Part shown: positions 1 to 32,543 of the stretch, piece after piece
How the letters are laid out: each line of letters begins with the position of its first letter
Numbering within the stretch: position 1 is the first letter of the stretch
DNA from: Chitinivibrionales bacterium
GTDB taxonomy: Bacteria > Fibrobacterota > Chitinivibrionia > Chitinivibrionales > WJKA01
NCBI GenBank assembly: GCA_038247415.1
Contig: JBBRUX010000043.1
Coordinates: 1-32,543 of the forward strand
Reading direction: 5' to 3'
DNA length: 32,543 nt
Program-made: the position numbers and the translations under genes
Notes under the pieces: generated by a model
Told to the model about the DNA's origin: nothing
Database searches by the model: none
The model's input: the letters and a program-made list of their open reading frames with translations, nothing else

Positions 1-1
1 A

Positions 2-319
2 ACCGACCCGATGACAGGCAAACGCAGGGCAGTTGCTCCTCTTCGAACAACGAGTGTAGGCGTGCGTCCTGTTAGTCAACCAGAACAGGTAGCAGCCAAT
101 GAGCCAGTGCGATTAACTGCAATTATCTTTGATGATAAAACTCAGAAACATACTGCAATACTTATGGTTGATGAACGTTCGTTTTCTGTTGAAACGGGAG
201 ATAAAGTACTCGATAGAAGAGTGGGGGAGATCCTCGACCACGTTGTGACTATGGAGAGTGCAACCCGAACGTATCGCTATGATTTGTCGGGAGAACATGT
301 AGAGATTCTTAAAAATTGA
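2..319 (+). CDS. PilP/GspC-like pilus assembly protein, 5'-partial (C-terminal beta domain)
   Basis: Frame is open from position 2 (TDPM, resembling the PilP 'RDPF' motif). 'VRLTAIIFDD...AILMVDERSFSVETGDKVLDRRVGEI' is typical of the PilP/GspC HR domain. Lies directly upstream of a secretin. Confidence 0.6.
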   Translation, partial: TDPMTGKRRAVAPLRTTSVGVRPVSQPEQVAANEPVRLTAIIFDDKTQKHTAILMVDERSFSVETGDKVLDRRVGEILDHVVTMESATRTYRYDLSGEHVEILKN

Positions 320-357
320 CGGGTAGTGCAATACTAGCTTATTACGGAGACTAAGGT

Positions 358-1695
358 ATGAACTATACAATTGTGTTAATGCTTTTTCTATGCTTTGCAA
401 ATGTGCAAATAGCATGGGCTCAATCGGATACTCTTGCAACAGCAACTCCCAGTGGCGCTGCAGCAGCACGGGATAATCCCCGACTCAAAACACCTATTAC
501 CCTTGTTGCAAAAGACGCAAATTTGTCTGAAATCTTAAAGGTATTAGCCGATCGATCGGGCATGAATTTTGTGTCGGGGGAAGGGGTTTACAAAGAAAAG
601 GTTACTCTTGTTCTTAACAAAACTCCTCTTGATGAGGCAATTAATATAGTTGTTAGAGCGGTTGGGTTGTCCTACGAAATAATTGGCAACTCGGTTTTGG
701 TTGCAGAACCTGCAAAGCTTAAGGATGAAGTAGGACTATCGGGTTATGTAATAGATCTAAAATATGCTCCTGCCGCAGAAGTTGCTGCTATGCTTGCAGA
801 TTTGACAACCAAGGTAAAAGTTGACGAAGGCGGCAATCGCTTAGTGTGTTACACAAGCCCTCGTATTCTCGATGAAATATATAGAATTGTAAAGGCTGTT
901 GATCATCCTCATATTCTTGTTATGCTCGAAACGCGGCTTGTTGAAGTAAATGCAGATAATTTGCGCGCCTATGGTCTCGATTGGAATGCATTGTCCCCGG
1001 TTACGTCAAGCATAAGCTATCCGGCAACGCACCTTGCTCAGGGGATAAATTTTGATCAATGGACTCATTTACCTGTTAATTTTAATATTATTCTCGATCT
1101 TATGGCATCTAAAGGTGATGCAAAGATTCTTATGGATTCTAAACTCACAACAACCAATAATCGTGAAGCAAAACTAATGATTGGTGATGTTATACCCTAT
1201 ATTATTCAATCATATAACCTAACAACAGGCGGTGCTCCATCGCAGCAGATTCAAAAAGAGGAGGTGGGCGTAAAAATCACCATGACTCCTCATATCAACG
1301 AAGATAATCAGATCACCCTGGCACTTGCTCCAGAGGTGTCGTCGATTGTGGGGTATCGAGGTACCAATGCCGACCTGCCGCTTATTCGCGTTCGCAAGAC
1401 TCAAACAACGGTGCGGGTTGAAAGTGGGCAGACTGTTTTTTTAGCAGGGCTTTTGCAGGACGAGACAACTACCGAAATAAGAAAGCTGCCCATTCTTGGC
1501 GATTTGCCAATAATAGGATTCCCTTTTCAGCATAAAAAGACAATTACTAAAAGAACGAATTTAATTATTGAAATTACGCCGAGGATAATTACCGATCCAA
1601 AAGAAATTGCTTCACAAAAGCTAAGTATAGATTCTCTTAATGCAAAATCAAAGGCAATGGCAGAGCAGATTAAAATACCGTTATTGCTCAAATGA
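358..1695 (+). CDS. Secretin (PilQ/GspD family): signal peptide, STN/N0 domain, one N domain, secretin domain
   Basis: Signal peptide ending AWA-Q. 'ITLVAKDANLSEILKVLA...GMNFV' (N0), 'LKYAPAAEVA...DEGGNRLV' (N domain), 'GVKITMTPHI', 'KLPILGDLPIIGFPF...LIIEITPRII' (secretin). GGAG upstream. Confidence 0.92.
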   Translation: MNYTIVLMLFLCFANVQIAWAQSDTLATATPSGAAAARDNPRLKTPITLVAKDANLSEILKVLADRSGMNFVSGEGVYKEKVTLVLNKTPLDEAINIVVRAVGLSYEIIGNSVLVAEPAKLKDEVGLSGYVIDLKYAPAAEVAAMLADLTTKVKVDEGGNRLVCYTSPRILDEIYRIVKAVDHPHILVMLETRLVEVNADNLRAYGLDWNALSPVTSSISYPATHLAQGINFDQWTHLPVNFNIILDLMASKGDAKILMDSKLTTTNNREAKLMIGDVIPYIIQSYNLTTGGAPSQQIQKEEVGVKITMTPHINEDNQITLALAPEVSSIVGYRGTNADLPLIRVRKTQTTVRVESGQTVFLAGLLQDETTTEIRKLPILGDLPIIGFPFQHKKTITKRTNLIIEITPRIITDPKEIASQKLSIDSLNAKSKAMAEQIKIPLLLK

Positions 1696-2499
1696 GAGAA
1701 TTGCAGCTTCAACCGTCGGTTGGTGTTGAATTGAAGTGCCGATTACCATTTCTTTAAATGATTTAATGATGTGCGCTTGAAGGCCGGCAATTTTAACGAT
1801 TCCTTGGTGCTCTTTGAATGCAGACGTTGCCGTAACGATTTCTTCCCAACCTCCGCTTGTTATTGAGCTTACTGCTGTTGCATCGAGAATGACGCGTTTG
1901 GTTTTTCCATTTTTAAAGTAGGTAATCGCATCGGTAAATGTTTTTGAGGTTTGAGCAGAAAGCGTGCCGGTGAGTTTGAGAATAAGAATTTGGTCGTCAT
2001 GAAGTGGCCCATAGTCGGTGACGGTGCTGTTTTCGGAGGGTTGAACGATCGCCTTAAAGAGAATCGTTTCCCGGGAGCTTGCGCTGCTTTCGATAGGAAT
2101 AGAAAAATCGGCAAAAGGCGACTGCTCGTTTGGAACATCAACTGGTTCTATGAGCGGTGGTTGTGCAGTCTCAAAGGATGCTGTTGAAAAAGCGATTGTC
2201 TGATCGAGGGTAATGTCGCTTATAATAGTAAGCGTGTGCGTTCCAAGAATAAAAGAATCTGAGGTCTTAAGTGTTGCCTGGCTAATACGTTTACCTTGAA
2301 CTGCGGTTCCATTAAGTGTTTTAAGATCAGAAAGGAGCCAGCTTTCGTTTGCATAAGCCAGCGTCGCATGAAAGCGTGAGACTTTCGCATCGGAGATTAC
2401 TACCATATTGGTGCGGGCGCGGCCAATAGTGACAGGGTACTGCGAAAGGGTATACTTAACGGGATCTTTGCCACTGGTTGTAATAATGAGGTAATGCAT
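1681..2499 (-). CDS. FHA domain + STAS (anti-sigma factor antagonist) protein
   Basis: FHA motifs 'TIGR...VSRFHA...DLKTLNGT'. Acidic Pro/Thr linker. C-terminal STAS 'ILKLTGTL...RVILDATAVSSITSGGW...VKIAGLQAHI...TVEAAI'. Overlaps the secretin 3' end by 15 bp. Confidence 0.85.
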   Translation of the reverse strand: MHYLIITTSGKDPVKYTLSQYPVTIGRARTNMVVISDAKVSRFHATLAYANESWLLSDLKTLNGTAVQGKRISQATLKTSDSFILGTHTLTIISDITLDQTIAFSTASFETAQPPLIEPVDVPNEQSPFADFSIPIESSASSRETILFKAIVQPSENSTVTDYGPLHDDQILILKLTGTLSAQTSKTFTDAITYFKNGKTKRVILDATAVSSITSGGWEEIVTATSAFKEHQGIVKIAGLQAHIIKSFKEMVIGTSIQHQPTVEAAILSFEQ

Positions 2500-2594
2500 A
2501 AGAATTCCTTTTACTAAAAATATACGATCGTGAGCAACTCTGCCAGCGCAGAGGAAAATAAAAAAATGATTGGCATTGCAGCAAGGAGTATGGT

Positions 2595-3428
2595 ATGGAT
2601 CGAAGTTCGATTATCAAGCAGGTTGGTTTAAGCTCAGATGATAAGCGTTTGCAGCAGATTCCGTGGCAAAAAATAGAAAATGAAGCCGATGAATATGCAT
2701 CTCTTCTACTCGTGCTTTCCGAATATACAGAATCTATCGCAATGCGCTTACATCAGTTCAAGGCCGCGTGCGGGCACAAGGTACAAGTCTTAACTGTTAA
2801 TGAATTTATCGAGAAAAAGGTACTTGCGTTTCTTGATCAAACACAAATTATACATGAAACCTCTCTTGATGCGGCAGTTATAGACCTCTATTTTATTGAC
2901 AAAAACGCATTGCATTCCCTGCATCAGAATATTATCAAAACCTGGAATCTAACGCATGATCCTACCTTGATGTGCCCCGCGGCTGACCCCCTTGGATTTG
3001 CTAGCTTTGCAAAAGACATTGGAGCTGAAATCTTTCACCCTCGTGGGACACAAACCTATGTCGAATATACTTTGGAATCAAATCTCTATAAAGCGCCAAT
3101 GAAGGTAGTGGTACGTGCTCGTTCTTTGGGCGAAGTCTATTTAGCAGAAGTCAAACAATGCCTTGCCAAGAGAGAATATAGTGCCATGTCGGCAATCGTG
3201 CAGGCTGCAGCCCTGATGGGAGACGCACTTCATTCTTTCATAATGCAAACCCCACCAGTTTGCGAATCGAACACGCCTGTTGTGCAAAAGCCGGGCAAAG
3301 AGAGTGGGGTATTTCCCCGTAGTGTTACTGCCACAGCGCAAGCGGCAGTTTCCGAGAGCTTGGGATCTGATGATATGGCAGCAACAATGGCAATATCGAT
3401 GGAAACGTTTCGAGCTTCTAGAAAATGA
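2595..3428 (+). CDS. Hypothetical protein, first gene of the kinase/PilB operon
   Basis: 277-aa ORF with AAGGAG RBS, 12 bp before the kinase gene. No recognisable domain; low-complexity Thr-containing C-terminal tail. Confidence 0.75.
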   Translation: MDRSSIIKQVGLSSDDKRLQQIPWQKIENEADEYASLLLVLSEYTESIAMRLHQFKAACGHKVQVLTVNEFIEKKVLAFLDQTQIIHETSLDAAVIDLYFIDKNALHSLHQNIIKTWNLTHDPTLMCPAADPLGFASFAKDIGAEIFHPRGTQTYVEYTLESNLYKAPMKVVVRARSLGEVYLAEVKQCLAKREYSAMSAIVQAAALMGDALHSFIMQTPPVCESNTPVVQKPGKESGVFPRSVTATAQAAVSESLGSDDMAATMAISMETFRASRK

Positions 3429-3440
3429 TAGGAGGCCAGG

Positions 3441-4382
3441 ATGAATAGCAACGAACAAGCCCTCTATGGAGAATATCTGGGACGAACAATTGGTGGCGTA
3501 ACCATTGTGTCATTTATTGGTGCTGGGGCAACATCTGCAGTTTTTTCAGGATTTCAACGAACCCTCAAACGTCAAGTTGCTGTTAAAGTGCTTCCCAAGG
3601 CAACGAAGTCGGTTATTGCCAATCACGACCTCTTTATGCTAGAAGCAGAGCTTGTTGCTCAGCTTCATCATCAAAACATTGTACCAATTTACGAAATGGG
3701 TGAAGATGATCAGTGCTATTACCAGATTGTGCAATTAGTGTCCGGCGAAGATTTACAGCATTTAATGCAGCGAACATCAAAAAACCCGATCCCGCAACGA
3801 AAAAAGTTACCACTTAAGCACGTTATCGAATACCTTTCACAAGTTTTAGATGGCCTTGCATATGCGCATGCAGAAGGTGTGGTTCATAGAGATATTAAGC
3901 CCGGGAATATCCTCATCGACACTAAAAGCAACCGCCCGCTCATTACCGATTTTGGATTGGCAATTACCCGGTGGTCGCCACAAAAAACCAATAGTCAAAC
4001 CATAGAGGGATCTCCTTTGTATATGGCTCCGGAGTATGTGCGCGGCGCCGCTCCCACTGCGGGTTGCGATATTTACGCGACGGGAATCATCTTGTATCAA
4101 CTCATTGTAGGTGCCCTCCCTTTGACTCAGCGCGATCCTTTTAAGCTGCTACAAAAAAAATATGAACACCCCGAAGCGCTCTTTGATCTAACGCCGCGTC
4201 AGGTAGATCCCGCTATGCCTTTTGGGCTAGAACGAATTATCCAAAAAGCAATCGATATAAATCCTTTGCAGCGCTACCAGACGGCGCAGGAATTTAAAGC
4301 CGCATTGAGGACATTTGAAACTGAAATGCACACAACTGTCAATGCGGTAAGCGAGGTAGTGTATGCATACATCGGAAACTGA
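3441..4382 (+). CDS. Soluble Hanks-type Ser/Thr protein kinase
   Basis: GAGATSAV loop, VAVK, HRDIKPGN, DFG, GSPLYMAPE, DIYATG all intact. No TM segment. AGGAGG RBS. Confidence 0.95.
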   Translation: MNSNEQALYGEYLGRTIGGVTIVSFIGAGATSAVFSGFQRTLKRQVAVKVLPKATKSVIANHDLFMLEAELVAQLHHQNIVPIYEMGEDDQCYYQIVQLVSGEDLQHLMQRTSKNPIPQRKKLPLKHVIEYLSQVLDGLAYAHAEGVVHRDIKPGNILIDTKSNRPLITDFGLAITRWSPQKTNSQTIEGSPLYMAPEYVRGAAPTAGCDIYATGIILYQLIVGALPLTQRDPFKLLQKKYEHPEALFDLTPRQVDPAMPFGLERIIQKAIDINPLQRYQTAQEFKAALRTFETEMHTTVNAVSEVVYAYIGN

Positions 4383-6993
4383 AACCCTAACTCAGCAACA
4401 AGTCGACCTCCTCGTGCATAAACTGTGGGTAGCCTATAATGCCTATGCTATTTATGGACGTTCGCATCCGTTATCTCTTGAGGGTACCCATTCTTTTTAT
4501 ACAGTGCTCTCTGAACTTTTTTTGGCTCTTGCAGATATCACCATTCATTATGAGCAACAAATTTTGCTCTGTGAGCAATGGCGTGTGTCACCAAAATCAT
4601 TTGGGGTTCGTTTGGTATCCCGCCTGCGCGATGCCCATATATCGTCGCTTACGTTTAAGCGAGGGATTGAGTTTGTTGACTGCCGAGAAATACTACTTGC
4701 GCTGTGCGATGCTAAAAAATATCCTTCTGTCGATGATCTTACCCAGGCGCTTAATGAGAGTAGCGTCAAGGGATTCTTGTTTAATTACATTACCTATCAG
4801 AAAGTAACGCGTGATGAAAATGTGGTGGCTAAAAACATGTCATCGCTTGTTTCTTTGTTGCATCTGGATACCATTTCAAGCGCAGAATCTGTTCCTACGC
4901 AAGCGCGGCAGGCCGATGCGCTCAGTGGCACACCCGATTCTTCTTCATCCTTGCTTACCCGCATAAAAATATTGCGCGAAGAAATTGTTGCTCAAACTTT
5001 TACCCAACCGCTTTCGATAGAGGAGATTATCCAGACATTAGGAATATTACGTGAAAGTGTGCTCGAAGAAGTGCGTATGGCAATACATTCTGGTAATCAA
5101 ACAACTCAAATTGAAGTTGTGAGCGAGCTCGAAAAGCTTACCGAAGAAATTACCATTCGTATTGTGTGCGAAGAATTTCGCGCAGGAAATAAAGCACCAA
5201 CACGCCTTGCGCATATTACCATTAAATTGATTCCAGATCCCGATTCGCTCAAACGACTGCTTCCAAATCTGAAAGCTGCGCTTCTTAAAGAAGGTATGCC
5301 GCTTGTTGACTATTTCGCGTATGTAAAAGAGCTATCACTTATTGGAGAGAGCGATAGGCTCTCAGAGATTTTGGCCACGGCCTCAGAATCCGTTGGTGTA
5401 ACGGTTTCTGAATTACTCGATGAAATGCAACGAAATCCTGAAATCGCAGTCAAGCTTATCCTCTTATCATCAGAAATTCAATCGCTGCCGGGAAATTCAG
5501 AAGAGAAATTATCTGAAATGATTAGCGGATATATCAATTCAATGGGATCTGCGTTGTCTGGTTCCGGTAGCGATATGCAACAAAGCGAATCGCAATTATC
5601 AATAAGTTGGCTCAAATTTGAAGCAATGATGCTCGACAGTCTTACCGAAAAGAATCTTTCCGAAAAAAGTTTATCGCGCATTTCATCAGATTTATCGGGT
5701 ATTCAAATTCTAACAACGCTTGGAGAAAATAAGTTCGGAAATGGAGGGGACGAAACGACCGCTCCTGAGGTTTTGGTGCAGTACAAGGCGTCTACTTTTA
5801 TACCAGATACAGTCGGAAAAGAGGGGTTACCTGCTTCTGCAGGGTCAGTGTCTACTACTCTGCAATCGGAATTGGCTCCGCTTCTTGTATTGGCAGCACA
5901 AACCGGAGCACATCTTGGATCAGTTGACAAAGCCACTCAAAGTCTTGTGTGCACATATCTTGCCGAATTTTTGGCTACGGCTGCATCGAGTACCGATTTA
6001 CAGAAAGGTTCTCTCGAAGGTGGGACAGAGTTTGATGGTATGGTTAGCATTTTTGTTGATAACCTCGCCAAAGAGCTAGCGTCGCATGGCATCGAAGAAA
6101 GCCGTATCAGGGCATTGACAGATCATCTTGTGCATACTCTCACTAAACTCCGCCACGAGCAGAGCGGATTTTTTGATGAAGCTCCAAACCACAATTCTAT
6201 CAAAAAGGGTATTTCGCTTCAAAATGCATTTGTTTACCTGGCGCATCATACAAGCAAGGATTCAAAAAATTCCGAGATCGTGCTCCACAACCAAAACGGA
6301 TCGGGATCATTAGGAACGCTTGCCAGTGTCTTGACCTTTGCTGCTTCCATGGGGAGCACAATGCATCCCGTTGAGGCTAGTTCGTGGGATGCTATCCCCG
6401 CGCATGTTTGGAAGGAAGTTGCCGCTACAAATGAATCTTTAGATGCGAAAGTAGACGTTCGGCCTGCATCTAAGAATTCTATTCGCCAAGACCGAATCCA
6501 AATGCCAAAAATGGTTCAAAAATCTAAAGAGTTCCAGGTTGAAATTGATAGGGAAATTAAGCGACATCGGCGTTATCAGACCCCCTTTGCAGCCATTGGA
6601 CTAACGTATGTTATGACAGAAGGTGAATCTGAATTAAAAAGCGTTTCCGAAGACATAAGGGCATTACTCTTTCCCAAAGTTTCTGCCGTGATCGCCGATC
6701 ACTTTCGTGATTTAGATAAAGCAGGAATGCTTGGAACTACTGTGAGTGGAAATTTTTGTGTTCTGCTTCCCATGACTTCGCAAAGGGGTGCGACAATTGC
6801 GCATGAGAGGCTGTATCCCAGTTTGCAAGAGGTTAGTGCGCAAGCAATATCTGGTGTGTTCTGTAAACCGATAAGTGTGCTCGTTCTCTATGATGGGTCG
6901 ATTTCTCCCGATGCTGCATCGTTTACATCAGAAATAAAGAAAAAGCTCCGGGCAGGTATAAAAAAAGCTAACGCAAAGGTTAATCATGATTGA
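4363..6993 (+). CDS. Large helical protein with N-terminal 'YxxxHP' domain and C-terminal degenerate GGDEF domain
   Basis: N-terminal 'AIYGRSHP...ISSLTFKRGI' resembles N-domains of HD-GYP/HEAT proteins. C-terminal 'IDREIKRHRRYQTPFAAI...FRDLDKAGML...FCVLLPMT...GATIAHERL' is GGDEF-like but lacks GG(D/E)EF. GAGG RBS; overlaps both neighbours. Confidence 0.75.
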   Translation: MHTSETETLTQQQVDLLVHKLWVAYNAYAIYGRSHPLSLEGTHSFYTVLSELFLALADITIHYEQQILLCEQWRVSPKSFGVRLVSRLRDAHISSLTFKRGIEFVDCREILLALCDAKKYPSVDDLTQALNESSVKGFLFNYITYQKVTRDENVVAKNMSSLVSLLHLDTISSAESVPTQARQADALSGTPDSSSSLLTRIKILREEIVAQTFTQPLSIEEIIQTLGILRESVLEEVRMAIHSGNQTTQIEVVSELEKLTEEITIRIVCEEFRAGNKAPTRLAHITIKLIPDPDSLKRLLPNLKAALLKEGMPLVDYFAYVKELSLIGESDRLSEILATASESVGVTVSELLDEMQRNPEIAVKLILLSSEIQSLPGNSEEKLSEMISGYINSMGSALSGSGSDMQQSESQLSISWLKFEAMMLDSLTEKNLSEKSLSRISSDLSGIQILTTLGENKFGNGGDETTAPEVLVQYKASTFIPDTVGKEGLPASAGSVSTTLQSELAPLLVLAAQTGAHLGSVDKATQSLVCTYLAEFLATAASSTDLQKGSLEGGTEFDGMVSIFVDNLAKELASHGIEESRIRALTDHLVHTLTKLRHEQSGFFDEAPNHNSIKKGISLQNAFVYLAHHTSKDSKNSEIVLHNQNGSGSLGTLASVLTFAASMGSTMHPVEASSWDAIPAHVWKEVAATNESLDAKVDVRPASKNSIRQDRIQMPKMVQKSKEFQVEIDREIKRHRRYQTPFAAIGLTYVMTEGESELKSVSEDIRALLFPKVSAVIADHFRDLDKAGMLGTTVSGNFCVLLPMTSQRGATIAHERLYPSLQEVSAQAISGVFCKPISVLVLYDGSISPDAASFTSEIKKKLRAGIKKANAKVNHD

Positions 6994-9124
6994 TTTACAA
7001 ACTCATACAATGCCTAAAACAACGCTGTGCATTCTTACCCAGGTTCAAAGCAATGTTGGGCCAGTCGTTAAGCTTATTAATGCAACGGAATCGGGAGATC
7101 ATGTTTCGGTAACGCAAGGCATCCTAGGCGATACATTTACCGAGAGTCCCGAAATTGTAATCGCCGTGCATACAGCAGGCCATGATGTAAATGACTATTG
7201 CGAAAAGGTAAAAATACTTACATCCATGGCGATAACAAGCATTGTGATTGCAATGGTTCCAAAAGATTTCCCTCAAGAGCAGATAGATGATTCGCTTATA
7301 CTGTGTGTAGAACAAGTTCTTCGATACCCTATGCCTGGACCAGACTTTAGCAGGCATATCATGACCCATGTTGCATCTTTGCGCATAAAAATAGAACGCG
7401 AAAAATCTCTGACCGATCTAACGCGCAATCAGGTTCAGTTTGGTGAGTTGCTTGTAGAGAATCATATTATTTCTCCGGAACAGCTTGCACGTGCACTCGA
7501 CTATCAGAAGGGTGCCGATCAAAGGTTGGGAGACCTCTTAGTATTGCTTGGATTTATTACCGAAGAACAAAAAGTTCATTTTCTTTCGAGTCAATTATCT
7601 GTGGGTATTGCATCTGCTCGTCAGTATGCAGCCACAGACCTAGCTACGGTTTCTTTAATTCCCGAACATCTTGCTCGGCGATACACCTGTATTGCGCTTG
7701 AACGGCATGAAAAGAGGCTTCGTGTAGCCATGGTGGATGTGCTCGATTTGCATTTGCTCGATTCCTTGCGAGATACGACTAATTTGTCCATCGACCCTTT
7801 GCTTGGCATTAGCGATGATATCCAAAGAACTATCGATAGGTGCTACCAGGATATTGCTTCACAAAAAGACGCATCCATGCTCATTGCCGATCTTACCGAT
7901 TCTGTCGAATATGTAAAAAATGGTTCCGAAGAACTCAGTGCCGAGGAAGCTGCTGCAGCAGGTGCAGAGCTCGGGATTATCAAGCTAGTTAATTTACTGA
8001 TAGCACATGCAATACGAGACAGGGCAAGTGATATTCATATCGAACCTATGAGCGAGTCATTATCGATACGCTATCGAATCGATGGTGAATTGCATACAGT
8101 AATGTCTCCCCCTAAAAGATCGCACTCTGCAATATTAACAAGAATAAAAATATTGTCGGACTTAGACATTGCAGAACGGAGGCTTCCCCAAGATGGCCGT
8201 ATGGTAGCCAAAATAGGGAGTCGAGAGGTAGATATTCGGGTCTCTATTTTGCCAACAGTTTTTGGAGAAAAAGCGGTGCTTCGTATTCTCGATAAAGAAG
8301 CATTCGAAAAAAGTGTTGCAAATCTTGGGTTTTCGCATGATGATCAGCTTGTTTTTAAGAAGAATGTTGTAAAGCCGTATGGAATGATAATTGTAACAGG
8401 TCCCACAGGTTCTGGAAAATCAACAACTTTATATTCTGGCATACAATCGATAAAAAATGTAACACGAAATATCGTTACGGTGGAAGATCCTGTGGAATTT
8501 CATATCGAAGGGGTTAACCAGATTCAGGTTAACAACAAGATAGGATTGACTTTTGAAAGTGCCTTGCGCTCGATTTTGCGGCAAGATCCCGATGTTATCT
8601 TAATTGGCGAAATACGCGATGCTGAAACAGCCGATATTGCCGTTAAAATGGCACTTACCGGGCACCTTGTTTTTTCTACATTGCATACCAATGACGCAGC
8701 CAGTAGTATCGCCCGTTTTGTAGACATTGGTATTCCACCGCTCTTGCTTGCATCGTCGCTTAATCTTATTATTGCCCAACGGCTGGTTCGAAAGATATGC
8801 GCTAATTGTAAAGTTTCGTATACGCCAGAAGATGAATTGCTCGAACAACTAGATCTTATAAAGCATGCAGCACCTGTCTTTTATAAAGGCGAGGGTTGTG
8901 TACATTGTAATGGTATCGGCTATCTGGGTCGATGTGGCATATTTGAAATGATGCCCATCACAAAAGAGATTAGGACCCTCATTTTGCGTGGTGCACCATC
9001 TATGGATATTGCAGCAAGCGCAGAAGCTGCAGGCATGAAGACGCTGCGTCAAGCAGGAATTGATCTTGCTTTGCAAGGATTTACAACAATAGAACAAATT
9101 ATTGCTGCAACAACAGAACTGTAA
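6986..9124 (+). CDS. pilB: PilB/GspE-family assembly ATPase with N-terminal pseudo-receiver and MshEN domains
   Basis: ASDIHIEP, LDIAERRLPQDG, Walker A GPTGSGKST, TVEDPVE, LRQDPDVILIGEIRD, TGHLVFSTLHTN, and Zn-binding CANC/CVHC. Tandem MshEN-like motifs at about 7436-7597. Confidence 0.92.
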   Translation: MIDLQTHTMPKTTLCILTQVQSNVGPVVKLINATESGDHVSVTQGILGDTFTESPEIVIAVHTAGHDVNDYCEKVKILTSMAITSIVIAMVPKDFPQEQIDDSLILCVEQVLRYPMPGPDFSRHIMTHVASLRIKIEREKSLTDLTRNQVQFGELLVENHIISPEQLARALDYQKGADQRLGDLLVLLGFITEEQKVHFLSSQLSVGIASARQYAATDLATVSLIPEHLARRYTCIALERHEKRLRVAMVDVLDLHLLDSLRDTTNLSIDPLLGISDDIQRTIDRCYQDIASQKDASMLIADLTDSVEYVKNGSEELSAEEAAAAGAELGIIKLVNLLIAHAIRDRASDIHIEPMSESLSIRYRIDGELHTVMSPPKRSHSAILTRIKILSDLDIAERRLPQDGRMVAKIGSREVDIRVSILPTVFGEKAVLRILDKEAFEKSVANLGFSHDDQLVFKKNVVKPYGMIIVTGPTGSGKSTTLYSGIQSIKNVTRNIVTVEDPVEFHIEGVNQIQVNNKIGLTFESALRSILRQDPDVILIGEIRDAETADIAVKMALTGHLVFSTLHTNDAASSIARFVDIGIPPLLLASSLNLIIAQRLVRKICANCKVSYTPEDELLEQLDLIKHAAPVFYKGEGCVHCNGIGYLGRCGIFEMMPITKEIRTLILRGAPSMDIAASAEAAGMKTLRQAGIDLALQGFTTIEQIIAATTEL

Positions 9125-9136
9125 CAAGGAGAACGT

Positions 9137-9574
9137 ATGCGAAAAGTAACTATTCTACTATGTTTGGTGAGCGTGTTTTTGGTAGAGTGTCGGGACACGG
9201 GGAATGTGATTACTATAAAAAATATGGCAGAGGCATCAATGATTTTCTCATTTAGGGGTGAAGTTCATGATGTTGCATCGGGGGCTGATGTTTCCCTTAC
9301 GCACGTACCAAATGGAACTTATAATTACATGACCATTACAACTGTTCCTGCTGGAATGGACAAATGGACGCCCGATAAGAATTTGTCGGGAACTCTTTCT
9401 TTGTATAACAATATGACAACGGTATCAGTCATCTATACATCGATAGTTCAAATTGACTCGAGTGCAGCAGGAGCGGATACTTCATCGATACAGAAAACTA
9501 TCACAAAAACATATTCCGCTTACGCCACGGTAACGTCTTCGCATAGCGCATTGTCAAATTCAACTGTGCAGTAG
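9137..9574 (+). CDS. Putative lipoprotein (small beta-sandwich)
   Basis: AAGGAG RBS. Signal peptide MRKVTILLCLVSVFLVE-C with an atypical lipobox. Beta-rich Ser/Thr sequence. Confidence 0.7.
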   Translation: MRKVTILLCLVSVFLVECRDTGNVITIKNMAEASMIFSFRGEVHDVASGADVSLTHVPNGTYNYMTITTVPAGMDKWTPDKNLSGTLSLYNNMTTVSVIYTSIVQIDSSAAGADTSSIQKTITKTYSAYATVTSSHSALSNSTVQ

Positions 9575-10463
9575 TTTCCTACGGGCGGGCGGCCTATTCA
9601 CGCTATAAAAAAGTGCTTCCTCGCTCAATTTTGAGGTTGGCTAAAAGCTTCGGAAATGATGCCCTCCAAAGGCTGTACCGAATAAATTGCGCTCATTTTG
9701 TTCCGAGAATAGCAAGTTGTATATTCAATTTGTCTTCACATCGTAAGTATTATAAAAAATGACAGTCGCAAACTGGTTGTTCATGCTGCGTCTTTCTCAC
9801 GGATCGATATGGCCGGCGCACCACGAGCACCCCCAATTCGGGTATGCTATGGGAAACGAAATAGCCAACTGGTTTGGTTCCGTTTAAGGGATGTTTTGGT
9901 ATGCTATCGGTAAGTTTTTCCTATAGTAACGAGTTGTGCGAAATAAACTAGGCAAGAATGAATTATAGGCGCGCACGAAGAAATAGAGCACAAACAGAGT
10001 TTGCAATGCACCAAAGGACAAGCAAGGCGTTTTTAAAGGTATAGAATTAAAAAACGGAAAAATAACATTGATGTTTATTGGTATGGTACGGACAAGTTAG
10101 AATATCCAAAAAGCATTATGACAGACTTACTCAAACAACATGTTTACGATTATGGAAAATTACCAAAGTGGAATAAATAAAATATGTAGACACTTAAGCA
10201 ATACTTTAACAGTATACAACGGGCAACCCATAACAGCAAGTAGGGTTAGTCCAATTAAAAAACAAATTTATTCTCGTTATTCAAGATGATACTCTGCAAG
10301 AAAGAGCCTTCCTGAACAATCAGGAAACGACGAAACAGTATATATTTTAGATGTTTTATCGAGTGGAACAATATTGTACGTCGCACGATCAAGTTCAGAT
10401 AATAAAGGTGGGGCAGTGATTTACCAAAGGCATTTTATCGAGACGCAAGAAGTTAAACTAAAG

Positions 10464-11788
10464 TCACAGAGTTGCCGATGTGTTCTTTTTGGCTAGATAC
10501 ACATACATTGCCGGTACTATAAAGAGGCATACCCGCAGAAATTCGCTGGTTGGCAAATTCCACTATAAGAATACCATTTCTAGCAACAAGACCAATGAGC
10601 ATGATGATGCCTATTTGGGAAAAGATATTCATAGTCTGGTTGCAGTACCAGAGCGAAAAAAGCGCTCCGCTTAAGGCTAGGGGAACCGTGGCATTAAAAA
10701 TGATTCTGCTACGATCTTCGAGTGGAGCAAGTTCGGTTGGTAAAAGATTATAAAAAATTACAATGCCAATTAAAGCAATCCCCATTATAGGAAAGGCAAT
10801 CCATTTACGTTTAAGAAATGTTTGCAGTGCCCCTGTGTATCCAGCGATGCGACGTTCAAATAAATGTTTTCGAGTACTACAATTGCATTCTCAACCATAA
10901 GTCCTGTTCCAAGAACCAGAGCATTGTTTCTTCTACTTCGGTAATAGATTGACGAATGGTAGGGGTTACATCAAAAGCTGTTTTTAGTGTGATATCGGGG
11001 GGGGGGGGGGAGTTCTTTTTTTATTGCTGCAAGACGTTTATATGCTTCATTGGCAATGGCAATATAATTTGCACCAGGTTGCGGGGTAAGGCCAATGTCT
11101 ACCATGACTATTCCATCCATTTTCATTATTTGTCGAGAATTTTCAATGCCTTCGAGAGCTTCGCCAATATCTTTAAAACGCACTGGCTGTCCGTTTGTTC
11201 TGCGAATAATAAGATTGTTGAATTCATCAATTGATTGTATGCTGCTCATGGTTCTGATGGTCAATTCGGTCTGGAGACCTTCTACGGTACCTGAAGGCGT
11301 TCCTTTAAAACATCGTTGGCAAAATCGCTAAGCTGTGTGGGTGTTTTGGAATTGCTTTACAAAGAAATCATGATGATTGGTGATGAATTGGCGTCGGCTT
11401 TTGAAACAATGGGCGGGTCTGTATCTGTGGGGAGATTTCGTGTAGCGCGTGAAACCCTATCGCGTACATCATTTGCTGCTGCTTCGAGGTCGATGCCTAA
11501 ATTGAATTCTACCGTTATGGTGCTGCGTCCGTCGGCACTTGTGGAAGTAAGAGTCCGTATTCCTGATATGCCATTGACAGACTCTTCGAGGGGCTCGGTA
11601 ATTTTACTTTCGATAACAGCAGAATTGGCACCGGCATAGGAGGTTGAAACGGTAATTACCGGTGGATCGACTGCGGGGTAATCCCGAACACCCAGTGATT
11701 GAAATGAGAGTATGCCAAAGAGGACAATGACACTAGAAATAACAGTAGCCAGTACAGGACGGGTTATAAAGATAGACGAAAATTTCAT
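10464..11788 (-). pseudogene. AcrB/AcrD/AcrF-family RND permease pseudogene (internally deleted, nonsense, frameshifted)
   Basis: Colinear AcrB fragments: MKFSSIFITRPVLAT...DPPIVSKADA; KERLQ; PSGTVEG..ELTIRT; ITEVEET; AIVVLENIY; APLEDRS; VPLALSGA..GLVARNGILIVEFANQ; LFIVPAMY-stop. Only about 1.3 kb remains of a gene normally about 3.1 kb. In-frame TAA at 11357-11359. Confidence 0.9.
10997..11010 (+). repeat. G14 homopolymer (C14 on the RND coding strand) causing a frameshift
   Basis: gatatc-GGGGGGGGGGGGGG-agttc. The frame KKELP... resumes as DITLKTAFDVT only in a shifted frame. Confidence 0.9.
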
Positions 11789-11794
11789 CGCGCA

Positions 11795-11930
11795 CTGCAC
11801 CACCTTTGCCTGCCCCTTTTTTTGAAGGCATGCCTACCGTTGAATCTTTATGCCCAAACATTTTTGGAAGCGCAATGAGAGCTATAATGGCAAGAGCAAT
11901 AAGAATCCAGACTAATCGCTTGAATGTCAT
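11795..11930 (-). pseudogene. N-terminal remnant of the RND periplasmic adaptor (MFP) gene
   Basis: MTFKRLVWILIALAIIALIALPK...KKGAGKGGA matches the membrane anchor and Gly-rich linker of MFP subunits. It runs directly into the AcrB start; the rest is missing. Confidence 0.65.
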
Positions 11931-12145
11931 GTACTACTTTCGAAAATGGCTAGAGTTTATAAAATCTATAATTACTAAAATACAATTATTTCAGCTTCAG
12001 CTGCTGAATTCTCGATTGATTTTTATTGTCATATTTTTATGATAATATTGTGCAAGGTCAAAATAGTACAGTAAGGACTCAGATCTAAATGTTTGAGGTA
12101 CATCGTGGACGAGCTGACAAAGAGGACTAAAGCAGGGCCCTCCGG

Positions 12146-14170
12146 CTATGGAATGACAATTGTTTTTGTGGTACGTTTGCTCGCATCGGGATTGATACGG
12201 AGAATAATGCCAATTTGGATATTTCGTTTGTGGGTTACTATCGAAGACTGCAGTCTACGTCCGTTAAGGCTATAGTAACGAAACATCTCTTTATCTAATG
12301 GTATGCGTTGCTGTGGCCGGATTATAGTATTAGTTGATGCCACTATTGTAAATGCCCCAGAAGTAAAAAATGCGTTGGGATTAAGATATGATGCGATTTT
12401 GATAACGCATTGTTGAGAGGCTTTCGTAGCTTTAGGTACCCGCCATGCAAATGATGTTTGTGTTTGCGGAAGAGAAGTTCCTGCGGTTAGGTCGGTATAG
12501 TTTTTTCCTCCGTCGGCAGAAACATAAACAAGTGATAATGCAGGTGGATCCATCTGCCATGAAATAGTATACGATGAATCGGCATACAACCATGCGCCAG
12601 CGGCTGGAAAGAGAACCATCGATACAATCCGTTGAGAAACGGTAATGGCAACAGTATCTTTTACCGTATATTGGCCATCATGTACCGAGAGCTCAAATTT
12701 AAACATCCCACTATCAGCAAATGTCACCGACGAATTAATTGAACCAGGTACCGTTATAGTTGCTCCTGTCAAGGGACTGATGAGAGTCCATCGTATTTGT
12801 AAAAATTGATTTGGATATCCATCGTCACGTGCATTTCCATTGAGATAAAAAAGTAAGTCGGGCCGGGTTGTTGTATCTCTGCCTGCAAATATGCTTGGTT
12901 TTGCATTTACATCAGAAACGGTAATAATGACAGTATCAGCAGATGTTCCCGACGTATTTTTTGCGCGCAATACAACAGTGTAAATTCCCTTTTGGGTTGG
13001 TGTGCCAGAAAGCGTGAAGCCTGGAGCCGGTGTAGTGCCTTTTATAAGCGATATGCCGGAAGGAAGCCCCGTGGCACTACCGGTACTTAAAGGATTTGCT
13101 GTTACTGCAAAAGTTCGTTGGGTAGCGTTACCAATAAGGCACGTGAAATCGGAGAGTGCACTAATGATGGGGGCAGAGCTTGGTGCTGCACCTGTGTCTA
13201 AAATTACCATGTCGAGATTGCCCGATTGCTTGCAATCGAGGCTGTCTGCAAGATACATCCATTTACGATTGGATAAACTCATGATGAATGGATTGACAGA
13301 AGTGTTATACATGAAGAAAGTAATATAATCACGATTATTTGTCCATCGGACAGTTTCATATTCTTCTTCGAGGTGGCACGAGTTAAGAGATTTGGTTCTT
13401 TTGGCCCAAGACACAATGGTGTCGGTAACAAGGATATCCTGCTTTTTGTGGCCCAATGAATCACAAATCCGAATGGTGTGATGATACGGAAGCTGGAAAA
13501 GAAAATCGCACGAGTTATCGGGAGCTATATTGATGCGGCATCCAATAGAATCGGCGAGGATAAATTGACCATTAGGAACATGCCCGATGCCTACGGCTTG
13601 ACCTCCGGCAGCAAACGCCATATGTTGACCATCGGGAGAGAGCGTAAACCATGGCCTGGTGACTTCGGTGAGAGTCCACAGTTGAACGCTTTGTGTCGGG
13701 TTATCGATATTGCATCGCTTAAGATCATACATGTCTATTATTGCCCAGTCGGTCCCTGTTGCCCCATCCCTCCAGTATCGTGATAGGTAGCCCTCAATGG
13801 GAATGCTTTTTAGGCCAGTTCCATCCCAATTCATTACATATTTTGTGTTGCTATATGCTTCATTAAAAATAATCCGAGAACCATCAAAGGTTATACTTGG
13901 GTTGTCGATAGTCCTCTTTCCTGCTGTAAAGAGCGATGGTGGTGTAAGCTCTTTAACAATACCATTATCGCTATCTACGATAAGAAGTGTCTGGTCGTCG
14001 GTAGCAGAGCCAGCACCAGCAGGGTAGCCAGTTTGCAGCCAGGCGCACCTAGCTTTTTTTCCGGCAGGAAGAATATCTTTAAAATCGGTTTTTAATTGAG
14101 CAGGAGTTTTTGATAAGGCCCCGCTTGAGCAGAGCAGTATTAAAAGCAAACTTGATGCGAAAACTCTCAT
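12146..14170 (-). CDS. Secreted protein: TolB-like beta-propeller, putative Ig (He_PIG), PKD/K319-like and further Ig-like domains, C-terminal sorting tail
   Basis: Signal peptide. 'PSITFDGSRIIF', 'TLSPDGQHMAF' (propeller); 'ATGLPSGIS..LSGTPTQKGIYTV' (He_PIG); 'AGRDTT..LNGNARDDGYP..WTLIS..FELSVHDG' (PKD); tail 'YYSLNGRRL'. ATG at 14170 follows an AAGG. Confidence 0.8.
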   Translation of the reverse strand: MRVFASSLLLILLCSSGALSKTPAQLKTDFKDILPAGKKARCAWLQTGYPAGAGSATDDQTLLIVDSDNGIVKELTPPSLFTAGKRTIDNPSITFDGSRIIFNEAYSNTKYVMNWDGTGLKSIPIEGYLSRYWRDGATGTDWAIIDMYDLKRCNIDNPTQSVQLWTLTEVTRPWFTLSPDGQHMAFAAGGQAVGIGHVPNGQFILADSIGCRINIAPDNSCDFLFQLPYHHTIRICDSLGHKKQDILVTDTIVSWAKRTKSLNSCHLEEEYETVRWTNNRDYITFFMYNTSVNPFIMSLSNRKWMYLADSLDCKQSGNLDMVILDTGAAPSSAPIISALSDFTCLIGNATQRTFAVTANPLSTGSATGLPSGISLIKGTTPAPGFTLSGTPTQKGIYTVVLRAKNTSGTSADTVIITVSDVNAKPSIFAGRDTTTRPDLLFYLNGNARDDGYPNQFLQIRWTLISPLTGATITVPGSINSSVTFADSGMFKFELSVHDGQYTVKDTVAITVSQRIVSMVLFPAAGAWLYADSSYTISWQMDPPALSLVYVSADGGKNYTDLTAGTSLPQTQTSFAWRVPKATKASQQCVIKIASYLNPNAFFTSGAFTIVASTNTIIRPQQRIPLDKEMFRYYSLNGRRLQSSIVTHKRNIQIGIILRINPDASKRTTKTIVIP

Positions 14171-14205
14171 ACTCAACCTTGTGCTAAGGATTTAGAACAT
14201 TCGAC

Positions 14206-15267
14206 TCAATGCAATGGTTTTTTAAGAACAACGCTGGGTTGGGTAATTAATCCGTGTGAACGTATCGATCGGCCATTAATTTGAACGGTTCTTGACGTCG
14301 TATTTTTTGAAATCCCAGTTTGCATTTCAATGCGCGCAGAGCCATTTGAGCGTATCGCGTCATTTTTATGTACGGAGTTTGATATTGACGACGGAACTGG
14401 GACAAAAGTCGGGAAGTTAGATTGAAAATATTTCAGAATTGTAACCATGCGCTCTGAGGTAGGCATTTCATGGGTGCCAGAGAGCGTATCAAATTGATGG
14501 GCTACACCTGCTTTTGTCATTGCGCTATCCAAGGAAATATTATCGGCTCTAAAAAAGTCGCTCGTTGTCGTATAAAATCTAATTTTAACATTGTTAGTTT
14601 TATATGAGGCTACATTAGGAAATATATCATAATTATTCCAAATCGCCGGATTATTTTTGCCCAACACATAGCTAATATCAAATCCATATTGCCAATTTTG
14701 GAAATTTACGCACGGAACAACTGCAAAGCCAACGCTAAATACTTCGGGATGAATTCGAAGGTTATGCAGTGTGCCATATCCACCCATACTCACTCCACAT
14801 AATCCGGTACTTCCACGAGCGGGTTGAGTTGCATAGGCAGAGTCTACAGTTTTTTTAAGATCATTAATGAGAAAACTAGAAAGTTGAGCTTCCTTTTTAT
14901 TTGGTATTGTATCAATAGGGCTATCCAGCCACCAACTATGTCCGCCCATAAACCCATCATCAGGCGAAATTGCAATAATGCCATTCACGCTATCGATCAT
15001 TTTGTCAACTTCTGGATTTGGTTGGCCGGAAGGAATGTGCCATCCTGCAGCCCAAAAGGAAAATTGATGCAAGAGATACACAACTGAGAACTTCTTACCA
15101 GCCTTGGACTGTTCTGTATAATTTGTTGGCAGATATACCCAGTAATACATTTGTTTACCCAAGGTTTTGCTATACATGGTCATTTGTGTTGCAGTACCTG
15201 CAAATGCTTTCGTGCCAACTATACAGAGCAGTGTCGCCACGAGCGAAAGGTTCCGTAAAGTTTTCAT
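14206..15267 (-). CDS. Secreted alpha/beta-hydrolase esterase (putative esterase/CE1-like) with C-terminal tail
   Basis: 'YSKTLGKQMYYWVYLP', 'VVYLLH', nucleophile elbow GVSMGG, candidate catalytic His in GTHE. Signal peptide AFA-G. TAAGGAG RBS before ATG at 15267. Confidence 0.88.
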   Translation of the reverse strand: MKTLRNLSLVATLLCIVGTKAFAGTATQMTMYSKTLGKQMYYWVYLPTNYTEQSKAGKKFSVVYLLHQFSFWAAGWHIPSGQPNPEVDKMIDSVNGIIAISPDDGFMGGHSWWLDSPIDTIPNKKEAQLSSFLINDLKKTVDSAYATQPARGSTGLCGVSMGGYGTLHNLRIHPEVFSVGFAVVPCVNFQNWQYGFDISYVLGKNNPAIWNNYDIFPNVASYKTNNVKIRFYTTTSDFFRADNISLDSAMTKAGVAHQFDTLSGTHEMPTSERMVTILKYFQSNFPTFVPVPSSISNSVHKNDAIRSNGSARIEMQTGISKNTTSRTVQINGRSIRSHGLITQPSVVLKKPLH

Positions 15268-15278
15268 AGACAATCTCC

Positions 15279-17570
15279 TTATCGTACCATATTGATAGTA
15301 AATGTTTTTGTAATTTTTATTGTTGAAACGCGCACCAAGAGTAGTGCTGACGGAAGTTCGTGAGCCGAGAAGAGCAACGTTTTTTGATGATTTTTGGAAT
15401 TGCGTAGAGCAACGGTTCGGCCCGAAAGATTAAGAACCGTGACCGTAAAATCGGCACCATCTGCAAGCGTTATCGAAATAGCGTTTTTGATACGTTGACA
15501 TTGAGGAATAGCGTGGATAGTCGCCTTGAGAGGTGTCGTAATGCCAACCACAGAGCGCATTGGATAATTCCATACAACCTCTCCCCACGTATGGCCAGGA
15601 ACCCATCGAGGCTTGCCGTATTCGTAGGCGCCAAGATCGGGCTTTGCACCTGTTATATCACTTTGAGGAATTACTACGGGCGTATCAAGCTTGAAGGTAT
15701 AACCATTATTGAGAAAATTCTTTAAAAACTGAAATTGTGAATCCGCACGAAACCCACCTTTATCAATTGCCTTGGAGCCCGCAACCAGTGTGAAGTCAAA
15801 ATTTTTAGCATCTTTAATACCCCACTCTCCTGGTTTGCCATCTGCCCAGAGTGCATTGACGCCCCGTTCGTCATCATTGTATCCTTTGTAAACATCACTG
15901 CGAATCGAATCGATCGATGTGTTATTATAGGTTATCTGGGCCATGGGGGCTGTAGTAATGGGATTGTTCTCCGCATTGCCCTTGTATTGCCAAAAGACAT
16001 TGTGATGGATAATGCAATTATCCCCACCATAATCGAAGTAGATATGATGTGTATTCCACCATTGCACCATATCATGAAACCAGTTGTACGAAATTTCGGT
16101 ACCAGCGCCTTGTTGCCCATTTGTATAGATAGAGCCCCCGTCATCGGCGAGGAACATACAGTTATAGACGTTGTTATATGTCCACTTTTGCCCGGTTTTT
16201 AAGGAGCCTTGAACGGCCGTGGAGTAGGTGAGTGCCGATCGTCCAAAGTTATACAGTGTGGTGTGGGAAACGGTATTATGACCTTCTACTTGGGCGCCTG
16301 TCGCGATCCCTACTTCGTAGGTACCAAGATAATCGCAATCATGAACAAGACAATTGTCAACAATGTTTCCATTTCCAACAATAAAAATTCCTGAAGCTGC
16401 ACTATATTCGATTGACGAATTAAGAATTTTATTATTATTTCCGTAGATGTAAATTGCCGATGCTCCGCTTGTCCGGTCGGTTGTGAAATTTGGTGGGATT
16501 GTCCAATGGGTAATATTGCGTGCATGGCAATCATTGATGATGCAATTGTTGGTGGTATTTAAATTGAATGAGCCACCAAGGGAATGGATGCCACTAATTT
16601 CTATGAAATCTCTATTGGAAAGATCGAAAATAAGAATACGTTTTTTCAATTCGATCAGAAGGACGTTAGGGTCTTTATCACTGGGTGTTCTTAAAAAAAG
16701 TGTTCCATTTTCAAGTGCCCACTCTTTTTGGACATCTAGAAACATTTTTTTGCCGATAAAGGCAAAGTTTCCTCCACCTGCTTCCCAATTGGAAGCGTTG
16801 ACATATGCGTACATCCAGCCTGCCATTGCGGGTGCGTTTGCTGGTTCAACACCCCATCCGGGCGCGCCAACACCAACTTCGCTACTCCAATATCCAGCCG
16901 TTTTATGAACAAGTGCGCCAGCTAAAAAGTTTTGTGGAACGTTATTGGTACGGCAGCTGTCAAAGAATGGGACTAATTTTGATTTTCCATAGCCATCGTC
17001 TGGTGTGCCAATCCAGATTTTTAAAACGCCTGCCCCTTTTTGTGAACTTCCAGGAATAACTGCAGGGTTAATAATTGATGGCGGGAAGTCGGTTGTATTG
17101 CCATGGTGAATAACATTTCCATCCGCTGGAGTATTTTTAATTTGGTCTAAATTTGGAATACGCGCTTCGATCATTGCCTCACCATTGACAAAAACCTGAT
17201 TGCGGCCTAGACCGATATTCCAAGAAACAGGAGTTTTCCAGACATTTCCTGCGTCTTTAGTCCAGCCAGTAATTGGATCGGCTGCACTGATAAAAACGGT
17301 ATCTGTTCCATATTGTTTAAAAACGATAGGTTTTCCAGATGTTCCGCTTGCTGCAGGAATAACGGTTTCGCGATAAATTCCAGAACGGATGAGGCACGTA
17401 TCGCCAGCTTGCATTGTGTCGGCAGCTTTCTGTATTGTTTTAAAAGGCTTTGCCAAGCTCCCCTCTCCCACCGAGGCATCGGCACTTTCTGAAACAATGT
17501 AGGTAGCAGAGAAAACAGAAGATGAATAGCACAAAATTGCTAATAAGATAGATTTCATGACACTGATCAT
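15279..17570 (-). CDS. Secreted right-handed beta-helix protein (DUF1565-like N-terminus; probable polysaccharide-active enzyme) with C-terminal sorting tail
   Basis: 'ATYIVS...GSLAKPFKTIQKAAD..AGDTCLIRSGIYRETV', 'QVFVNGEAMIEARIPN', Asn-ladder repeats, 'DDGGSIY', 'IYFD..IIHHNVFW', 'PDLGAYEYG', tail 'VLNLSGRTV'. Confidence 0.82.
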   Translation of the reverse strand: MISVMKSILLAILCYSSSVFSATYIVSESADASVGEGSLAKPFKTIQKAADTMQAGDTCLIRSGIYRETVIPAASGTSGKPIVFKQYGTDTVFISAADPITGWTKDAGNVWKTPVSWNIGLGRNQVFVNGEAMIEARIPNLDQIKNTPADGNVIHHGNTTDFPPSIINPAVIPGSSQKGAGVLKIWIGTPDDGYGKSKLVPFFDSCRTNNVPQNFLAGALVHKTAGYWSSEVGVGAPGWGVEPANAPAMAGWMYAYVNASNWEAGGGNFAFIGKKMFLDVQKEWALENGTLFLRTPSDKDPNVLLIELKKRILIFDLSNRDFIEISGIHSLGGSFNLNTTNNCIINDCHARNITHWTIPPNFTTDRTSGASAIYIYGNNNKILNSSIEYSAASGIFIVGNGNIVDNCLVHDCDYLGTYEVGIATGAQVEGHNTVSHTTLYNFGRSALTYSTAVQGSLKTGQKWTYNNVYNCMFLADDGGSIYTNGQQGAGTEISYNWFHDMVQWWNTHHIYFDYGGDNCIIHHNVFWQYKGNAENNPITTAPMAQITYNNTSIDSIRSDVYKGYNDDERGVNALWADGKPGEWGIKDAKNFDFTLVAGSKAIDKGGFRADSQFQFLKNFLNNGYTFKLDTPVVIPQSDITGAKPDLGAYEYGKPRWVPGHTWGEVVWNYPMRSVVGITTPLKATIHAIPQCQRIKNAISITLADGADFTVTVLNLSGRTVALRNSKNHQKTLLFSAHELPSALLLVRVSTIKITKTFTINMVR

Positions 17571-17733
17571 GGTTGATGCCCCATAGTTAATCGGTTAAGT
17601 AACGAGATATTTTTCTTTTTTTAGAAAATCAAGCCATATTGTTAGTATAACATATTTATTACAAGTTAGCTTAATTAAATATTGAATAGAGGTAAATGAA
17701 ATGAACTAAATGAATTTTGAAGTTTAAATAATG

Positions 17734-18180
17734 CTATTTATCGGCAGTTTTAAGTATTTCAATACACATCGGAGGCTTAACAGTATGTAAACAAACTTTG
17801 CCATCAATACTTAATGTTGGAGCGTTGCCTACGCTGCGCTGTCCTATGCTAGAATGTAATCGGCTGCCCGATTGATTGTGCAGAGATGCTTTTGTAAATG
17901 CGCTATCGAGGGAAAGATTGTTTGCTTTAAAAAAATCGTTTGAAGTGTTATAAAAACGAATTTTAACATCTTTTGTTTTATACGTTGCGGCATTTGGTAA
18001 GATATCAAAATTATTTTGCCATTGGTTGAGATTGACACCCGCAACGACAGCGAATCCAGCACAATACACCTCGGGATGAATTCGAAGATTGTGAAAGGTT
18101 CCAAACCCTCCCATACTTACGCCTGCAAGGCCAGTGCTTGCTCGTCCGGTTTGGGTTGCATACGACGAATCGATATAAGC
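17734..18180 (-). pseudogene. Truncated, internally deleted paralog of the esterase at 14206-15267
   Basis: AYIDSSYATQTGRASTGLAGVSMGGFGTFHNLRIHPEV...FDI|LPNAATYKT..KIRFY..LSLDSAFTKA aligns closely with the intact esterase. It lacks the N-terminal half, a 17-aa segment and the His-containing segment. Confidence 0.85.
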
Positions 18181-18349
18181 AAGCGTATTGTTGAAATAGG
18201 AGGAACCTTAATTCCCCGTAAAACGGTGGCGCGCTTATCAAGATAATGCAGAGCGTTTAAGCGAAAAAAGCTCCCTAAAGTGCGGTCGAAATAAGATTCC
18301 ATGACTTATTTTATAATCTGTTTACAATGCACTTTTTACAAGGAACTCT

Positions 18350-19033
18350 ATGCTCAACAATTATAGTGGCACCCCTCCTCCGCATTTCGATAGCGCAAAA
18401 ATAATTCTCTTTGATGATCTTACAGATTGCGTGGATTTAGCTTTGTCGTATGTGCAAAAGGGAGCGATAGCTCTGGCGGCCGGTTCTACTTTGTCTCGTT
18501 TGTATGCGTTGATGGCTTTAAAAGGCAGTGATTCTTCTGCGGCATCGTTTTTTCCTTTAGATGAACGGTGTGTCCCACTCGATAATCCAGGCTCGAATTG
18601 GGGTTTAATAACCAGCACGTTTTTGTCAGCCATCGGGAAAAGTTCAGACCAAGCCCATTGGGGAATAGATGCTGAGAGTTTCGAAAAAATCGTTCGGAGG
18701 TTTTTTGGTGAACGCACACCTCAATTCGATTCTATACTTATGAGCATGGGTGACGATGGTCATGTTGCTAGTCTTTTTCCACACAGTGATTCTCTGGCCG
18801 ATATGCAATCTATTGTTCTTGCAACAAAAAGCCCAAAACCACCCTACGAGCGTTATACGTTAGGCCCACGCCTTATTGCCTGCGCACATAAGGTTCTCTT
18901 GTTTATCGAGGGTGAAGCAAAAAGAGCGGTGGTAGCAAAGTTTTTGCAAGGAGATTTAGGGATTCCAGCATATTCTCTTTTGCACAATCGCACAGAGTCG
19001 ACGGTATTGATCCATCGATATCTCGTGGAATGA
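18350..19033 (+). CDS. pgl: 6-phosphogluconolactonase
   Basis: IALAAGST, DERCVP..SNW, FDSILMSMGDDGHVASLFP, SPKPPYERYTL, GEAKR. AAGGA RBS. Confidence 0.88.
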   Translation: MLNNYSGTPPPHFDSAKIILFDDLTDCVDLALSYVQKGAIALAAGSTLSRLYALMALKGSDSSAASFFPLDERCVPLDNPGSNWGLITSTFLSAIGKSSDQAHWGIDAESFEKIVRRFFGERTPQFDSILMSMGDDGHVASLFPHSDSLADMQSIVLATKSPKPPYERYTLGPRLIACAHKVLLFIEGEAKRAVVAKFLQGDLGIPAYSLLHNRTESTVLIHRYLVE

Positions 19034-19170
19034 GAAATGTGCGTTGCACATAATCAACTGATTAAACGCAATCGATCACTTTTCTGCACCATTTTAGCCT
19101 AGCATTAATTACTTTATTTTAGTGTCTTTTTGAGTGATGAGGGAGCTAAAATCTTTCGAAAAGGATATTC

Positions 19171-20214
19171 ATGGGATCTCGGGGCATGTCGTTTTTAGCT
19201 GGATTTAGGCCAATTAAGCTGTTTGATGCTTGCATGATGGCAGTGGGTATTCTTTGTATGAGCGCAACCGTCGCGGATGTTGCGCCGGGGTATCAAGCAC
19301 GAATAATCAAGCCAGGCGAAACGATTTCATTGCTCTGCATCGAATTGTATGGGCACTATGCTCCTTCTATGGGTGCTGCGCTTCAAAAAGCTAATCCGAC
19401 TCTTACCGATATCAATAAAATTACCCCCGGGCAAAAAATCCTCTTTAAAGATCCAGTACAGGCTCCTGTTAAGGCGCACCCAACTCCCGGAGTATCCACT
19501 CCAGGGAATCCTCCAGAAGAATCTTCCGTATTCGAAAAGCAATTGACCATTACACAGGGTGTTGTAACCTATTTGGAGGGTGAGGCAACTATTGTTGATA
19601 CTCACGGAAAAAAGGCCTCCCTCAAGGTCAATGCTCTGGTGTATCCAGGAGACATTATTCAAACCTCTAAATCTGGTCGCGTCGAAATAATAATCAACCG
19701 CGAAACGGTTGTCCGGATTAGAGAAAATACCAAAACATCCTTAGTTGCTTTTCGAACCAACGGTATAGATAAAGGTGCAACACGGGTAGGATTTTCTTCG
19801 GGAAGCGTATGGACAAAAATGAAGAAATTTGCGGATCGGGTAACACGATTTCAGCTTGAGCTTCCAACCGCCATAGCCGGGGTTCACGGTACGGTATATA
19901 ATGCGACTATTAATCGGGATAGTTCTTCGGCTGTTTCTGTGTATGAGGGTGAAGTAGCGGTTCAAAATGCTCCAGAAACCTATGAAAGTGGTCAGGTCCT
20001 CGAGGTTGCAGCCCCCGCAGAAGTAGCCGGGCCACACGAAGTATCACTTGACGAATGGGTTTACATTATTAAAGCAATGCAAACCATTGCCATCGATAAA
20101 CACGGCGTTGCCAAGAATCCCGAAACTTTTACAAAAAACGAAAATGATTCCTGGGTTGCTTTTAACGAAGAGCGCGATCGACAGGTGTCTGCAATCATAG
20201 ATGGAAAAGAATAA
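19171..20214 (+). CDS. Exported LysM + FecR domain protein
   Basis: Signal-like N-terminus. LysM 'IIKPGETISLLCIELYG...KANPTLTDINKITPGQKIL'. Pro-rich linker. FecR 'VTYLEGEATI..GDIIQT..GRVEI..VRIRENT..GSVW..LPTAIAGVHGT..VSVYEGEVAV'. Confidence 0.85.
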   Translation: MGSRGMSFLAGFRPIKLFDACMMAVGILCMSATVADVAPGYQARIIKPGETISLLCIELYGHYAPSMGAALQKANPTLTDINKITPGQKILFKDPVQAPVKAHPTPGVSTPGNPPEESSVFEKQLTITQGVVTYLEGEATIVDTHGKKASLKVNALVYPGDIIQTSKSGRVEIIINRETVVRIRENTKTSLVAFRTNGIDKGATRVGFSSGSVWTKMKKFADRVTRFQLELPTAIAGVHGTVYNATINRDSSSAVSVYEGEVAVQNAPETYESGQVLEVAAPAEVAGPHEVSLDEWVYIIKAMQTIAIDKHGVAKNPETFTKNENDSWVAFNEERDRQVSAIIDGKE

Positions 20215-22559
20215 TGGATATAAGGAAAATTAGCATTCTTGGTGTAGGAACGGTACTGCTCATTGGATCTAGTATCGTTTCGATGCTTATTGGAGCAGAA
20301 GATTTCTTTTACGGACTTAATTTTCTCTCAAGCAGAAAACCTACAACCGACGCCGTGGTGATTGTGGGTGTAGATCCTGCAAGTGTCAATGCCGTTGGCG
20401 GATGGCCGTGGTCCCGTTCGACGCTTGCAAATCTGTTTGAACGCATTCAACAGGCATCTCCAAAGGCTGTGGCTCTCGATTTGTTTTTTCCAAAACGAGA
20501 TGGTGTTGAGCAGAATGATAGCCTCGCACATGTGTTTTCCCGCATGCCGCATCTGGTGCTTCCATTTAGTTTTGGTATAGATCCGACAGTGCACAACGAG
20601 ATGCCCATAGATGTTTCCCCCCACCTTTATTCGAGCAGATTCCAGATGCTTGCAAACCCCAATGCGATGCAGGGAATCACAGTTTATCGGGCAATTTCTG
20701 CATCTGCTCCGGATAGTCAATTTCTGATACATGCGGCGCGAAGTGGCTTCATGAATGTCCCTACACGCAAAAATGGCCAAGTGCTGCGCGAGGTGATCCA
20801 TGTTGTTCAAATTAACGATGATTACTATCCAAGCTTTGGTTTGGCTGCGCTTGCAGCGTATCGTGACTTAGGTCCCACATCGTTTACACTTGATGGAGCT
20901 GGCACAGTGCACGTCGGGAACCTTGATGTCCCTTTAAGTTCGTATGCAGCCTCTACGCGGGTCAACTTTCGCGGCAGGGCAGGTACTATTAAAACCGTGT
21001 CGGCAGGAGATGTTCTACGGGGCGCCATCGATCCATCGGTATTTGCGCAGAAGCTTGTTTTTGTAGGTATCACCGATCCTGGAGCGGGAGTCGATGTTTT
21101 TGCCACTCCTGTTGGCCCGCAGTTTCCCGGGGTAGAGGTATGGGCCAATGCTGTTCTTGATATTTTAGAAAAAACACCCGTGCGCAGTGGCGGCATTTTT
21201 GAAATACTCATGTGGTGTCTCGCATTTTTTATTTTCCCGGGTTTGGCCTTTATTCTTCCTGCTAAAAAAAATATTCTTGCCGTAATCGTAAGCGCAGGAT
21301 TGTGCATCTGTGCGGTAGGCGGATCGTTGGCATTGTTTCGTATGGTATCGTCTTTTGTCAATCCTATGCCCGTACTCATTGCTTGGGTTTTTGGGGTTTG
21401 CTGGCTCGCGCTCAGTAGAATCAAACCAGAGCTTGTTGCCGGTTCTGCTAACCTCTGCTTTGAATCTGATTCCTTAGCAATGCTCGAAGTGTTGCCCCCT
21501 CCCAGCGAAAATGATTTTTGTAAAGTAATCCCTCAAACCGATACGGCGCACTTTGTTGTTAAAAAATTAACTGCCCAAAACCACTTTGCAGTTGTGGCTG
21601 CTCACGATTCTACCATGGTAGAAACCAATACGGCTGCGCTGCAAGCTTCCGAGAGCGCTCTATTGGCTGCGTTTGGTGATCTTTGCAATGGGAGAATTAT
21701 AAAGCTTTTAGGGAGTGGCGGCATGGCAGATGTGTATCTGATTTGGAATGCTCGTATGGAAGTGTATCGGGCCGTTAAAGTTGTTAAGCCAGAGCAGTCA
21801 GAATCTGTTATGAGCCGCTTCGAAACAGAAATTCGTATCCTTGCGCATATGAATCATCCTCATATTGTTCAAAGCTATGCTGTTATGCAATGGCATTCGC
21901 TTCCCTGTATTGAAATGGAATATGTCAATGGCATATCGCTTGATGAAGTATTAACTCGCTGCAAAGTGTTGTCTGCACCGCAGGTTATTGCAATAGGGAT
22001 TTTGGTATGTAAAGCATTATCGTATGCGCATCGTCATTCGGTAACCCTCTATGGCACGGTATACAAAGGCGTAATCCATCGAGATCTAAAACCTGCCAAT
22101 ATCATGTTATCACGCACGGGGCACATTAAGCTTACCGATTTTGGCATAGCGCGGCCTAATGAGGTTAGTTTGCATACCGGAGAATCACAATCTATTGTTG
22201 GAACAATTCCTTATCTTGCGCCCGAGCAAGTCGATGGAATTTCTATCACCCACCGTGCTGATATTTATGCACTGGGTGTAACCTTATACGAATTGGTGTG
22301 TGGGGAACGTGCTTTGCCCCAAAAGGATCTTACATCCCTTTTGCAGGCAAAAACAACCGGTACCATCAAACCTCTTCCTACAAGCCTTGTTCCTCCGCTT
22401 TTGTCCGATGTGATACATAAAGCTGTTGCAGTAGATCCTGAACATCGGTATGCTACGGCGCTGGATATGGAACAAGCACTCACAAAAGTGTGGACGCAAT
22501 TTATTAAAGAACCAAGTGAAACAGTTTTAGAAAAACTTGTTAGACGGGTATGGAACTAA
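20214..22559 (+). CDS. CHASE2 sensor - 3 TM - Ser/Thr protein kinase
   Basis: CHASE2 'VVIVGVD..GGWPWSRS..AVALDLFF..KLVFVG..FATPVG..PGVEVWAN'. Three hydrophobic helices. Kinase GSGGMADV, AVK, HRDLKPAN, DFG, GTIPYLAPE, DIYALG. TAATG overlap with the upstream gene. Confidence 0.92.
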   Translation: MDIRKISILGVGTVLLIGSSIVSMLIGAEDFFYGLNFLSSRKPTTDAVVIVGVDPASVNAVGGWPWSRSTLANLFERIQQASPKAVALDLFFPKRDGVEQNDSLAHVFSRMPHLVLPFSFGIDPTVHNEMPIDVSPHLYSSRFQMLANPNAMQGITVYRAISASAPDSQFLIHAARSGFMNVPTRKNGQVLREVIHVVQINDDYYPSFGLAALAAYRDLGPTSFTLDGAGTVHVGNLDVPLSSYAASTRVNFRGRAGTIKTVSAGDVLRGAIDPSVFAQKLVFVGITDPGAGVDVFATPVGPQFPGVEVWANAVLDILEKTPVRSGGIFEILMWCLAFFIFPGLAFILPAKKNILAVIVSAGLCICAVGGSLALFRMVSSFVNPMPVLIAWVFGVCWLALSRIKPELVAGSANLCFESDSLAMLEVLPPPSENDFCKVIPQTDTAHFVVKKLTAQNHFAVVAAHDSTMVETNTAALQASESALLAAFGDLCNGRIIKLLGSGGMADVYLIWNARMEVYRAVKVVKPEQSESVMSRFETEIRILAHMNHPHIVQSYAVMQWHSLPCIEMEYVNGISLDEVLTRCKVLSAPQVIAIGILVCKALSYAHRHSVTLYGTVYKGVIHRDLKPANIMLSRTGHIKLTDFGIARPNEVSLHTGESQSIVGTIPYLAPEQVDGISITHRADIYALGVTLYELVCGERALPQKDLTSLLQAKTTGTIKPLPTSLVPPLLSDVIHKAVAVDPEHRYATALDMEQALTKVWTQFIKEPSETVLEKLVRRVWN

Positions 22560-24232
22560 TGCATTATTATCTTGAAATTACGCGAGGCTTTGAGCTTGGC
22601 AAACGATTCCCTCTGCCCGAAGGGGCTACGTCTATTGGGCGGTCTTCACAAAATTCCCTTGCGTTTGACCCATCTCAAAAAAATGTTTCCAGCCATCATG
22701 CCATTATTTACAAAAGTGGTGATCGTATTGCTTATCAAGATCTCGATTCGACCAATGGTAGCTTTGTCAACGAGCAGCAAGTAACAGAAAAAGCGCTTGT
22801 TGTAGGGGACGAAATAGGTTTAGGAAAGAACGGCCCGCGCTTGAAGTTGTACGAATCAGAGACAGAAATTTCAGCGCCTTCTCCGGGGGTCTCATTTGCA
22901 AAAACAACTACCACTCCGCGTGATGGAAGCTATGGTATCGAAGATTCTACCGAAAAAATTGGTATGCATAGCGTTCAATCTACTGCAATGGAACCTAACG
23001 CACTCCGAGCGCAAAAAGAAGCGCATATATTTGCCAGCAATCAGTTTGACGAAAGCGAGCCTCTCTCAAATACTATGCATATGGAAAAGAAGCTTTTCAG
23101 CAAGGAAATAGATGCAAAAGATATGGGCAAGCTTCTCAAAAATGGGCGCATGGTAGAAAAAATCATAGAGCGCGGAAATATCAGTCATACCCAATCTACC
23201 ATGTTGCGAACAACGCTGCATGCGTCAAGAAATAATAATCGGCAGTGGATGATAATTCTTGGTATCGTATGCGTTGTGTCTTTGGCTGCAATAAGTTTTT
23301 TTGCCATTCGAGCCTATCAATATCACGCTATTCTGAGCAAAGGGCTAACTCTTAAAGATGCTCTTAATAAGCAGGAGCGCACTATTGCTAAAGCCCAAAA
23401 CGACCCGAAAGTAAGTGATAGCCGCTTAAAGGATCTGATTGCACAACTTGAAGCAACAAAAAGCCAACTCGCAGAAGTTAAATCTCGTGTCAACGAAAAA
23501 GATCAGGTCAAATTTTATTCCGATCCTATCGAAGAAGCTATCGATAAGATACTTCGAGGCTTTGGCGATAATAATTATTCCATTCCTCCCCAGATGGTAG
23601 AACGAGTAAAATTCCATATTAATTTTTACGCCTATCAGAATGCAGGTATGATGAGCAGATATCTCATTCGTAAAGAAGAATATTTTCCTACCATTATCCG
23701 CGTATTTGCAGAAAAAAAGCTCCCTAAAGAGCTTGCATTTATTTCGATGCTTGAGAGCGGATTTAATCCCAAGGCTTTAAGCCCCGTAGGAGCGAGAGGC
23801 TTATGGCAATTTATGCCTGCAACGGGTCAACGATATGGGTTAACGGTAAATGACATTGTTGACGAGAGATTAGATCCGGAAAAAGCTACCTATGCCGCAG
23901 CCGAATACTTTAAAGATCTGGTAGCTATTTTTGGTGGGCAAAGCTCGGTAATGCTTGCAATGGCAGCGTATAATGCCGGAGAAGGCCGCATTATGGGAGT
24001 GTTGCGCAAAATCGACGATCCCATGCGCAATCGGGATTTCTGGTATATTTATCGCATGGGGTATCTGGCAGACGAAACCCGTGAGTACATACCACGCGTT
24101 ATCGCGCTCATGATAATTTCCGATAAGCCAGAAAATTTCAAGCTACGAAAAGGCATCCCCGCAACCGTTAATACTGCGGCTCTCGAAAACGAAAACGACT
24201 TTATCAAGCTCGATATTCCTGCAGGTAAATAG
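22559..24232 (+). CDS. FHA - TM - coiled coil - MltD-like lytic transglycosylase (SLT/GH23)
   Basis: FHA 'SIGR..VSSHHA..DLDSTNGSFVN..LGKNGP'. TM 'WMIILGIVCVVSLAAISFFAI'. Coiled coil. SLT motifs ESGFNP, GARGLWQFMP, AYNAG, ETREYIPR. Start placed at the TAATG overlap (alternative ATG at 22550). Confidence 0.9.
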   Translation: MHYYLEITRGFELGKRFPLPEGATSIGRSSQNSLAFDPSQKNVSSHHAIIYKSGDRIAYQDLDSTNGSFVNEQQVTEKALVVGDEIGLGKNGPRLKLYESETEISAPSPGVSFAKTTTTPRDGSYGIEDSTEKIGMHSVQSTAMEPNALRAQKEAHIFASNQFDESEPLSNTMHMEKKLFSKEIDAKDMGKLLKNGRMVEKIIERGNISHTQSTMLRTTLHASRNNNRQWMIILGIVCVVSLAAISFFAIRAYQYHAILSKGLTLKDALNKQERTIAKAQNDPKVSDSRLKDLIAQLEATKSQLAEVKSRVNEKDQVKFYSDPIEEAIDKILRGFGDNNYSIPPQMVERVKFHINFYAYQNAGMMSRYLIRKEEYFPTIIRVFAEKKLPKELAFISMLESGFNPKALSPVGARGLWQFMPATGQRYGLTVNDIVDERLDPEKATYAAAEYFKDLVAIFGGQSSVMLAMAAYNAGEGRIMGVLRKIDDPMRNRDFWYIYRMGYLADETREYIPRVIALMIISDKPENFKLRKGIPATVNTAALENENDFIKLDIPAGK

Positions 24233-25203
24233 TGCCTCGTCCATCCTTTGCCTATCTTGAACCATCCGAGTGGGAAATTAAAATTAGTGCGGCCGATGCC
24301 CTTGCATCGGCCTGCCGACTATGCCCGCGTGCGTGTGGTGTCAATCGCCATAGTGGGCAAACAGGTTTTTGTGGCGCAACCAATGCTATGAAAATATCAA
24401 GCATTTTCCCTCATTTTGGCGAAGAACCCCCCTTGTGTGGCACGGGCGGATCGGGTACCATTTTTTTCTCTCATTGTACTCTGGGTTGTTGCTTTTGTCA
24501 AAATTATCAGCTGAGCGACAATGGCATTGGCGACACATACACCGTTTCTGATCTTGCCCTAAAAATGCTCGATGTAATGGCGCGCGGTTGTCATAATATT
24601 AATCTTGTTACCGCAACTCATTATTTGCCCTGGATGCTACGAGCCTTGCAAAGCGCTGCAGAACAGGGATTAGAAATCCCACTTGTTTATAACTGTGGCG
24701 GCTATGAGTCCTTAGAAACTATCGATATACTTAAGGGAATTGTTGATATTTGGCTTCCCGATATGAAATACGGATCAAATAAAAAAGCCGATCTCTACAG
24801 TGGCGCATCAAATTATGTTGAGGTAAATCGTGCTGCAATTGCTGCAATGATGAAACAGTGCGGGCCCTTAAAAGTCGACAAAAATGGGATTGGTTACCGA
24901 GGGGTAATCATTCGACATTTGGTTTTACCAAATCAGGTGGAAGAGAGCCTTTCTTTAGTCGAGTATCTTACAAACCATTTTGACCCCGATGATTGTATCC
25001 TTTCGCTCATGGCACAGTACACCCCTTTACATAGGGCGTTAGATTTTCCGGAGCTTTCACGAAAACTCACTCAAGAAGAATATCGCGTGGTGTATGAAAG
25101 GTGCTTGAAAATCGGGTTTGATGGTTTTTATCAGAATCTAGAAAGTATGGATGATGGGTTTGTGATTGATTTTACAAAGAGAAAAGCCGAAGAATTACGA
25201 TGA
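24232..25203 (+). CDS. Radical SAM protein, PflX-like (putative PFL-activating enzyme family)
   Basis: N-terminal CRLCPRAC..GFC, HFGEEPP..GSGTIFF, CxxxCxxC (CTLGCCFCQN), GCHNINLVT, LPDMKYG, IIRHLVLP. GTG start overlaps the upstream TAG. Confidence 0.88.
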   Translation: MPRPSFAYLEPSEWEIKISAADALASACRLCPRACGVNRHSGQTGFCGATNAMKISSIFPHFGEEPPLCGTGGSGTIFFSHCTLGCCFCQNYQLSDNGIGDTYTVSDLALKMLDVMARGCHNINLVTATHYLPWMLRALQSAAEQGLEIPLVYNCGGYESLETIDILKGIVDIWLPDMKYGSNKKADLYSGASNYVEVNRAAIAAMMKQCGPLKVDKNGIGYRGVIIRHLVLPNQVEESLSLVEYLTNHFDPDDCILSLMAQYTPLHRALDFPELSRKLTQEEYRVVYERCLKIGFDGFYQNLESMDDGFVIDFTKRKAEELR

Positions 25204-25347
25204 ATAGGCAGTTTGTTGAGACACGTGATATCGTGAGCGTGCGATGTAAAAAGGAAGTCATGCTAGAAAGGCAAGATATTCTGTGCCTAGCAAATGTCCT
25301 TGCATGAGATTAATTTAAATAAAAAGCGGAGTTTAGCTCAAAAGCAT

Positions 25348-25707
25348 GTCGCTGTTGAAAGTGCTGTTGCGATACTTGAAACTGTAGGGTTCAAATCAGA
25401 GCGTTTCGAATGGTCAATTAATTTTAAAGGTGCATCAAAAGTCAGTATTCAAATAAGTACTGAAGATTTTTATAAAGATTTTCCAAGTAGATCTGTTCCT
25501 GCGGATGTACATGGGATTCTCATGCGAGTTGCATCTCTTGAAGATACTTTACAAGGAAAAGTTGAAGCTTGGAAAGATAAAAATATGAGGCAAAGTAAAA
25601 AGATAAAAGATCTCGCTGATGTAGCTCGACTGGTCGAAAGCCATCCACACTTGTGGAGTATTTTGGATAAGGAGCTTCAAGCTTTAATAGAAAAGCCTTG
25701 CCAATAA
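25348..25707 (+). pseudogene. N-terminally truncated nucleotidyltransferase (AbiEii-like/stand-alone NTase family)
   Basis: 'GFKSERFEWSINF..IQISTE..VASLEDTLQGK..W..RQSKKIKDLADVARL' is the C-terminal part of this family. The N-terminal GG..A / DxD catalytic region is absent, and the first about 18 aa of the ORF from 25294 look unrelated. Confidence 0.6.
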
Positions 25708-25776
25708 ACCCCTCGATATCTTTACAAAAAAAACTTGACCAGTGCAAAATAGAGCTTAAAAAATGTCCCTTTGTCG

Positions 25777-25800
25777 GCAACAACTAATTGTAGTTGTTGC
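25777..25800. terminator. Perfect 10-bp hairpin between convergent genes; possible terminator
   Basis: GCAACAACTA-attg-TAGTTGTTGC, 20 bp beyond the stop of the giant minus-strand gene. No adjacent U-tract. Confidence 0.4.
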
Positions 25801-25820
25801 ACGGTCAAGGGCCTCATAAA

Positions 25821-28800
25821 TCATTTATCCTTGATTCCTAGCAAAAAGGTCTGCTTTGAACTTCCGAGATTGCCTTTGCTGAGTAGCGAAATCATATATA
25901 CTCCCGGTGCGCAGGCCATTCCCATTTCGTCGCGACCGTTCCAGTACAGAGAATACATTTTTGATCCCTGTGCAGCCTTAACCTCGTCGGCAATATCACG
26001 AACTGGAGTTTGACGAACTATGCTATGGTTGAAGTTGTAAATCGCTACCTGACAGTGGAGATCAGGAGTACCTTTTTGCGCATCAATTTGGAATTTTATC
26101 ACCGCACCTGCACCGTCATTAAGCACCCACGAAATAGCCTTTGGTTGATCAATTATTTCAAAAGCTGCATTTCGCGAAGAAACTTTCATGGGATTAGGAG
26201 CAGAAACCAGCGGCTGGATTCTTTGAGAGATTAATGCTGGCATCACAAGCGCTGGATTGTCGCCCAGATCGAGAGTACCTTGCTCTATAGTTGTATTGTT
26301 GCTGCCAAGAAGCTGATATTCAAGCGTTAGGCGAGAGTGAGGTTTTGAGGTTGCAGGAAGCCAGAGCGTAGCAACGGTCCCGCTTCCCGAAACGCCGACA
26401 TCTCCAGAAGAAAATCGGGCAAGCGAAGCCTCGCTCCATGAAGGATTTTCTCGCGTTAGTGCTAGTACCTCGGCTTCTTTTTCAAGCACGGTATTATTTG
26501 TTTCAATCGCTACTATGCCAGAGGATCCCCAAATCCGATATCGGCAAGCAACAAGGCCAGAGATATTTTCTACGCGTAAGTCTACACGAGCAGTAGTAGC
26601 CCCTTTTATTAATTCGCATGTAAGAGCAGCGCATTGAAAACGAGCCGGGGCAATTGAGATCGCTGGAGGAATTGACAAAGACGATTGTCGTAAAGAGGAA
26701 GCGCTTGCACTTTCTGCCGGTATCGCCACAACCTTGGTAAGCGATCCACTCTGCTGCGGATGCTGCTGTCCATATGTCCAGTACCAGTCGCGCATAAAAA
26801 CACTCAGATCTCGGTAGTCAAAAAGGCTGTCGGGCGAAAGCACAAAGTAGGGTGAGCTGCCCACTGCTGGGCCTGCTTCCTGGATGCTGTCGGTCTTTTG
26901 CCAGGTGCGAACTGCCGAACGGTTCCAGTACTGTGCCGCCAGAGTAAGGTCCTCAAATCCGACTGTGTCGTTACCCGAAAAATCACCCAGATAGCCAGTA
27001 CGAAACGACCACATAAAATCGTCCGCAGGTGTTCCATCCGACGAATCGTTGGAGTTACCGTCGAGCGATTTCCCGAATTTGTCTTTGACCATGCTTGAAA
27101 CATGAACGGTAAACAGATCGTTGGCTTGGAGATAGAAATACGGGCGAACAGAAATCATGGAATCGGTGCAGGTAACAGTTATGGGAACGGTTCCCTGATG
27201 TGTGCCTATAAGGGTCACCGTTGTTGCATTTACCGTTGCGGCATCAAAAAGCGAAGATCCGCTCTTTACAGAAACAGTTATTGTTGGGATTGCATTGGCC
27301 GCCACGCGGGTGCCCTGCACAGGAGTCGCCTTTGTCAGCTGTAGGGCGGGCGTATTATCCACCACAATAAAAGGCGTTGAATCTGAAAATCCGGGCATAT
27401 GCGATAGGGGCGTAATTCGCACCATAAGCGAATCGAACCGTTTACCTGCCAGATTGTTTTCCGCTGCAGTGTTCCACTGGAGCGTGCCAGTATAATGTGC
27501 TGCGTCGAGGCTGTCACCGCCAAGGATTGCAGTAGAACTGATCCATGCACTCTTAGGAGAGAGGCGATAAACCAGGGCTAAAGATATTTTTTCGTTATCT
27601 GAATCGGATAGCACAAAGGGAATACGCACAATATTGCGCTGCTGCTTAGCAATCTGGCCTAGTTTGCATCGAGGGGCTGGATTAAGGATAACATGCAGAG
27701 AAAATGTCTGCGCACCTATACCGCCATGTTGGTCGTCGGCATTAATGGTAATTGTTTTAGTTCCCGTGTCTGCATCGGTTGGAGACCAGCGCACTACGCC
27801 CGATGCTGCATTAATGGTCATTGTCGCCGGTGCTTTTGCGAGAGCAAACAAAAGACTTGTCGTATCGTAATCGCTTGCGCGTGCCTGGTAGCTATAATCG
27901 GCAAGGCTAATGCACTGGGTGTCGGGCTGGGACACAAAAATTGGCGTATCAAAAGAATCCTTCACCGAGACAAACACATTTTTTGTGACTGACGAAATCC
28001 CATCCGATACCTTGACAGTAAAAGAAATAGTTCCAATGCCGCGGGTATGCGGGGTACCAAATACCGAATCTCCTTGTGCGGTAAGCCATGCAGGAAATTG
28101 GGAAGGAAACAAAATAACAAGGTCGGAAGTTTGTAGATCGCTAGCGGTTGCTCGATAGACAAAGGCGCGATGCTGGGTGGAGCTTGCAGTGTCTGCCGAA
28201 GTGATGACCGGCGGAGTGTTGATGAATTGGACACGAACCTGTACGGACAATCGGCTCACCAGGGTGTCATCGGTGGCCACCACAATAAAACTTGTATCGA
28301 CCGTTGTAGTTAACGGCATTCCCTCAACCACATTACCGGTTGCCAAGAGCCACGATGGCAGGTTTTCGAAGGTGATTTTTACCGCTCGTCCTTCGGGGTC
28401 GTAGGCATCGGCAGTGTAGGCAAATTGCATATTTGTTATAACGCCTTTGAGCGCTGAAGATGTAATGACCGGAGGATCGTTGACCGGTTTTACACTTATT
28501 TTGACGGTGTCGATATCTGATGAAGATGCCCCGGTTGCCACAATGATAAACGATGTGTCTGTCGCACCCTCGGGTGGGATCCCCCAGAGGCTATCGCTTG
28601 ATACATGCAACCATGATGGATATTTTGGAAACGATAAACTTAAGAGCGTGGATGGGTCGAGTACCGTTGCACGATAATTGAAAAGCACATGCTCAATTGC
28701 CGATACCTTGAAAGAAGAGGTGATTTTTACCGGTGTATTTGGCGTAAGGACCGCAACATGCACTTTGAGGGTATCGGACAAGCTGCCATCGGTTGCCACA

Positions 28801-29246
28801 ACTCCAAAGCTCGTGTCTCCGATGTCTTTGGTTGGGGTTCCGGAAATGAATATTCCGTTTACATTCATCCACGACGGAATATTTATGAACCCAACAAGGG
28901 CCACGCTTTCGCGGTCGGTGCCTTTTGCCTCATAGGAAATAAAGACATTAACTTTTGCCGCAACCACAGAATCCGAACTAACCTGTGGAGCCTGGTTGAT
29001 AATCAAGCTATATGCGGCAGCCACAAACCCCGCATCTGAGAAAATCTGGCTACCGGATGACTTTCCTACCGCCGCTTCGCCCACGTTACCAAACAAGCGA
29101 AAGCCAAAACCGTCCATTTTATCATACGTCGGCCCGCACGATTGAGTGGCGATACTTTCGGCATTGGCAAATGAAATCATGGCCGTTAGGCTTACGGCGG
29201 CTAATAATCGGAAGGCTCTTGTATGTCTACGTCGATGAAAAGTCAT
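25821..29246 (-). CDS. Giant secreted surface protein: about 5 cadherin/He_PIG-like repeats, Big_5-like Ig, dockerin-like EF-hand pair, cohesin-like domain, FlgD-Ig-like tail
   Basis: Signal peptide ANA-E; AAAGGA RBS before ATG at 29246. Repeats 'N.PP.ITS...F.Y.A...D...PSW....GTP...TSF.V.ATDG'. 'VKDKFGKSLDGNSN..DDFMWSFRT'; 'YLGDFSGNDTVGFEDL'; 'VSGSGTVATL'; 'WNGRDEMGMACAPGVY'. Confidence 0.85.
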   Translation of the reverse strand: MTFHRRRHTRAFRLLAAVSLTAMISFANAESIATQSCGPTYDKMDGFGFRLFGNVGEAAVGKSSGSQIFSDAGFVAAAYSLIINQAPQVSSDSVVAAKVNVFISYEAKGTDRESVALVGFINIPSWMNVNGIFISGTPTKDIGDTSFGVVATDGSLSDTLKVHVAVLTPNTPVKITSSFKVSAIEHVLFNYRATVLDPSTLLSLSFPKYPSWLHVSSDSLWGIPPEGATDTSFIIVATGASSSDIDTVKISVKPVNDPPVITSSALKGVITNMQFAYTADAYDPEGRAVKITFENLPSWLLATGNVVEGMPLTTTVDTSFIVVATDDTLVSRLSVQVRVQFINTPPVITSADTASSTQHRAFVYRATASDLQTSDLVILFPSQFPAWLTAQGDSVFGTPHTRGIGTISFTVKVSDGISSVTKNVFVSVKDSFDTPIFVSQPDTQCISLADYSYQARASDYDTTSLLFALAKAPATMTINAASGVVRWSPTDADTGTKTITINADDQHGGIGAQTFSLHVILNPAPRCKLGQIAKQQRNIVRIPFVLSDSDNEKISLALVYRLSPKSAWISSTAILGGDSLDAAHYTGTLQWNTAAENNLAGKRFDSLMVRITPLSHMPGFSDSTPFIVVDNTPALQLTKATPVQGTRVAANAIPTITVSVKSGSSLFDAATVNATTVTLIGTHQGTVPITVTCTDSMISVRPYFYLQANDLFTVHVSSMVKDKFGKSLDGNSNDSSDGTPADDFMWSFRTGYLGDFSGNDTVGFEDLTLAAQYWNRSAVRTWQKTDSIQEAGPAVGSSPYFVLSPDSLFDYRDLSVFMRDWYWTYGQQHPQQSGSLTKVVAIPAESASASSLRQSSLSIPPAISIAPARFQCAALTCELIKGATTARVDLRVENISGLVACRYRIWGSSGIVAIETNNTVLEKEAEVLALTRENPSWSEASLARFSSGDVGVSGSGTVATLWLPATSKPHSRLTLEYQLLGSNNTTIEQGTLDLGDNPALVMPALISQRIQPLVSAPNPMKVSSRNAAFEIIDQPKAISWVLNDGAGAVIKFQIDAQKGTPDLHCQVAIYNFNHSIVRQTPVRDIADEVKAAQGSKMYSLYWNGRDEMGMACAPGVYMISLLSKGNLGSSKQTFLLGIKDK

Positions 29247-29304
29247 GAAAAGTATTCCTTTGCTAATCGTCAATTTGTGTAACACGACCGGGAACGGCTA
29301 CCAA

Positions 29305-30072
29305 TTAAAAGCTTTTGAGAACATCGGTGCCCTTAAGAGAAACAACCTTGAAGGTGTCCTGATTTGTCCCCAAAGCATAACAGTATGATATCGTAATCCG
29401 CGTTGTATCGGCAGTGGTATCGGGTACCTTTGCAACAAGTGTCATAACCGAAACATTTCCCGACACCGGCGTAGCTGACGGGAGCACAAGAAAATCCGCA
29501 ATATTACCGCTTGTTAATGCAGAATACCCAGCGGTATCGGGCTTAATTGCCCGTTTGATGGTTGCATTACTCAGTGTGATATGAAGTTGTGCACATGAGG
29601 GAAAACCTTTGATCCGCACCTGTAGTGTAACACTATCGCCGCTGCGAACTACTTGACGTGGCTCCAAAAAAACAGCAGGCGTATCGAGTGCACTCACTGT
29701 GAACTGGCGCGAGGTGAGAAGATGATCTTCTACTTGACCGTCTTTGTAACGTGTGTCAATTTCGAAGGAATGAGCACCATCGGACAAAAGTCGCACAAAC
29801 TGGGTTTGCGTTCCCCATGATGACCATGCCAATGTGTCGATACGCCATCGGTATTCGGAATACGGACTATTGCCGGCCCACGATACGCGCAATGTGTCGT
29901 TTGCGAGAACTCCATTATCGTTCACAGGAGAGGTAAGCGTGAGTGCCGGGCGTTCGTAACAGGGCGTGCTCGGATTGTATTTGTTGCACTCGGGGGTTTT
30001 TGGCCCGCAGGAACACACAACAAGTGCGATAAAAATCCCTGCGCTAAAAATTAAAGAAATTGACCGTTTCAC
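29305..30072 (-). CDS. Lipoprotein with Ig-like domain and C-terminal cohesin-like domain
   Basis: GTG start with AAAGG RBS; lipobox VVCS-C. 'EYRWRID..WSSW..LSDGAHSFEI' (Ig). 'AVFLEPRQV..GDSVTLQVRI..VSGNVSVMTL' (cohesin-like). Confidence 0.7.
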   Translation of the reverse strand: MKRSISLIFSAGIFIALVVCSCGPKTPECNKYNPSTPCYERPALTLTSPVNDNGVLANDTLRVSWAGNSPYSEYRWRIDTLAWSSWGTQTQFVRLLSDGAHSFEIDTRYKDGQVEDHLLTSRQFTVSALDTPAVFLEPRQVVRSGDSVTLQVRIKGFPSCAQLHITLSNATIKRAIKPDTAGYSALTSGNIADFLVLPSATPVSGNVSVMTLVAKVPDTTADTTRITISYCYALGTNQDTFKVVSLKGTDVLKSF

Positions 30073-30152
30073 AAAAATGCCTTTCGCTGTATGGATTCAC
30101 CGTGCATATAAGTAAGATACTTTAAGGGTAAAGAACACCGAGTTAATTATAG

Positions 30153-31136
30153 TCAAAAAACCAAGCACATCCGCACCGTCACTTTTCCCAGTGCAAGGTT
30201 GCCTCCCACATTGATTGATGCAAGTTTTGGCTGTACCTTTTTTTCGGGATGTATTATAAAAAGAATGATTGACGTCGGAATACTTACTCCTGCAGCGCAC
30301 AAATAGGCGATTGCTGCATTCTTGTTTGATAGGCTCAGGCTGCTTGCCTCTTTCTGTTTTTTGACATCGGAACCGGCCCAGCTTGTGTCGCTATAGCGGC
30401 TGTTCCACAGGCTCGATTGCGATGCGAAATATCCGCCCGCTGTCCCCGTCGCAACCCCGGCGGTTGCCAGAAATATCGCGCTAGAAAGCCGCACGATTTT
30501 AATTGTTTTAGCATGTATCAAAGCATCCGCTTCTGCTTTTTGCCGCTCTTGCTCCCAACGGAGCGCATCTTCTTCTTGCTTAACATTATATGAATAGGGG
30601 AGATTGTCGTGCACTTCCAGGGTTTTGCCGCTTAGGGTAAAATGAAATTGCCCATTTTGTGAAAATATACAATTATAAAGCACCACTCCCGGGAGTTTCG
30701 ATTTGATGCCGTAGACCGTGTAGGCTACATTGGTGTTGCGAAAAAGGGCCCGGTCGCACGTGGGCTCGATTGCAATGCCGTTCCAGTCGAATGGCGCTGC
30801 GGTCTGTTCGCTCGATGGATTGAAATTGGCATCGTTAACGGAAGTAAATACACAGCGTTTTTCGGTGGAGCCCAAAACTTCGATCTTGCCATTTACAATA
30901 AGTCCGGCAAACGGTTTGAAGAGGAAAATACACCCTTCCTTGATAGTTGTTGTCTGCCCCTTTTGAACGGTGATGTCCGATTCAATAATAAATGGGCTGT
31001 CGTCGGCAAGAAAAGTTTTTCCGCCAATCGGGCCCGAGATGTGCGTAACTGCAAGGCCACTGGTTGACAGGAGTAAAAGGAGACAAGTAATTGAGAGAAA
31101 TGGCGGAAGTTTCATAAGAGAGTGTGGTAGTTTCAT
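30153..31136 (-). CDS. Exported beta-helix protein with C-terminal membrane-associated segments
   Basis: Signal peptide. 'THISGPI..SPFIIESDITV..TIKEGCIFLF..LIVNG..GSTEKRCVFTS..DWNGI' (beta-helix N-cap). Short coiled coil, two Gly/Ala-rich hydrophobic segments, C-terminal Phe. Start is ATG 31136 or 31115. Confidence 0.75.
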   Translation of the reverse strand: MKLPHSLMKLPPFLSITCLLLLLSTSGLAVTHISGPIGGKTFLADDSPFIIESDITVQKGQTTTIKEGCIFLFKPFAGLIVNGKIEVLGSTEKRCVFTSVNDANFNPSSEQTAAPFDWNGIAIEPTCDRALFRNTNVAYTVYGIKSKLPGVVLYNCIFSQNGQFHFTLSGKTLEVHDNLPYSYNVKQEEDALRWEQERQKAEADALIHAKTIKIVRLSSAIFLATAGVATGTAGGYFASQSSLWNSRYSDTSWAGSDVKKQKEASSLSLSNKNAAIAYLCAAGVSIPTSIILFIIHPEKKVQPKLASINVGGNLALGKVTVRMCLVF

Positions 31137-31345
31137 AATTAAATAGTTAGATCGCAAAAGATTCTTCTTTATACAATAGTATTGACGGATGAAATTGCAG
31201 TGAGTTGGCCTTGCTCAATGATATTCACAATATGAACAAAGCCTGTTTCCTCAGATATGGAAGATGTTTGTGTTTGCACGAGTTTTAGTTTTTGTAGCAT
31301 ACAATTTTGTTTACGTTAATTAGGTTCAAAAACAAGAATCTCAGT

Positions 31346-32542
31346 CTATTTCTTAGCTAATTCTTCAACCATTTTTCTTAGATCCTCGATGTCTGCCTTT
31401 TGCGCAGTGAGCTGTTCTTTGAGCTGGCTATTTTCTATGTGAAGGGAGTCGAGTTTTGAGTCGGTGATTTTTTTCTGTTCCTTGACAGCCTCAATAAGCA
31501 CAGCAGTCAGCTTATCATAGGAAAGAGATTTATACCCATCGGCATCGGTGTGAACAAGCTGCGGGAGAATCTTTTCCACGTCCTGAGCAATAAGCCCGAT
31601 TTGTTGACCCGAAGGGAAATTGCGCGTAGGGAAGGAGGCTGAATCCCAGGTGTACGTGACGCCCTGGAGGGAATTGATTTTTGAGAGGGAGGAGTCGAGA
31701 GGGGTGATGTTTTGTTTGAACCGGCGGTCGGAGGAGCAGGAGGTACCTTGAGCAGTTACACATCCGGTAACAACTAAATTTCCTGCAGAAGTAACGCGCA
31801 TCCGCTCCGCAAGAATACAAGTAACAGTGCTGGAAGTTGAAAAAATCATATCGTTTGCCCATGTAGTTGTTCCATTTTCATTTACTGCTATTCGTCCTAC
31901 TTCATTTGGCCCATTCCAATTGTCACCATAGCGCCAGGAAATATGGCTTCCTGTACCAGCACCATGGGTGCCGGATTGTTTGCCCGTTGTCATTGTAATA
32001 ATCTCATTTGAAGTTGCAGAGGAAGAAGGCACAGTCACACTGAGCTTTCCGGCGATTGCATCTGTTGTCCCAATTCCAACATTTCCAGCGGAATCTACGG
32101 TTATAGCAGGTGTTGTCAACCCCTTGTTATAAAGTTGATTAGTCTTCACAATTCCACCGTTTCTTACCGCCTTGGCCGTATCCGCAGTCACTGCACTCCC
32201 TGCCTTGACACTACTATCCGCAACCCCCGCCCTTATCGCATACACCGCAGCATTAATCCTCTGCCTCGGCGCAAGTTCATTCCCTACCGCTCCCACAGCC
32301 ACTGCAATCCAGCACGAATCCGGCACAACTGCCGCCCCAATCGGTCTCACTGCTCCCAAAGTCGCGCTAAAAACACCATTCCTTGTTGCCACTTGCAAGC
32401 TCTCGCTCCACACCGGGGAACCGCCCGTTGGTGCGCCATACAGCTTAAACCACATCTGCCTTGTGGAATCGGGCCGTGCGTTGTTGTTTGCGTCGGTTAA
32501 GACACCTTGATAAGATATTGATTTTGTTGCGCCTGCCATTAC
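31346..32542 (-). CDS. Phage-tail-like trimeric fibre protein with peptidase S74 intramolecular chaperone, probably 5'-partial
   Basis: N-terminal 'ISYQGVLTD..FKLY..TGG..VWSE..NGVFS..LG..ELAPRQRI..YAIRA' domain. Fibre motifs GNVGIGT and ERMRVTSAGN. S74 'SDRRFKQNI..LQGVTYTW..IGLIAQDVEKILPQLV..SLSY..LIEAVKEQ' plus coiled coil. Frame is open to the window edge. Confidence 0.9.
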   Translation of the reverse strand, partial: VMAGATKSISYQGVLTDANNNARPDSTRQMWFKLYGAPTGGSPVWSESLQVATRNGVFSATLGAVRPIGAAVVPDSCWIAVAVGAVGNELAPRQRINAAVYAIRAGVADSSVKAGSAVTADTAKAVRNGGIVKTNQLYNKGLTTPAITVDSAGNVGIGTTDAIAGKLSVTVPSSSATSNEIITMTTGKQSGTHGAGTGSHISWRYGDNWNGPNEVGRIAVNENGTTTWANDMIFSTSSTVTCILAERMRVTSAGNLVVTGCVTAQGTSCSSDRRFKQNITPLDSSLSKINSLQGVTYTWDSASFPTRNFPSGQQIGLIAQDVEKILPQLVHTDADGYKSLSYDKLTAVLIEAVKEQKKITDSKLDSLHIENSQLKEQLTAQKADIEDLRKMVEELAKK

Positions 32543-32543
32543 G

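Follow-up and report, generated by a model that had tools for sequence, protein, structure and literature searches.

In the type VI secretion system, the Hanks-type kinase PpkA, the phosphatase PppA and the FHA protein Fha1 are encoded next to a machine that spans the envelope, whose assembly they probably gate at the post-translational level. In the archaeal Sulfolobus, the FHA protein ArnA, ArnB and the kinases ArnC and ArnD control the archaellum, mainly via expression. Among the c-di-GMP receptors, PopA and CdgA have degenerate GGDEF domains and use an RxxD motif as the c-di-GMP site.

The FimX proteins of Pseudomonas aeruginosa and, with PilZ, of Xanthomonas are described as c-di-GMP-binding proteins with a degenerate GGDEF domain that act on PilB (PMC11656802, PMC5595344). 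According to the former source, FimX promotes pilus assembly and has a receiver domain of its own that is devoid of the phospho-acceptor Asp (PMC11656802). SgmT is reported as an I-site receptor with a degenerate GGDEF domain (PMC3509222), and the Bdellovibrio DgcB as an FHA domain fused to an active GGDEF cyclase (PMC6733907).

Here, we analysed a 32,543-nucleotide stretch of DNA, the window, from a metagenome-assembled Chitinivibrionales genome of the phylum Fibrobacterota, an uncultured relative of chitin degraders. The original prediction saw in it a pilus motor operon wired to both Ser/Thr phosphorylation and c-di-GMP. We find that two conserved signalling gene pairs are flanked by the genes for the secretin and the extension motor, and that the locus is a real, lineage-restricted regulatory cassette. 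It suggests that pilus extension is under the control of protein phosphorylation and c-di-GMP.

RESULTS

Layout of the locus

The locus forms the far end of a type IVa pilus gene cluster (pilM-N-O-P-Q ... pilB), and its features are collected in Table 1. Base 1 of the window is base 1 of its contig, and the PilP C-terminus begins at window base 5. The rest of the cluster (PilM, PilN and PilO) opens another contig of this genome, C1, where it faces outward. The layout is as predicted, with seven ORFs, the divergent gap and two overlaps, and the genes encode the domains assigned to them earlier (secretin, FHA-STAS, kinase, degenerate GGDEF and pseudo-REC/MshEN PilB).

Table 1. Features of the pilus locus in window coordinates
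Feature	Position	Strand	Basis or remark
PilP-like pilus alignment protein, C-terminal part	2..319	+	truncated by contig start
Secretin (PilQ-type), 445 aa	358..1695	+	Pfam Secretin, Secretin_N, STN
FHA-STAS protein, 272 aa	1681..2499	-	Pfam FHA and STAS
Divergent intergenic region, 95 bp	2500..2594	.	sequence read
hypX family protein, 277 aa	2595..3428	+	hhalign link to relatives' proteins
Hanks-type Ser/Thr kinase, 313 aa, kinase domain only	3441..4382	+	Pfam Pkinase
876-aa protein with degenerate GGDEF domain	4363..6993	+	model, family profile
PilB-type pilus extension ATPase, 712 aa	6986..9124	+	Pfam T2SSE and MshEN
145-aa protein, hydrophobic N-terminus	9137..9574	+	ORF; no Pfam or NCBIfam match

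The kinase gene overlaps the 876-aa protein gene by 20 bp (4363-4382), and the latter overlaps pilB by 8 bp (6986-6993), which suggests translational coupling. The 277-aa/kinase and pilB/145-aa junctions are 12 bp each. The FHA-STAS gene is divergent from the operon and convergent with the secretin gene, with a 15-bp overlap. AAGGAG lies 8 nt upstream of the ATG at 2595, and the promoter and terminator scans returned sites about as often as in shuffles (25 versus 21.4 and 9 versus 9.6).

It is doubtful that the 145-aa gene is part of the unit. Its product, predicted earlier to be a lipoprotein, has Cys18 in the hydrophobic N-terminus, with a lipobox that is non-canonical by eye, and a 229-aa relative of 35% identity adjoins one other PilB-linked locus (L025). 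Elsewhere in the genome there are 10 GGDEF matches, so c-di-GMP metabolism is present.

Two gene pairs and their linkage to the pilus

What is conserved is a set of two gene pairs, each separate from the other, and not a single operon. In the first pair, a Hanks kinase gene is directly upstream of the 876-aa family gene at 20 of the 28 determinable loci other than the window; the kinase is missing at 8, and 2 more loci are cut by contig ends. PilB is adjacent at 5 of the 30 other family loci, and at 6 with the window included. All six belong to one clade of 8 (ultrafast bootstrap 100, SH-aLRT 99), compared to 0 of 22 rows outside the clade, and its two members without the link are G013 and G007.

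The linked loci have two gene orders, kinase-GGDEF-PilB and PilB-kinase-GGDEF, and span the taxonomic families f1, f8 and f2. By this recurrence in one clade, two orders and three families, the pair of kinase and degenerate-GGDEF genes is associated with PilB more than chance would explain. The linked cases are not independent events, since all of them are within three related families.

The PilB genes with an N-terminal extension were counted at 11 determinable loci outside the window genome, while 2 further genomes are cut by contig ends. The cassette adjoins 5 of the 11 and is absent from the other 6 (G070, G007, G046, G044, G041 and G043). Hence, the pseudo-receiver of PilB is not cassette-specific, and the five-gene order that had been put forward as one operon is not conserved across the order.

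The second pair is the FHA-STAS gene and the hypX gene. Full-length FHA-STAS relatives occur in the families f1 and f8 only, and the divergent pair is found at 6 of their 10 loci, the window included. G019 repeats the order FHA-STAS <-> hypX - kinase, and in G004, as in the window, FHA-STAS and secretin genes converge. Overall, FHA-STAS adjoins the secretin in two genomes and PilB in a third.

In G004 and G006, the pair stands at the front of an operon with the order TPR - STAS - Poly_export - GNVR/Wzz - ParA-like, and its role there may thus be in the export of polysaccharide. The FHA-STAS family is not pilus-specific, as these other copies adjoin Wza/Wzz-type polysaccharide export genes.

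With the window included, 25 of the 31 loci of the 876-aa family are away from PilB, in contexts such as an ABC transporter, glycoside hydrolases, histidine kinases and TPR proteins. This is in line with a possible though doubtful alternative, in which both signalling pairs are general modules that control a different process of the cell envelope, for instance exopolysaccharide export or chitin-attachment surface remodelling, and adjoin pilB by shared ancestry without having the motor as their target.

The export operons headed by FHA-STAS/hypX, the N-extended PilB loci devoid of the cassette and the limitation of the linkage to three families all fit this alternative, but the linkage outlasts the change of gene order in these same families and all its cases fall in one well-supported clade. 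The 8-bp overlap of the GGDEF-like gene with pilB in the window and the places of FHA-STAS beside secretin and PilB also argue for the pilus as the target.

The degenerate-GGDEF protein

The 876-aa protein is a member of an unnamed family (224 representative clusters at E<1e-30) that combines an unclassified N-domain with a GGDEF fold. In its AF2 model (pLDDT 75.6), the N-domain spans residues 10-143, a helical region about 195-450 and the GGDEF domain about 712-870, and the linker of 454-710 is variable and of low confidence. In VIA, GGDEF domains fill each of the first 23 rows and the best match of the domain is 5llw_B (Z 17.0, rmsd 2.3, 142 residues); the FimX GGDEF scores Z 15.5 and PelD Z 9.8. 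Foldseek finds 3ign (TMt 0.70), which the family profile also matches in the PDB at 3.2e-12.

Pfam GGDEF does not match the window's 876-aa protein itself; it gives weak matches with 17 of 60 family members, and PelD_GGDEF matches 10 of the 60. The family profile and the model together bear out the predicted degenerate GGDEF domain. The GGEEF of 3ign aligns with the family consensus 'eenil' past a 3-residue insertion, and the former GGDEF stretch reads GTTVSGNFCV in the window protein. Because the GG(D/E)EF active-site motif is absent, we do not class the protein as a cyclase.

In the 60 sequences, of about 22% mean identity, the invariant columns are H35, S95, N141, G345, R782, D785 and R816. 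The RdlD at R782-x-x-D785 aligns on RQSD of the c-di-GMP-bound 3ign, and R816 aligns on the Arg of its 'CERIR'. An I-site is thereby recognized, with RxxD five residues ahead of where the GGDEF motif used to be and an Arg on the next helix, which we take to be the equivalent of PleD R390. Since the cyclase site is gone while the I-site RxxD and the second Arg are kept, the 876-aa protein is most likely a c-di-GMP receptor and not an enzyme. One paralog gene has a 4-bp overlap with a downstream gene for an intact REC-GAF-GGDEF cyclase.

It is quite improbable that the protein is instead a scaffold or the main kinase substrate, with its RxxD and Arg kept for the fold or another ligand. Even the weak GGDEF scores are limited to a minority of the members, and the unclassified N-domain and the helical region make up the largest and best-conserved part, yet three of the only seven invariant columns coincide exactly with the I-site in a structure that has c-di-GMP bound. 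Moreover, PelD_GGDEF is a model of a receptor of such kind, and the paralog is coupled to an intact cyclase.

As a receptor candidate, the 876-aa protein is like FimX in being a large degenerate-GGDEF protein tied to PilB. FimX has the REC-PAS-GGDEF-EAL architecture and binds c-di-GMP at EAL, whereas the 876-aa protein appears to keep the GGDEF I-site instead. It was not taken for a FimX, as Pfam and the model reveal no EAL, PAS or REC in it and its N-domain is unclassified. Its Hanks kinase partner is not in the FimX system as far as described in PMC11656802.

Like the I-site receptors PelD, PopA, CdgA and SgmT, the 876-aa protein has lost the cyclase motif and kept RxxD. Unlike them, it has no GAF/TM, REC or histidine-kinase part, it has a Ser/Thr kinase partner and one clade of its family is pilB-linked.

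The kinase

Pfam Pkinase matches residues 22-282 of the 313 (5e-48), and a protein that is little more than the kinase domain is predicted to be soluble. The VAVK ATP-binding Lys (K49), HRD, DFG and APE are all legible in the translation. K49, E68, H149, D151, K153, N156 and D170-F-G are invariant among the 16 kinase neighbours of the family members. The catalytic loop is HRD in the window kinase and HQD (non-RD) in 14 of the 16.

As in the type VI secretion system, Hanks kinase and FHA genes adjoin an envelope-spanning machine, which here is the pilus. The window kinase differs from PpkA in having no membrane or periplasmic sensor part. Also in contrast to that system, no PppA-type phosphatase is adjacent and the FHA protein carries STAS.

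FHA-STAS and hypX

The FHA-STAS protein matches Pfam FHA at 2.8e-15 and STAS at 1.5e-8 (34.8 bits versus the cut-off of 22.6), and TIGR00377 at 27.9 bits, under the cut-off of 53.45. The FHA domain was aligned to the solved domains of Rv1747, EmbR, ArnA and DgcB, and its phosphothreonine-binding residues are intact in IGRA, SRFHA and NGT (Gly-Arg, Ser-x-x-His and Asn). It matches 5a8i at 1.2e-4 (Arn) and 6hc0/6hc1 at about 3e-3 (DgcB).

The locus resembles the Arn system in joining FHA and Ser/Thr phosphorylation to a type IV filament. It resembles DgcB in having FHA and c-di-GMP signalling together, although the FHA and the inactive GGDEF-like domain are on separate proteins here. The proposed STAS partner switching finds no support: an anti-sigma-type kinase and a PP2C phosphatase are absent from the 20 window proteins scanned, and the genome has its four SpoIIE-type genes on contigs C6, C9, C19 and C28.

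The 277-aa protein had been left as hypothetical and is actually a member of the conserved hypX family. With hhalign, it matches A5, an alignment of five 380-486-aa proteins divergent from FHA-STAS in relatives, with a probability of 91.3% (E 9.6e-7, 196 columns). A single-sequence search for it across 80 further genomes of the order gives no match, Pfam matches none of the six hypX family proteins, the window's included, and the A5 profile yields nothing relevant in the PDB.

One A5 member (L099:7523-8806) matches the RelA_SpoT clusters of the ESM Atlas both in language-model features (0.90, 193 shared) and in predicted structure (TM 0.77/0.82, 186 residues). By the hhalign link and the look-up of this one relative, the 277-aa protein probably has a degenerate RelA/SpoT-like fold (PF04607). 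The stretches that would correspond to the RelA/SpoT catalytic motifs RxKxxxS, DxxGxR and ExQxRT look degenerate by eye.

The 277-aa protein has a short acidic tail with a threonine motif, DDMAATMAI, and the motif D..T-x-[FYA]-[ILMV] is found in all six hypX tails. As judged from their residues, these motifs would suit FHA domains, which prefer an aliphatic side chain at the third position past the phosphothreonine.

The PilB motor and the secretin

PilB consists of a pseudo-receiver (about residues 10-140), MshEN (about 150-290) and the ATPase (331-706). It matches Pfam T2SSE at 6e-134 and MshEN at 1.6e-14, the solved PilB 5zfr at 1.1e-153 over residues 151-709, and TIGR02538 with 598.4 bits, under the equivalog cut-off of 675.65. 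In the alignment with relatives, the Walker A GPTGSGKS and four Cys (C605, C608, C638 and C641) are invariant. We assigned it to type IVa by the full-length similarity, the ATPase boxes, the Zn-binding Cys4 and the PilM/N/O/P/Q context.

The NCBIfam c-di-GMP motif NF053729 scores 63.2 bits versus a cut-off of 38 at residues 152-203, and the 5htl MshE N-domain matches at 6.7e-18. MshEN reportedly consists of two tandem 24-residue RLGxx(L/V/I)(L/V/I)xxG... motifs, a description that goes back to Wang et al. in 2016. The second half-motif of PilB, RLGDLLVLLGFITEEQKVHFLSSQ, is complete; in the first, Q (S in 4 relatives) replaces R and H, S or N replaces G of the consensus.

The window PilB is akin to the MshEN ATPases MshE and PilB, and differs from them by the extra pseudo-receiver before MshEN and by the first half-motif without Arg and Gly. 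Two proteins make the predicted link to c-di-GMP plausible, the 876-aa protein by its invariant I-site and PilB by its MshEN motif.

The model of the N-extension (pLDDT 67.5) is a (beta-alpha)5 fold in which five strands and the helices take turns. All 50 VIA matches listed are receiver or CheY-like, one being a fusion construct, with 3cfy the best (Z 8.4, rmsd 3.5, 110 residues). Foldseek finds nothing at E<=0.001 for the N-extension, with CheY the best at E 0.03; the best profile match is the PleD second receiver at E 0.09. Pfam Response_reg matches none of the 11 N-extended members.

In the 11-sequence alignment, the positions of the acidic pair behind strand 1, the acceptor Asp behind strand 3, the Thr/Ser behind strand 4 and the Lys ahead of the Pro that follows strand 5 are all unconserved. 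The window PilB carries Thr behind strand 3 and Tyr ahead of the Pro; L, M, T or I is seen among the relatives. The domain is therefore a pseudo-receiver, having a receiver fold without the phospho-acceptor residues, as the pseudo-REC of the earlier assignment. Here it is on PilB itself, whereas in the FimX system it is on FimX.

The PilP-like fragment is 42% identical (tblastn) to residues 74-176 of a 183-aa gene product in L056, whose gene is located between PilO and secretin, and has a weak match to GspC_delta (E 0.0067). The secretin matches Pfam Secretin at 3.2e-43, and TIGR02515 PilQ at 1.9e-51 and GspD at 3.5e-55, both under the equivalog cut-offs. It is 62% identical to the secretins in the pilMNOPQ clusters of relatives. 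The relatives have the order PilP-like - secretin - PilT-like - N-extended PilB at six loci, and for one of these the presence of PilM and PilO was confirmed.

It is very improbable that the ATPase and secretin form a type II secretion system and the cassette controls secretion, for example of chitinases: GspE reaches 571 bits versus 598 for PilB, GspD is about equal to PilQ, all under the NCBIfam equivalog cut-offs, and the upstream fragment resembles GspC weakly, but PilM, PilN and PilO are in the cluster, a PilT-like retraction ATPase lies between secretin and PilB in relatives and the best solved match is PilB along its full length.

DISCUSSION

The domain identities, the invariant residues, the conservation of the gene pairs and the clade-restricted PilB linkage are direct observations. 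As a full explanation, we consider with a probability of about 0.5 that both signalling pairs and the pseudo-receiver/MshEN PilB jointly control pilus extension. One pair would be the Hanks kinase and the c-di-GMP receptor candidate, and the other the FHA-STAS phosphothreonine reader and its likely ligand hypX.

The kinase would phosphorylate the threonine motifs of the tail protein and perhaps the linker of the 876-aa protein too. The FHA-STAS protein would read the phosphorylated motifs and the GGDEF-like protein would report c-di-GMP. All of them would then set the activity of PilB or its placement at the secretin complex, and pilus extension would be controlled in this way. All the steps of binding and of phosphorylation, and which way the control runs, are inferences on our part.

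The original prediction spoke of an undescribed post-translational switch. It is supported in part. Its gene identities, its placing of the DNA in Fibrobacterota and its PilB linkage stand and its c-di-GMP part is plausible, whereas its five-gene order is not conserved and its STAS partner switching is unsupported.

A more specific version of the joint control, which we hold to be unlikely, is that the 876-aa proteins are an undescribed c-di-GMP receptor family, built of an unclassified N-domain and a GGDEF domain with the I-site only, and have a mostly non-RD Hanks kinase of the kinase domain alone as the fixed partner. One clade of it would have been recruited to PilB, integrating c-di-GMP and phosphothreonine signals via the pseudo-receiver, and a catalytically dead alarmone-synthetase-like protein, once phosphorylated, would dock the FHA-STAS adaptor at the secretin. 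If true, a type IV filament would here be governed by a post-translational switch of three layers, without a described counterpart.

Results

Layout of the signalling genes at the pilus cluster

The ORF list agrees exactly with the layout that the original prediction had read at 1681-9574, i.e. the gene order, the divergence of 95 bp (gap 2500-2594) and the two overlaps (20 and 8 bp), and the other two junctions are of 12 bp each. The domain identities read for the secretin, FHA-STAS, kinase and PilB genes are likewise given by Pfam. AAGGAG lies 8 nt upstream of the ATG at 2595. A promoter and terminator scan gave sites no more numerous than in shuffles. The stretch is present, whole or partial, in six DNA metagenome runs, and no RNA dataset containing it is listed.

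Features of the window and parts of the 876-aa protein
Feature	Position	Strand	Basis
Secretin	358-1695	+	ORF list; Pfam Secretin
FHA-STAS, 272 aa	1681-2499	-	ORF list; Pfam FHA+STAS
277-aa product	2595-3428	+	ORF list; no Pfam match
Ser/Thr kinase, 313 aa	3441-4382	+	ORF list; Pfam Pkinase
876-aa product	4363-6993	+	ORF list; no Pfam match
N-domain of 876-aa product, alpha/beta	residues 10-143		AlphaFold, very confident
Helical region of 876-aa product	residues ~195-450		AlphaFold
Variable linker of 876-aa product	residues 454-710		AlphaFold, low confidence
PilB, 712 aa	6986-9124	+	ORF list; Pfam T2SSE+MshEN
145-aa product	9137-9574	+	ORF list; no Pfam match
AcrB-type RND transporter, C-terminal end (profile 894-947)	10453-10785	-	Pfam
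AcrB-type RND transporter, N-terminal end (profile 2-140)	11357-11803	-	Pfam
FecR-domain protein	19171-20214	+	ORF list, Pfam
CHASE2-sensor Hanks kinase (1-bp overlap with FecR-domain gene)	20214-22559	+	ORF list, Pfam
FHA protein fused to lytic transglycosylase SLT domain (10-bp overlap with CHASE2 kinase gene)	22550-24232	+	ORF list, Pfam
AbiEii nucleotidyltransferase toxin model, middle only (profile 85-173 of 238), 137-aa ORF	25294-25707		Pfam

The window begins at base 1 of its contig (C43), and the C-terminal part of a PilP-like protein (PilP residues 74-176) begins at base 5. The same genome codes for PilM, PilN and PilO within 2.3 kb at the beginning of contig C1, directed outwards and ending ~220 bases from its start. 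Hence, the window holds the distal part of a pilM-N-O-P-Q cluster, and C1 (reverse strand) and C43 probably abut each other. Six loci of relatives (L056, L059, L061, L062, L063 and L067) have the order PilP-like - secretin - PilT-like - PilB with an N-terminal extension, and Pfam confirmed PilM and PilO in L056. The pilT position of this order is occupied in the window by the four signalling genes, and within the genome pilT is best matched on contig C12, adjoining pilC. A type II secretion system is the other reading of such a locus, but the PilM/N/O/P/Q cluster and the relatives' secretin - PilT-like - PilB order speak against it, so the gene context argues for a type IVa pilus. A 977-aa open frame antisense to a relative's PilB gene (L061 5254-8187, +; genome G046) is almost certainly spurious.

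Other features of the window

The window carries a second Ser/Thr signalling module at 19171-24232 (+), separate from 1681-9574. The two RND transporter ends look like what remains of an efflux pump gene that is disrupted or has lost much of its length, and the AbiEii match is, from its partial profile coverage, probably a fragment.

The 876-aa protein and its family

As a single query, the 876-aa protein matches nothing in Pfam, NCBIfam or PDB. A word-based homologue search gave only two relatives, and a search with a four-sequence alignment (A4) gave two loci, both known already. The family is nonetheless populous. Of 41 related genomes, 33 carry it, frequently in more than one paralog, this genome has a paralog on contig C33, and a library of 1.84 billion proteins holds 224 representative clusters at E<1e-30, mostly of 700-750 aa. 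Across the sampled phylum, the protein is matched over its full length in the Chitinivibrionales families, in f15 (a tally that counts the unpublished genome G194) and in f17, and family f10 has generic C-terminal GGDEF matches only. Among nine public records, three are named 'hypothetical protein' and one 'GGDEF domain-containing protein'.

Only seven columns are invariant in the 60-sequence alignment of the family: H35, S95, N141, G345, R782, D785 and R816. Its profile matched GGDEF domains among the solved structures, best 3ign at 3.2e-12. In the alignment to this c-di-GMP-bound structure, the family's 'RdlD' falls on the I-site RQSD, R816 is opposite the Arg of 'CERIR', and 'GGEEF' is opposite 'eenil' after a 3-residue insertion. 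Individually, 17 of the 60 members give weak GGDEF scores and 10 match the PelD_GGDEF model.

The AlphaFold model (pLDDT 75.6) has four parts. For its confident C-domain, the matches to GGDEF domains reach Z 17.0, with an rmsd of 2.3 over 142 residues, and the scores are Z 15.5 against the FimX GGDEF and 9.8 against PelD. Thus, by both the profile alignment and the fold matches, the C-domain has a GGDEF fold with the active site dead and the inhibitory site intact, as the degenerate GGDEF of the original prediction required. A dead active site with a kept I-site is characteristic of PelD-type c-di-GMP receptors.

For the N-domain, no classified match emerged. Residues 1-150 retrieved only unnamed clusters of the ESM Atlas, and the matches listed in the whole-model fold searches are taken up by the GGDEF and helical parts. 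Elsewhere, an intact REC-GAF-GGDEF cyclase (L123 1716-3185; GGDEF 1e-49) follows an unlinked paralog of the 876-aa family with a 4-bp overlap.

Kinase pairing and linkage to pilB

The four signalling genes form two conserved pairs, the kinase with the 876-aa GGDEF-like protein (the cassette) and FHA-STAS with the 277-aa protein. The window kinase has all of the ATP-binding Lys (VAVK), HRD, DFG and APE. We fetched 30 other loci of the 876-aa family and mapped the window proteins onto them. Directly upstream, 20 of them have a kinase that shares 38-51% identity with that of the window, eight have none, and two are cut off by the end of the contig.

PilB with the N-extension adjoins the 876-aa homologue in five of the 30 loci (L023, L024, L025, L026 and L028). 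In a maximum-likelihood tree built on the first 450 residues (30 rows; L122, with a best segment of <250 residues, was left out), the window and all five fall in one clade of eight rows with an ultrafast bootstrap of 100 and SH-aLRT of 99, and linkage to PilB is absent from the other 22 rows. The remaining two clade members, from G013 and G007, have the kinase without an adjacent PilB.

Three families (f1, f8 and f2) account for the linked loci, in which two gene orders occur. One is kinase - GGDEF-like - PilB, seen in f1 and, to the extent that a short contig reveals it, in f8, and the other is PilB - kinase - GGDEF-like in G015, downstream of the secretin and PilT. The neighbourhood comparison thus upholds the cassette-pilB linkage within one clade, while the gene order varies and most loci of the family are unlinked.

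A kinase domain was fused to none of the 19 long representatives scanned. Modelling a complex between the kinase and the 876-aa protein (residues 1-453) scored 0.00 in two runs without controls, and is neutral either way.

Two side observations concern these proteins. The kinases adjoining family members (alignment A7) have HQD instead of HRD in 14 of 16, i.e. are non-RD, with HRD in the window's and one other, and all share a KNPxPxKR insert after the hinge. The linker of the PilB-linked clade carries 2-4 copies of a ~35-residue helical motif, L..kG[FY]s..q[IV]..f..La.ei...[IV]G (columns ~560-900 of alignment A1), which is single in the ~720-aa paralogs; RecX_HTH1 weakly matches the linker in five of the 60 members.

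PilB and its N-extension

PilB residues 151-709 match a solved PilB at 1.1e-153, with the Walker A box and four Cys invariant. The NCBIfam c-di-GMP-motif domain scores 63.2 bits on residues 152-203 against a cut-off of 38. The second 24-residue half-motif of MshEN is complete, and in the first the consensus Arg is replaced by Gln (by Ser in four relatives) and the Gly is missing.

The first 145 residues form the N-extension. Of 81 genomes of the order, 14 have it, and the frames that carry it all measure 699-772 aa. An 11-sequence alignment has a receiver-like rhythm of strands and helices, and in it no acidic pocket, Thr or Lys is conserved. The model is a (beta-alpha)5 fold (pLDDT 67.5), and all 50 VIA matches listed are receiver or CheY-like domains (one a fusion construct), CpaE/TadZ pseudo-receivers included, the best at Z 8.4 and rmsd 3.5 over 110 residues. 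Foldseek gave no match to the model at E<=0.001, and the best hit of the sequence profile is the second receiver of PleD at E 0.09. The predicted pseudo-REC is therefore kept with moderate confidence at the fold level, the sequence-level matches being weak.

In the 13 other genomes with the N-extension, the cassette is beside PilB in five and not beside it in six, and the locus is cut by contig ends in two. Because of those six, the N-extension is not specific to the cassette.

FHA-STAS and its divergent partner

The FHA domain retains Gly-Arg, Ser-x-x-His and Asn-Gly-Thr. Full-length FHA-STAS matches occur at nine places in six other genomes, only in families f1 and f8, and outside these the FHA part alone matches. 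At five of the nine places, FHA-STAS is divergent from a protein of 380-486 aa that has no Pfam match. The window's 277-aa protein as a single query found nothing in 80 other genomes and had seemed an orphan. The profile of those five (alignment A5) overturned this, matching it in hhalign with a probability of 91.3% and E 9.6e-7 over 196 columns, so the single-sequence search had missed a real family, here hypX. Of the ten loci including the window, six keep the divergent pair, three do not have it and one is truncated.

Pfam finds nothing on any of six hypX proteins. One member matches ESM Atlas RelA_SpoT clusters, by features at 0.90 (193 shared) and by predicted structure at TM 0.77/0.82 over 186 residues, and the hypX catalytic stretches appear degenerate by eye. 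All six tails have at least one motif [DE]x(1-4)-T-x-[FYA]-[ILMV], and the window's DDMAATMAI resembles DDLAATMAV of G002. Many FHA domains favour an aliphatic residue three positions past the Thr.

Genes for a secretin, PilB or export proteins are recurrent neighbours of the pair. G019 repeats the order FHA-STAS <-> hypX - kinase. FHA-STAS is just past PilB on the opposite strand in G002, and a second copy in G004 is convergent with a secretin fragment ~0.5 kb apart. In G004 and G006 (L099 2840-8806 and L103 229-6305), FHA-STAS is divergent from an operon that hypX opens, followed by a small TPR, a 323-aa STAS, Poly_export (Wza-like), GNVR/Wzz-like and ParA-like ATPase genes; a phosphothreonine/STAS control of polysaccharide export is possible there. 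As the contexts vary, the pair is tied to envelope machines generally and not to pili alone.

The RelA/SpoT-like fold had raised the idea of a toxic alarmone synthetase in a toxin-antitoxin or defence pair, which we set aside because of the stable chromosomal contexts with pilus and polysaccharide genes and the degenerate-looking catalytic stretches.

TPR-GT41 (O-GlcNAc-transferase-like) genes also adjoin FHA-STAS copies (L099 11928-16295, L102 11364-13463 and L104 2173-6738). Such enzymes act on Ser/Thr, and their modification may rival or complement phosphorylation.

Discussion

The closest working analogue is FimX-PilB, in which PilB is acted on by a c-di-GMP receptor whose GGDEF domain is degenerate (PMC11656802). 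The 876-aa protein differs from FimX in architecture and binding site and is therefore not a FimX. Its binding logic would be common with the PelD-type I-site receptors. The kinase-FHA logic is common with PpkA/Fha1 of type VI secretion and the Arn system of the archaellum, and Bdellovibrio DgcB joins an FHA to an active GGDEF domain (PMC6733907).

By term search, the review on FimX (PMC11656802) mentions neither 'FHA', 'receiver' nor 'N-terminal extension'. A literature search reaching few subscription journals, whose nulls do not prove absence, turned up no description of a pilB locus that pairs a Ser/Thr kinase with a degenerate-GGDEF protein, of a pilus cluster with an FHA-STAS fusion, or of a PilB extended by a receiver-like segment. 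The interpretation of the original prediction is partly supported; what is proposed is pilus control of known kinds, built round an unnamed candidate receptor family.

In the proposed working, the kinase would phosphorylate the Thr motifs, FHA-STAS would bind them once phosphorylated, the GGDEF-like protein would bind c-di-GMP at its I-site, and the ensemble would tune PilB, whose own MshEN may bind c-di-GMP too. Ten GGDEF matches lie elsewhere in the genome, so it is able to make c-di-GMP. The STAS partner switching of the original prediction is not supported; the window has no cognate kinase/phosphatase for it, and the four SpoIIE-type genes are all on other contigs. What is left of the post-translational pilus switch are its components, the gene pairs and the pilB link, with binding and phosphorylation as the inferred part. 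We give the signalling genes about an even chance (0.5) of being a functional regulator of this pilus, and each mechanistic step singly far less.

Type IV pili are thought to aid the attachment of Fibrobacterota to cellulose and chitin (PMC4704652). Surface switching of pilus extension is understood in detail in only a few proteobacteria, where it works via c-di-GMP receptors such as FimX and MshEN (PMC11656802).

This study adds a populated unnamed family in which the predicted c-di-GMP I-site is invariant and a Ser/Thr kinase gene is usually adjacent, one clade of it tied to pilB, and a conserved pair of FHA-STAS and a RelA/SpoT-like protein beside both pilus and polysaccharide-export machines. 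The lineage is uncultured, and the hypothesis is well defined and testable. If the links are not functional, the 876-aa family remains a new candidate c-di-GMP receptor. If they are, eukaryote-like phosphorylation and c-di-GMP would meet on one motor, with concrete residues supplied for mutation.

Follow-up and report, generated by a model that had tools for sequence, protein, structure and literature searches.

A candidate T6SS-linked kinase operon with an FHA–lytic transglycosylase fusion in Chitinivibrionales

The T6SS threonine phosphorylation pathway works post-translationally, with no transcription: its Hanks kinase, a membrane protein that has a periplasmic sensor part and is aided by a periplasmic accessory protein, signals to an FHA protein, which in turn promotes T6SS assembly (PMC13584744, in the part of its text available). 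Two versions of this pathway serve for comparison here: TagQRST-PpkA/TagE-Fha1/TagH-PppA/TagG of the P. aeruginosa H1-T6SS, and PpkA-phospho-TssL-Fha of Agrobacterium. Peptidoglycan is cut locally for the T6SS membrane complex by MltE, which is recruited by the membrane complex of EAEC, and by the L,D-endopeptidase TagX of Acinetobacter, which has an inner-membrane anchor and a periplasmic enzyme domain (PMC13584744, available part). In the ‘BiofilmReg’ loci of Burkholderiales and in P. aeruginosa PA4035/PA4036, a LysM-FecR (COG4254) gene lies directly upstream of a CHASE2 histidine kinase with one plus three transmembrane (TM) segments; the signals recognised by CHASE2 domains were stated to be unknown as of 2016 (both from the available part of PMC5192318).

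We analysed an operon on the forward strand of contig JBBRUX010000043.1 from Chitinivibrionales bacterium GCA_038247415.1, a sediment bacterium; the window, that is, the whole stretch of DNA analysed, comprises 32,543 nucleotides. On balance, we favour reading the operon, in the service of the organism's T6SS, as a variant of the T6SS threonine phosphorylation pathway whose FHA effector cuts peptidoglycan itself.

Anatomy of the operon

Four genes, all on the + strand, are chained by stop/start overlaps. They encode an exported LysM-like/FecR protein (347 aa, 19171..20214; ORF list, Pfam FecR), a CHASE2 sensor Hanks Ser/Thr kinase (781 aa, 20214..22559; Pfam CHASE2 and Pkinase, TM scan), an FHA-TM-helix-MltD-like lytic transglycosylase, for which we use the short name FS (557 aa from the ATG at 22559, 22559..24232; Pfam FHA and SLT, AlphaFold2 model, Foldseek), and a radical-SAM protein with a GTG start (323 aa, 24232..25203). 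At the FecR/kinase junction, GAATAATGGAT, the stop TAA (20212-20214) overlaps the ATG at 20214 as TAATG, and at the kinase/FS junction, CTAATGCAT, a TAA at 22557-22559 meets the in-frame ATG at 22559. An earlier in-frame ATG at 22550 would give an FS of 560 aa; the database cluster representative has 557 aa. The original prediction had described three genes joined by TAATG overlaps. Both overlaps, at 20214 and 22559, are as it stated, and it overlooked a fourth coupled gene, since the GTG of the radical-SAM gene overlaps the FS stop as TAGTG. The product of this gene resembles pyruvate-formate-lyase activase, with a Pfam Radical_SAM match of 2.2e-5 that is below the cut-off, and the Atlas clusters closest to it bear the name PFL-activating enzyme family.

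The FecR protein has a single hydrophobic stretch in the hydropathy scan, signal-like and N-terminal (residues 17-38, 19219-19284), followed by a LysM-like domain (about residues 44-95, 19300-19455), the FecR domain (residues 162-262, 19654-19956; Pfam 4.9e-10) and a conserved C-terminal region to which no fold was assigned. A likeness to Leptospira Lsa33/LipL45 in NCBIfam is far under the cut-off. An exported LysM-FecR protein had been predicted, and its FecR domain and N-terminal hydrophobic stretch are borne out. Its LysM part lies below Pfam detection: the N-terminal domain of the window's protein did not reach Pfam LysM, and its sole match was to Phage_tail_X (E 0.03), which we take to be a member of the LysM clan. 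All 19 orthologues matched FecR, 11 matched Phage_tail_X and 10 matched LysM at E<=1 (best 2.5e-6). Since the window copy matches Phage_tail_X only and LysM is found in just 10 of the 19 orthologues, ‘LysM-like’ is the accurate term. We rejected an identity as a FecR-type anti-sigma factor (FecI/FecR): by Pfam and hydropathy the cytoplasmic anti-sigma domain is absent and only the periplasmic FecR domain matches, and no sigma-factor or TonB-receptor gene lies near the FecR gene in the window.

The kinase (Pfam CHASE2 1.4e-43, Pkinase 1.3e-47) combines a first TM segment (residues 8-26), a periplasmic CHASE2 domain (residues 17-337, 20262-21224), three further TM segments (residues 331-403, 21204-21422; both from the hydropathy scan), a juxtamembrane linker and a kinase domain (residues 496-760, 21699-22493). 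K522, E539, D624, N629 and D642 are invariant in an alignment of 21 orthologues (21/21). The membrane CHASE2 sensor with an intact Hanks kinase that had been proposed is thus confirmed, with a 1+3 TM topology. Two threonines of the linker are conserved. Of the 21 orthologues, 18 have threonine at T444 (21543-21545) and 3 have serine; at T467 (21612-21614), part of a T-x-[VI]-E motif, 18 have threonine and 2 serine, and the remaining one has a gap. The best paralogue of the kinase domain in the window's genome is the kinase at the T6SS locus on contig C3 (47% identity). We also considered a PASTA kinase (PknB/StkP) and rejected it: Pfam found no PASTA repeats, the outer domain being CHASE2 in their place, and NF033483 matched the kinase domain alone (profile 10-271 of 563) at 217.6 bits, below its cut-off of 450.

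FS contains an FHA domain (22628-22825; Pfam 4.3e-14) and an SLT domain (23720-24004; Pfam 1.5e-26; catalytic Glu codon 23753-23755), separated by a disordered linker, a TM helix and long periplasmic helices. The TM helix (residues 235-253, 23252-23308) is the only one in the hydropathy scan, which detected no signal peptide; the FHA and SLT domains therefore lie on opposite sides of the membrane, as they also do in the AlphaFold2 model. In this model (mean pLDDT 85), an FHA sandwich is followed by a disordered linker (110-168), a helix that spans the membrane (210-281) and a second helix (287-309). The prediction of an FHA domain, one TM helix, a coiled coil and an MltD-like transglycosylase holds for the FHA domain, the TM helix and the SLT domain, the coiled coil being represented only by the long helices of the model. 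Its out-in-out layout also agrees with our assignments: a periplasmic LysM-like/FecR protein, CHASE2 with a cytoplasmic kinase, a cytoplasmic FHA domain, a TM helix and a periplasmic transglycosylase.

Both ends of FS retain the residues expected of working domains. G27, R28, S44, H47, S64 and N66 of the FHA domain and E399-S400 of the SLT domain do not vary among 13 diverse homologues (residue numbers refer to the 557-aa form), and an AYNAG motif is conserved alongside the catalytic Glu-Ser motif. We take R28, S44, H47 and N66 to be the phospho-threonine contacts of canonical FHA domains. By Foldseek, the nearest PDB folds of the N-terminal part are phospho-threonine-binding FHA domains such as those of GarA, OdhI and FhaA, and the top match of the C-terminal part is P. 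aeruginosa MltD (8RHE/8RHF/8RHI; E 6e-9 to 5e-8, 30-32% identity). Against NCBIfam, FS matched MltD (PRK10783) at 1.4e-31 and 109.3 bits, over profile positions 38-263 of 457 only and under the cut-off of 508, and VI_FHA TagH (TIGR03354) at 7.1e-8 and 32.7 bits, under the cut-off of 120.25. Pfam found no LysM repeats in FS. We flag FHA-SLT fusions as an uncharacterised family.

Conservation of the cassette and its kinases

We fetched 60 FS loci from 56 genomes. FHA and SLT were present in all of them, within one ORF in 57, split over two ORFs in 2 and with a weak FHA in 1. The adjacency of the three genes proved to be conserved: the order FecR > CHASE2-kinase > FS was found in 20 of the 60 loci and recurs throughout the window's order of Fibrobacterota, and by coordinates FS adjoins the kinase in 28 of the 39 order genomes holding a CHASE2-kinase orthologue. 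The gap between FecR and kinase genes is -4 to +12 nt in 14/19 loci, and that between kinase and FS is at most 29 nt in 15/18. The radical-SAM gene lies downstream of FS in 18/60 loci, and most cassettes are flanked by housekeeping genes such as iPGM, NAD synthase and OmpA. Five genomes (G075, G065, G155, G049 and G105) keep the FecR-CHASE2-kinase pair without FS.

Hanks kinases of three architectures (CHASE2, a TPR type of ~900 aa and a Big_2/PEGA type) occur near FS in 29 of the 60 loci; the fetched flank of the other 31 contains no kinase. These 31 loci are among the evidence that FS might be a structural membrane part of the T6SS. In the T3SS, the FHA-like cytoplasmic domains of YscD and PrgH bind their partners without phosphorylation; FS might do likewise, with the neighbouring kinase acting on other targets. 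Consistent with such a role, Pfam Yop-YscD_cpl matches FS residues 9-93 at 44.3 bits, above its cut-off of 33.2, and a PP2C phosphatase (PF13672, PF00481) was not found in the window's genome, which is 96% complete. (Four SpoIIE-type phosphatase genes lie on contigs C9, C28, C6 and C19, apart from the window and the T6SS contigs.) The invariance of R28, S44, H47 and N66, the phospho-threonine-binding nature of the nearest solved folds and the recurrence of three kinase architectures beside FS all argue against this structural role, which we judge improbable.

Co-occurrence of FS with T6SS genes

No T6SS gene was found in the window. The genome, in which the window gene is the sole FS, encodes a scattered T6SS, with TssA/B/C/Hcp on contig C67, TssK/L/M on C3, TssF on C7 and VgrG on C17. 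Of 201 genomes surveyed in the phylum, 77 encode FS together with TssC, 110 encode neither, 4 have FS only and 10 have TssC only, an association that, owing to kinship, rests on roughly five concordant gain/loss events, not on 187 genomes (hand count from genus and family tallies). The corresponding numbers for 81 genomes of the order are 60 with both, 16 with neither, 4 with FS only and 1 with TssC only. Presence of both genes and of neither can be found within a genus (2 vs 5 genomes in g17, 1 vs 1 in g11 and 1 vs 7 in g43). TssC is also present in 35 of the 39 CHASE2-kinase genomes. The four genomes with FS and without TssC (G093, G105, G123 and G159) are assemblies of 240-650 contigs with 68-97% completeness; G002 has TssC and neither FS nor a CHASE2 orthologue.

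Gene neighbourhoods also connect FS with T6SS. At least one T6SS core gene lies in the fetched flank of 17 of the 60 FS loci; near the 16 FS loci of family f15 there was none. In the FS tree, all 19 cassette rows fall in one clade, whose sister (SH-aLRT 82) is a 9-row clade (SH-aLRT 99) that sits inside tssA/B/C-hcp-vgrG clusters, and two further FS clades are also embedded in T6SS clusters. The T6SS clusters of relatives encode FS together with a Hanks kinase, and in G125 the cassette stands back to back with tssA-tssB-tssC. G075 and G065, two of the genomes that keep the FecR-CHASE2-kinase pair, have their only FS-level match, among the matches listed, in a T6SS cluster.

In 14 of the 60 loci and in L185, a TssB/TssC-like fusion gene of ~550 aa lies directly upstream of FS on the same strand. 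A profile of this gene matched T6SS sheath proteins in the PDB (TssC 5urw 7.5e-11, IglA 2.8e-7, VipA 2e-6). Conceivably, the cassette is part not of a canonical T6SS but of a distinct, undescribed module around the fusion protein, the window copy being a remnant that lacks the fusion gene. The tight upstream position speaks for such a module, as does the fact that the fusion gene stays with FS at loci that lack the FecR and kinase genes (L044, L047 and L049). We think it very improbable, because the fusion gene was not found in the window's genome or at several cassette loci, no other contractile-system genes lie beside it, and FS clades without it sit in ordinary T6SS clusters.

Outside Fibrobacterota the picture is different. 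FHA-SLT Atlas clusters are commonest in three other phyla, and full-length FS stands alone amid housekeeping genes in Acidobacteriota, Gemmatimonadota, Myxococcota and Burkholderiales. In a tblastn scan of 80 FS loci, T6SS core genes were found solely in loci of Fibrobacterota or its sub-groups, and outside the phylum the only kinase match, at L138, was a weak one of 29% that lies about 4 kb from FS. At five non-Fibrobacterota FS loci, Pfam found neither a T6SS core gene nor a kinase. Because FS is alone there and TssC is present in only 5 of 10 such genomes and absent from the other 5, the FS family overall is not bound to T6SS, and the link between the two may be lineage-specific.

These observations bear on a wall-remodelling circuit that is independent of T6SS, essentially the model of the original prediction. 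The LysM-like/FecR protein and CHASE2 would monitor the wall (or, in a lineage that degrades chitin, chitin-like glycans), the kinase would switch or position a general-purpose transglycosylase for growth, division or repair, and co-occurrence with T6SS would reflect shared lifestyle or ancestry. Such a circuit would fit the lone FS genes of other phyla and their TssC-free genomes, the lack of T6SS genes in the window, the housekeeping flanks of most cassettes, and G029, which has a CHASE2-kinase (36% identity) without FS or TssC; the LysM-FecR/CHASE2 pair also serves other outputs elsewhere (PMC5192318, available part). Within the order, however, TssC is absent from only 4 of 64 FS-positive genomes and present in only 1 of 17 FS-negative ones, FS and TssC co-vary inside genera, three FS clades, the sister clade among them, lie inside T6SS clusters, a sheath-like TssB/C fusion gene heads the operon of relatives, and the cassette abuts tssABC in G125. 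We give a T6SS-independent circuit a real, if minor, chance. The circuit was also predicted to be self-contained. It is probably not, since FS follows the presence of T6SS in this lineage and many relatives encode FS inside T6SS clusters.

A possible mechanism and its relation to known systems

The case for a variant of the T6SS threonine phosphorylation pathway draws on the anatomy of the operon, the intact catalytic and phospho-threonine-binding residues, the gene order, the T6SS co-occurrence and the FS homologues inside T6SS clusters. Since FS travels with T6SS in the lineage, it probably opens the wall for the T6SS on a signal from the kinase. The first step would be detection of an envelope or peptidoglycan-related cue by CHASE2, in the periplasm, and the exported LysM-like/FecR protein. 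The Hanks kinase would then autophosphorylate; candidate sites are T444 and T467 in the juxtamembrane linker and T655/T664 in the activation loop. The FHA domain of FS may next, as the analogous Pseudomonas and Agrobacterium pathways suggest, dock on a phospho-threonine of the kinase or of a T6SS membrane component such as TssL. Docking could concentrate or activate the periplasmic MltD-like transglycosylase at that spot, and the opened peptidoglycan would let the T6SS membrane complex assemble, the role of MltE or TagX in other bacteria.

A bolder version, which we think rather unlikely, makes the LysM-like/FecR-CHASE2 kinase a sensor of peptidoglycan damage that fires the T6SS where the envelope was hit. 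Wall material, whether released or exposed, would activate the kinase, its phospho-threonines would capture the FHA domain of FS, and the tethered transglycosylase would drill through the wall at that point to admit the membrane complex. Such a pathway would be a ‘tit-for-tat’ counterpart of TagQRST-PpkA-Fha1 evolved from unrelated parts, with input and output both on peptidoglycan. If so, the FHA-SLT proteins of other phyla would form a general, undescribed class of kinase-addressed wall drills recruited by different envelope machines.

Two questions are open for T6SS: how it passes through its own wall, and how the time and place of assembly are chosen post-translationally. In known systems the two tasks fall to different proteins: MltE or TagX opens the wall, and PpkA-Fha1 carries the signal. 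FS joins a predicted cytoplasmic phospho-threonine reader and a periplasmic wall cutter in one polypeptide, wired to a dedicated sensor kinase across an order of Fibrobacterota. Were the T6SS-variant reading true, wall opening and signalling could be coupled directly, in a compact and testable system of one kinase, two juxtamembrane threonines, one FHA arginine and one catalytic glutamate.

The transglycosylase itself is closest to MltD (family 1D), the best structural match of the FS C-terminal domain, and keeps the Glu-Ser and AYNAG motifs. MltD is a lipoprotein of the outer membrane and has LysM repeats at its C-terminus, the title of 8RHF naming two LysM domains; FS, by contrast, lacks LysM repeats, is anchored by an inner-membrane helix, carries an FHA domain and falls below the equivalog cut-off. 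Wall-sensing membrane Hanks kinases also control wall enzymes or regulators through phospho-threonine, partly read by FHA domains, in PknB-FhaA-MviN, PknB-CwlM and StkP-MltG/MpgA. Those Gram-positive and mycobacterial circuits differ in having PASTA sensors and FHA proteins that are soluble or separate from the enzyme, and we know of none that is tied to a secretion machine.

The operon and the T6SS threonine phosphorylation pathway have in common a Hanks kinase in the membrane whose sensor part is periplasmic. In the operon this sensor consists of CHASE2 and a LysM-like/FecR protein, whereas PpkA uses its own periplasmic domain and TagR. FS has a canonical FHA domain; unlike TagH/Fha1, it is membrane-anchored, fused to a peptidoglycan-cutting enzyme and below the TagH cut-off. 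The lack of a PP2C phosphatase match in the window's genome sets the operon apart from the pathway with PppA/TagG. The operon also lies away from the T6SS genes of that genome; relatives include FS loci with T6SS core genes in the flank and, in G125, a cassette beside tssABC. If the T6SS-variant reading is right, as we think on balance it is, the module is built partly from pieces other than PpkA/TagE and Fha1/TagH. MltE and TagX resemble FS as peptidoglycan-cleaving enzymes, MltE being a housekeeping lipoprotein encoded elsewhere and TagX a peptidase, and the available part of PMC13584744 describes no cytoplasmic phospho-reader for either, whereas FS carries an FHA domain on an MltD-like transglycosylase of family 1D.

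The original prediction knew of no characterised system of this kind. The logic nevertheless matches that of PpkA-Fha1, with periplasmic TagR, joined to the wall-opening MltE or TagX (PMC13584744, available part), and the LysM-FecR and CHASE2 pair is already described with histidine kinases (PMC5192318, available part). As in BiofilmReg and PA4035/PA4036, an exported LysM-like/FecR gene lies directly upstream of a CHASE2 sensor with 1+3 TM segments. The output there is transcriptional, through a PAS-histidine kinase and a response regulator of the CreB type (PMC5192318, available part), whereas that of the operon is a Hanks kinase and then an FHA effector, which makes FS the first candidate downstream target for a CHASE2 sensor with a LysM-FecR partner.

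Anatomy and conservation of the cassette

Four ORFs on the plus strand of the window are coupled by stop/start codon overlaps. A FecR-domain ORF (19171-20214) meets, at a TAATG junction, an ORF encoding CHASE2 and protein kinase domains (20214-22559), and a second TAATG joins the latter to the gene for a 557-residue protein with FHA and SLT domains (22559-24232, with a further in-frame ATG at 22550), here called FS. Apart from LysM, these Pfam assignments agree with the domain set of the original prediction. The fourth ORF (24232-25203) starts at a GTG that overlaps the FS stop codon (TAGTG) and gave a sub-threshold Pfam match to radical-SAM proteins; it is PFL-activase-like in the Atlas. Of the 60 fetched loci, 18 have this gene downstream of FS, some of them lacking the kinase; nothing found here connects its chemistry with the other parts of the circuit. 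Scanning 18300-25900 yielded 16 promoter-like and 8 terminator-like sites, no more than shuffled sequences gave. Of the sequencing runs listed, five were metagenomes of DNA type, and no RNA run contained the stretch. The AbiEii toxin nucleotidyltransferase model, 238 positions long, aligns over positions 85-173 only with a 137-residue ORF at 25294-25704, which is probably a fragment.

Hydropathy scanning detected one transmembrane helix and no signal peptide in FS, which therefore places the FHA domain in the cytoplasm and the SLT domain in the periplasm, on opposite sides of the membrane as had been proposed. An AlphaFold2 model (pLDDT 85) consists, in order, of an FHA sandwich, a disordered linker, a 70-residue membrane-crossing helix, a second long helix and an all-helical enzyme domain. 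The best Foldseek match of the enzyme domain was Pseudomonas aeruginosa MltD, and the FHA domain matched phospho-threonine-binding FHA domains such as those of GarA, OdhI and FhaA. MltD is also the nearest NCBIfam family of the SLT part, with a match well under the family cut-off, and FS scores under the cut-off of the TagH model. All 13 diverse FS homologues compared share FHA residues G27, R28, S44, H47, S64 and N66 and the catalytic pair E399-S400.

The FecR protein has a single signal-like stretch by hydropathy, and the nearest NCBIfam family of its FecR part is Leptospira Lsa33/LipL45, far under the family cut-off. The LysM domain predicted for this exported protein fared unevenly: the N-terminal domain of the window copy misses Pfam LysM; among 19 orthologues, 10 reach that model (best 2.5e-6) and 11 match the related Phage_tail_X model. 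Judged on these profiles, the LysM assignment is the sole soft point among the domain calls. We ruled out a role as an anti-sigma factor because the protein lacks both a cytoplasmic domain and a partner sigma factor. The kinase shows a 1+3 transmembrane pattern around its periplasmic CHASE2 domain (hydropathy scan), and none of its catalytic residues varies across the 21 orthologues. Two hydroxyl residues are conserved in the juxtamembrane linker: T444, which is T in 18 of 21 orthologues and S in the other 3, and T467 of a T-x-[VI]-E motif, where 18 of the 21 have T, two have S and one has a gap. For a complex between the periplasmic CHASE2 domain (alignment A2, residues 27-330) and the mature form of the FecR protein (alignment A1, residues 40-347), co-folding returned ipSAE values of 0.00 and 0.02, which are evidence neither way.

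Close homologues of FS bear names that put the organism among Chitinivibrionales-like Fibrobacterota. A search for FS across 201 genomes of the phylum led us to fetch 60 loci, which come from 56 genomes. FHA and SLT domains were present at all 60, in one ORF at 57, as split ORFs at two and with only a weak FHA match at one; the FecR, CHASE2-kinase and FS genes stood in window order at 20. Searching again with the CHASE2 part as query yielded orthologues in 39 genomes of the order; coordinates and seven more fetched stretches served to assess adjacency in them. FS adjoins the kinase gene in 28 of the 39; the remainder comprise five that were undecidable at contig ends, five with a FecR-kinase pair lacking an adjacent FS, and one (G029) with the kinase alone. 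Intergenic distances within the cassette are short. The three genes therefore do co-occur in other genomes, and the absence of co-occurrence that would have refuted the original prediction is not seen. One genus carries the FHA part and the transmembrane-SLT part as separate cassette ORFs (L076:6139-6552 and 6657-7673; at a second locus, L077:4168-4575 and 3065-4144). A third genome of this genus, G075 (L185), has lost both parts from the cassette and has an FS copy in a type VI secretion system (T6SS) cluster.

Association of FS with type VI secretion

Pfam annotation of 27 loci that lack the cassette showed T6SS genes recurring beside FS. The neighbours include TssA, TssB, TssC, Hcp, VgrG and DUF2169 on one side and, for another FS clade, TssM, TssK, PEGA-domain proteins and large Hanks kinases. 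A tblastn scan of the fetched flanks found one or more T6SS core genes at 17 of the 60 loci and a Hanks kinase at 29. Among the 201 genomes of the phylum, FS and the T6SS marker TssC were found together in 77, FS only in 4, TssC only in 10 and neither in 110 (counting the unpublished genome G194 as positive for both; 76 of 200 without it). Within the order the corresponding numbers were 60, 4, 1 and 16. Since relatives do not count as independent observations, it is joint variation within a genus that carries the information: both genes were present in two genomes and both absent from five in genus g17, with one and one in g11 and one and seven in g43. The four FS-only genomes are fragmented assemblies, and other members of their genera have TssC. 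TssC was also present in 35 of the 39 CHASE2-kinase genomes. In the same class, the culturable Chitinispirillum alkaliphilum is reported to possess a T6SS (PMC4814513). Single genomes depart from the pattern, G002 having a T6SS without FS, and G029 the CHASE2-kinase with neither FS nor T6SS. No T6SS gene was found near the 16 FS loci of family f15. At L064-L074, L087, L088, L093 and L094 of this family, FS is preceded by an unannotated ORF of 450-500 residues and a divergent TPR protein of ~1,100 residues and is followed by GAPDH-PGK; these genomes are TssC-positive.

Several lines of evidence extend the T6SS link to the cassette-type FS. In a quick IQ-TREE phylogeny (LG+G4, 59 rows, split genes excluded), the clade that contains every one of the 19 cassette rows has as its sister (SH-aLRT 82) a clade of nine FS genes (support 99) located within tssABC-hcp-vgrG clusters. 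These two types were never found together in a sampled genome; a third clade, found beside tssM and a TPR kinase, can co-occur with either. The cassette of G125 stands back to back with tssA-tssB-tssC. At 14 of the 60 loci, and at L185, a gene for a protein of ~550 residues lies directly upstream on the same strand (for example L035:8112-9773, minus; L036:1583-3265, plus; L185:7540-9129, minus), abutting the FecR gene, or FS at loci without FecR and kinase genes. In the PDB, its profile matched the T6SS sheath subunits TssC (5urw, 7.5e-11), IglA (2.8e-7) and VipA (2e-6), and by this measure the protein is a TssB plus TssC(N-terminal)-like fusion. It is fast-evolving (20-42% identity), and tblastn with five copies taken from relatives (E<=1e-3) did not find it in the window's genome. 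Finally, G075 and G065 keep the FecR-CHASE2-kinase pair, and the only FS-level match listed for each lies in a T6SS cluster, as expected if the partner of the kinase is a T6SS component.

Beyond Fibrobacterota, Atlas clusters with FHA and SLT domains come most commonly from Gemmatimonadota, Myxococcota and Acidobacteriota, and a genome scan found full-length FS in these phyla and in Burkholderiales (for example at L126, L130, L131, L137 and L141). These are lone genes amid housekeeping genes, and the scanned loci had no T6SS gene or kinase next to FS; L138 has one weak kinase match (29%) ~4 kb away. TssC was present in only 5 of 10 such genomes. We therefore reject a universal T6SS association of FHA-SLT proteins and conclude that the tie belongs to the lineage, not to the family.

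Secretion and kinase genes in the window's genome

The window gene is the sole FS in its genome, where the T6SS genes are scattered: TssA, TssB, TssC and Hcp on contig C67, TssF on C7, VgrG on C17, and TssK, TssL and TssM on C3 together with a PEGA-domain protein and a 670-residue Hanks kinase. The latter two flank the TssM, TssL, TssK membrane-complex locus (L098:10097-18988), and in this kinase the window kinase domain has its closest paralogue (47% identity). Searches of this genome found no PP2C phosphatase or PppA-like gene. Contig C46 encodes an FHA-GAF-nucleotidyl cyclase (L100:4970-7033).

The window itself has a second FHA/kinase set beside secretion genes (358-9571), comprising a secretin (358-1692, plus), an FHA-STAS protein (1684-2499, minus), a 313-residue Hanks kinase (3441-4379, plus), an unknown protein of 876 residues and a PilB/GspE-type ATPase with an MshEN domain (6986-9121, plus). 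Two short minus-strand ORFs match the C-terminal end (10456-10785; Pfam ACR_tran, 1e-16) and the N-terminal end (11360-11803; 2e-41) of an AcrB-family RND pump and look like remnants of a broken pump gene.

Proposed pathway and known systems

From the observed anatomy and comparative pattern we infer a signalling route in all its steps. The periplasmic LysM-like/FecR protein and CHASE2 would sense an envelope cue, after which the kinase would autophosphorylate, with the conserved T444 and T467 of the juxtamembrane linker as candidate sites. The FHA domain of FS would dock on the phospho-threonine, and the tethered transglycosylase could then make a local opening in the wall to admit the T6SS membrane complex. 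We lean towards regarding this arrangement as a variant of the T6SS phospho-threonine pathway in which the FHA effector is itself the wall cutter and into which the LysM-FecR/CHASE2 sensor would feed.

Tests for features that define the TagH, MltD-equivalog and FecR anti-sigma families found some of them missing in each case, and the module therefore falls outside all three. PknB-FhaA-MviN, CwlM and StkP-MltG are parallel circuits. Among wall openers of T6SSs, MltE is stimulated by the membrane complex. Titles and abstract openings of the papers that the literature searches returned gave no description of an FHA-transglycosylase fusion, and the accessible part of a 2026 review of T6SS accessory factors describes none (PMC13584744). 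In Burkholderiales and P. aeruginosa the LysM-FecR and CHASE2 gene pair is known to have histidine kinases as outputs, according to the available portion of one report (PMC5192318). As far as the accessible part of the review goes, the proposed logic resembles that of PpkA-Fha1 with TagR as periplasmic helper, and the wall-opening role played elsewhere by MltE and TagX would here be added to the FHA pathway (PMC13584744).
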